DNA of 64,000 nucleotides from Callorhinchus milii (taxonomy: Eukaryota): the NCBI RefSeq assembly GCF_018977255.1, contig NW_024704764.1, forward strand, positions 9,114,001 to 9,178,000, read 5' to 3'. Of the stretch, positions 1 to 64,000 are shown piece by piece. A program made the translations under genes and the position numbers. How positions within the stretch are numbered: position 1 is the stretch's first letter; each line of letters opens with the position of its first letter. The notes under the pieces were generated by a model, which was not told the DNA's origin, made no database searches, and saw nothing but the letters and a program-made list of their open reading frames with translations.

Positions 1-1636
1 GTGCTGAGCCTGTGCAGTACGTTCAGCAGTCACAACAGTTCCCCGGTGAAGTGTTCTGTGCGTGTGCAGCCTTGTGTGAGAATATGTGTTTGAAGTCACA
101 GTTGTTGGGGGTTGGGGACAGTAGCTCATGGGAAGGTGATAGTGTCCAACACGAACCTACTTTTCAGTTTGAAACATTCACACATATGTACGTGCGCATC
201 GTCGTGTGAAAATTGTGGTGTCTCTCGCTCTCTTTCTTGTCCTTATTCCTCGTATCAAGAACAGACACTGGTCTATATGCTACTACCTGACCGCAGAATA
301 GCTTTGAATTTCTTAGCTTTTTTTTAAAAAAAAACGAAAAAACAGCCAAGCCAAAAAAACATTCCAGAGCATGTCATGCACTGTCCACATGAGCACAATC
401 AAATCGAAGGTCGGCAGGGATGGGTGATGTGTAACTTTGATTGTTATCTTGAGTCAACATGAACTGAGTTCATGCTGGGAAATTTTAACTGATGTCGTAG
501 AATGAAACCTTTCTCTCCCCCCTCCCAGGGCATCATTAAAAGGTTCATATTCAAGTGTCAGATTTGTAAGATCAATGAGAAGCGCAAATGATTCACTAGC
601 AAATGCCTGCTTAGCAATTTCATTGAAGTAATTACCTGCGTATCTACCGTGTATCTTGTTTGTTCGACTTTGCAGCTGCAGATTGGCTGGTTTGCAGAAT
701 ATTGTTTTGCCCACAAAATACACAGTCACTACACTCTGCAGTATATTCCGTGAAGCGCTTTGAGACGTCACAAAGACGTGATAAGGCGTTAAATCAAAAG
801 GGAGGCATTATTATTACTCGTCTCATTATTTCTAGGATGTTTCCAGTGTTAATCAGCTCTAATTAATCCCATTCTTTAAAGCGTTTCGAAGAGATTATTT
901 TCTCGCGCACGTTGCTGTATAAATGTGAGTTACGTCAGGCAGACATGAAGCATCTAAACATTGCAATGTAATTGTGTGGCAACTTATGTGCGTGTGTTTG
1001 TGTTTCTGCAGATGAAGTTGGAAGCACAGCTCAGATTGAGAACGGGAAGTGTTCGTGTGATTCCAAAGCCTCCACTTCAAAATCACGCTACTCAAACCAC
1101 CAAGGTTAGACCTTAACCTTCTATAATAATCATAATAATCCTTGCATTTGACATAGCGCTTTTCACGTCTTCTCGACGTCTCAAAGCTCTTCACAGAATA
1201 TGCTGTGAAGTGAATTGACTGTATATTTGTGGGCGGAACGCGGCAGCCAATTGCGCACAGCAGCGTCCCCCACAAACAGTCTAACTCGATTTAGTTTGTT
1301 TACAAGAGCAGTGTAGAGGAGATCTAATAGAGATGAGTGTTAAATCATGGGTGGGGGCTGTTGGTAAGATAAATAAAGGGGAAGTGGGTGACCAGAGGAT
1401 ATCAATGTAACACAATCAGAATAGCAAAGTAACAAGGAAAGTACAGAGGAGGGTTGAATATGTTGAAAGGTTGAAATGTGTTTGGGGTCTGTGGACGGTG
1501 TGTTTTTTGGGGGGTTTCTGTGGACGGTGTGTTTGTGGCGGGGGTCTGTGGATGGTGCGTTTGGGGGTGCTGTGGACGATGGATGATTATAATCAGATTA
1601 TAACCCATTGTCTGAAACATCAGAGAAACTTTATAA

Positions 1637-2518
<882 letters not shown>

Positions 2519-4196
2519 CGTCTCTCTCTTCCCCCCCCCCCCCCCCCCCCCCCACACTGACTGACATCTCTATTATTGTTGTTTTTATTATTATTATTCC
2601 GAGAGGAAATATCCTATTGTGAAATTCCTGTAGCTTAAGTGGTTAGAGCGCTCGCTCTAGGACCCAGGTTTGATTCCTGAGCCAGGGCGAAACGTTAGGT
2701 ATTACTCCCTCCATTCTTGGTGTCCTTATCGGGCAGGATCACAGTGTTTGGAACCCGTCACACATCAGACCGGTGCCTGCCTACACTTGCTCTCTGCAAT
2801 CACAGCCTTGTATAGAAGTTTAGTTACCAAATTAACAGTAGGAAGGAAGACTTCATTCCTCAGCGCAACTTAATGGGAATCTATTTTGGGTGACTCCAAA
2901 ACTCCTGCAATTGAATGTCAATGAAATTACGGTTTAAATAAGCTCTCTAGAAATCTATAGTCTCTCTAGATCTGGGTCACAGAGGGGTTGGTTGGCAGGT
3001 CTTCCTGATTCCTATGAATGTCGAGGCTAAAGAGAGAGATTTGCTGAGAATCCCAGACCCGTTCTGTGTATTCGCTCCATCAATCAGTTACTTCTCTGTC
3101 AGATTTTTATCTGTGTTCGGGCAGCGATGCCTGTTCCAATGTTCATCGGGATGGGCTGAATGGCGGCCCTTTTGTTTGTTTCGTTTGTTTCTGTGTTTTG
3201 AAGGGTTTTTCTTGCCCCCCACTCCCTCTTCCCCACCCCTAGCCCTCTATACAGACTGTACAGTAAGAAGGCTATCAGGGGCTCTGTTCCGAGGCTCATG
3301 ATCTGGCTGCAGGAACAACCTGGCTGATTGTTCTCCCTCCCTCCCTCCAGAAGGGGCAACTTGGCTTTGAGTCACGCCAAAGTTACCGTTGACAAAATAA
3401 ACTGGCCCAGAGCCCCACTGGGTTGCCATCGGGCATCGGAACATCCACCGTCGCAACTCGGGGCTTAATGTGGGAGATCCAGATATGGATTTTCAACAAG
3501 ATCAAACACACAGCTTTCGAGTACTCTTCCCCGCACACGCCTCAGGCTGCCTGTTGCACTCAGTTGTGGTTTGCCGACTGCAGCCCCGCCAGGTTCTGGC
3601 ACAAGCCGGGTAGTCCAGATTTTTGTTGGTTGTTTTTAAAAACTTGTACGGATTTGGAGGATCGGATCCCAGTAGCTTCAGTGAATCTAAATCTCTTGCT
3701 TCCCGGGCACGTTTCCCGCTCAAGATGGTGTTGCGCTAACCTGAGCCAAATGGATTTTGCACTTTGGGGGTACCGCATAGCTTAAGAGGTCACTGGTTCA
3801 GGAAATCTAAGCGCACTGTTGTAATCTGCAATCAAGCGACGGAAAGACGCAGATGTCATGTCGTTCAGTGGGTGGGTTTTGTTCTTTTAGTGTCTGGACT
3901 GGATCTCTCAAATCTTAGCCGTCAGGGCCTGCTGTCAACTATAATCACTACATACACAGCTGTTGTCAGGGACTTCAGCCGTGGTTAGAAATATTGTGTA
4001 TAATGTCACATTTATTTAAAATTATATATATATATATAGGTCTTAATATATACGGTGTTTAGGTGTAAAGAATAGTGTTGCAGGAATTTTTTTTAAGAAG
4101 AAAATCAGTAATTCGATATTCCGCTGTGGTCGTCTCATCTTTCCTGGCCCTCTCTGAAGTCTATGGAATAAGTGTGTTGTACGGTAAGAAAAAAAT

Positions 4197-4202
4197 AATA
4201 AA
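4197..4202 (+). terminator. Candidate polyadenylation signal of RUNDC1
   Basis: AATAAA after about 1.7 kb of AT-rich UTR-like sequence, just before a SINE. Confidence 0.45.
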
Positions 4203-7200
4203 AATTTGAACACTCAATCCACCCCTGTTTGTGGGGACGCTGCTGTGCGCAGTTGGCTGCCACATTTTGCCCACAAAAAACACAGTCAATTCGCTTTACG
4301 GTGTATCCCGTGAAGCGCTTTGAGACGTCTCGAAGACGTGATAAGGCGCTGTATCAAATGCGAGGATTATTATTATTAATACCTGATCATTGTTGGTCTC
4401 TGTGATCTGTAGTATTAAGACGTCCATCCCAAGTTATAAATAGCACAGATGTATTTTGATATCCAAACCACTTTCATTTATATTTCCTGCCCTTCCCAAA
4501 ATGGAGTTGTCTTAGGACTTCCTACCAACGTGAAAGACGCTACACAAATGTAATTTGCTGTCGTTCTATAATTCCCATATTTGCACTATAAACACATTAA
4601 TATGCACACCATATGTGTCTTAATCGCTGTTTAAGTGCATAACTAATCATTGATCATTAGTTCCATCTCCTGTGCGTGCTACATATAGTCTGAATAAGTT
4701 CAGGCACTATCCAACCAACAGAGCGACAAGATTTCAAAACTCTGGAGTTAACGCCCGACTTTTTCTGAATGACACACAGAAAGTGGGTAGAATCCTGCGT
4801 TAGATTTTGTACGTCGCGCTTCAGATTTGCGGCGGCGGCGGCGTTTAATGGGGTTGCGGCTTCAGCGAGTAAAACTCTGTGATCCGTTCCAAAGGTAAAG
4901 CTGACTGAATCAGAATGTATATATAGTTCAACAAATCTATCGTCGCTGAGGGCTTGCCCGCCTTTGTCTATGTTATTAAATTTATTTATAGAAGTTGCTG
5001 CTTGTTTTTATGTTTAAAATCTTGAAATGCAGATTGGGTGTTTTTAGTGACTCGCTGGAGACTGACTGGATTCAGTCCCGGGGCTATAGGTTTTTTTTCC
5101 ATAGATTCATAGAATGTTACGGCACAGAAGGAGGCCATTCGGCCCATCGAGTCTGCGCCGGCTCTTTGACAGAGCAATGTTAAGTGCTGCAGTTTCACCA
5201 GAGGAACCCAGCATTGAGTCAATCGAAAGAAGCTGTTCTCTCTGGGGGTCGAAGTTCTTTTGAATGGTTCCCGTTAATAAATGCACACCTTTTTATGAAG
5301 TAATTCATCATTTCGTCTTGGGAAATCCACGGTTGCGTTCAGTAAGTCTGTTACAAAAATGAAATGGGAGTGTGCGCCGTGATCCTCGGCATTCATTCGC
5401 GTCTTCTCAGTTAAACCATCCGTGTTCAACAACCATTTCGCTCACAAAAATATACAGTCGGTTTACAGTATGTTCTGTGAAGCGCTTTGAGACGTCTGGA
5501 AGACGAGACGCTGTAACAAATGCGAGGATTATTGTTATTAACCGTCATTTGCTTTTGTCTTAAAAATAAATATTGTAGAGCGATATTTACCAGAAAACAG
5601 AATTCTTTTACCTTCCTCTCTCTTTCCAGCCCCAGGCGATGAGAATATTCTGTACAGACATTAATATATACGTTTTCTTCTACCTATGTCCATGGATACT
5701 TAATACTGTCTTCTTTGCCTTGTGTTTTAAGACCATATAGATTGTGCCAATTTTGGGGGTAGTTTTAAAGTCTGTTTACTTGGGAGTGAGGTCTGTGTAT
5801 ACAAATGTATATTTTGGATTTATCGTCGTGTGATCATGCATTCATATGGAGTGGATCTTACTGTATTTGAAACTTAATGAAGTACCGGGAAGTGTGTGTC
5901 TAGCACTAATAAAATCTAGGCAACGATCTTAAAACAGTGTGTGTAACCTATTCAATGCGCAGTCAGTCCCCTTTGCGGTGTATTCTGCGAAACCCTTCGA
6001 GGCGTCTTCACGGCGTGACTTGAGGGTGCGGGAGGAGAGGAGAGGGAGAGTGCTCCGGGGTTTCGGGGCACGGTGGCCGGGAAGACCTCTTGCTTCTCGG
6101 CAGAGTTGAAAATGTTTATGGCGTCGTCCCCTGTCCCCTGATGTGAGTCCAACTGTATCACAGCCCATTGTGGCGTCTGGGCCTCCTGCCCACGCGGCCC
6201 GTGTCCTTATCGGGATAAAAGTGTCACCGGGAGCCCATGTGGAGTTGAGCACAGCGTTCGAAGGCCCGGCATCTCTCTTGCGCCCGCACTGGTCTTTCTT
6301 TCTTCGGCGCAATGACAATGGACGCACTTCGACACGTTATTAATCCGGCTGTCGATTATCCGCCCCAGCCCGCGCGAGCTCTCCCAGCCGACACTCGATA
6401 TCAGCCATGTCGAGGACTGCAAAGACTTCCTCGACCTGCCAGTTCTTTTCAGCTGCCAAGCAGCTTGCTCGGATGCCAGAGCTGGTGAGTGCAATGTTTA
6501 TCGAGCCGGTGGCAGTGCTGCTTTACAGTTCAGCGTCGGGATAAATACTCCTGTGCTCCCAACAAAGTCCCTCTAATCCAGTCTCATTACACCAATCACT
6601 GCTCCCGTCTGCACTTCTTTAACCTTCCTCTTTAATTGTACCTTCGGTCATCTCTCCCCTCCCTCCCTTATTTGCGACTTCTTTGTGATACACCGTACAG
6701 AATTCATCAAGGCCCGTATTCCACCGCGGTATTTTCTTCTATTAAATGCTCGTTTTATTGGTGCTCTTGAGGCGCTATCTGCGTGAACTGTACATAAATG
6801 TAAGTTGTTTGTGCTTTCCACTGTTGCTGCTTGAGCGTTGCCATCGCATGTTCGGCTCTCTCCCACGTTTGCGACTAAGTCCATTCAGCAGGTTTCACTG
6901 GACTGACCGGGGTCACCATCACCTGCTCTGCTAATCCTCTCGCGACAGCCTCTATAGAGAAGGTACGTGAGGATGGAGTGCTCACTGGAAAGTCTGATGT
7001 GCGACACACACTGAATCCCCTGAGAGCGTTGGAGGTATGAGTCAGTTCAGTTGGCTGAGTTCCAAGGACATTACTTTCCATGGTGTTCTCTGTTTACCTT
7101 GTGCAACCGTGTTAAATAAAATATATTTTAAGGCGCTTTTTCCATCTGTTTTTCTCCGCATTCTCTCCTGAAGATACTGGTTCCTTTATTTTTCTTCCAC

Positions 7201-8899
7201 AGGCAGAGGTATCCCTGTGGAAGAAAAATAACCCAACACCACTGATAGAGCGATTGAATATTTATACTTCTCGGCTTGCAGTTCAAGGTTAGTATTGAGT
7301 TTCCACCACCTCCGCCACCACCTCCAGAGGGAATGAATGAATGAATATAATAATGAGTGAGAGAGAGAGAGAGAGAGAGAGAGCCCAACAGAAAGAGTGT
7401 AATCTACTTTGCAAAGGGGAATGGACTGATAGGAAGTGAATAAATAATACAACACAGAGCTTTTAAACATCAAGGTGTCTCTGAGTGCTTCGTGGGTAGC
7501 GGGTTTCAAGTGTAGTGACTGTTGATTCGTCGGTGAATTATTTGCAACTGAGATAATTGCCATGACAGGTGGACGAAACGCCTTAAGAAAAGAGGGCGTT
7601 TCGTTTGGGAAACGAGTTTGGGATATCCTCCCGATTTGAAAGGCATCGCATAAATAATTTGTTGTTGATACTGCAAAGGGGAGTGCAGACTGGAGTGTGT
7701 TGGGGTCTGGGGGGGGGGGGTGTGGGGGAGGCCGCATTTTTAAGCAGAGAGACGACGAGTAGTCCTGAACTGTAAGCCAAGAAGTTTAAATATTCATCAG
7801 ACTCGGGCGGTGTTGATTTTGTTGTGCGGTTGGTTACGCGGCCGCTATTGTCTGAAAACGAGTGCCGATCGTATCATTGGAAATAACATTCGAGACCACT
7901 TATCGCTGCGCCAATTCAATCGCCATCGGCAGGTAACGGAAGAGCGCTCAATACGTGAGAGGGATTGGACTCCAAGCGAACGCGGTTTCACCAAAATCTC
8001 CCCAAATCCGTTGACTCGGGAACATTTTTAGTTGCGCTTTTTGGTTCCGGGGGTTCCAGTGAATGGGCTACGATGGTCATCTCTCTGGTGTCTGTCATGT
8101 TCGTGGATCATCTCTTGTGTGGGGGGGGGGGGGGGGGTGGGGGTGAATCGGCTGTAAATAAATAAAGTCGGGATCAATTTTCCTGAACCACGTGAGGCTC
8201 TGGGAGGTGCTGGATGAGACGTAAGCCTCAACAGGTCGGAGGAACGAGGCGATCTGTTTACGAAACCAGACTCCCGGACACACTGGAAAACACGTCCGCT
8301 TCCTAAGACGACAACACGACAACACGACGACAAGTACTTGCGTTTGTGTAGTGCCCTTCACGCGGAAAATAAAAAAATTGTATTTCCGTGTAAATTTATC
8401 AGGGTTAGGACCCGCCCCGGGACAGGCGGCTTTCGGAGAAGGGGGGCATTCGGAAAAGTAAAAGGGGTCTGGGGCGGTGGGGAGGGGATTGGGGAGGGGG
8501 GGGTGGGGGGGGGGAAGGCGAAGGGAGTACGATATTGGGAGAGGCAATGGGTCGGGAACGGCACCGAAATTTATACGGTCCTGTTAAGCTGCACTGCCGC
8601 CCCGCGCGCTCTCTCTCTCTCGCGCTCTCTCTCGCGCTCTCTCTCTCTCGCTCTCTCGCTGGCGGCTCCGGGCGGTCGACGCAGCTCATCGACGCCACTG
8701 AGTGGTTGGAGACGACTACTTCTACGTCCGCATCAACAGAGGATCATTAGGAGGATTGCACAGCGCAGAAGGAGGCCATTCGGCCCATCGGGTCCGTCCT
8801 CTCCCCCCCCCCCCCCCGCGCTCTCCCCCCTCCCAATAGCCCCGATCAACCCCACTCCCCCCCCCCCCCCCCGCGCTCTCCGCAATAGCCCGGATCAAC

Positions 8900-9560
8900 C
8901 CCTATTAATCATGACTGTCCTGACACTATTGATCACTATTGGGTTGACACTTTCTTTATATGCTGACACTATTGATCACTATTGGGATGACATTATTGAT
9001 GACGCTATTGATCACTCTCGGGCTGACATTATTGATCACTATTGGGATGACATTATTGATGACGCTATTGATCACTATTGAGTTGACACTATTGATCACT
9101 CTCGTGCTGACGCTATTGATCACTATTGAGTTGACACTATTAATCACTGTCGGACTGACACTATTGATCACTGTCGGGCTGGCACTATTGATCACTATTG
9201 GGATGACGCTATTGATCACTATCGGGATGACATTATTGATCACCATTGGGATGACATCATTGATGACGCTATTGATCACTATCGGGATGACATTATTGAT
9301 CACCATTGGGATGACATTATTGATGACGCTATTGATCACTATTGGGATGACATTATTGATCACTATCGGGATGACATTATTGATGACGCTATTGATCACT
9401 ATCGGGATGACATTATTGATCACCATTGGGATGACATCATTGATGACTCTATTGATCACTATCGGGATGACATTATTGATCACTATGGGGATGACACTGT
9501 TGATGACTATTGGGCTGACATTATTGATCGCCGACGAGATGACATTACCGGTCACCACTG
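8900..9560. repeat. Minisatellite built from 24-bp (attgatcactattgggatgacatt) and 12-bp (attgatgacgct) units
   Basis: Directly visible tandem array. Its period is a multiple of 3, which produces spurious repetitive ORFs (ITIGMTLL, VIPIVINN, DHYWDDII). Confidence 0.95.
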
Positions 9561-9669
9561 AGCGGACACCGTGGATTCCCCGCGGCGCTGTCGCCACCGA
9601 TCAGCTTCGGGCAGACAGTGGGGTTCGGGAGGGCTGCGAGTCACGTGCCCGAGGGGGGGGGCGGGGCGA

Positions 9670-9773
9670 GAGGACCGGATGTGACGCGACCGCCGCTGAC
9701 GTCAAGCGCGGGAGAGCCGGAGCCGCACTTCCTTTACCCCGAGCGGCGGCCATCAGAGCAGCAGCAGCAGCCG
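9670..9773 (+). promoter_or_regulatory. RPL27: RPL27 core promoter and non-coding exon 1 (TCT/5'TOP-like start, ETS-CRE, CRE, YY1-like sites) within a CpG island
   Basis: ccggatgtgacg at 9675-9686, TGACGTCA at 9697-9704, pyrimidine start cttcctttacc (C at about 9732), donor ccg|gtaacc at 9773/9774, gccgccat at 9781. 9560-10020 is very GC/CpG rich. Confidence 0.75.
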
Positions 9774-10239
9774 GTAACCCGCCGCCATCCCCGGCCATCC
9801 GCCCCCGGGGGGGCCCGAGCCGCGCCGCCGCGCCCCGGGAGGGGGGGCCCGGCTTCCGGTCTCGGGGCCCCGGGGGTTATTTCGCGGCGGGAGGGCGGGA
9901 TCGGGCCCCCGGGGGTGGGGGGGAGGAGGGGGGGCGTATGAAGCCTGACTCAAGGCCTCGGTCAGGCCCACACAGCGCTTCCGCCGGTCCCGTCGGTCCA
10001 GGTTCCCGGTCCCGGGGAGGGGGGGGAGGGGTGGGGGGGTCTGTGTGGGGGGGGAGGGGTGGGGGGTCTGTGTGGGGGGGGAGGGGTGGGGGGTCTGTGT
10101 GTGGGGGGAGGGGAGAGGGGGTCTGTGTGGGGGAGGGGTTTAATCACTGTTTGCACTTAACATGACTCGCGGCTCCACGCGCTCTGCTCTGTCTGTGCCG
10201 ATTAATGGGCGCTGGTTTATCAACCTGTGGTGGGGGGTT

Positions 10240-10465
10240 ATATGTGTCTGTGTGTGTGTTATAACTGTGTGTACATGTGTGTGTGTTATAACTGTGTGTA
10301 CATGTGTGTGTTATGACTGTACATGTGTGTGTGTTATAACTGTGTGTACATGTGTGTGTGTTATAACTGTACATGTGTGTGTTATGACTGTGTACATGTG
10401 TGTGTGTTATAACTGTGTGTACATGTGTGTGTGTGTGCTGTAACTGTGTACATGTGTGTGTGTTA
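10240..10465. repeat. TG-rich minisatellite (tgtgtgtgttataactgtgtgtaca-like units) in RPL27 intron 1
   Basis: Tandem copies directly visible. Confidence 0.85.
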
Positions 10466-11498
10466 TATCTGTATATTGTGTGTGATATCTATGTTGTCTA
10501 TGCTGTGTGTGTATGTCATACAGGTCATACAGGTGTATATCGTGTGTGTGTTACATCTGTGTGTGTGTATACACCTATGTGTGTGTGTGTGTATACATAA
10601 ATGAAATATACCGGAATAAAACCACACACACGGTATAAAATCACACATGCCACATGTATGAATCGTGCCGGTGTAAAATCGTACATAAAAAATGTGTGTG
10701 TGTATATATATGTGCGTGTGTGTGTGTGTATGTACACATATATGTATATATGTGTGTGTATATGTTTGCGTGTGGGTATACTTTATATCTGTGGAGACCT
10801 GTAGCTCAGGGGTTAGAGTACTCATCTCACAGCCTTGGCCGGTCAGGGCGAACCAACCTCGGGCAAGTTTCCTTACTCCGTGCACACGCCTCAAGGAAAA
10901 AATCATAATAATAATAATAATAATTCGGTCACTTCGATCCACAACTGTCTGTGAGGACACTGCCGTGCACAATTAACACCGACAAAAATATACAGTCACT
11001 CCACTTCACAGTGTATTCTGTGAAGCGCTTTAAGACGTCTCGGAGACGTAAAAAGCGCTATGTGAAATGCGAGGATTGTATTATGTCGCGGTATATTATG
11101 TGTGTGTGTGTCCGGGTAAATATAATAATAAATAAATAATCCTTGCGTTTAATATAGCGCCTCATCACGTCTTCCAGGCATCTCAAAGCGCTTCACGGGG
11201 TATACAGCAAAGTGAACTGACTGTATATTTGTGGGCAAAATATACGGGTGTGGTGTATAATCTGCATCTCATTTTCAAAAATATATTTTTCATGTGCGAT
11301 TTTACACCGGCACGATTCATACACGTGACGTGTGCGATTTTATACCGTGTGTGGGGTTTTATTCCGGTATATTTCATTTGTGTGTAAAAATGCCACAGGT
11401 TGCAATCACTTGCTTTTGAGCCCCATTCGGAGATTTGTTTTGAAAGTGCATTGCCTATTTTACATATACTGTGTGTTTCCTGTATACACTGCATATAA

Positions 11499-13534
<2,036 letters not shown>

Positions 13535-14084
13535 TCTGTAATGTTCTGCCAATAAATATTCCTTTCAAAGACGCCTTGTGCGTTCGATTTGTTCACTGTG
13601 TCTGTGTGTCTGTGTGTGTGTGTGTGCGGTGGCTGCACTTCTTACTGCCGGGAACTTTCTTCACCGGTGTACGCGAGAGAGAAACATTAGTGTGATTCCT
13701 AGTGTGTTTCACGCAAGGACCCATAAACAGCCGTGCGGGTTAATGAACCGTTACTTCAAAGATGCTTGGAGTGAGGGTGCCGGGGGAAGCTCCCGTCTCT
13801 ATTTCAAATTGTTTTGTGGGGTATTTAAGAGGCTTTCTGGAGATGGAAAGGCCGCTGTCGACACAGTGCTGGCACAGGGCGGGGGCGCCCACAACATTCT
13901 GCCCCAGAGTGGAGAGTGCAGTCAGCGCCTTCAGGTTTATCATTGAGCACCGCTCGCTGGTCAGCAATGACACCGGACAGGTTTTGCCTACAAACAGTCA
14001 CTGCACTTTGCAGAAAATGCTGCGAAGTACGTTCAGATGTTTCAACAACAACATTACCCCAACAACAGCATCGGGTAATCCTCG

Positions 14085-14880
14085 ATGACCCCAGTCCTTG
14101 CCAGACTGCACTGGCTGCCCATTCAGGGCCTCGCTCCCTCCTACCTCTCCGACCTGCTATCATACCCCTACCTACCTGCCCGTACCCTCCGTTCCTCTGG
14201 CTCCGGTCTGCTCCACATCCCCCGCCCCAACCGTCCTACCATCGGTGGCCTTGAGCCTCTCAGCCCCGAGGCTCTGGAACTCCATCCCCCAATGCCTTTG
14301 CCGCTTCCTCCCTTTCCTCCTTCAAGGCCGGTCTCAAGACCTTTCTCTTCGACCGTACCTTCAGCTCCTCTCGACTCTCTACCCCCTCCTCGCTCCCTCC
14401 CTTCACCCTGACCATTCCCCCCCCCCGCTTGGGTCCCGACCCAACTGTCCAGCACCTTGGGACATCCTCCCGACGTGAAAGGCGCTCTATAAATGAAATC
14501 TTGTTGTCCCATGAGAGGATCAACTTTAAGATCCTCACTCTTGTCTTCAAATCTCTGCACTCCCCGACCTCTCTGACCCCCTCTTCTCACAGCAGTGCCT
14601 GTTGCCTTCACTCCACCGGGTCTGGCCTCCTTGTTCCCCCGAATCCTCCGCTCCACCCTCGGCGGCCGTGTCTTCAGCCACTACGCCCCGAGGCTCTGGA
14701 ACTCCCTCACTCCCTTCGCCTCGCCCCCTCTCTTCCTATTTTCAGGTCTCGCCTGAAGACCTTTCTTTTCGACCGCGCCTTTGGTCACCCCTCCCCCTCC
14801 CCCCTGCTCGACCCCGGGATCCGTTACCGCGAAGCGCTCTTGAGGCGCCGTCCGGCGTGGAGGGGCGCCGTATAAACCCA
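14085..14880 (+). mobile_element. Two 3'-terminal fragments of an L2-clade LINE
   Basis: Degenerate TPVLARLHWLPI..GLAPSYLSDLL..PARTLRSSGSGLLHIP..PRLWNS..FRSRLKTFLFDRAF, typical of the L2 ORF2 C-terminus, followed by the tail cttgggacatcctcccgacgtgaaaggcgctctataaatg. Confidence 0.8.
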
Positions 14881-15006
14881 AGTTCTCGCCGTTCTATCCT
14901 GCGAAGCGCTTTGAGACGTCCCAACGGCGTGAGAAGGCGCCGCATCAAACCCAAGGATGATTATTATTATTTCACTGAGAGGGAAAGGTGAGGGTTGGAG
15001 TTTGTG

Positions 15007-15330
15007 GAGTCCTGTAGCTCAGTGGTTAGAGCACTCGCTTTGCGAGCGAGAGACCCGAGTTCAATCCCCGGGGGGGGGGGGGGTCAGTCAGGGCCAAACC
15101 TCGGGCCAGTTTCCTTACTCCACACGGAGCCCCTAATAATAACCCCTCCAAAAAAAAAACCCAAAACAATAATAAATCGGCCATCTTCAATCCGCGACTG
15201 TTCGTGGGGGGGGACAGTGCTGTGCGCCGTCGGCCGCCGCGTTCGCCCACCGGTGTACGGTGTGTCCTGCGAAAGGCGCTTCGGGGCGTCTCGGAGACGT
15301 GAGCGGCGCTGTATGGAACGCGAGGATCCA
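15007..15330 (+). mobile_element. tRNA(Ala)-derived SINE with L2-like tail (dominant family, dozens of copies or tails in the window)
   Basis: A/B-box head gtcctgtagctcagtggttagagcactcgctttgc...gagttcaatccc, central gggccagtttccttactccacac, diverged tail of the family consensus gtgaagcgctttgagacgtctcgaagacgtgataaggcgct..caaatgcgaggattatt. Confidence 0.85.
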
Positions 15331-15680
15331 TTCTTACCACTGTTGTCATTAGTACTGAGGCCACTTTGGCCCCGAGTGAGGGCTGTGTGGGTGGTGTTCC
15401 CTTCAGGAGATGCGCGTCCCTCCAACTTCCTGAAGAAGAAGCCACAAAGTGCGAAGAGTGGCACCGAATTGCGTGGAGCGCGTAACCCGCAAATGGGGAC
15501 ACCATTGCGTTGATTCGAACCGTTTGGCACTGCGCTGCGGGTGGAGATCGCGCACTCAGGTGGGACTTCAGAAACCCTCTGCACTGTGTGCATTTCGAGA
15601 AAAAAAAAGGGATTCTTTTTCTTTTCGGATCGTTTTGCGCCGTTGAACGAATGTGAATGCGAAACCATCGCCAACGAATC

Positions 15681-15692
15681 GAAAGCGAAAGC
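15681..15692 (+). promoter_or_regulatory. IRF-E/ISRE in the putative IFI35 promoter
   Basis: GAAAGCGAAAGC fits the IRF consensus GAAANNGAAA, with gaatgcgaaacc just upstream. A candidate first-exon donor aaa|gtgagg follows at 15776/15777. Confidence 0.7.
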
Positions 15693-16194
15693 TTCGCAAA
15701 AAGGACTCCGCAGTACCAGAGGTTATCTCTGTCTGTTTCCACTTCCTCTGGATTTTGCTTCTATCTTCTTTATAAAGTGAGGGTATTTATTTATTTTCCT
15801 TCCCCCCCCACACCCCACACCCCCCCCCACCACCCCCACACCCCCCCCCCTCCCCCCCACCCCCCCACCTGCTTTTTTCCCCCCGAGAATCCGGGTGGAT
15901 AGGGTTTTTTTTTCACATTAAAGAGAGGTAAAGTGATGTGACAAACTCAAGCTTTAAAATCGTAGCAAATGTCCTACTTAATGTTTAAATAACTTATATG
16001 TCTTCGTTATGTCACTCTATACCCTCCTCCACATAATGGGAAATGCTGTGTTACACCCCCAGGTCTCACTGGTTAAATAACACAGCGGTTTAAATGTCCC
16101 CCCAGTCAACTTAATCCACATTTTTCTTAAGATACATATGTCTGATTCTGTGACAGGGCCTAACAGAGGGGCAGCGAAGAAGACATCTCCAGTC

Positions 16195-19100
16195 ATGGAA
16201 GAGGTGAGACATTCATCTTTATTTTTGGATTGAAAAGTCTTTGCTCTATAATAATAATAATAATAATAATAATCCTCGCATTTCATAGAGCGCTTTTCAC
16301 GTCGGGAGGACGTCCCGAAGCGCTTCACAGAACACACTGTAAAGTGAATTGACTGTATATTTGTGGGCGAACGCGGCGGCCGATTGCGCACAGCAATGTC
16401 CCACAAAGTGTCGTAGATTGAAAATGACCCATTTATTATTGTTTTGGGTTTTGGAGGATTATTATTAGGCTCTGTGTGGAGTAAGGAAACTTGCCCAAGG
16501 TTTCGCCCTCTGCCTGGAATTGAACTCAGGTCTCTCGCTTGCAAAGCGAGTGCTCTAACCACTGAGCTACAGGACTCCACTGCTCTGTACGGAATGGAGT
16601 CCCGCGGCTCTAATGGTTGGCGCCCACTCCTCGTCGAGCGAGAGGACCTGGGTTCGACTCCCTGCCCGGGAGAAACCTGAGGCAAGTCTCCTTGCTCTGC
16701 GTCTGTTTACCAGCGCTAAGTAAAAACCCGCTTGTTGGTCGATCAGCGGATTGCTTTCCGGGGGTAAATAATCCGTTTGATAAAAACGTGGGCAATTGGC
16801 CGACGGTTTCGCCCACAAAATAGAGTCAATTCACTTTACAGTATATTCTGTGAAACGCTTTGAGACGTCGCGAAGACGTGATGTGGCGCTATACCAAATG
16901 CGAGGTTTATTATTATTATTATTATATTATTATTATTATTATTATTATCCTGTGAAGCACTTTGGATGTCTTTCCAGTATAACACGTGCTGTAACCGGAT
17001 TAAGTACAAGGATTATTCTTATTAATTAAAGGGGCAAGAAAAAAACATATTTATTATTGCAGTGAAGCCAGAAGAGCCAAGAGACGGGCATCCTCTTTGA
17101 CAGCGTCTAGAGTCACAGTGTGTGTTTTGTGTTTCTTTTTACAAATATCCAGTCTCTCGAACAGCAGCTGTCGACAGTCAGGCAAGAAATCCAACAGAAT
17201 AAGGTAGGAATAAATCACCTGCTGTGTTTGCCCACAACTAGACAGTCACTACACTTGACAGAATTCACTGTGAAGCGCTTGCTGAGATGTTACAGGCGCT
17301 GTATCATAATCAAAACCGACTGTGATTACAATTAATAATAATCTTATGAAGGGTTAGGATCTTGTTGTCAGGCGTGGCTCAGTGGTGGTGCTCTCGCCTG
17401 AGTCAGAAAGTTGGGGGTTCAAGCCCCACATCAGGACTTGGAATCACATAGTCTAAGCTGACGCTCCAACGCAGCGCTGGGGGGGGGCGGGTGTTGCATT
17501 GTCGGAAGTGCCGTCCTTCAGATGAGGCGTTAAACTGAGGTCCCATCTGCCTGTCCAGATGGATGCGGCACTATTCAAGAAGAGAAGGGAATTTCTCTCT
17601 CTTCCCCCAGTGTCCTGGCCAACAATCCCCTAAATAAAATCAGTCACTCACTCCACGGATGTTTGTGGGAATTTATGTGCACAACTGGGTGTCGTGTTTT
17701 GCCCGAAATATGCACACTACACTGCAGTGTATCCTATGAAGCGCTTTGAGATGTCTCGACGATGATTTGATAAGGTGCTATATCAAATGCAAGGATTATT
17801 ATTATATTATTACAATGGGTGATGTATACTCCACATCAGGCCCACTACCAGGATGTTTCAAAGGACAAAATAGATTTAGAGGAACTGAAATTCGAACTGG
17901 AAAAGAAGACCCAGGAATACACGGATCGAATTCAACGACTTCAGAAAATAATAGACACCGACCAATTGGAAAAAGACAACCAGGGCGCAGTGTTTCAGGT
18001 GAGGACATCTCTGCTTTGTATTCATTCTTCTGCTCTTGTTGTTGGAATATTCCCTTTCGACGTGGACATTCCGACGTTGGGAATTCTGAACTTTTGCCTT
18101 CCTTCCAGTTACTAACAGGGTCTCTGGCCCTGTCTCCGGTCTCAAGACCTTCATCTTTGACCGCGCATTCAGCCACACTCCCAATTCCATCCCTTCCCCC
18201 ACCCCCACCCTCCAAACCTCTTGATTCCAACGTCCAGCTTGGGTGCAAGTCCTTAACCGTCCAGCACCTTGGGACGTCCTCCCGATGTGAAAGGCGCCAT
18301 ATAATGCAATTCGATGTTGTCATCGTGGTTATACCTCTTATCATCCACAGAAGCAACTTGATAAGGTTGAGCTGGAGAACACCCAGCTGGCGGAGAAGCA
18401 ACAAGCGCTGAGGGACAAGTTACGGAAACTTGAGGAGGAGAGATTGGGCCTAGAGCAACAGAGCAAGGTAAGGTGGGGAGACACCGCTCAAAGGTTGACT
18501 ACACAATATACGGTCTCCATTAGTTTATTAGGGAATCGGGTACCAGCCTGGCTCAGCTGGGAGCACTCTCACCTTTAGTCAGAATCCTCTTAGAGTATAA
18601 GAGTAGGGAAGTCTTGCTGCAACTGTATAGGGCCCTGGTGAGACCACACCTGGAATACTGTGTGCAGTTTTGGTCTCCTTATTTAAGGAAGGATGTACTT
18701 GGAGGGGGTGCAGCGTAGATTTTCTCGGTTAGTACCAGGGATGAAAGGGTTGAGTTACGAGGATAGGCTGACCAATTTGGGCCTATATTCTCTAGAATAT
18801 AGAAGAATTAGAGGGGATCTTATAGAAGCCTATAAGATCATCAAAGGGTATGATACAGTAGATAGTAGGAGATGGTTTCCCCTGGTTGGAGAAGCTAAAA
18901 CCAGGGGTCACAACCTTAAAATCAGAGGCAGCCCTTTCGCACTGAACTTCTTCACTCAAAGGGCGGTGAATGTATGGAACTCGCTACCCCAAAGGGCTGT
19001 TGACGTTCAGTCTTTGAACATATTCAAGACTGAGATAGATTTCTTATTGCAAAAGGGATTAAGGGATATGGGGATAAGGCAGGGTTAGATTATTAGCTGG

Positions 19101-19349
19101 AGTTAGATTAGAAGATCAGCCATGATTGAATGGCGGGGCAGAGGCTCGAAGGGCCGAATGGCCTCCTCCTGCTCCTACATGTTATGTAATGTAATGCACA
19201 CTGGAAGAGGACTTACCTCGCAGAGGAAATTAAGGATTCATGTCCTGATCGTAATCTGGTATAAAACGCCTTGAAGCTTTTTTGAAAGGCGATATTTCTT
19301 TCATCATTTGATTTTATTTATTAAAAAAAAGTCCATTGAGACCAGGATA

Positions 19350-19381
<32 letters not shown>

Positions 19382-21975
19382 GGATCTCCTGATTCGCACC
19401 CAAACCCTTGACTGTCCAACACCTTGGGACATCCTCCGGATGTGAAAGGCGCTGTACGAACGTAATGTGTTGTTTGTTTGTTGTTGACTACAGGTTTCCT
19501 CCTCTATGCCCAAGAGACCCTTGGTGTTCAATGGAAAGACAAAGGAAGGTAAAACCTGCAACGTGGACTTCAATGTGAAGCCAAACATCCACTATCCAGT
19601 CCGCGGGGGGTGTGCGTTGGTTACCTTTGAGGACAAGGAAGGTAAAGAGCTCCGAAAGATCAGTGAGAAAATGGCAACGCTTTGGTGTCTCGCTGTTCGT
19701 GTCTCTGGGTCAGTGCCTTCGCCTTTTGACCGAGCCTTCACTCCCCTCTCATTTCTCCCCTGAGGACGTCCTCCTGACGTGAAAGGCGCTCTATAAATGG
19801 AATCTTGTTGTTGTTGTTGTTGGGTCAGTTGTTTTGCCATTTAATTATCTCCCCTCTCGTTTCCCTCCCTGAAAAAAACGCAGTTGCCAAAACCATTGTG
19901 GACAAGGGAGAGCACGTGGTTGAGATCGAGGACTGCCACGTTAAAATCAAGGCTCTTCCCATTGAACTGCCAATGCTTAAACAAATTGAGGTAAGTGTAG
20001 AGCTGAGTGACAACCGCCGTCAGAAGGAAGTACGTCAGTTATGAAGATGTGGTGGGGGTGGGGGTGGTTGGGGGGGGGGGGGGGGCGTTGTGTGTGATAA
20101 TTCCAGGCTGGGCCACGAGGTGGTGGTATGGCATTCGCAGCTACCAATTGGAGCCTCGAAAATAACAATAATTTTTGCTTTTGACACAAACACGTCAAGG
20201 CGTTGCGCAGGGTTCAGTGCAAAGTGTAGTGACTGAATCTGTAGACAAACGCAGCAGCTAGCTCGCGCGCAGTAAAAGCTATGAAGTGACTGACTGACTG
20301 GTTTTATCTGCGGGGATTTTTGAAACTCCCTTCTCTCTTCAAACAGTGTCATGGGATCTTTATTGTCCACCTCAACGGCTACGGACGGGATCTGAGTTTA
20401 GTACCTTACCCGAAGATTGGCACCTCCAATACAGCGCTCCCCCACCCCCCACCCCCACCCCCAGCGCGGCCTAGACTGTGAGCTCAAAGTCCTGATGGAG
20501 TTTGTTGTAGTTGTTAAGAGTAATCCTGATTTTGTTCAGTGTAACAAAGGAGGGAATGTTCCCACAGATTCAGACCTGCGTGTGTAAGGAACGAATCCTC
20601 GTGTCCGAGATCCCCAAGCTTCTTGCTGATGACCAGCTGCTGGACAAGCTGGAGCTGCATTTCAGCCGCCCGAGGAATTCGGGAGGCGAGGTGAAGAGCA
20701 TCGACCTTCTGGAAGATTCTGGCAATGTGGTGATCGCGTTTTGCGAAGATGGAAGTAAGATTGTTAGAAAGAAAGACCGACCCTTCTGCGGAATTTTATG
20801 CTTCGGGGACAGGTTGAATCATCCATCGCGCTTTCCCTCTGTAAAAGTTCGATCGGTCGTTCAAACGGTCTTCAAGTCCTCGTCACCTGCTGCCGTATGA
20901 CTCACTTTCCCCCCCGAGGCTTGGTGGACCACAGACACTTTCCAATCCATCAGTCCCCCAGGAATTGACTGTATAGTTTGTGGGCAAAATGTGCAATTGG
21001 CTGCCGTGTTTCCAACAGCCGCAAAAAAAAATACAGTCAATTCACTTTACAGTATATTCTATGAAGTACTTTGAGACGTCTCAAAGACACGATAAAGCGC
21101 TCTATCAAATGCAAGGATCATTATTATGAATCGGACACCTCCCTCCGCCCAGCTTTGCGTCAGGCTCCGCCACTGTTAAGCACTCTGAGACTCTACCCCA
21201 CATCAAGGGCGCTCTATAAATGCAAGTGGTTGTCCAATTCCTTTATTAAGCCTTTTTTCTCGTGGACGGGAGCGGGTCGCAAAGTCACCATTTCCAATTC
21301 CTTTTCAGTCGCTGAAAGATTGACCAAGAAAGAGTTTCACCAAGTGGAGTTCCGAGGGAACTCGAGAGACTCGAAGGATAAGAAAATGCGTCTGAGGGTG
21401 TCCCCCTTCATCAATGGTGAACTCGTTGATGTGAAGGTGACTTTCTTGTCTTCTCTGGGTGGGTTAGTCCCATCTGAATCCTTTACCCTTCCAAGGCTGG
21501 TGGTATGATTTTTCATATCTAACTACGGTCTATATTATCCTTCTGGGGCCGGGTGTGGGTGAGGGAGGGGATTGGTAGTACTCTCACCGCCGGAAGCAGA
21601 AGGTTGCGGGTTCAGGGATACTCACCTGGAGTGTTGTGTTGTGACTGACTGGATAACCTTTCCTTTGTGTGAGTGCGGTGGGCTTTTGCTCGTCGAAACT
21701 GAGTCACGTTTCCTCTGCCCCCTCAGCTCTCCAACGCTGTGTGTGAGAGAAGCGTCCTGCTCACGGAAATCCCGGACATCATGGATCCCGAGGAATTGCA
21801 GGATCTGCTGGAGATCCACTTCCAGAAGCCGAGCATGGACGGCGGAGAAGTGGACACCTTCATGTACTTGCCTCAGGGCCAGAGTGCGGTGGCCCGCTTC
21901 AATAAGGATGAAAGGCAAAAGGAATACAAACCCAATTTATTGATGGATTCATTGATTGGTGGGAATCAAATCTAG
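16195..21975 (+). CDS. IFI35: Interferon-induced protein 35 (IFP35), about 384 aa. Exons 16195-16203, 17153-17203, 17840-17998, 18351-18467, 19494-19641, 19884-19990, 20568-20754, 21309-21436, 21727-21975
   Basis: Coiled-coil exons followed by NID-type domains: [18 protein letters not shown]|[91 protein letters not shown] introns with consistent phases, 1155 nt. Syntenic between RPL27 and VAT1. The 9-nt MEE start exon is the least certain part. Confidence 0.92.
16245..16577 (-). mobile_element. tRNA-derived SINE, near full length
   Basis: Reverse complement of the family head (ggagtcctgtagctcagtggttagagcactcgctttgcaagcgagagacctgagttcaattcc) through to the (tta)n tail. Confidence 0.9.
16595..16950 (+). 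mobile_element. tRNA-derived SINE, near full length
   Basis: Diverged head, central cctgaggcaagtctccttgctc..tgtttaccagc, L2-like tail and (tta)n. Confidence 0.85.
17368..17630 (+). mobile_element. Second SINE family, Deu-domain/SacSINE1-like (other copies on - at about 20290-20500, 30330-30495, 32020-32345)
   Basis: tRNA-like head ggctcagtggt..ctctcgcctgagtcagaaagttgggggttcaagccccac followed by gtgccgtccttcagatgaggcgttaaactgaggtcccatctgcc..ggcactattcaagaagag..cccagtgtcctggccaaca. Confidence 0.7.
18590..19190 (+). mobile_element. CR1 LINE 3' fragment
   Basis: [94 protein letters not shown], with the CR1 3' end ggctcgaagggccgaatggcctcctcctgctcct. Confidence 0.92.
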
Positions 21976-22169
21976 GCGAGCGGATAAACATCGGATGGAC
22001 TGAACCTCTATCTCTGTTACCGTTGTAATCTTACACAGCTATTGTACTATAATAATAAGCTGTTGTGAATTATAAGGTTATTTTAGATATTCTTAGAAAT
22101 CTTCATGAACGAAGAGCAAGGAATCGGGTTTTCCTCTCATAATTACTTCTGTGTTTGGCACGCACCGGG

Positions 22170-22410
22170 CTCCATGACCCTCTCACCCCCATCCTCGCCC
22201 GGCTCCGCTTGCTCCCCATCCCCCAGAGAATAGAGTTCAAAATCCTCGTCCGCGCTTTCAAAGCCCACCACGGCCTCACTCCTCCCTACGTCTGTGATCT
22301 GCTAACTCCGCAATGACCTGTTTAATGAGTCCCTCCGCTCAGCGGGCTCCATCGCCCCTGCCCAGCTCAGCCCAGCCCAGCCCACAATTGGTGGTCGGGC
22401 CTTCAGCCTC
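22170..22410 (+). mobile_element. L2 LINE 3' fragment
   Basis: TPILARLRLLPIPQRIEFKILVRAFKAHHGLTPPYVCDLL-like degenerate translation. Confidence 0.7.
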
Positions 22411-23770
22411 TCTGCCCCATTATACAAATGTAATTTGTTGTTGTTGTTAAAGCAGCCCCCGGGCTGTTCCTCTGTGTCTTTGAAAGTTTTGAGATGTTGT
22501 AGAATTGGGTGTCCTGTAGTTCAATGGTTAGAGCACTTGCCTCGCAAGCGGGAGACCTGGGTTCGCTTCCCGGCAGAGCGAGACCTTGGGCAAGTTTCCT
22601 TACCCCACACGCCTGGCAATAACCCCTCAAAAGAAAATTAATAAATTGGTCACTTCAATCCACGACTGTTTGTGTGGTGACGCTGCCGTGAGCAGTTGGC
22701 CGCCGCGTTTCGCCCACAAATATAGTCAATTCACCTTACAGTATATTCTGTGAAGCGCTTTGGGACCACGAGAAGACGGGAAAAGCGCTGTAATCGAAAT
22801 GCCGGGATCATTGCGATAATTGTGGAAAGCTCTTTAACGGAGGCGCAGTTTGGAGTAATCGTACTCGTGGGATAATAAAGATCGGCAAATGCATTCGCTG
22901 GTACAACGGAGTAATTTACGGTATCCGGTCAGCGCACTTTCACATCGAAGCCTTTCACGCGGGCGGCCTACGCTAAGTGGTGTGTGGGGTTGGGGGGTGG
23001 GGGGGGGGGGGAGGACAGGGACAGTGGAGAGCTGTGTCGGGTGGGTGCCTGCTCATTGCTTTGAGTACACGGAGGCCATTTTGGGTTTGGGGTTATTTGG
23101 TTAAAATGGATGGTATCTCTATCCCCGCCCCCCCCCCACCGCCGCGCACACGTGTATCTGTGGAGTCCCGGAGTGCAGCGGTTAGCGTGCTCGCCTCGCA
23201 AGCAAGAGGTCCTGGGTTGAATTCCCAGGCGGAGCGAAACGGGGTGAAGTTTCCTTACTCCGCACGCCTGTTTCCCTCGCGGTCAGTAGGGTCCGGGTGG
23301 TTAGTCGATTGGCGCATCACCTTCCGGGGCTAATAATCCCTCCAAAATCAACACATTTCATCACTCAATCCACTGGGGGGGGGGGGGGGGGACACAGTGT
23401 CTGTGATTACCAAGCCTCATCCCATCAGGATCCAAGAACAGACCTCCTAAGTTTCCCTTCATTTGGGACTTCCATCTTTAGACCCATATCTCCACAAACC
23501 TCTATTTCCAGCCACACCCCCACCCCCCCCACCCCCCAAAAAACACATCATCTCCATCTGCCTATCCATCAGCCCCTCGATCTCCAGGCCATAATCTCCA
23601 GACCCCCATCTTCCCAAACCTCTCGATCTCCAACACACCCCCCACTGCTGTTTGGACCCTCAGTGATGGGACATAGTCTCTCTCTCTCTCTCCTCTCCTC
23701 TCTCTCTCTCTCACTGATGCTCAGGCATTTGGTCTGATCGCAGAGGCTCGAGTCTGAGGGAGATCTTAGC

Positions 23771-23782
23771 AGTTTCACTTTC
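23771..23782 (+). promoter_or_regulatory. ISRE upstream of the RBM43/Deltex-like gene, followed by a putative non-coding exon 1 ending at 23866
   Basis: AGTTTCACTTTC matches the core of the ISRE consensus AGTTTCNNTTTC. Donor ggccag|gtaggg at 23866/23867. Confidence 0.75.
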
Positions 23783-25351
23783 GATCCATCTCCTTCCTGT
23801 CTTCATCTTTCTTTCCTCTGCCGCGACCCTGGGAAACGGGACTGGCGTTGGCGGCCCCCGGGCCAGGTAGGGTACGCGCATCGCCCGCCTCAACAGACCT
23901 CATCCAAACTTCTCCTGCAACTTCCTGAAAGTGTTTTTTTTGGTGTTGGGGAGGGGGAAGAGGAGGAGAGGAGGGAGGTTGAGCAGCGGGGTAGGGGTTA
24001 AGATAAGTACTCCTTTTTTTTTCTTTTTATAAAAAAAAACCAAACGCAACACCAAAAAAAAAACTCCCAATTGAGGAACAAACCCTTTGGTTTCTGTTTC
24101 ACCACCAGATTTTCTTACAATGGCGATCAGAAAAATAGAGACCACCAACTCCTTGCAACCTCTGGGCAGCAAGAGGAACAACCAGGGTCTCATGTGCCTT
24201 TATCCTGTCCCCCACTCCCCTCCCTCAAAGATTTCACCTGATCAAAGAGGTTGCAAACAACCCCCCATTGGTCTCTCTGTGGGTCAGGCCATCTTGAGAT
24301 AGTCTGAGCATTAATTATATTGTTGAAAATGTCTCGATTTGCCCCCATTTGAACTCAAAGCGAGCGATAGTTGCCCCATTTCCCCCCCTCTCTCTCTCTC
24401 TCTCTACAAGGGATATTGCTCTTTCTCTTCCCCCCCTAGAGGATGTTAATAGTCCATCTCTTCCCGCAAACAGTTAGCAATTTCCCTCTTGAATTAGCTG
24501 ACTGTTATCCTGGGGGTGGGGTTGTGGGCGGGAAGTAAAAGGTGTCTCTCCTCGGAGCTCAACTGGCTCCAAGGTGACATGTTTCGGCAACGGTATGTCG
24601 GAATCTTTTCTCGAGCCAGCCCCTTGTGAAATGCTGGGCTCTGTCCAGCGCCTTGGGACGTCCTCCCGGCGTGAAAGGCGCTACGCAAATGTGACCTTGG
24701 TGTCGTTGTTGTTGCGGTGGCGGCGATGGTCTCTAGTCTGGTTCCTAAGCCACGGGGTATTCCAGGGCACTGCTGCTAACAGCTCAGCCCGGCTTCACTG
24801 GGGAAGAACAGACAGTGCTATCAATGAAAAGTCATGTGGTTTTAGCTGATTAGATTCCAGCAACAACAACAACAACAACAAGATTCCATTGATCGAGCGC
24901 CCTTCACGTCGGGAGGACGTCCCAAAGCGCTGGAAGTTGGGTCAGTGCACGCTCTTGGGGTTCCCCCAAGGCTTGGCTCTTGCCAACCTGGGCCTAAATA
25001 CTTTCCGGAATTGGGTAAGCAGGATGCATTCCTCCAGGGAGGGAGGGAGGGAGGGAGGGAGAGCGCGGGCTTTCCACTCCATCAATCTATCTCGAGAATT
25101 TCCGTGTGTAGTTGGGATAACATGGAATTCTCAGTTTGGTTGCGAGACTTTCAAACATGGTGATGGGTTTCCGCACGGCCTCAGACACCCATCAGACTCC
25201 ACAAAAGCTGCAAGGAACTTCCAACCCCACCCACTGCCCCCCAAAACTCCAGCGGAGGATTTCTTAATTCAGAAAAAGACGCAAAATCGTTGCCTTCTCA
25301 ACGGGAAAGTTTGAGGTGCCGACCGCACCCATCTCTTTGTCCCCACAGGTC

Positions 25352-28300
25352 ATGATGGAGAGGACGGTGCAGGTGCTGAATTTGCCTGAAGATGTCCCCA
25401 CGCACATCCTGGAGGACAAGCTCCTGATCCACTTCCTGCGGCCCAAGAACGGAGGGGGCGACATCGCGGAGATCACCTTCCTGGCCGGAACGACAACTGC
25501 TCTGATTCGTTTCGAGGAAGCGGAAGGTAATACGGGATCAGGACGGAGCGAGCATTGTCACGGTCTCTGTCCCTCGGATGAGACCTTATTGTGTGTCAGC
25601 GCACTCGCCTCTGAATCAGAAGACTGTGAGTTCAAGCCCCCACGTCAGGACTTGGAATCACATAGTCCACCTCACTCCCGCCCCCGCCCTCGCCCTCGCT
25701 CACCTCCACTGGCTCCCCATCCCCCAGAGGATCGAATTCAAGATCCTCATCCTCACCTACAAGGCCATTCAGGGCCTCGCTCCCTCCTACCTCTCCGACC
25801 TACTATCCCTCTACCTACCTGCCCGTACCCTCCGTTCCTCTGGCTCCGGTCTGCTCCACATCCCCCACCCCAACTGCCCTACCATCGGTGGCCTTCAGCC
25901 TCTCAGCCCCGAGGCTCTGGAACTCCATCCCCAGTGCCTTCGCCACTTCCTCCCTTTCCTCCTTCAAGGCCGGTCTCAAGGCCTTTCTCTTTGACAGTGC
26001 CTTCACCTCCCCTCTCAACTCTCTGCCCCCTCCTCGCTCCCTCCCTTCCCTCCCCTCACCCTGACCATCTCCCCTCCCGCTCGGGTCCCAACCCAACTGT
26101 CCAGCGACTTGGGACGTCCTCCCGATGTGAAAGGCACTATAGAAATGTGATCTTCTTGCTGTTGTTGTTGTTGTATGGCCCTCGGGAAGGGTTGAATCTC
26201 CAACGTGGTGCGCGTGAACTCTCGGGTCTGATTCGGAGACTCCGAGACACGGCGGCGGGTCAGTTCGTCCGCTGACCGACCGAGCCATGAGGATGGATTC
26301 GCCTCGTCGTTGGTCCTGTGGCGGTCGCTCGCTAATCATCTTGTTGTCGTCGTCGTTTGTTTGTTTGTTTGTTTGTGGTGGTGGTCATCGTCGTCGCCGC
26401 CGCGGTGGCCGCCGTTTCGTTACTCAGTGGCCGAGCGGGTTCTGCGGATGCCGAGCCACGTCCTGGCGGTCAACGGCGACCAACATCGGGTGACCGTGGC
26501 GGGGGCGGCCGCCCACTTCCAACTGGACCAGGTAAGAAGGCCTTGACCCGCGGTGACCACCACACACCCCCCCCACCCCATCCCCACAACCCCACGCCCA
26601 CCCCACTCCCTGCGACTCTCGCGCCCCACCCCATCCCACCACCCACGCGTGCGCTTGACGATCCCGCGTTGGCGGCGAGGGATGGGTGGGGCGCGGGGGG
26701 TGGTGGGGTAACGCGAACCGATTACTTTATTGATTACTATCGATTACCGATTGTCGACTCACTCCGAATTGAACGGCTTCCCTTTGGTCAGGTGATCCCG
26801 AGCGTCATCATGGTGATCGACTACTCCAAGCTCCCGGGAGGAGGAGCGGGAGGAGGAGGAGGAGGAGGAGGAGGGGAAGCCTTGCTGAGACGCCTGAGGG
26901 AGGCGCACCCAGACGCCCGCTTCAGCTTCGACCTGACCGCCGGCTGCTGCACCGCCGAGGGAAGCTTCCCGGCCATCCGGCGGCTCGGGGAGGCCGTGGG
27001 CCGCGCTCTTGGCGCCGACGCCAACGGCAGCGCGCTTGCGCCGGGCCAACCCGCTCGCGAGCCGGCTGCAAAACCCCAGCCTGATCAGGCCGGAAAGAGA
27101 GGAGAGGGGGCCGGCCGACCGCGCCCGCCGGCCGATCGGACCCGGTCCGACTCCGCGTCCTCCCCGGATTTTTCAAACTTTCCAACCGCCGCGAGCCTGA
27201 GGCGTGGGGGGGGGAGCGGGTGGAGAAACCTCGAGGGCGTCGACGACGGCGACCCGGTGCTGCTGATGGACACCGAGATTTACCGCTACATCGGCAGGTT
27301 CTACCAGCCCAGGTACCGGGCCATCCTGTCGCGGCACCGGGTGGCGGCGGTGGACATGGAGAGCGAGGGGGTGACCAGCTTGTTTTTGCAGCTGGAGGCG
27401 GAGGAGGAGGGAGAGAGTCGGGAGGACGAGGCTCTGGCCCGGGCCCACCGGGACCTGTCCGACCTGTACCGCGAGCTCGAGCTCCAGCTCCGCAAGGAGC
27501 AGTTCGACAAGAGCGACCTGACCGACGACCCCGAGCTGATGCGGCAGCTGGTCGCCCACCTGGAGGCGCGCTTCCCCCAGATCAACCTGCACCAGGACGC
27601 CGGACGCTTGTACCTGGTCGGGAGCCGGGACGACTGCTCGCTGGCCAAGAAAACCGTGCAGGACCTGAGGGAAGAGCTGCTCGGCGGGAAAGGGAGCAGA
27701 TCCCCGGCCGACCCCTTCGGGCCGAGGCCGGTCGCCTCAGCCCCGAAGGCAGACGCGGTCAAGAAGGACCACAAGCTGGCCGCCAATTTCAGCGCCGGAA
27801 GGGCAGGGAGCGTTGACCACTTATCCGCGGGTCAAGGCGCCAAGGCTCACCCGTCAGGCGGGGACCAGCAGCACAAACGGCATCTCAGGAGCTCCGGCGC
27901 CGACCCGCTGACCGCGGGTCAATCCGCCAAGGCTCACCCGTCGGGCTCGGACCATCTGCACAAACGGCGCCTCAGGATCTCCAGTGCCGACCCGTCGCCC
28001 TACCCGGACCGAGCCGCGGGCGCAAAGGAGTTCGCCCTCTCGTCCAGAGAGATCGAGGCAGACCTGCTGCTCAAGGCGATCGGATCTTCTTCGGGTTTAA
28101 ACCGGCTCAAGAGTCCCGACAGGGCGGCGGATGACGCCATGTTCACCGGACGCAGTGAGAGCAGAGGAGACAAGTCACTACCCGCCGCGAGAAGCAGCAA
28201 GACGACGCACGGACCTGTAAAGCCATACGCATTTGAGACGTCGGCAGGTACACTCATCCAGTTGGAAGACTTGGCTCACAAAGCACCTCCTTTCCACTCA

Positions 28301-30622
28301 ACCGGCACCTCGGAAGCTCAAGCGAGCAGAGCCGGGTTATTGAGAAGAACCAATAGTTTTTCAGGTTTTCTCCACTCCACGCCCAACGCAGGTTCCACCA
28401 ACGTGTCTTGGGGGGTTTCTGCAATGGCCACCATCACAGAAGAGTTCCCTGTGGACTCAATGGTGTGGGAGTATGTTAAGGACATCCATAGGACTCTGGT
28501 TCAGAGAATCAGCATCCAACACGGAGTCAAGATGATCGACATGCCGCTGGGGGAATTAGTGATCGTGAAGCTGACGGGAACGGACAGAACTGGGGTTCAA
28601 ATGGCCAAAAAGGAGCTGTTGTCTGTTTACATGTCCCTGATTGAGCGTCTGACCCAACAGTACCTTTTGTACTCGGACCTGGGCATCAGCGATTCCACAA
28701 AGACGATCCTGGATCAGCACTGGAGTCAACTGCGGAAACACTTCCCAGATGTCAGGTTCATTAGTGGTGAGGTCGGCGTTCACCTCCTTGGTCCGCGGGA
28801 GATATGCTCCCAAATAATTGACACTTTCAAGGCCCTACCGAGGGATGTTGCTCTCAGCTCAGCGCCTCGCTTGTCTTCCAAGACAAATGCAAGCTCCTCA
28901 GTAGACCCAGAGGAGGCAAATGTAAAGAGTAAGATGAAGCATTCAAAGGGGAAGGAGGACCCTGGGCAAGACTCCCCTCCCTTGGAACAGAGGATGTCAC
29001 CAAAAGAAATGAAGGATGATGTTGGGCTGGAGAATCAGATGGATGAGAGAAGTCAACAGAAGATGAACAGGCACGCGTCCGAAAAGGCCAAGAAGACCCT
29101 GCCCGACAGGTTTCACTTACCCTCTAAAGCGCCGAGGGAAAGCCATTGGTCTGATAAAGAAGGAAGTTCTCACCGGACGGAGCTGGATGCCCGGCAAGAC
29201 TCAAGGGACCAGGCGCGGGAGGGAGGCAGTGCCCACCAGCGAGACGAAAGCAGCGGGAGGAGGTCTCAAGGAAGGAAGAGCTCAAAAAACAGCCAGGAAA
29301 ATGTGCCCAGAGGTCCCGCCACAGGCAGCGAGGAGCAAGAGCCAAGTAAGGCAGCCGTTTTTTGTCATAACTGCAGGTTAGAACCTGCTAGGGGTTACCC
29401 CGTACAGGACTGTGCTCACCGGCTGTGTGACGACTGTTACCTTGTCAATCCGTCTTGCCCAGTGTGCACTCAGAGTCCCGTTGAAGGCACGATTGTCGGC
29501 AACATGTCCTATGGAATTCTCAACAGCGCGTTGGAGGGACATGAACACGAACTAACTTTAAAGATCATCTACAATATCCAGGATGGCACACAACAGGCAA
29601 GTGACCCCATGTCATGGTCTAAAAACCCAGGCTCCTCGGTGTGCGCGCGTTTGTGGTCTGTGTGTCCGGAGTTCCCAAGTGACGAGCGAGTTCAGGTCAA
29701 TAGAAACATTCAAGAGGGAACAACTGGTTAAGCAGCTGGGGGGGGGGGGGAAATATTAAGGAATATGGGGACAGAGGCGGATAATGGGATTAAAACGATC
29801 ATCATAATCCTCGCCATTACTGAGCTCCTCCTGTTTCTTATAGAGATGTGATCCAAACCCAGGGCGGCCATACAGAGGTGGGTGCTTTGAAGCCTTCCTG
29901 CCGAACAACAAGCAGGGGAGAAAAGTTCTGCAGCTGCTGACGAAGGCCTTCTACAAGGGGTTCATTTTCAAAATCATCTCCCTGCCCTCCGGGGAGGAGA
30001 AGGTCACGTGGAACAACATTCCGCACAAGACGAGTATCACGGGCGGCAAAATCCGGTATGTGCATTGCATCCCTTAGCCTCGTTCGCGCTGCTCGGTGTT
30101 TCAGACTGGGAACTAGAAGCTGCAGACAGTGCGCGTGTTTGTAGCCACGTACAGCCCTGACATGTTACCTGCCTGCAGCGATGATCAGGACACCGGGAGA
30201 ACTCCCTTTTCCCAGTAGCTTTGCGGGATATTTTAACATCCACAAGAAGGGTCACAGGCGGTTTGTAACATAATAATCCTTGCATTTGATATAGCGCCAT
30301 ATCGCGTCTTCCAGACATCTCAAAACGCTTCAATTTAACGGCTCCTCTGAAGGACGGCGCCTCTGGCAATGCGGCGTTTCCCCCCACCCCACCTCCCTCC
30401 CTCCCAGCGCCGCGCTGGAGTGTCAGCCGGTGACTGAGAGCTTGAATCCGTGACTTTCTGACCCAGAGGCGAGAGACCGACTGAGCTGAGGCTGATCTTT
30501 TTGAGGGTTAATTGTCACGTCTTTCATTTTAATGAAAAATTATCCCTTGCAGGGACGGCTATCCTGACTCCGGTTACCTCTGTACCGCACTGGCAGCTCT
30601 GCAGAGTCACGGGCTTGAATGA
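25352..30622 (+). CDS. Uncharacterised RBM43-like RRM/KH-like protein fused to RING and Deltex C-terminal domain (DTX3L-like E3 ubiquitin ligase), about 1121 aa. Exons 25352-25526, 26428-26531, 26792-29596, 29844-30055, 30553-30622
   Basis: MMERTVQVLNLPEDVPTHILEDKLLIHFLRPKNGGGDIAEITF...FEEAE|VAERVL (PARP14/NMI/RBM43-type RRM). A 2805-nt open exon ends in the RING CHNC-x12-CAHRLCDDC-x6-CPVC (29363-29467). DTC motifs IIYNIQDGTQQ|RCDPNPGRPY..AFLPNNKQGRKVLQLLTKAF..VTWNNIPHKTSITGG..|DGYPDSGYL..GLE*. 175+104+2805+212+70=3366 nt, in frame. Confidence 0.9.
25690..26150 (+). mobile_element. L2 LINE 3' fragment, closely similar to 14085-14500
   Basis: LAHLHWLPIPQRIEFKILILTYKAIQGLAPSYLSDLLSLYLPARTLRSSGSGLLHIP plus the tail. 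Confidence 0.85.
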
Positions 30623-33270
30623 TGGACCCTCGGGCTAGAGGGCGGAGCGGTCCGATTCCCTGCTGCATTCCTCATCGTATCTCTTTTTTTCCCCGAGAGC
30701 CTTTTTTTTGGTAACTATCAGGTGATTCCATGACACTTTGGAAGGTGAAGCGTGAACCACGGCCCCGAACTCCACGTGGAGAGAGAGGGAGAGGGAGAGA
30801 TCGTGAGAAGATGGGAGCCAGTGGAGGCCTGTGCCGGTTATGTGTGTAAATTGATCATTTACTAATATCAGATTGCTAAATAAAATTAGGATTGTTGACA
30901 AAATGGTACATTACCTTCTTACATTTATTTCAATGTTGAGGGGGTGGGGGGTGAGATAATGTATCAGCTAATCAGAGAGGACCCCCTTGCCACACAGGTC
31001 AGGTAAAATCCCTTGATATAAGCCTTGTGGTGAATGAAAGATCGGGGCAGCCAAGTTACGTGTACGTTTGTAGGACTGGAAGTCGCATAAAGCCACAGAA
31101 AACGAACCCGCTCGATTTGGTGCTCACAGCGGAGGGGTGGGGTGGGGGGGGTGGGGGGGGGGGAGTGAGAGATAGACACTTACCCAGTGATTCGAGCACG
31201 CACTTTATAATCTGCGTTTTATTAATCAGTCAAACACGTAAGGCATACGGTAACACCTGCAGAACAGCAGCGTAACGTTAACACTTCATCGCAGAATCCA
31301 TTGTAAACAGCGAACTGTAGTTATCGACAGTAATACACACGTAAGACCAAAGCTGCCGCTTAATAATGACCTCGGACTGAGGAGCGGACGGACGGAGAGA
31401 GCTGAGTCGTGGTTTTGTACGTGATCTCTCGCAGGATCACTTCTTCCCTGGAATATCCCAATTCAGGCCCTTTAAGTGTAAACTGTTGTCTGGGTCTGAG
31501 ACCACACCGCAGCTCTGGTGAGATCGGTCGGTACCCAAGCCAGGTGGTTGCCCGAGGCAGGGAAAACTATTGTAAAGCAGCTGGATTCTTCGGTCCTTTT
31601 TTTTTTCACAAAGTTGTATTGGCACAAAAAACTCACAGCAACCGAAGCGTTACAGAATAAGGCAGTGTGGGGCACGAGACATTCCCTCCGGACGGATGGA
31701 TTAAACAAGATTCCAGTCTCCTTCCGCCTGCCCACCTCGTTCGGCCGGCGAAAGCAAATGCAGCAGATATTCAGTTTATGAATCGCCAATTCCCACTCAG
31801 GGAATAACAACATTACATGGATTGTGTTAACTGGAGCCCACCTTAATACACTGGCAATGATCTGCCCCCCCAACACCACAAAAATACACAACCTTCCATT
31901 TTAACACAGCACCAAGAACGTCAAAACATCACAAAACACTTCATGGGGAGTGGCTGTAAAGTGTGTTTGTGGGCTTAACACAGCAGACGATTTGCGCACA
32001 GCAACGTCCCAAAACAGCCGTGAAACGAGTGAGCAATTTTCTGTGGAGGATTGTTGGCCGGGACACTGGGAGAGAGCGAGAGAGGGGGGGAGGGGGGACA
32101 CTCCCTGCTCTTTGCGTGTAGCGCCACAGGATTTTTACTTGAAAGGGCAAAATGGGACCTGGGGGCGGCGAAGCCTCTCATCCAAAGGATGGCACTCTCT
32201 CACAGAGTAGCTCTATTTCCCCCCAACCCCAGCACTGTACTGGAGCGTCAGCCTAGCCCGAGAGTTCAAAGTCCTAATGTGGGGCTTGAACCCACAATCT
32301 TGAGACACTGAGGCGAGAGCGTGACCGACTGAGCCAGGCCGACACCAGCCCTTTTAGTAAAGTCCGGATATTTCCTTCCCTTTGGTGAAAATGACCGAGC
32401 GATCATTCAATGAAGGCGTTACTAACGAGGCCTCTTAATATGCACGATTGGAGTATGGCACTAAAAAACGGGGTTACTCTAACCTAAAAGACTAAATTAG
32501 TCCTGAAAGGAGATTATGGGACATCAACGATCTAACCCCACCTCACAGTAACATGGGAAAAGGCACAGGGAACTTTAGTTACAAACTGGAATGAAGACTT
32601 CTAAGACGAGGAGAGTAATTCTCAGAATGAACCCCAGCGCACGGGGTAGAATTGAGGAGGAAGTACTTTCAGCTCAATGCCATTGTTTTGTATGTGTGAG
32701 ACAGAGGGGAGCATCTATAAGCGAGGGACCACGTTTTATACCATCCCATAGTTAAGGTAGAAGCACTGAATGCGACCACACAAGTCGGGGTCCTTTTAGG
32801 GAGCCGGGCAGAATTTTGAAGCCTTAGAGCGCTTTAGTTACTGAACAGTGTTAGAGCAAGCACATCGCTTTATCAGTGGGTAATAGTGGTTTAGTGGAGG
32901 ACAGCTTAGCGTTATAGCACACTGGTCCTCGCCATCGTTCCTGTTACACGTCAACACAGTTACGACGTGGGGGGTGGGGGGGGGGTGGGGAGGGAGAGGA
33001 GAGGGTTTAATATAGAAGCTTACTGCAGGTTAATGTTGGTAGAAAGGTGATCACCGGGGGTGGGAATCCTTCGGAAAGGGCAGTAAATTGGGTTCCGTCC
33101 CGTAAACGGCACTAAGGTGTAGCCAGACCCTCAAGTCAGCCCCTGATCCCAAAAGAAAGGCAGCGTTAAAGGCAATTCACAATGTTAAATCCTGTCAGGG
33201 GAAGGGATGTGTGTGTGGGTGGGTGGGTGGGTGCGGGGAGGGGGGAGGATGGGGAGGGAATACTCGGATT

Positions 33271-34027
33271 CTACTCTTCACTTTTCTTTGCCTCTGGGAC
33301 CAGGATGACTTTGCCGATGTTCTTCCGTTCCTGCATTTGCCTCATGGCATCACCGACCTGAAACAGGGGGAGGGGAGAGAAACAGCCAGTGAGAACGAGA
33401 GGGAGAGCGCGAGCGAGCGAGCGAGCGGGTAGAGCTCACAGCACCATCAAAACATCCCGAGTGCATCTCTGCAATTGCCCCGCAGCCAACCAGTTATGCT
33501 TAAGAGTATCTAAATCGCACCGAGAGCTCCATGCATCCCATCTACACATGGAAATGCCAGAGAATGTCGGAGGTTGGCAGGACCCAAGGCTTGGGGACCC
33601 CAGAGTGTGTGTTGGGGTCCCTAGAAAATCCTCCCGCTCGGCCCCTGTCCGGCAAGCTTTCCCGCAGGGCTAACAGGAACTGAGCGGGAGGATTGTCAAC
33701 CAGGGGAGGCCCTTCAAGCAGTAATGAGAGGTGACCACATGATGTCGCTCTAAACTGTCTGGGGACTAACCCGCGAGCCATTGGTTTATTGCCCTGTGGG
33801 CCTTTTGTTGTGATTTACAAATTGGACGTTAGAATACATCAGAATATACAGCGCAGAAACAGGCCATTCGGCCCAACTGGTCTATGCGGGTGTTTATACT
33901 CCACATGCGACTCCTCCTGCACCCCCTCAACTAAGCCTTCAAGCAGAACCTTCTATTCCTTTCTCCCTCATGTACATGACGATTGAGACGTCTAGAAGAC
34001 GCGAAAAGCGCTATATCAAACGCAAGG

Positions 34028-34065
<38 letters not shown>

Positions 34066-37000
34066 CATATAGCTTTCCCTTAAATTTGTGCTATTTGGCC
34101 TCAACAACTCCTTGCGGTACCATGTTCCACAGTCCCACTTCTCTCTGTGTGAAGAAATTTCTTCTAACTTCCCTATTTGATCTATTAATGACTATTTTAT
34201 GTTGATGGCCCCTGGTTTTGGTTTCCTTCACCAGAGGAAACATCTTCCCTGTGTCGATCCTATCAAAACCTTTCAATATTTTAAAGACCTCTACCAGGTC
34301 ACCCCTTACCCTCCGCTCTCTTTTCGAGAGAAAACTTTGCAGCAATAGCTGACAACGCAGTCCTGAGGTAGGAAGGAACAGGCAAATGTGCAGATTGAAC
34401 AAAAAAAANCACAGCTGTCACAACAGGTCAAAGTGCTTCTGAGTCATTGACGTGTAGTGACTGGCTGTCAGACTGAGAACAGAGTTTCTCTGCTGGCGTC
34501 CTGGCCGACAATTCTCCCAGAGAGAGAGAGAAAACGAGAAAAAAAAACTTCACTTCACGGCTGTTTAGAGGGACGTCGCCTTGTGCAAATTGGCCGCCGC
34601 GCCTACCTACAAATACACTGTCACTATTCTTTACAGTAAAATCCTGTGAAGCGCTTTGAGGCCTTCCTCCCACCCCTTGAGGTGAAAGGGAGTGAGTGAA
34701 ACAAGGTGTGGAGTCAAATTCAGGCTAGACTTTAGCTGTGCGCTGACTGGCACCTTTTTGGGGCCTCGGACATGGGTGGGGGGAGGAGGGAGAGGAGGGG
34801 GCAGCTTTGGCCAAACTCTGGCCCCCTCCCTGCGGGATGGCACAAAGACCCTGACCTGCTCGAATGACCACACGGAGTCCACTCGGGGCTTGATCTTGCC
34901 GTCCTTGTACAGAGCGAGCAGCTTGACCACCACCTTGGAGATCTGCTCGGCCTCCAGGTAGCCCAAGTGGTAGCCACACACGGCCTTGTTGGACTGCAGC
35001 AGCTGCAGGGAGTTGATGGAGAACTTGTTCCACCAGGTCCTGGCCAGAGCCATGAGGTTCCTCTTCTGCCCGGCCAACAGTGTAGACGCTCCTAGGACAA
35101 GGGTGAACCCAGAGCCAACAGAGTCAGAAACAGACGACAGACAGACAGAGAAAAAGAAAGACGAGAGAGAGAGAGAGAGAGAGACAGAAACAAAACCAAG
35201 TGAGAGATCTTGGTGATTTATTAGTGACTGGTTAACCAGAGGCCATCATTGTGACTGAAACAGTCGCATTTCATCGCGTTGATAATTTTATCACATAATC
35301 GGTCCGTGAAAGGTCGCAGATGGGGGTGCGGCGGAGGGGGTGGGGTGGGGGGTAGGGGCAGAGAGTTCCGCCGGTCGGTAACGGAAGGGCTAGGCCACTT
35401 GCCTCCATCTTGAGCTGAACGCAAGTCACATCCCAGCTCCTCGAGGCAGGACATACTCGGAATACCATTCCAGGTTTTCCCACCAGCTCTGTCCCCAGTC
35501 TGGCCTCATTACAAACACTTGCCGCACTGTACAATGCTGATGATTTATGGTTCTGGCATGAACTTGTTGGCCTGGTTTTCAGGTCCAGTGACCTCCCTCT
35601 CGCTCCCGCTCCCCCACCCCGGCCGGCCGGCACACAGGCTCTTTCCTGTCCATCTCTCCCCGCCCCCACTCCCCTCCCAACCCCGTTAGCAGAGCTCCGA
35701 GTCTCGGCCTCGGGCCACTCCCAAGCCGGGAATGTTCCGTCAAACACCATCTGGAGATAAAAAGCTTGACCCCAGTCCCCAGGGAGACGTCGAGAGGGAA
35801 ACAGACCCGGCTCAGAGACTTCCACACAGGAAAACCCTCCTCAGCGCTAGGCAGAGTTCAGCCATATTTGGCTCTCACTGCAGTAGAGTTCCATTACAAG
35901 GCGCCCCTCCATCTCCTCACCGCCCTCCCCCCCTCCAACCCCCACGTCACTGGGTCACTGATTATGGCAGCCCCCAATCCCCCAGCCCCAGCCCCCACCC
36001 ACCCCACCCATGAACCCGCGTTTGGATTCAGAGCGCTACAAAACGGGCCGATTGCCACGCGATCAGGTGGCCGAGCTCACTTCCTGCTCTCGCAAACACC
36101 CAGGAAGTGACGCCGATCGTGACCGGGATGACCCAGAGGTCGGCCGTTTCGAAACGCCCGGCGTGCGTGTGTGAGTGCGACTTACCAAACGTGATGATCT
36201 TCCCCATGGGCTTCAGCAAGTGAAACCCTTTCGCCGTGTCCGCTCCACCCAGCGGGTCGAGTACGATGTCAACGCCTGTCCCCGGGGGTGGGTGGGGGGG
36301 GTGCGGAGTGTGGGGTGGGGGAGAAAGAGAGAGAGAGATTATTCGTTGGGTCAGCCGGGTGTCTGACACGAGGAAACCCATCACCGTTGCCTAAGAGTCT
36401 CCAAACCAGGTTGTGGATTGAGGGAGACTGTGGGTGCCAACCTCACTGTCGTATCAGTAGATTGTGGGGGGTGGGGTGGAGGGGAGGGTGAAGGGTGCGG
36501 AGCATGAGGAGCAGCGGGGGTGGGCGTGGGGGTCGGAGGGACGAGAACAGGCCCCGGCGCAGATAGACACGTATCGCCAGTTCCTTCCTACCTTTGGGCG
36601 AGATCTTGCGAACTTCCTCCACGTAGTCTAAGGTGCGGTAGTCGATGGGGTGGCTGACTCCGTTCTCCTTGATGGTCTCGTGTTTGGAGGCGGAGGAGGT
36701 GCCGAACACAGTGACGTCCTTCACCAGCTTACACAGCTGGGTGGCCGCGATGCCCACCCCACCTGCGGGCACAACGCCAACCCCAAAGGTTAATCTCACC
36801 CCCGGCATCTCAACAACAACACATGACATGTACACACAGAGCCTGCCTTCCGCGTCGGGAGGCCGTCCCAAGGCGCTGGGCGCTCCGGGATCTGCACCCG
36901 AGCTGGTGGTTGGGATCAGGAGTGGGGGGGAGAGGGTAGGGGGTGAGAGGGTAACCAAAGGCACGGTCGAAGTGGGGGGAGTGGGAGGAGGGGGAGCAGA

Positions 37001-40000
37001 GTGGCATCAATTATAAAATAAATCAATCAATCCTCGCATTTGATACTGTGTCGCACACAGTCATATATTCCACCTGTAACTCATACTACTTGTGTTGCTC
37101 TCCCTTCCCCCCACCCATCCCCCCCCCACCCCCACCCCCTCCACCCTCCAAAACCAGCCACAAACCCATGACCTTGAACCAGCGTCCGTGCTGTGGGGAA
37201 AACTCAAGATAAATCTCCTCGCGTGGCTCCCGGCCAGGCTGAGCCGAGCTGAGCTCCGTCTCGTGACCCACCGCACAATCCCTGGAACAGACCTTCCTTC
37301 ACCTTACGTCCTGTCCAAGTCCGTACAAACAGTTGGAAGCGATTGGTAAAAGCTTCGCTCTGCGCTGGCGCACACCTCGTTCGGCCTGGGCGTTGGCCCG
37401 CCGAGACGCACGGTCGCTACGCTTCACGGTGCATTCCTGCGCAGCGCTCGGAGACGTCTCGACGACGCGTGGCTTTTATTTTATTTATTCAGGGGGTCGG
37501 GCGGAGCTCCGCAGGGATCCCCGCCGAGCGTGGAGGAGGTCTAGTGACCGGTTCGGTGGGCGCTGCGCAACTCAGCCAACGTTGGGGTACGCGGGGTGGG
37601 GGTGTGTGTGTGTGTTGTGTGTGTGTGTACGTATTCACGTGTGTGAGACACACACACACACACACACATGCGGACAATTCACCGAACACACCAAGTTAAA
37701 CGTACAGAATTTCCCGTGCGTTGTTGTTGTTGCAATTGAATTGAAGTCAGTTTTCACAGTGATTTCCTCTCCAACCCCCAACCCCACCCTCTCCCCCTTC
37801 CCCTTCTCTCAACCACACACACACACACACAAAACCACACAGGAACAGCTTCTTAACAGTAGAATCGAATGCAAACAGGATTAGCACTGGAATGAACCGA
37901 ATTCCTGAGCAACAGGTTTCCAGGGGAAAAGTCCAGTCCCACCCACAAAAAAAACACCCCCTCTCTTTCTGTGGCAACGAGAATCCCAATAACCTGCTGT
38001 CCCGGGGCAGGGGGTGTGGATTCCCCGGCTCAATCTCTCGTCCTCTCGCCTCCCGGACAGATTCAAGTCCCCCGTTGAGACCTCGAGCTCACGGTTTGGG
38101 CCGAGACCTTAAAAAAAAAACGAGCTACACGTCTGCGACCTGTCCGGGGGAGTGTTAAAGATCTCCCCTTGCGCTGTCGGAGAAGAGAAGGGAGTTTCTC
38201 TCTCTCTCTCTCTCTCTCCCCGGTGTCCTGGCTGACACCCACCACCCCCAGCCCCCACCCCAACCCCAAGATAAAATCACTCACACCCGCACTCACACAC
38301 ACACACACGCACACACATGCACACTCGCTCCAGGACACACACACACACACACACACACACACCCACGTAGACACACACACACTCGCTCCAGGACTCACTC
38401 ACACACACGCGCGCACGCGCACACATACACACACACACACACACATGCACGCTCGCTCCAGGACTCGCTCGCACACACGCGCGCGCACACGCAAGCACGC
38501 GCACGCAGACTTCAGGGCCGGAGAAAGAGCCTTGGTGCTGTATAACGTAACAAAGCATCACATTCTCCTGCCCACGTCGCTCGCTCTTAACACGCGAGGA
38601 ACGTCTTGTATGGAGAGAACTGCCCAACCCAACCGCAAGCGATCCCCAGGGGTTGGATGCAACCAACTTGTATTTAGTTGGTCGCATCCCCAGGGAAACA
38701 GACAAGACGACGGAAGCAGAAGGCGTAGATTCTCTCAGGAACAAACGAGACAGATTCCTGTTAGGAAATAATATCTGGGGGAATGCAGTGTATGGTTTGG
38801 CGAATACCGGCAGCCAATTGGGCACAGAAGTGTCCCACAAACAGTCATGGATTGAAATTATTATTATTTTTTGGGGGGGAGGAGGGATAATCCACTAACA
38901 ACCCTACTAACTGCTGGGTAAACAGAGGCGTGTGTGTGTGTGCGTGTGGGGAGTAAGGAAACTTGCCCGATGTTTCGCCCTGACCTGACCCTCCCGGGAA
39001 TCGAACCCAGGTCCTCTCGCTTGCGAGGCGAGCTCTCTAACCACTGACTCCGCAACGTTCTCCCCCTTTTTTTTGGCGGCAGCGATCTTGAACGACAGCT
39101 CTGGGGTTAGGTTAGTTGAGTAACTCGGGACGACACAACTCAACCCTATCAGCGGTGAAAGTGTTTCCGGTTTGCCTGCAACGGGAGGAAATGGCGCGTT
39201 CTGGCACTTGGCCCATCCATTTTCCTGTATAACATACAAACGGGAAAAACACACACACACAGACAAGGGTGGGGGGGTGTTTCCCTCTCCCGAGGACTAG
39301 AAGTCGTTCGACACCCACTTCAGTCACCCTCCCACCACCAATTAATGTGCAGGAGACATACTTACCTTCCACCCTCCCTGCCCTCCACCCCTCCTGATCC
39401 TGATCCCGATCCCAACCCCCAGCTCGGGTGCAAACCCCCTCATTGCCCAGATCCTTGGGGGACTTCCTCCCGACGTGAAAAGCCCCGTGTAAATGTAAAT
39501 GTGCTGTTATCGCTGTTGTGGGGCTAAGACGGGTAATGGAGGTTGAGGTACAGACCGGCCACGATCTTTAGAACGGGCTCGAGGGGCTGAATGGCCTCCT
39601 CCTGTTCCTATGTTTGTTGTGGAACAGGGATATGAGCAGGAGAGGGGGAAGAATCCCATTCCCTCCCACGGCCGGCCGGTCCGACTTGGATATAGGTGTG
39701 GTCTCAGCCGGGAATAGCCGGGAATAGCCGGGAGCGAGTGAGTGACTTACCGGCTGCCATGTGCACCAGCACACTCTGCCCTGGCTGCAGATTGCCGAAA
39801 TCGTAGATCATCATGTAGGCGGTGACGTAATTGACCAGGATGGCTGCCGCCTCCTCAAAACCCATCCCGTCCGGCATCAGGAAGGCGTTGTCGGCCGGAA
39901 TCACCGCCAGCTCCGCCCACAGCCCTCCCCGATTCAGCATAAACACCTTGTCCCCCACCTGAGAGCGAGAGCGAGAGAGAGAGAGAGACGCAACTCTTTA

Positions 40001-41230
40001 CTATCAACGCACTGTATTTGGGTCAAGTTTACAATGTTTCTTACTTAAGAGATAATAATAATAACTCTCGCATTTGATACGGCGCCTCAACACGTCTCCG
40101 CGACGTCTCAAAGCGCTGCTGACGATATACCGGAAATGTGTTGGCTGCTCTTCAGCGCGCGGTGCTGCGATCTCATTCTTCTCTCCCCACCCCAACCCCC
40201 AAAAAAACCCCACACACCCTTTAATATACTGTAAAGTGTAGTGACTGTGCATTTTGTGGGAGAAACGCGGCAGCCGATTGCGCACAGCGACGGCCGACCC
40301 CGCAAACGGCCATGGATGGAGTGACCGGATTATCAGTCCCGTTTTTTTTTAAAAGAAGGGATTATCGCCCTCGGAAAAAGCGATCGGGCCATTCGAACAA
40401 CAACCGGGTGCCTACTGACTGCTGGGTGACCGGAGGCGTGTAGAGGTTTCGCCCCGACCCGCCCGGGTGAATCGAGACCCGGGTCCTCTGGCGTGCGAGG
40501 CGAGAGCTCTCGGCGTCACGCAAGAGGAAGCGCGGGCGGGGGCGGGGGGGGCGGGCGAGGACGACATCTTTTGTGGTCAATAACTAAGATAGGAGCGGGT
40601 GGATGGGGGCGACCGATCGAGTAACGGCTGAATGCTCTCCACGCCCTGGGGTTTGTCACAAAGCAACCGTCTCCGTGATGATCCACGACACAACATATCA
40701 CAGATAGCTGGTAGTACAGATCCATTTAAATTGATGCAAAGGGGGAGGGAGAGGGAGAGGGAGAGAGAAGTTCCCCCCCCCCCCAATTCCTAAAACCCAC
40801 ATTGATTTATTTTTTGTTCTTGCGGGAGGGTGGAGGTTAATCGAGTTCCTTGCTCTCGCGCATGTGCAGTCACTCGCAGCGTCTTCTTGTCTTGCTGCTC
40901 AAGACTTGGGCTGCGGCTTTGCAACGTTGCTATTTAAAGGGTGTGTGTTTTTTTTTTTGGGGGGGGTGGGGTGGGGTGGGGTGGGGAGAGAAGAATGAGA
41001 TCGCAGCACCGCGCGCTAAAGAGCAGCCAACACATTTCCGGTATAAGCGCTATATCAAATGCAAGGATTATTATTATTATTATTATTATCCTCAGCAGCG
41101 CTTTGAGACGTCTCGAGGACGCGATAAGGCGCTGTGCGATAACAATGTGATTCTTACGTTTGATGTATCTTCAAGACTTCTCAAAGCGCTTCACGGAATA
41201 CACTGTAAAGTGAATTGACTCGATATATTC

Positions 41231-41283
<53 letters not shown>

Positions 41284-41708
41284 TGGGGGGTGAAAGATTA
41301 AATGCAAGGATTATTATTATTTATCAACAGATTAATCAATCACTCAGTGTGCAGGTGACTTACCTTCTTATCCTTCACGTCTTCCCCAATGGCTTCTACA
41401 ACCCCAGAGGCTTCCATCCCTGGCACCAGAGGTGGAGATGAAGACATTCTGTCATAGATCCCCTGTCTCGCCATCAGGTCAGCAAAATTCAAGCCACCAG
41501 CCTTGACTCTGACCAAGATCTCACCAGCTTTAGGGATGGGGACGCCCTTCTTCATCTCCACACTCAGTTTGTCATAGCCCCCAAAGCCAGACAGCACAAT
41601 GGCTTTGTAGGAAGAAGGTTCCTCTTGTTCCTGAACCGTTTCTTGTGTCTTCTGAGGTTCCTTGCTTTCTTTTGCCTGTTGAGACTCCTTGCTTTCTTCT
41701 GCAGACAT
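33271..41708 (-). CDS. VAT1: Synaptic vesicle membrane protein VAT-1 homolog (MDR/quinone oxidoreductase family), 378 aa. Exons 41708-41364, 39958-39751, 36762-36592, 36275-36186, 35091-34856, 33357-33271
   Basis: MSAEESK...YKAIVLSGFGGYDKL...VRVKAGGLNFADLMARQGIYD..PLVPGMEASGVV|VGDKV..FEEAAAILVNYVTAYMMIYDFGNLQPGQSVLVHMAAG|GVGIAATQLC..SKHETIKENGVSHPIDYRTLDYVEEVRKISPKG|VDIVLDPLGGADTAKGFHLLKPMGK|..LQLLQSNKAVCGYHLG..IKPRVDSVWSFEQ|VGDAMRQMQERKNIGKVILVPE. GT-AG introns, 1137 nt. Confidence 0.97.
33840..34330 (-). mobile_element. CR1 LINE 3' fragment interrupted by a SINE tail
   Basis: RRVRGDLVEVFKILKGFDRID..FPLVKETKTRGHQHKI..RRNFFTQREVGLWNMVPQGVVEAK on the minus strand. Confidence 0.85.
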
Positions 41709-42413
41709 CTCTCTCTCTCTCTCTCTCTCGCTCCTTTCTCCCTGTCCTTTCTTCCTCTTTCTTATTATCCTCTCCTTTTTTTTTATTTGGCACAACACTC
41801 ACAGAACACGCAGACAGAGGTCCAAAATAGACAGCCCAGGCAGAGGAGAAGAAGTTGGGTGCAAATTTCTTGGGGCAATGCTCTCTCTGAGCGTGTGTGT
41901 GTGTGTCTGCGTACGTGTATGTGTGTTTCTCTCTCTCTCTCTCTCTCCCCCTATCGAAATTGGTCCAATTTCTCAATTGAAATCAACAAGACCAAAGCCA
42001 AGCTTAAGGCTGGGAACCTCCCAGATCTCTTGGCTTCTCTGAAAACATGGAACCAGGAGCTCCTATTCTTTCTTTCCGGCGAACACCCGATTCACTCCAA
42101 CCCGACTCAACTCGGCCGCTCTCATTTGGGATTTATTCCGCCATCCGGGCCAAGCGACGGAGCGGACAGGAGGAGAAAGCGTTTTCTCCGACGGCGGAGG
42201 GTTTGCACGTTTCAAGGAACCGATCGCTGTTTCGCCCCCACACACAGAAGTTGCTCACTTCAGTTATTCGCTCGGCCGCGGTATTCCGTGGGCGCAGCGG
42301 GAGGGCGGCGGCCGATTGCGCGCAGAGACAGCGGCGGCCCGCGAAACGGCCGTGGGTCGAGCGACCGATATTTTTCTTAAAGGTTGGCTGATTCCCAACC
42401 CGAACGAGCATGG

Positions 42414-42922
42414 CGTCCCGGTAGCCTCGGGGGTTAGAGTACTCGCCTCGCAAGCGAGAGGACCTGGGTTCGATTTCCGGGCGGGTCGGGTCGGGTCAGG
42501 GCGAAATGTTGGGCAAGTTTCCTTACTCCACGCACACACACGCACGCACACACACACACGCGCGCACACACGCGCACACGCACACGCGCGTGTGCCTCTG
42601 TCTACCCAGCCTTGTTGTTCGTCGATTGGCAGATCGCTTTTCAATGGGTAAGGAATAATCCCTTCAAAAAAAAATTAATAATTCGGCGACTCAATCCGCG
42701 ACTGTTTTGTGTGTGGGGTGGGGTGGGGGAGGGAGGAGGGTGGGGGGGGGACGGCGCTGCGCGCAATCGGCCGCCGCGTTTCGCCCGCAAAACATACATA
42801 CAGTCAATTGGCTTTGCAGCGTATCCCGTGAAGCGCTTTGAGACGTCTCGAAGGCGTGATAAGGCGCTGTGTCAAAGGCCAGGAATATTATTATTATATT
42901 ATTATTATTATTATTATTATTA
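42414..42922 (+). mobile_element. tRNA-derived SINE, full length with an internal CA expansion
   Basis: Head gtagcctcgggggttagagtactcgcctcgcaagcgagaggacctgggttcgat, central ttgggcaagtttccttactcca, tail and (tta)n. Confidence 0.85.
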
Positions 42923-43254
42923 CATAAATCAGTGCTTTGCTGGATTGAGCCTGAGATATTATCCTTGTGTATCAGCACCACCCAGTGTAGAGACGGAGCG
43001 ATGGTCTGGAACTCGGTTACGCTGGGTCCGTAATGTTAATATTAAACATCTTCGAGACCACGGCCACAGAAGGACGCCCTCTTGCACACAAGTGTGGAAA
43101 TGACAACCTCTCACCTCTCGTTTCTTTCATCCCAAAGCTCCACGACTCCGAAACAGACCTCAGCTGTGAGCTGAGACAGTGGGTGTCAACAGGGAACGTC
43201 AAGGGGCTTCGTCTCACCCCCCCACCACCCCCTCTCGCCCCCCCCCCCACACAC

Positions 43255-43650
43255 ACACACATATACAGTCCTCACAATCGCACACCGCATATATACATAT
43301 ACGTACTCACACATACGCACACGCATATACCGTCCTCACAATCACACACCACATATATACATATACGCACTCACATTCATACACACACGCACACGCATAT
43401 ACGTATACACACACACACTCACACGCATATACAGTCCTCACAATCACACACCGCATATGTACATATACGCACTCACACCCATACACACGCGCACACACTC
43501 ACACGCATATATGTATACACACACACACTCACACACATATACAGTCCTCACAATCACACACCACATATATACCTATACGCACTCACACTCACACACACAC
43601 ACGTATACACACGCGCACGCATTCGCTTATACAGTCCTCACGCTCACAGC
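43255..43650. repeat. CA-rich minisatellite (atatacagtcctcacaatcacacaccgcatat...) between the divergent VAT1 and RND2 starts
   Basis: About five degenerate copies visible. Confidence 0.8.
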
Positions 43651-44456
43651 CATCACAAAATATACAGTCGATTCACTTCACTTCCGTGAAGCGCTTTGAA
43701 GACGCCCCGAAGACGCGATAAGGCGCCACATCAAATGCGAGCATTATGATCATTGTGTGCACAACACACACACTCACAGGCACGCGCGCACACATACACA
43801 TACTCGAAAACTCCACGTCTCGCTGCGCTTTACCATTCGAAAACAACAAGACGTAACACCTTTTAAAATACCTTAAACCAAAAAAAAACACACGCGTAAA
43901 AATGTCTGTCCAAACCCTTCCAGTCCAAATACAAGAGCCTCCAGTCCAGCTTTTACGTGGGATTCCCAGGATTTTTCCTATTCTATTTAAAAAAATGGGG
44001 AAAAAAAAACCCATCAGAAAGAAAGTACAAAAGTGGGGAACATATGCAACTTGAGAAATGTCCAACTGATGGGATGTGTGTGAGTGTGAGAGAGACAGAG
44101 AGGGAGGGAGGAGAGTTCAGCTTTAATTCAATTTAATCTTTATTTCTGCTGTTAATTTGCTGGGGATTGTGGTGAACTGTTGCAGTGAGGAGGGAACAAC
44201 CTCTTTTCTGCACATCGATGAGAGCAGAGGAACAGGATTGGTGTGTCTGTAGCCTCTACCAGAGGCTCTACTGCTATTAGCTCAGTGAGTGAGTGTGTGA
44301 GTGTGTGTGTCTCACTCTCTCTGACTCAAGTCACATTTGCACAGTGGATGTGAAGAGTGGATGTGAAGAGTGTCAGTGGTGAGTGAATGAGTGAGTGAGT
44401 GAGTGAGTGAGTGAATGAATGAGTGAGTGAGTGGGATAAAGAGAGAGAAGAGGATA

Positions 44457-44491
<35 letters not shown>

Positions 44492-44565
44492 AGAGCTGGA
44501 TTAAAGGGAAACAAGTCTACTTGTCAATGCAGGAAAGGGCAGACTTATAGCCCCCAACACCAGCC

Positions 44566-47500
44566 ATGGAACAGCAAAGCTCTCACTGCAAGATTGTTGT
44601 GGTTGGTGATTCCCAGTGTGGGAAAACAGCTTTGCTGCACGTTTTTGCGAAGGATTGTTACCCAGAGGTAAACTGAGCTGCTTTTCTTATCCTAACAGCA
44701 ATAATAACACCGGTAATAACAGTCCTTGCATTTGGTACAGCGCCTGATCACGTCTCCGAGACGTGTCAAGGAGCGATGCCCTGCAAAAGCGAATCGACTT
44801 GTGCGTTTTGCGGGCGAACTGCGGGAGCCAACGCTTTTCTTTTTCGGGGGGGGAGGCGATACGGTGTGGACGTTCCCCTTCAGGTCCTTCCTTCGGTGAC
44901 TTTATATCTTTTTCTCGCGTTACTTACGCGTGCGTTTACCCCCCCCAAAAAAATGCAAGAATTTGCGAAACCCCCGAAACCCGTCACGGTTATCGGGTTT
45001 TGAAGCATTTCGCCTTTTTTTTTGGGGGTGGGGTGTGTGGGAGTGGGAGGGGGGGGGGGGCGTCCAAAAAAAATCCTTCTTCAGTGCGTTCCTCCGATGT
45101 ATTTTTTCCCCTGTAATTCATCACTGAAGAGTTTTACGAGCTTTTCTATTTAAAAAATTTGTGGATCGCTTTTGGCAGAGACTCTGATCTAACAGCGTCT
45201 GTTGGGAAAGGGATAACAACCGTAACTTTGCGGGAGTTGAGGGAAAAGTTTGTGGGAGTTTGAGTGGGTTTTTTTTAACGTAAAATCCTTTAATCCCTCT
45301 ATTTTGCCGCTCTGCGCTGCAGAGATGTGATGTTCCCACCCTGGAATATTGCCCTCTCAGTCTGTTCGCCCACAAAGTACACAGTCGATTCGCTTTCCGG
45401 TGTATCCCGTGAAGCACTTTGAGACGTCTCGAAGACGCGATGAGGCGCGGTGTCAAATGCCGGGGTTATTATATTATTATTATTGTTATGGCCGAAAACC
45501 TGATTTCTCACTGAACTGTAACCTGCCCTTTAATTCTTACAAGATCTTATGGTCTCAAAAACGAAGTCGGTCTTATAAATAATAATAATAATCCTCCTCG
45601 CATTTGATACAGCACCTTATCACGTGTTTGAGACCTCTCAAAGCGCTTCACAGAATATACTGTAAAGTGAATCGACTGCGTATTTTGTGGGCGAAATATA
45701 TAATATGTGTATATAGGGACGCTGCTGCGTGCAGTTGGCTGTCACATTTTTCCCACAAAATGCACAGTCACTCCACTTTACAGTGTCTCCCGCGAAGGGC
45801 TTCGAGACGTCTCGAAGACGTGATGAGGCGCCGGGTCAAAGGCCGGGATCATTACCGTTATACAGCTCTCTTAAGATGGCATTTGTGTGTGTCGTAGAGT
45901 TATGTATCCACCGTCTTCGAGAACTACACGGCCAGTTTCGAGATCGAGAAACAGAGGATCGAGCTGAACATGTGGGACACATCAGGTGAGTGGCAAAGGC
46001 CGCGGCGTGGGGTGCAAGTTACTTGTCCTGGTGTTGCGTGTCAACTCTCCTTTCACCTTCTCGCTGCGAAGCTCTGCCTCCGCTCTTCATCGCAACCCTC
46101 TGGGATCCTCTCGTGGCCTTTTGTGTGAAACTGTGAAAAACTCCTGTCGTCAAAACTGAAGCCAGTTACAGCCTCAGGGAATCCAGTGGCCATTTGACCC
46201 ATCCTGAAATCACCGGCTCTTTCCCCCCCCACCCGTCCCCGTCCCCCCCCCACCCCCACCATTTCTCCTACTGTTTCCCCATTTAATAATCATTGCATTT
46301 GACACAACGCAACATCTCAAAGTGCTTCGCCGTGGAGTGGAGTGTTGGCCTCTCTGTCGTCGTGACTGGGGGTTTTGGACGCGGCGTCCGAGCTAAGTAA
46401 GGTGGGCTGCAAACCCCCTCCATACCGCAGAGAGGGGGGGGAGGGGGCGGTGGGGGGGAGGGGGGTGGTGGGGGGGGGGTGGCATTGAAATGAGAACGAT
46501 GACCTAAAGGACTTTTTTTTTAATGAACGTGAGATTGTGGTGAGACATCGAGACGAACGAGGTGGTCACCAGGTGCCTCCCGGTGACGTTCTAAACCTGG
46601 CCACGGGGGGGGGGGGGGGCGCACAAGAGAACAGGGGGGCATTTGGTGCCCCCCCTACCCCACACCCCCCCCACAAGCCCCCGAATCTCTCACCTCCCAC
46701 CCTCCTTGGCCTCCCCCTCTGCCCAGGAAACCTACCGTATAAGTAAAGTTGTTCGTACGGCGCAGAGAGTCGGCGATGCTTTGTGTTTGTCCAGTAAATT
46801 GGGGGTTTGGACCCTTTTGAGAAAAATTAATTCGAGGGAAATTCTTTAACCGGATCAACAGGTTCTTCTCCCTCAACACTCCACCCCCCCACCCCACTCC
46901 CCCCCCACCCCCCACTTCAACAACAACGACAACACATTACGTTCACACAGCGCTTGCCTTTATCCCCACGGTCCCCGCGACCTCTCTCTCTCTCTCTCTC
47001 TCTCTGGAGTCAGGTCGGCGAGCGATCTGTCAGTCACCCAATCTGGCCGGTCACTGGGCTGTCAGTGTGTACCCCCTCAACGCCGACAGCTCCCCACCCC
47101 CCTCCCCCCCAAACCCCCCACTCCCTACCCCGCTTCTCCCCCGCCCCCCCCACCCCACCTCCCTACTCCCTCACTGTGGAACGAAGTGAACTCGGCAGCA
47201 AAATTGCGCACAGCGACGTCCCACAAACAGCCGTGGAGTGAAAGAGCAATTTTATTTGGGGGTGTAGGGGGGTGAGGGGGGGGGGTTGTCAGCCAGGACA
47301 CCGGGAGAGAGAGAGCGAGAGAGAGAGAGAGAGAGAGAGAGAGCTTCCCACTGCCCCAGACTGTGCTCTGTCCTGTTAACCCTGTACAGAGCTGCCTGGC
47401 TGTATATCTCAGGATCGGGGACCACGTGAAGCTGTCCTGTCGCTTCCCGCTGTCCTTTTCACTCCCTTTCCCGTGAGAAGTAATGTCCGGAGTCAGACAG

Positions 47501-49265
47501 TGAGCCGAACGAGCTGAATTCCTGCCGCGCAAGGCTGAAAAGGGCTCGGCTTCGGCCGGCTTCAGCTGGGCTTCCACCGGTCACGCTCCACCTGCCCCCC
47601 CGGCCGCTCGCTGCGGCCACAGCCGGTTACAGCCCTCGCCTCGCGAGCGAGAGGACCTCGGGGTCCGATTCCCGGGCGGGTCAGGGCGAAAGACCTTGGT
47701 CCAAGTTTCCTTACTCCACACACACACACGCACACACACGCACACACACACGCACACGCCGCTGTTTACCCAGCAGTTAGTTAGGAACCTGGTTGTTAGT
47801 CGATTGGCAGATGGATTGCTTTCCGGGGGTAATAATCACGGCAAATCACAGAAGTGTGCGGGGTAAGGAAAACTGGCCCAACCTTTTGCCCCACCTGGGA
47901 ATCAAACCGGGTGAGGACACGTGTGTTGGATTCATTAAAAAAAAATCACAATTAACAAATACAATTTTTTTTACTGCAAAAAAAAGGCTGCGTCCTCCTC
48001 TGAGGAGGCGTGAGGTTAAGCGATTCAGGTGTTTGTCAGAGCTGGGATATTGTGTGTGTGTGTGACTGTGTGTGTGTGTGCGCGCGCGTGACTGTGTGCG
48101 TGTGTGACTGTGTGTGTGACTGCGTGTGTGTGCGTGACTGTGTGTGTGTGTGTGTGCGTGTGCGCGTGCGTGTGACGGTGTCTGTGACCGTTCATGTGTG
48201 TGTGTGACTGCGTGTGTGTGAGACTGTGTGTGTTGGGCGTGACTGAGTGTGTGTGTGTGTGTGACTGTGTGTGTGTGTGTGTGACTGTGTGTGTGTGTGT
48301 GAGACGTTCTCTGGGACGTGTTTCAGAAGCAGCTCTTTGTTTTAGTGATGGATAAAGGATATTTTCTGCCTGTGACTGTCGAGGCTGAATTCAATTAACC
48401 TTTTCTTCTGAAAAGTGCTGGGAATGGCGATCCCAAACAAGTGGATACAATATCTTCTCTGTCTTTGTGGCCGAATTATTCAATTTACATTCTGCGGAAA
48501 CAGCGCACNNNNNNNNNNNNNNNNNNNNNNNNNNNNNNNNNNNNNNNNNNNNNNNNNNNNNNNNNNNNNNNNNNNNNNNNNNNNNNNNNNNNNNNNNNNN
48601 NNNNNNNNNNNNNNNNNNNNNNNNNNNNNNNNNNNNNNNNNATACAGCGCCTTATCACGTCTTCGAGACGTCTCAAAGCGCTTCACAGGAGTCACTGCAG
48701 AGCGAAGTGACCGTGTGTGTACCTCTGTGGGGGAATGTAGCAGCCGGTTCTATAACCTCCTGTTGTTAATCTATTGCACGTGGCGGGGGGGGTTGAGGGG
48801 TGGTGGGGGCGGCGGGGTGGGGGGTGGGGGGGGAATGGACAGCAGTGGGTGGGGGTAGCGAGGAAAACGTCCCCTCGTGAAGTGTGAGGCACTTAAGACT
48901 CCAAACCTCCCTGTGCTGCGGTTATTCGATATTTTTCACCCTCGTTTGCAAACGAACCGGAGACTTCAAAGCCTGGTTGGTGTCCTGTAGCTGGGGGGGG
49001 GGGGGGTGAGTTATTGCTCTCTTTCATGTGGGCTGAGCTCTCCTGCGATCTTCCCCTCCTTCCCCACTTCCCCCCCCCCCCCCCCCCTTATTAACGCAAA
49101 TCCTTCTCAGCTGCTCAGGTGCTGTGTAGCCATTCCAAAGTCTCGCACTCCCAGAGGCTTTCCGTCTCGAAAGGCAGCCAAGAAAATCAGATTGATTCCT
49201 GCGATGTGCGTGTGTGTGTTGGCGAGGCTCGCGTTGGGGGGGGGGGGGGGGGTTGAGAGTGGGGG

Positions 49266-49297
<32 letters not shown>

Positions 49298-52200
49298 TTC
49301 GAAGCCCTGTTCCGTTGCGATACCCGTGTGGCTTCGTATTCGAGGGCTAGAAACCAACAACAACAACAGCAGCAACAGCAACAACTTGCACTCACACCCC
49401 TCCCTTCGCCCCGCGTGTCGGCCCGGCTCGGCGGGTAGTTTGCATGTGTGTGCGCTTCGGGATCGTTTCGGGCGAAGGGGCCGGCCATTGGCGTTGAGGT
49501 ACGGGTCAGCCGCCATCTAAGTGGAATGGCGGAACAGGCTCGAGGGGCTGAATGGCCTCCTGCCTGTCCCCTGTGTTCCAAAGAGCGAGAAAGGGGATTA
49601 AGAAAACCAACACAAAGGGATGCGGAGAAAGAGCTGAGAATAATAGAGAGAGAAAGAGAGAGAGGTGGGGGGGTGGGGAGAGCGAGACCTAGAGAGGGGG
49701 GGGGGAGGAGGGTGGTTTGTGGCACAGATATGAGGGTCTGAACCCCTTCCCCCCCCCCCCCCGAGCGGTTGTAAATCTCTATTCAGGGCTGGAGCTCAGT
49801 TGCAGTTATTGATGGTGTTAGGACTTAGAGTGAGTGACANNNNNNNNNNNNNNNNNNNNNNNNNNNNNNNNNNNNNNNNNNNNNNNNNNNNNNNNNNNNN
49901 NNNNNNNNNNNNNNNNNNNNNNNNNNNNNNNNNNNNNNNNNNNNNNNNNNNNNNNNNNNNNNNNNNNNNNNNNNNNNNGGCTGAGAGGTTTCATTTGCAT
50001 GATGCTGTCTCCCCCCCCCACCAACCCCCCACCCCCTCCCCCCCCCACTCTCTCTCTCTCTCTCCCCCACACCCCACACCCCCCACCATCAACATTATTT
50101 ATGCCGCACCATCGTACAATGGAAGAGATTTGGACCTGATCTGATGTCCCCAGTTGCTACGTTACTGACTGCGGGAGGAATGTGCAGCCAAAGAGAGTCA
50201 GAGAGACAGCATCTCCCTCTGACACTCCAGGGGGGCAGATGGGGGTAAGGGGGGAGGGGGGAGAGTGGGGTGGGAGGTCTTGGGGGGGGGGGGGTTTGCC
50301 CCTGATTTTTCTTTTCCCGGAGGGTTTTATCTTTTATTCCGCGAAGAAGTGCCGAAAAGCGTCAACAATTCTCTGCAAAACGAGTGGGAACCTGTTCCTC
50401 CCTCTCGATAAAACTTTCCTTTTCTCTCTCTTTCTTTCCGTCTCTGTCCTGTTTCTCTCTCTCTCTCTCTCTGTTTCGCTCTGTCTCTCCCTCCCTCTCT
50501 CTCTCTCTCTTTGCCTTTTCGCTCTCTCCCTTGGGGGGGAAAAGGATGTGCTTCGAGCCCTACTCGGAAAGTGTTTGTACGTTGTCACGTGGGATGGTTG
50601 TGGGGGGCAGTGGGGGCCTGTGGAGCGCCGGGTTGGGGGGGGAGCGGTGGTGGGGGTTGGGGGTGGGAGTGAGTGAGTGAGTGAGTGTGGGGGAGAGGTT
50701 GACCTTTTGTTCCACATTGGATCTCCGAGTGGCTTCTCTCTGAGCTCTCAATGAATAACAGTTCAGTTAGAAACTGCGCATGTCACACAGTTACAGCACA
50801 ACTCGGGCCAACCCGTCCGTACCAGAGACCCCCCCACCCCACCCCACCCACTCCTTCCTCTTCGCCCGTGCCTACGGTCACATCCCCACCACCCCCCCCC
50901 CCACCCCAAACCCCCCCACCCCCGGGCTCAGCGTTCACCGGGACAAACGGCAACATTCCCTTTCGCTCCGTCGCCCGGTGACTGAGCCCGGCCTCGGACA
51001 CGGCTTTAGCTGTTCGACGCGCTCTGTCTCTGCCTCTGGTTTATCCGGAGATGGTCAGTCGTAAAAGGAGGGGGAAAAACCCCCCACTGCGTCAGACTAG
51101 AACGACTCGCGTTTCGCCTCTGAGTCAGAGGGGGTGTGGGGTGGGGGGGCTGTTGCATTGTCAGAGACGCCGTCCTTCGGATGAGACGCTAAACCTCTCT
51201 CCCCGTCTGCCTGTTCAGGAGCTATGCACAGAGCCGCGTTCGTCTTTAAATCCTATGTTAATGAATCTTTCTTTTTTCCCCCTCTCTCCCGCCCCCCCCC
51301 CCCACCCCCGCTCTCCCCTTCCCTCTCACTCCCCCCTCTCTCCCCCCACCCCACCACCCCCATCTCCACACCCCAGGCTCTGCATACTATGACAATGTTC
51401 GGCCTCTGGCCTATCCCGATGCTGACGCTGTCCTGATCTGCTTTGACATCAGTCGACCGGAGACCCTGGACAGTGTGTTGAAGAAGGTTGGTGCCCATCC
51501 AATCCCTGAGTGTCCAGCACCTTCCCTGACGCGAAGGGCGTTGTGTAAATGCCTCGCTTGTGGTTGTAGGTTGTGGTGGTTGTCGTCGTCGTTGTTGTTC
51601 TCGTCGTCTCATCAAACGGAGCCCGGGAACTGGTTGTGTCAACGTCAGAGGAGGCGCTCTGTGTGGTCCAAAAGATATAAACAACCACTCGCATTTACAC
51701 AGTGTTCCTCATCGCGAGGGTTTGAGTGTCTCAGAGCTTTCGGCGAAAGGGTCAAAGGAGCGGCCAACGTTCCCACAGACTTGCTTTCGGAAAACAAGAT
51801 TTAGAAGCTATCAATTCTCCGGGGCTGGTTTTATAGGTTTATATTTATATATATATATATATATATATACGTATATATCTAGTGTTTGGCTTGGCTTGTG
51901 CTGTGTCTCCAACATGTCAAGCAATCCAACCAGCAGTATGTCTGGCATCAGAACCCTTCTGGATCGCTCTGAGCTCTTGAAATCCTCCCCGGTCTGACTC
52001 AGCCAGACTGCCTTTCCGTCCTAAAAATGGGAGGAATTTACAGGGGGAGAAAAATATTATTCCCACACAGAATAAGGTCGTTCTTCAGCCTTTTCCCGTC
52101 TCGTCATGTCGGCGCTGGCTTTATCCGGACAGAGGTCCGTTCAGTGAAGGCGCAAGTGCGGGAGCTCCAGACTTCACTTGGAAGGATTTTTTTACTTAAG

Positions 52201-55200
52201 AGACGCAGAATGGATATTAATATTAATAATCATTGTATTTGAGACAGCGCCTTCTCACCTCGTTGAGACGTCTCAATGCCTGGAGTCTGGAGTTAGTGGA
52301 GTGGGGGGGGGGGGGGGGGGAGCATGGCTAGTGGCTAGTGGCTGGTTGGTGGTGGTGGGGGTGGGGGGGGCGCGTGTTTTTACACTAAAACCAACACTGT
52401 TCTCCCTCGGGATCCAAGTCAGATTGAAAGCTCAAACATGCAGAAGCTTCACACGGGAAACAGGTGAGAGTAGAGGAGACCTTCCCCCCCCCCCCCCCAC
52501 CGCCCGCCCCCCCACTGTGCGCAAGTCAATAGCCAACCCCTCTCTGGGATAATCTCTGTGCACAGATGGTGTTACTGTCTCTGGAGCTCTGAGTTTGTTT
52601 AATGAACCTCCTGCTTTCTCTCCTCTGAGGAACCACTGTGATAGAGAACTGGGCTTCGCCTCACTCCCACTCTCAGCCCTGCGTGTGCGTGCGTGGGTGG
52701 GTGTGTGGTGTGCATACGTGCGGTGTGCGCGTGTATGTGCGTGCGTGTGGTGTGGGCGTGTATGCGCGTACGTGTGCGCGTGTGTGCATGGGTGTGCGTG
52801 TGAATGCGTGGGTGCGTGGTGTGTGTGTGTGTGCGACTCTCTGACCCATAACCTTCCTTTCCCACCAGGTGGTGGTGGGGGTGTTGTGTGCGGGGTGGGG
52901 GGGGGGTGGGGTTGTGTGCGGGGTGGGGTTGTGTGCGGGGTGGGGTTGTGTGGGGTGGGGTTGTGTGCGGGGTGGGGGTTGTGTGTGGGGGGGGTTGTGT
53001 GGGGGGGAGCTAGTTGCAAGCGCTCAGAGTTCTGAGTGAGGGAGCGGGGGGGGGGGGGGGTGGGGGCGGAGGGGGAGAGAGTGCGGTCAGAGGTCTCACA
53101 CTCCCTCCGGCAAGGACTGAGAGACCTCTGACCCAGCGCTGACACTTTCCCTGCTCCGAAGCCCCTGTCCCTCGGGGTGAAAGGAAACACTAATCTCATC
53201 CCCAGATCCCGAGCTGTCAACACGGGATGAGAACCAACAGCAGGGATAGCTCGGGGCTGGGGGGGGGGGGGGGCTCGGGGGGTTGGGGGGGGGGGTCAGT
53301 ATCCAGGTCATGGCTCATTGCCCAGGGCTCCCGTTGGACACATTAGACAACTTACAGCCTCAAGTGTGTGAGAGGCGATGGAACCCAGTGACAGAATAGC
53401 TTCACCAGCGACAGAGAGAGACAGCGAGAGACAGCGAGAGAGAGAGACAGCGAGAGAGAGAGCGAGAGAGAGAGAGCGAGAGAGAGAGAGAGAGAGAGAG
53501 GGGAGAGAGAGCGCGAGGCTATTCGGGACTGAGCCAAACCCAATGACTGGCTCTCTCACCATCTCCCGGCAAAGTCTGGTGGAGCTCAGGGAGGTGAAGG
53601 TGCACATTACTCCGGGTTAATTAGCGGCGATCATTACTGCTTAGCCTCCTGCTCTCTCTCCTTCTGTCTCTCTCTCTCTCTCTCTCTCTCACTCACTCCC
53701 ACTCCCCCACCACTCCCCCCCCCCCCCCCCCCCCCGTCACCCCCAAAGCTGCCTCTCTGGGGCTGTGTGTCTCGAGCTCTTCTCCTAAATTCTGAACGTG
53801 CGATAAAAACAACACATGTAATGTGTTTCGCCCACAGACCATACGCTCAATTCGCTTCACGGTGAAGCACTTTGCGACGTCTCGAAGTCGCGATCAGGCG
53901 CTGTATCAAATGCAGGGATTATTATTATTATAATTATCATTTCTGTGTAATTAATGTACCGTCTCCCCCACTCCCCCCCACCCCCACACCCCCCCCACCC
54001 CCCGTCCCCAGTGGCAGTGCGAGACGCAGGAGTTTTGCCCGAACGCAAAGGTGCTGGTTGTCGGATGTAAGATCGACATGAGGACGGATCTGAACACACT
54101 GAGAGAGCTGTCCAAACAAAGACTCATCCCGGTCACACACGAGCAGGTACCCCTCCGCGAGAGAGAGAGGGAAAGAGGGAGAGAGAGGGGAGGGTGGGGG
54201 AGATAATAAAAGAAGGTAGAAAGCGAGAGGGAGGGAAAGAGAGAGAGAACGAGGAGACAAAAGAAGGGAGAGAGGAGGAGAGAGAGAGGGGGGGGGGGGA
54301 GAAATAGGGAGGGGAGAGTGAGAGAAAGAGAGAGAGAGATTGAGAGAGAGAGAGTGCAGGGTGAGGAAGGGGGAGGGAAAGAGAGAGAAGGAGACAAAAG
54401 AGGGGGGCGCGAGAGAGAGAGAGAGAGAGAGAGAGAGCGACAAGGGGGTGGGGAAGACAGCGCGAGAGAGAGAGAAAGAAAGAGAGAGCGCGAGAGTGCG
54501 GGGTTTAGATTTTTTGACTGCAGATGTTTCACACAAACGACCCTCTGTTCTCCTGAAGACCCTGAAAGGTTATCCCTTCCTTGAAAGGCGGCGTTTCCTT
54601 CCACCCGGGAGCCGAGCCGAGCGGAGCCGAGCCGAGCGCCGGCGTGTTTGTCCAGCTCCCGAATTAGCGCAGCCCGGGTCACGTGTTTCGCTGCGCTCAA
54701 ATGACCTCTGTCGGACGACCCAATGGCCCGTTTCACGCCCTTCACCGTCCTCTTCCTCCTCGCCCCTCACGGTCCTGGCTGAGGCTCCAGTGTATTGCTG
54801 GGGGGGGGGGGTAGGGGGTTGGGAGGGGTGGGGTGTGTGGGGAGGAGAGAGAGAGAGCTCTACACGCAGCTCAGCGCTCTCCTCGCCAGCGAGAGGACTC
54901 GGGTTTGATCCCCGGGCGGGCAAGGGGGGGGCGAAATGTTGGGCAAGTTTCCTTACTCCACCCGCCTCTGTTTACTCAGCAGGAACCCGGTTGTTAGTCG
55001 ATTGGGGAATCACTTTTCCAGGGGAAAATAATCCCTCACCCCCCCACCCCCCCAAAAAAAAGGTTGGCCACTCAATCCACGACTGCAATTGGCTGCCGAG
55101 TCCCCCGTTCCCCCCCCACCCCCCCACAAAACATACAGTCGCTACACTTTACAATTCACTCTCACGTCGGGAGGACGTCCCGAAGTGCTGTGAAGCGCTT

Positions 55201-55608
55201 TGGGACGTCTCGAAGACGTGATAAGGCGCCGTATCGAAGGCCAGGATTACTGTGGTGATGAAGATGATGATGATGATAATGGTGATGATGGTGAGAGGTG
55301 AGCTATGGTGCTACCGACCGGGCCCCGGCCTGACGTCTGGTGATGATTATTGCCCACAGGGGAGCACGCTGGCGAGGCAGATAGGGGCCGTGGCCTATGT
55401 TGAGTGTTCCTCCAAGGTGTCGGAGAACAGTGTGCGCGACGTCTTTCACATGACCACCCTGGCCACCGTCAACAAGACCCCCAAGAACCTGAAACGGAGC
55501 AACTCCAAGCGGGGACTGAAGAGGGTCTCCCAGGGGCCCGGACGGACGGACTTACTGGAAGAATCCGAGATCAGGAAAGACCGAGCCAAAAGCTGCTCAA
55601 TAATGTGA
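44566..55608 (+). CDS. RND2: Rho family GTPase 2 (Rnd2), 227 aa. Exons 44566-44667, 45898-45985, 51377-51486, 54012-54146, 55360-55608
   Basis: [34 protein letters not shown]|[30 protein letters not shown]|[36 protein letters not shown]|[35 protein letters not shown]|[30 protein letters not shown] (CAAX). 684 nt, head-to-head with VAT1. AATAAA at 57063-57068. Confidence 0.97.
48509..48641. other. Assembly gap
   Basis: Run of N. Confidence 1.
49840..49978. other. Assembly gap
   Basis: Run of N. Confidence 1.
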
Positions 55609-55887
55609 GGGCGGGAGGTGGAGCGAGAGCGAGAGAGAGAGCGAGAGAGAGAGAGAGAGAGAGAGAAGGAGAAACAAACTATTTGTATTTATTGTGAATT
55701 TTGTACAGTGATCGGGGACGGAACAGGATCGGTTGTTGCTTGGATCAGAAGGCCCACGATTCTCTTCAGACCAGGCCTCAAAATGGTTGCCTGGCAGCTA
55801 GGGCGGATGTTGATTGCGGTGTTTGGATTACGCTGGATTCCTGAGGGGGTGGGGTGGGTTGGGCTGGGGGTGAGGGTGCAGAGGGAG

Positions 55888-55918
<31 letters not shown>

Positions 55919-58900
55919 AAGAAGAAGAGAGGAAGCAGTGAGATGCAGGGTGAACCAGGTCTTTCGGGTGTTTGTGACGTTGTGTTGGGTGTGGGGGGAG
56001 TCTACGTGGGCAGTACAGTGAGAGCGGGAGATGCTTTGTGTTTGCTGAGTAAAAAGGTGTGACTGCAATTTTGGGTGTTGGACTCTTTTGAGAAAATGAA
56101 TTCCATGGAAATTACGTAACCACAGGTTCATCTCTCCCACATCCTTCCCCTTTCCCCCATTTCAACAGCAGCAACAACAACAACAACGCGTTACATTTAC
56201 ACAGCGCCCTTTCACGGTCAGGAGGACGTCCCGAGGGGTTTGCGCCTGAGCTGTGGGTTGGGATCAGAGAGGAGTTGGAGGTGGGAGGGTGACCGAAGGC
56301 ACGGGCTGAAAGGAAGGTCTTGAGATGGGCCTTGAAGGGAGGCAAGGGAGGGGGCGACGCGGAGGGACTGTGGGATGGGGTTCTAGAGGATGGGGGCAGA
56401 AAGGCTGAAGGCCAAATGTAATGGCTCCCAATCATAGAAGCAAAGCCATTCAGTGCAACTCTCTCCCGGGATCCCTTGGCCTTGCCTTGCCTTGGCTCAC
56501 CTCCTCTCTCCATTATCCCACAGGGAGATAGGGCAAAGGCGGGTAATTGGAATTGAGGTCCAGATCAGCCACGATCTGATAGAATGGCTGTTCCTATGTT
56601 CCTATGAAAGGCGCTGTGTAAGTGTGAGCAATATCTCTCAGCGATCAGATCAATAGGCTCCTTCTTACACAGCCCTTCAATCTGGCACAGCATTTCAGTC
56701 CAACTTCTGGTCTTGACCTCCTTTGAAGACATGGAGAGGCTGAGCTCGTCAGGGTGGGGTGGGGGGGCTTGGGTGGGGAGGGGGAAGTGGGGGTTATAAC
56801 ACTGGGTTATAATGTCTCCATTCTTATCGTTCGACTCCAAACACTTTTCAAGTTCAACTGTGCAACAAACACAGGGAGAGAGAGACGCAGGAGATCTCAA
56901 TGGCGGCTTTGTCTTGTATCCTGATTGTCTGTGACCCTCAGCTGTGAGTTCATTGTAGTTGGGGAGGGGGTGGGGGTGAGGAGGAGCAGGAAAGAGGGGC
57001 GTGCAGAGAGAGGGGGCAATGGGGGAGAGGGGGAAGGGAGGGATTTTTTTTTGGTACTTTGCAATAAATACATCAATAAATAAATAACATTATTCTATTA
57101 ACCCCTTTCTTCTTCCACATCGTAAATCGTGGAATCTTTACAATGTTTTGGGTGCATGTGGGAGGGGGTGGGGGTGGTGGGGGGGGCGGTGGCGGGGTGG
57201 GGGAGGGAGGGAGAGACTGAGGAACACACTGCCCACGCAGGCTGGGGAGGTCGGATCGATTGGGAGGCACTCAGATCCCCTGACCTGAGCTCCAGTTGAC
57301 CCTGAAGTTGCTCCCTCGATACTGACGTTGGGGGCTGACATATGGAGTAATATTCCTGAGGGATTCTGTCCACATTGATAGCCACGTCGTTCCACATGTG
57401 CTCATGCGCTCTGAGTGATTTTCCTGGGGTCAGCCGGGTGTCTGACACACGCGGAGACCCATCGCCGTTGCTTAAGTGCCTTCAAACCAAACTGGGAAGT
57501 CCATGCGTCCCAACTACACAAGGAAATCCCAGCGATAGTTTGTTGGAATGGGATGCGCACTCTCTCTCTCTCTCTCTCTCTCTCCCCCTGGAGGGAAGCA
57601 ACTCCTACTTACCTAATTCCGGAGAGTATTAGGCGCAGGTTGGCAAGAGCCAAGGCTTGGGGGTGGGGGGGGGGGGTGGTGGGGGGAGCCTAGAGTGTGC
57701 GTTGGGGTAACTGCTGAAGTTTAACCGGCTAAAACCACACAGCTTGCCGTTGAGAGAGAGAGAGATAGCGAGAGCGAGAGCGCTGTCTGGCCAAGCGTTC
57801 CCATTGCTTGTCCCACAAACTGGAGGCGAATGAATGCTTTTATTCAGGGCGGAGGTGCGGAGGGGGGAAAGGGGGCGGAGGGCGGCGGGGGAGAGGGAGC
57901 AGTGGGGGGGGGGGGGGGGGGTTGGGTGGGGATTGTCAGCCCTAATTCAACGACAACACCAAACCGGATAAGTGACTGCTGACGGGTGACACATTCTGAG
58001 AGAGTTCATTCAGTGTTCCTCTCCACAAAGGGATGGCATTTAAATCCTGACCCGGTGTGGAAACAGCGCTGATAGCACACGGGATTTTACGAAAGATCTT
58101 GAATTTGTATACCACCCCCCCACCCCCACCTCCCCCACCCGCCCGCGCCCCCTCGCCCGCCCCCCTTCGCCCGCCTGCCCCCTCGCCCGCCTGCCCCCCC
58201 CTCCCCGCCTTATATAACACGCCTCACATTGGCATTATTTCTGCCTTCACTCCAGTGAGAGCAGATTGCGATCAGTTCACCCTCGGTGTGTCAGCAGCCG
58301 GCCGACTGACGTCAAGCTGTACGTAAGGCAATCGCTGGGCGCTCCTCGCTCTCTCACTCGCTCTCTCGCTCGCTCTGTCTCTCGCTCTGTCTCTCGCTCT
58401 GTCTCTCGCTCTGTCTCTCGCTCGCTAATCCTGACACCTCCACACCCTGACAACGGCACAACTCACGTCAACGGCAACAGCCTCTTCGGGCTAAAAAAAG
58501 AGCCCAACAAAAGCCGGTGCGGGGAGGTGAGCGGAGTGGGGGGGAGGTTTGACATCCACAGAAAGAAACAGCTGTCAACTGATTAACAATAACCCCTTCG
58601 TCTCAGCTCCTTCCAACTCCCATCCCCCCCCCCCACCACCACCACCACCTGCGCACTCCCTCTCCTCCTACACCCGCGCACTCCCTCCCCCCCTCCCCTC
58701 CTATTCCCCCCCCCACTCCACCCCACCACCCAAACACGCACAGAGGGGACTTCGTTGGGGGCTTCGGCTCCAGTTGCTGAGCGGTTTCCCTTGTTCGCTT
58801 CAAGCTGAGTTTACTCAGGCGTCAAAACGCACAGTCACTCCACTTTGCAGCGTGTCCGGTGAAGCGCTTTGAGACGTCTCAACAACATGATTGAATGCGA

Positions 58901-59046
58901 GGATTATTATTACGATTATTATTGTTTATTTAAAGCGGGACACCCCCCTACCAGCCTCACTCGTCTTGTCCCGAGACTCAACATCCAACAACAGCAGCAA
59001 CGACGACGACAACTTGAGTGTCTAACGCAGCACGAGATATGAGGTG

Positions 59047-59077
<31 letters not shown>

Positions 59078-62000
59078 GCGTAAAGTAACTGATCAGTTGC
59101 CACCAGCGGAGTTACGGGCTGACGCAGATGGCAGTCTTGCTAACCCAATGTCGTCGGTAAATTATTTCTGGCAATAACTGGGTGGTAATTAGGGAACGGA
59201 AATGTTTAGAGAATCCAGCGATTGATTTCACTACATCTTCCCCAACCCCCACACCCCACCTCCTCCCCCCCCCCCCCACACACTGTCCTCCTCCTCCATC
59301 TTGACAGCACCTGTCTGTCTCTGTAGCCTCTGCTATTAAGAGAAGACAACCAGTTGGCGGATTAACTATATGGAAATGACGCCAGCTCGAAGCTCCACAC
59401 CTACACCGCTTCCCACACCAACCCCCTCCAACAGACAGAAAATCACCACCTTCCCCCTCTCCGTCCTGCTCAGGAATCCTATTAGCTTTGGTCAGAACCG
59501 GTGTCTCGTTCGGAAGATTTAGCGACTGAGAAAATTGCTGAAACTTTCCTGCTTAGTGTCATTCCCTCGTAAATCAGGCGGACAGCTGTCAGGTTAAAGT
59601 GCTCTCCTCTCCCCTCCTCTGTTCTCACTCTCGTTCACAAACACTCGCCCCCTCTGCCAGGGCCCTTACCTAAACCCTGCGTCAGTTCCCTGTTGCAGAG
59701 ATGTGTGTGTGTATATGTGTGCATGTGCGTGTCTGGATATCTATGTCTGTGTGTGCATGTGTATGCGTGAGTGAATGAGTGACCGTGCATCTGTGTGTGC
59801 ACGTCTGTATCTATGTCTGTGCTTACGTGCGCATCTGTTTGCCTTCATACAATGCGTGTGCATGCATGTGTTTATGACGGTCAACCTGTCTGGCCATCCA
59901 AGTCAGTGCCCGGACGCAGGGTTGCGTGTGCATGTGTGTGTGTGTGTGCGCGCGCGCGCGTGTTTGCCTGTACGTCTGTTTGTATATCTGTGCGGGTCTG
60001 TGTGTCTGTGTGTGTGTGTCAATATACAGTATGTTTGTGTCTGTGACTGTGTATGCGTGTGCGTGTGTATATGTCCGTGTACATGTGTGTGTATATCTGT
60101 GCCTACGTGTGCGTCTGTGTTTTCAGTAAAATGTATAATTTACCAATTAAAACACTCATCGCCTCAAACGGCAGCAGGAAGGTTCAGAGCCAAGGTATCG
60201 AGGAGTGGCGTTGGACGGTAATTAGGGGGCGGCCGCAGGAACTCAGTCAGTCAGTGTTTCCAGGGCCACTACTCCCCGAAATCAGCGGTTTGCACATCCC
60301 GATTCAACATTACAATCCCCGCTGCTTAATGGGAATGTTTTGCAAAAAGGAGGGAACATCTGTTTACCAGCGATTCGCCAGCTCGGACGCTGCGCGCGCG
60401 CTTGTGCTTAACGGCAGCCTCGGCATCAGGGAGCAGTTAGCTCCCCATCAGGACATTTCCATTAAGGCATTTTATGGTGTCTTTTCTTTTTTAAAAAAAA
60501 GACCCCTCAATTGCCAACCGAGTTTCCGGCGTGTCGCGTGTCCTGTGAAAAGATGGGAGTCGGCGTAAGGGGGTGCGCACAATTAGCTGCCGCCAGTGTA
60601 TTCCGGGAAGCGCTTTGAGACGTCTCGAAGGCGCGATAAGGCGTCGTATCGAATAAATAATCCTCGCATCGGATCAAATGCAGCGATGGGACCGCGTGGG
60701 ACAAAGGGCAAAGAGTATCTGGGAACGAACACCACTGCCGAGCCCGACCAAGAGAGAGATACTCCGTCTCCCGCGTTCCAGCTCACCCACAGGAAAGATT
60801 CCAGCAGATACCAAGCTGTCAGATACACTCACACAGACACACACACACACCCCCCCCTCTCTCCCTTCCCGAGTGTTCCCCAGGAAGTTGGTGGGGGCGG
60901 GGGGGGGGGGAGGCGGGAGCGGCGGATGAAAAGACCGCTGACTATTTTATTAATGTTCATCAACGGAAATATTAATTGGAGACTGAGTGTCAAACAGCAG
61001 CTGCAACGAGCAACGAGCTGATGATTTAACGATTTAATTGGGTTTATAATACACTGTTCAATTCTGGGCTCACAAGTCATTCAGGAAAAGGCTACAGTTA
61101 GGACACGAGGGGAGAAAAAAATGATAATAATAACAGCAATAATAATCCTCGGATGATTAAAAATAATACGAATTCGATCGCTCAATCGCTCAATCCACGA
61201 CTGCTTGTAGGGGGGGAAGGCCGCTGCGCGCACTCGGCTGCCGCGTTTTCGCCCACAAAATACACAGTCAATTCGCTTTACCGTGTATCCCGCAAGGGCT
61301 TCGAGACGTCCCGAAGAACGTGATGAGGCGCCGCATCGAATGCGAGGACTGTTGGTGTCATCATTATTACCTGACTGCCTCAGTCGCGTCGAACGGAGAG
61401 CGACGCGCCTCGAATTTACGAGATACAAAAAAAAAAGGTCTAAAAACACCGTTGAGTTCGCCCGAGGGAAAGCGGCGTCTCTTTTGCCCTTGCGATCACG
61501 CCACAGAGAGCGTGTCCGCAAGTGAGCGATGGGACATCACTGTGAACGTGTTTCAGGCATGAATGCGCAGGGGTTTGACATGACGTCAACCAGGGCAAGA
61601 CATGTCACTCAAGGCTCAAACTCTCCTCCCTCCCCCCCCCCCCCCCCCCCCCCCGAAGGGTCTATTAATCTTTAAAAATATAATTTATGGCCCGAAAGAA
61701 AAAAAAAGGGGCCGGAATAAAGCTGTCAGCCGGCGAAGGCAATGATACAGGGATTCAATTAGCTGAATGTCACATCCTTGGATTATTAGGGAACTTTTCT
61801 AATGTGGGGGGGGGTTGGGGGGGGAAAGAATTGCAGAGACGTGACCAAAAAGATTGCTATTTTTAACCGGCGGAGAATGAATCTGAACTGAGCTCGGTCG
61901 CTCTCAATGTCGGAGGAGAAGGTCACCTGCCCGCACCCTGTCCCCACACCCCTTCTGAACCCCCCCCCCATGTCAGGTCCGAATCCCTGACTGTCCAGCG

Positions 62001-62802
62001 CCTTGGGACGTCCTCCCGACGTGAAAGGCGAGCATTGTGTTGTTGTCGGTTATTCTGTTGTTGTAGTGGTGGTGGTGGTGGTCGGGGCTCCAGTTCAGTG
62101 CTGGGGGGCGGGGAAGAGAAATAGCGGGTACCGTCTTTCGAGATGAGACGTTAAAGATCCCAAAAAAGGAAAAAAAGGGGTTATCTCTCTCCCGATGTCA
62201 CGGGCAACGGTACCTCCAGACGGTCACCTTCGGCAAGTTTCCTTACTCCACACACTCGCGCGCGCACACACACACGCGGGGGCACACACGCGGGGGCACA
62301 CACGCGCGCGCGCCTGCGTTTACCCAGCAGTAAGCAGGTTGTTAGTCATTTGACGGATCGTTTTCCGGGTGTTAGCGTCAGGCAAGTCTCGACGTGGGGG
62401 GAATTGAACCCACAACCTTCTGATTCAAGGGCGAGAGGCTATTGGGCACATCGCTTAATTTGCTACGTATTTGACATGCAGATCACGATTTCCTGCCCAT
62501 TAATAAATCAGGGATGAATCACAGCTGATCGTGTTTCCAAACAGTGCCTCTGAGTGAGTAATTGCTTTCGCTGAGTGTGTCTGGAAGCTATTCCCAGTGT
62601 CTGACTGTATAAATATTAATCACAGTGACTCGACCGCTGCTAAACTTTGCAAATTTACTGTAAAAAGCTGGTTCGGGGCTACTACGCTATCGAATTGACC
62701 GCTCGTTTTCAGTGAGGTGCGGAGTCTTATATATCAGTGATATCACGGAGAGGTTCGGGCCCAAGAGATGGTAATAATATTAATAATAATCCTTGTGTTC
62801 AG

Positions 62803-63152
62803 AGTCCTGTGGTTAAGAGCGCTCACCTCGCTAGAGAGAGGGTCCGGGTTTGATTCCCGGGCGGGACATTGGGCAAGTTTCCTTACTCTACACACCTGTT
62901 CACCTGCAGTAAGTAGGAACCCGGTTGTTAGTCGACTGGGGGATCGCTTTTCCGAGGGTAATAATCCCCTAAAGAAAGATGTGGTCACTCAACCCACGGC
63001 TGTTTGTGGGGGGGAACGCTGCTGTGTGCAATTGGCTGCTGCGATTCGCCCACAAAACATACACAGCCAATTCGCTTCACGGTATATCCCGTGAAGCGCT
63101 TCGAAGACATGATACGGGGGCTACCGCAAACGCAAGGATTGTTATTATTATA
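62803..63152 (+). mobile_element. tRNA-derived SINE, near full length
   Basis: Head, ttgggcaagtttccttactcta, ctgttcacctgcagtaagtaggaacccggttgttagtcga, and tail. Confidence 0.85.
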
Positions 63153-64000
63153 TTGGAGGGGAGCAGCTTATAAGAGAAGATGGGGGGGGGTGGGGGAAGA
63201 AAGACAAAGGAAAAAATTAGGCGGAGGACAGGAGATGGTGCGAGATTTTGCCTTTTTGCTCTCCGGTGTGTAGTGGGGTGCGGGAGCTGGTGGAGCGGAG
63301 TGGGTTGGGGGGGGGGGGGGAGAGGGACAGGAGGGGAAGGGTCCCCAGTGCCTCCAGTGCTAATTAACGATGTCAGTTTCCGCTGAGGAGCTTGTGAGTT
63401 TCAGTTCGTTGACAGACAGTCTGTGCTCCCTCTAACCTGCCAAGTCCTGCGGAGTCGCTGACAGGCAGCGCTGGGAGCAGTCTGGCAGGGAGAGACGGCT
63501 GAGTGGAGTAGAGATCTCTCGCCCGGGAGTGATCTGTGGAGCGGAGCAGGCTCAAGGGCGAACAGCAGCCACCCAGTCACTACACGTGCATCCTGTGAAG
63601 CGCTTTGAGACGTCTCGACGACGTGATAAGGCGCCGTATCGAATGCAAGGATTATTATTACTATATTCCCTCCCCCCACCCCTCCACACACACGCGCGCG
63701 CGCGCACAACTCTTTCTCTCTGCCTCCCTCCCTCTCTCTCTCTCTCGCTCAATCTATGGACAATTGCTGAGACACAGTTACTTGGTGCCAATCTCACAAG
63801 ACAGGTTGGTGCAGTGGAAACTGGCTGGTAGTTCGCTGGGCGCATCTGTGCCTCCTTGTTGAGAGCCAGGAGAGTGAGGAAACCATTACACAGCCCATCT
63901 GTTTGGGGCTGGAGTTGATCGCGGGCACTGGGCCACAAAAGGGAATTGTCTTACAGCAAATTCAAAATAAATGTTACCTCCCCTGAGCCCCAGACCCGAT

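Follow-up and report, generated by a model that had tools for sequence, protein, structure and literature searches.

The gene and its locus

The window, by which we mean the whole 64,000-nt stretch of elephant shark (Callorhinchus milii) DNA that was analysed, contains a gene encoding a DTX3L-like protein, with a 1121-aa open frame over five spliced exons (Table 1). It is the elephant shark member of a group labelled si:busm1-163l24.3. The NID-bearing exons directly upstream we take to be IFI35 from the neighbouring genes and the human gene order, the nearest exons downstream are presumably VAT1, and an RND2-like gene follows. All four exon joints were present in contigs of runs X2 and X6, and the last two also in contigs of X1, from a second study; the phase 2 splice between exons 4 and 5 was thus seen in contigs of three of four runs and two studies. 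Contigs of run X3 covered parts of the gene only. These contigs come from runs presumed to be RNA and carry no expression level. Among the contig differences listed, no variant fell in exons 4 and 5.

The database protein P0001 (LOC103189711 of Callorhinchus, according to its source) matches the DTC exons. Database models of the gene were observed to disagree: P0001 omits the RING, and P0121 has two extra residues at the last joint. Contig breaks at 29345 and 29463 in X1 agree with the RING-removing intron of P0001, with the joint itself absent among the joints listed, and a RING-less minor isoform is possible. The AlphaFold2 model of a ray orthologue (P0111) consists of an RRM-like domain, one KH-like fold, two KH-like pairs, a RING, and a DTC; its confident regions span residues ~ 1–160, 238–388, 645–780, and 1024–1195, with long low-confidence linkers between them. 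The conserved serine motif in one of the elephant shark linkers may possibly be a kinase site.

Table 1. Features annotated in the 64,000-nt window, with the evidence for each
Feature	Position	Strand	Evidence
IFI35-like exons, two NIDs, directly upstream	19778..21975	+	Pfam NID
Exon 1, coding part: start codon and first half of NID/RRM-like domain	25352..25526	+	Pfam NID 34.7 bits; exon 1-2 joint in X2 and X6 contigs
Exon 2: second half of NID/RRM-like domain	26428..26531	+	Contig joints; gene model; family profile vs NMI/IFI35 NIDs
Exon 3: one KH-like (D2-type) fold, two KH-like pairs, long disordered linkers, RING, first third of DTC; GC donor at end	26792..29596	+	Contig joints; AlphaFold2 model of orthologue P0111
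KH-like pair 1 (aa 248-392)	27254..27688	+	Weak Pfam KH_DTX3L match; PF26774 (KH_I_RBM43) on most orthologues; P0111 model
Basic serine motif in disordered linker, conserved	28340..28363	+	Found in 90/116 orthologues among matches listed
KH-like pair 2 (aa 645-780)	28445..28852	+	Column conservation; P0111 model
In-frame 117-nt GT-AG intron in database model P0001; excises 7/8 RING ligands	29346..29462	+	Sequence; P0001 alignment
Atypical C3HC4 RING (aa 951-985)	29363..29467	+	8 ligands; Asn953 at Ile414 position (29369-29371); ligand 6-7 gap of 6 residues; Thr at linchpin position
GC-AG intron within DTC	29597..29843	+	Sequence; joint in X1, X2, X6 contigs
Exon 4: DTC core; Phe1043 (29886-29888), Trp1084 (30009-30011), Pro1088 (30021-30023)	29844..30055	+	Pfam DTC 65.5 bits; structure alignment
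Exon 5, coding part: Asp1100 (30554-30556), Ala1114 (30596-30598), stop (30620-30622)	30553..30622	+	Contig joints; structure alignment
VAT1-like exons, downstream	34631..37006	-	Weak Pfam ADH_zinc_N matches
RND2-like gene	45898..55605	+	tblastn with gar RND2 part of P0093

Catalytic and pocket residues of the DTC domain

The C-terminus is a DTC domain by Pfam (PF18102, 106.7 bits against a cut-off of 25), and the DTC of the orthologue model matches by structure (Foldseek E 3.5e-12; VIA Z 16.2, rmsd 3.2, 127 aligned to 3PG6). A phmmer search with P0001 found the PDB chains 3PG6, 6Y22, and 6Y5N at E values of 6.6e-21 to 2.8e-19, and the alignments run without gaps from Trp578 through the C-terminus. 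Since the last residue of 3PG6 is 740, the offset is 581, which places DTX3L H707 (DTX2 H582) at Pro1088, Y719 (DTX2 H594) at Asp1100, and E733 (DTX2 E608) at Ala1114. The alignment to 6Y22 agrees for His582, His594, and Glu608 of DTX2. A misalignment hiding His or Glu at the catalytic positions was ruled out, the region being ungapped and the adjacent invariant His being the equivalent of His583.

Ub-DNA formation by DTX3L is abolished by H707A and impaired by E733A and by Y719A (PMC11460948). The catalytic pair is proposed to consist of His582 and Glu608, which are termed strictly conserved (PMC7615817). An earlier note on this DNA had described a gap-free C-terminal alignment to DTX3L and read Pro, Asp, and Ala at these three positions. 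The PDB chains 3PG6 and 6Y22 bear out both the residues and the numbering, and the two papers confirm the roles in ADP-ribose chemistry that the note had given to them.

The Deltex pocket additionally uses Arg535, Trp578, and the main chain of Ser567/568 (PMC7442474). We found two changes here that were absent from the earlier note: Arg535 is replaced by Phe1043, and the phosphate loop of Ser567/Ser568 is 2–3 residues shorter and has no Gly-x-Ser. Across Arg535, the Ser567/568 loop, Trp578, His582, and the His or aromatic residue at 594, the sole ADP-ribose pocket residue kept is Trp578, as Trp1084.

Conservation across vertebrates

A profile built from seven RING-DTC stretches, all Pro-bearing sequences, gave 417 matches, of which 120 were listed. 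Setting aside P0001 itself and the non-family proteins P0009, P0109, and P0110 left 116 orthologues, from sharks, rays, coelacanth, gar, paddlefish, teleosts, amphibians, turtles, tuatara, squamates, one crocodilian, and birds. Birds make up roughly half of this set, so the counts that follow are not independent. Among these listed matches, Phe at position 535 and Trp at 578 were found in 116/116, and His at 582 in none (Pro 110, Leu 3, Ser 2, Ile 1). Position 594 is Asn in 104 of the 116 and His in 2, with no Asp, and position 608 is never Glu and takes 8 different residues. Two positions near the old pocket carry Lys or Arg in 112/116 and 100/116 of the same listed orthologues. His583 and Lys584 are invariant and common to the family and canonical DTCs. 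Among the family members that could be parsed, 109 of 110 have a phosphate loop of 12–13 residues and none has Gly-x-Ser; all 34 parsed canonical DTCs have 15 residues, and 32 of them have the motif.

Selection bias from the Pro-based profile was reduced by a single-sequence search of cluster representatives with exon 4 and by trees with masked columns. The exon-4 search, of which the best 150 of 1247 matches were used, yielded 24 more family domains with neither His nor Glu at the catalytic positions (2 were incomplete). The lamprey member (P0162) has the Phe/Pro/Ala pattern and the same architecture, and in every lineage, lamprey included, the RING directly precedes the DTC. DTC identity between the shark protein and those of teleost, frog, turtle, chicken, and lamprey is 47–57%, versus 13–25% for linker 1, and mean column conservation is 0.65 for the DTC, 0.64 for the NID, 0.48 for the RING, and 0.32–0.34 for the linkers. 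Mammals did not appear among the named matches of these searches.

The loss of catalytic and pocket residues is family-wide and fixed across vertebrates. The conservation of Pro, Asp, and Ala as such, raised in the earlier note, holds in part: His and Glu are absent from all 116 listed orthologues and Pro is present in 110, but the Asp is in none of them (Asn in 104), and position 608 is variable. A re-specified rather than decayed pocket fits this pattern, because position 608 drifts while Phe, Pro, Asn, and the two basic positions are nearly fixed. The suggestion of a pseudo-catalytic or re-specified DTC is supported, beyond what the single sequence could show, by replacements fixed across vertebrates and by several new residues that are conserved.

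Relation to other Deltex genes

Masking the four diagnostic columns still left the family as a single clade, with FastTree support of 1.0 (109 domains), and an IQ-TREE analysis of 48 sequences, also with masked columns, gave the clade an SH-aLRT/UFBoot of 96.6/99. Backbone support in the latter was low for the relation of the family to the intact DTX genes. The gene falls outside DTX3L, in a separate well-supported clade, and intact DTX3/DTX3L-like genes lie elsewhere in the genome. The other four DTC genes of the genome retain His582, an aromatic residue or His at 594, and Glu608. The gene is likely a sixth vertebrate Deltex paralogue, beyond the human five, in a clade that includes lamprey.

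Of 146 non-family DTC domains that we extracted, only 41 have both His and Glu, so degenerate DTCs arise repeatedly; those without the pair are mostly tandem-DTC proteins with a recurrent change of His to Pro. Teleost DTX3L duplicates (Menidia P0218) and a tunicate protein were also observed among the degenerate non-family DTCs. What is distinctive here, judging by the domains compared, is an ancient one-to-one orthologue group in which Arg535 and the loop are also lost.

The RING domain

The earlier note had described the RING as intact. This stands only for the zinc ligands, all eight of which are present in elephant shark. Asn occupies the Ile414 position, Thr the linchpin, and the domain scores under every Pfam RING cut-off (zf-C3HC4 12.8 bits versus a cut-off of 21); for comparison, two intact paralogues from this genome have RINGs that reach 39.3 and 39.9 bits. 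Among the 116 listed orthologues, the Ile414 position is never Ile, with Leu in 8, Val in 4, and polar or small residues in most; in canonical RINGs, of which 22 out of 38 could be parsed, it is Ile in 21 and Val in 1. The canonical ligand set was found in 28/116 listed orthologues and a non-canonical one in 88, while 36 have Cys or His at all eight ligand positions. The linchpin position is only rarely basic across the family. In DTX2, I414A and Y425A together abolish E2 binding (PMC7442474).

The spacing between ligands 6 and 7 is 6–7 residues in the family versus 10–12 in canonical RINGs. The nearest RING sequence matches are those of IAPs, which have a short helix and are active. As the IAP RINGs match best, we did not take the short gap to prove that the RING is inactive. 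The RING segment of the orthologue model folds as a RING. The RINGs of birds carry a vicinal Cys pair; this pair might stand in for the lost seventh ligand and restore the second zinc site.

N-terminal domains and a probable sister gene beside an NMI-like gene

The family profile matches the NIDs of NMI (E 2.4e-15) and IFI35 (E 2.7e-11). These NIDs dimerise via helix 1, with an interface of E149, D153, K154, E156, I157, and K161 (PMC13196095). With the numbering mapped by alignment, all 44 orthologues aligned keep the helix-1 positions of IFP35 D153, K154, I157, and K161 (the last as Arg), while the interface residue E156 is replaced. DTX3L is laid out as an RRM, five KH-like domains, a RING, and a DTC, and its D1/D2 and KH-like domains mediate oligomerisation and the binding of PARP9 and PARP14 (PMC11080071, PMC10955461).

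A probable sister gene with a near-identical NID helix lies elsewhere in the genome, on contig C6, downstream of NMI-like exons and on their strand. Its KH pair scores 70.8 bits against the family profile, while the pairs of the intact DTX genes score 12–25 bits, and its first two introns have the same positions and phases as those of the gene beside IFI35. The C6 gene ends after the first KH pair, without RING or DTC, and an RND gene lies 165 kb downstream of it. Its NID exon matches at E 2.1e-20, and NID exons on contig C2 score comparably (E about 2e-17), which leaves the KH pair and the introns as the discriminating features. Tree support for the C6 gene as sister is weak (0.63). A third RND gene occurs on contig C27 together with an intact DTX gene.

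RBM43 is adjacent to NMI. Human RBM43 also adjoins RND3 (PMC3251563), and RBM43 is interferon-induced in mouse adipocytes (bioRxiv 2023.01.06.522985). By Pfam name and gene order, the C6 gene is probably RBM43. The gene beside IFI35 has features of the RBM43 type as well, namely an NID/RRM with KH_I_RBM43 and an NID gene and an RND gene nearby. A short gene without RING-DTC at an NMI–RND3 locus fits the C6 gene, and the gene beside IFI35 is therefore a paralogue and not RBM43. We infer that a block of an NID gene, a DTX-like gene, and an RND gene was duplicated in early vertebrates through genome duplication. The copy beside IFI35 would have retained a dead RING-DTC, while the copy beside NMI would have lost everything past the first KH pair and probably become RBM43.

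Proposed function and alternatives

We favour the reading, at a probability of roughly 55%, that the protein is a pseudo-ligase, a non-catalytic scaffold whose remodelled DTC would bind a different conserved ligand; a non-catalytic scaffold is likely because all close relatives examined, from lamprey to birds, have other residues in place of those that bind ADP-ribose and catalyse. Judging by the DTX2 and DTX3L mutants, the protein would very probably be unable to make Ub-ADP-ribose, Ub-NAD+, or Ub-nucleic acid, and it would probably bind E2~Ub poorly, with weak or no E2 activation. By analogy, through the NID helix-1 surface and the KH-like folds, it could form oligomers with itself or with partners of the IFI35/NMI and DTX3L/PARP14 types, and in an interferon response it might recruit or tune active ligases instead of catalysing. 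The interferon connection is suggested by the neighbouring genes and by RBM43, and the conserved new pocket residues could serve fold stability or a protein interface rather than a ligand. A wider reading, rather unlikely in its entirety, would make the gene a sixth Deltex of non-mammalian vertebrates, dating from before the lamprey split, with the ADP-ribose site turned into a reader of a new ligand. The protein would be the full-length twin of RBM43, joining NMI/IFI35 oligomers to the PARP-DTX interferon machinery, and RBM43 would therefore be a truncated Deltex.

Several alternatives were weighed against the non-catalytic scaffold. The RING might still activate an E2, maybe by dimerising or by working with an E2 other than UBE2D, while the DTC picks protein substrates without ADP-ribose. 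The eight ligands of elephant shark, most sharks, coelacanth, and many amphibians would suit such a lysine-directed E3, as would the adjacency of RING and DTC in all lineages and the ability of DTX RINGs to function despite sub-optimal linchpins (PMC7615817). The earlier note had proposed a restriction of this kind, to conventional lysine ubiquitylation. It loses weight because none of the 116 listed orthologues has the E2-binding Ile in its RING and most depart from the canonical ligand set; the seldom basic linchpin, the scores below the Pfam cut-offs, and RING conservation under that of DTC and NID also count against it, and we consider it unlikely. A re-specified enzyme, in which different residues of the remodelled pocket would present some other hydroxyl or amine substrate to receive ubiquitin, would draw on the same adjacency and on the conserved Asn and basic residues by the old site. 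No replacement general base is evident, the invariant His583 and Lys584 are shared with canonical DTCs, and the RING is eroded, which leaves this reading highly improbable.

The protein might instead act as a dominant negative or decoy, joining DTX3L/PARP9/PARP14 oligomers or absorbing a viral antagonist, and so damp or protect ADP-ribose ubiquitylation with a pocket that has no ligand of its own. The DTX3L-type architecture, with domains that mediate such oligomerisation in DTX3L, and the position beside IFI35 agree with this. The new pocket residues are fixed and not drifting, however, and the KH-like pairs are far from those of DTX3L (12–25 bits). The decoy for viral antagonists suggested by the earlier note finds no support from conservation, the DTC and NID being the most conserved domains, in contrast to the fast-evolving RING-DTC surface of DTX3L (bioRxiv 2026.04.23.720386); we judge the role quite unlikely. 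Decay of the gene, or an assembly or gene-model error in this genome, might be suspected from the Asp at position 594, found in 0/116 listed orthologues, and from the database models that vary. Against it stand the open frame, the four joints in contigs, exons 4 and 5 with no variant listed, and the same residue pattern from lamprey to birds. Species-specific decay or a gene-model artefact was rejected on the spliced contigs, the orthologue counts, and the lamprey member, and is hardly credible.

Significance and comparison with known systems

In the openly accessible literature we found no description of the gene; the supplements of 10.1101/693333 and 10.64898/2026.04.23.720386 may list it. 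No paper was found under the name busm1-163l24.3, and the main text of the zebrafish ISG preprint (10.1101/693333) does not name the gene. Humans have five DTX genes (PMC13658767). In the text covered, a 2026 survey of DTX evolution speaks of no more than 'DTX-like' sequences without assignment, and it describes the catalytic residues of DTX3L as strictly conserved (bioRxiv 2026.04.23.720386). The group is a real, well-conserved, and apparently undescribed variant of the Deltex family. The Deltex literature holds His582 and Glu608 to be strictly conserved and the members to be five. Database labels of the family include 'RING-type E3 ubiquitin transferase', 'DTX3L ligase', and 'IFI35', and these automatic labels are probably misleading for comparative studies. 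For example, the source of P0079, the orthologue in chicken, names this 1151-aa protein IFI35; the cloned chicken IFI35 has 384 aa (PMC8983280).

A pan-vertebrate paralogue with a fixed remodelled pocket is a natural separation-of-function protein: it would show the role of the DTC fold without ADP-ribose chemistry, and zebrafish, Xenopus, and chicken cells allow direct tests. For RBM43, an interferon-induced human protein about which little is understood, it suggests an origin and a testable mechanism. The surprise is limited, since many families have pseudo-enzyme paralogues and DTCs have degenerated elsewhere too.

Among known systems, DTX3L (BBAP, 3PG6) is similar in its RRM/NID, five KH-like folds, RING, and DTC, and in the DTC fold itself (TM 0.81–0.86 by target, about 41% identity), and the intact DTX3/DTX3L-like genes of the same genome have DTC introns at identical positions. 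The family differs from DTX3L in the replacement of His707, Tyr719, Glu733, and the pocket Arg, in the shorter loop, in a RING without the E2-binding Ile, in its long disordered linkers and a length that for most jawed vertebrates is 1050–1280 aa, in its own clade, and in its place beside IFI35. It shares with DTX1, DTX2, DTX4, and DTX3 the RING-DTC module, Trp578, and the HKT and GYPD motifs, while no WWE domains were detected and the ADP-ribose pocket and His-Glu pair are absent. Other degenerate DTCs (such as those of the teleost DTX3L duplicates P0218 and P0009, the tandem-DTC proteins P0109 and P0110, and Styela P0190) likewise have His582 replaced, often by Pro, and/or Glu608 lost; those proteins fall outside the clade, and nearly all retain Arg535 and the full loop. 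NMI and IFI35 (21NH, 21OT, 21NG) correspond to the N-terminal NID, with most helix-1 dimer residues kept, whereas here a single NID is followed by KH-like folds, RING, and DTC, and E156 is replaced. With the probable RBM43 orthologue on C6, so identified by Pfam name and gene order, the gene has in common the NID/RRM and KH-like folds, the first two introns, and a position downstream of a gene of the NMI/IFI35 type and near RND; the C6 gene is short and has no RING-DTC.

Splicing and linker motifs

The alternative in-frame intron that would take out most of the RING is the one used by the database protein model of the gene (P0001). In sequencing run X1, which we only guess to be RNA, contig breaks and surplus depth were observed at this intron, a hint that the RING-skipping form is a real minor isoform. 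The intron within the DTC has a position common to the intact DTX paralogues in two stretches of the same genome (L011 and L012), where it is GT-AG. The three short motifs in the disordered linkers are candidate phosphorylation or docking sites.

Features and their coordinates
Feature	Location	Strand	Remark
RUN-domain exon, upstream of the gene	window 1637-2518		
Short conserved motif KLA..F, disordered linker	window about 27773-27790		84/117
Conserved basic serine motif, disordered linker	window 28340-28363	+	90/116 orthologues
Short conserved motif LP..F, disordered linker	window 29099-29113		96/117
Alternative in-frame intron	window 29346-29462	+	
GC-AG intron within DTC	window 29597-29843	+	from sequence
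RBM43-like gene beside NMI-like exons	L028 4914-7669 (G000:C6 about 3686900-3689670)		

Orthologues and other degenerate DTC domains

The lamprey orthologue (P0162 cluster) has three KH-like pairs, versus the usual two. The gene is misnamed in databases (P0079, P0033, P0058, P0093, P0013, P0156): as IFI35 in chicken and other birds, as 'DTX3L ligase' in passerines, as zyg-11-like in one turtle and, in gar, as a single model merged with RND2.

Among the best 150 of 1247 matches to exon 4 was a large group of tandem-DTC proteins (P0109, P0110, P0123, P0129 and relatives), typically with His582 and no Glu608 in one DTC, and Pro at 582 with Arg535 retained in the other. Independently degenerate DTCs clustering with DTX3L-like genes were also observed (P0218, Menidia; P0009, Prochilodus; P0190, tunicate; P0185, P0212, P0255).

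Genomic neighbourhood

Three RND-bearing blocks were found in the genome, each with a DTX-derived gene: one with a dead RING-DTC in the window (C23), one truncated (C6:3678253-3853632) and one intact (C27:2555127-4935431), the last separated from its RND gene by 2.4 Mb. In this assembly the reading frame of the RBM43-like gene on C6 appears to shift around L028 6770-6810, after the D2 part and before the KH part, which may reflect an error, an allele or a tiny intron. Contig C2 holds two more NID-like exons (C2:124319322 and C2:110562039). The RUN-domain exon, which is RUNDC1-like, is consistent with the human IFI35 neighbourhood.
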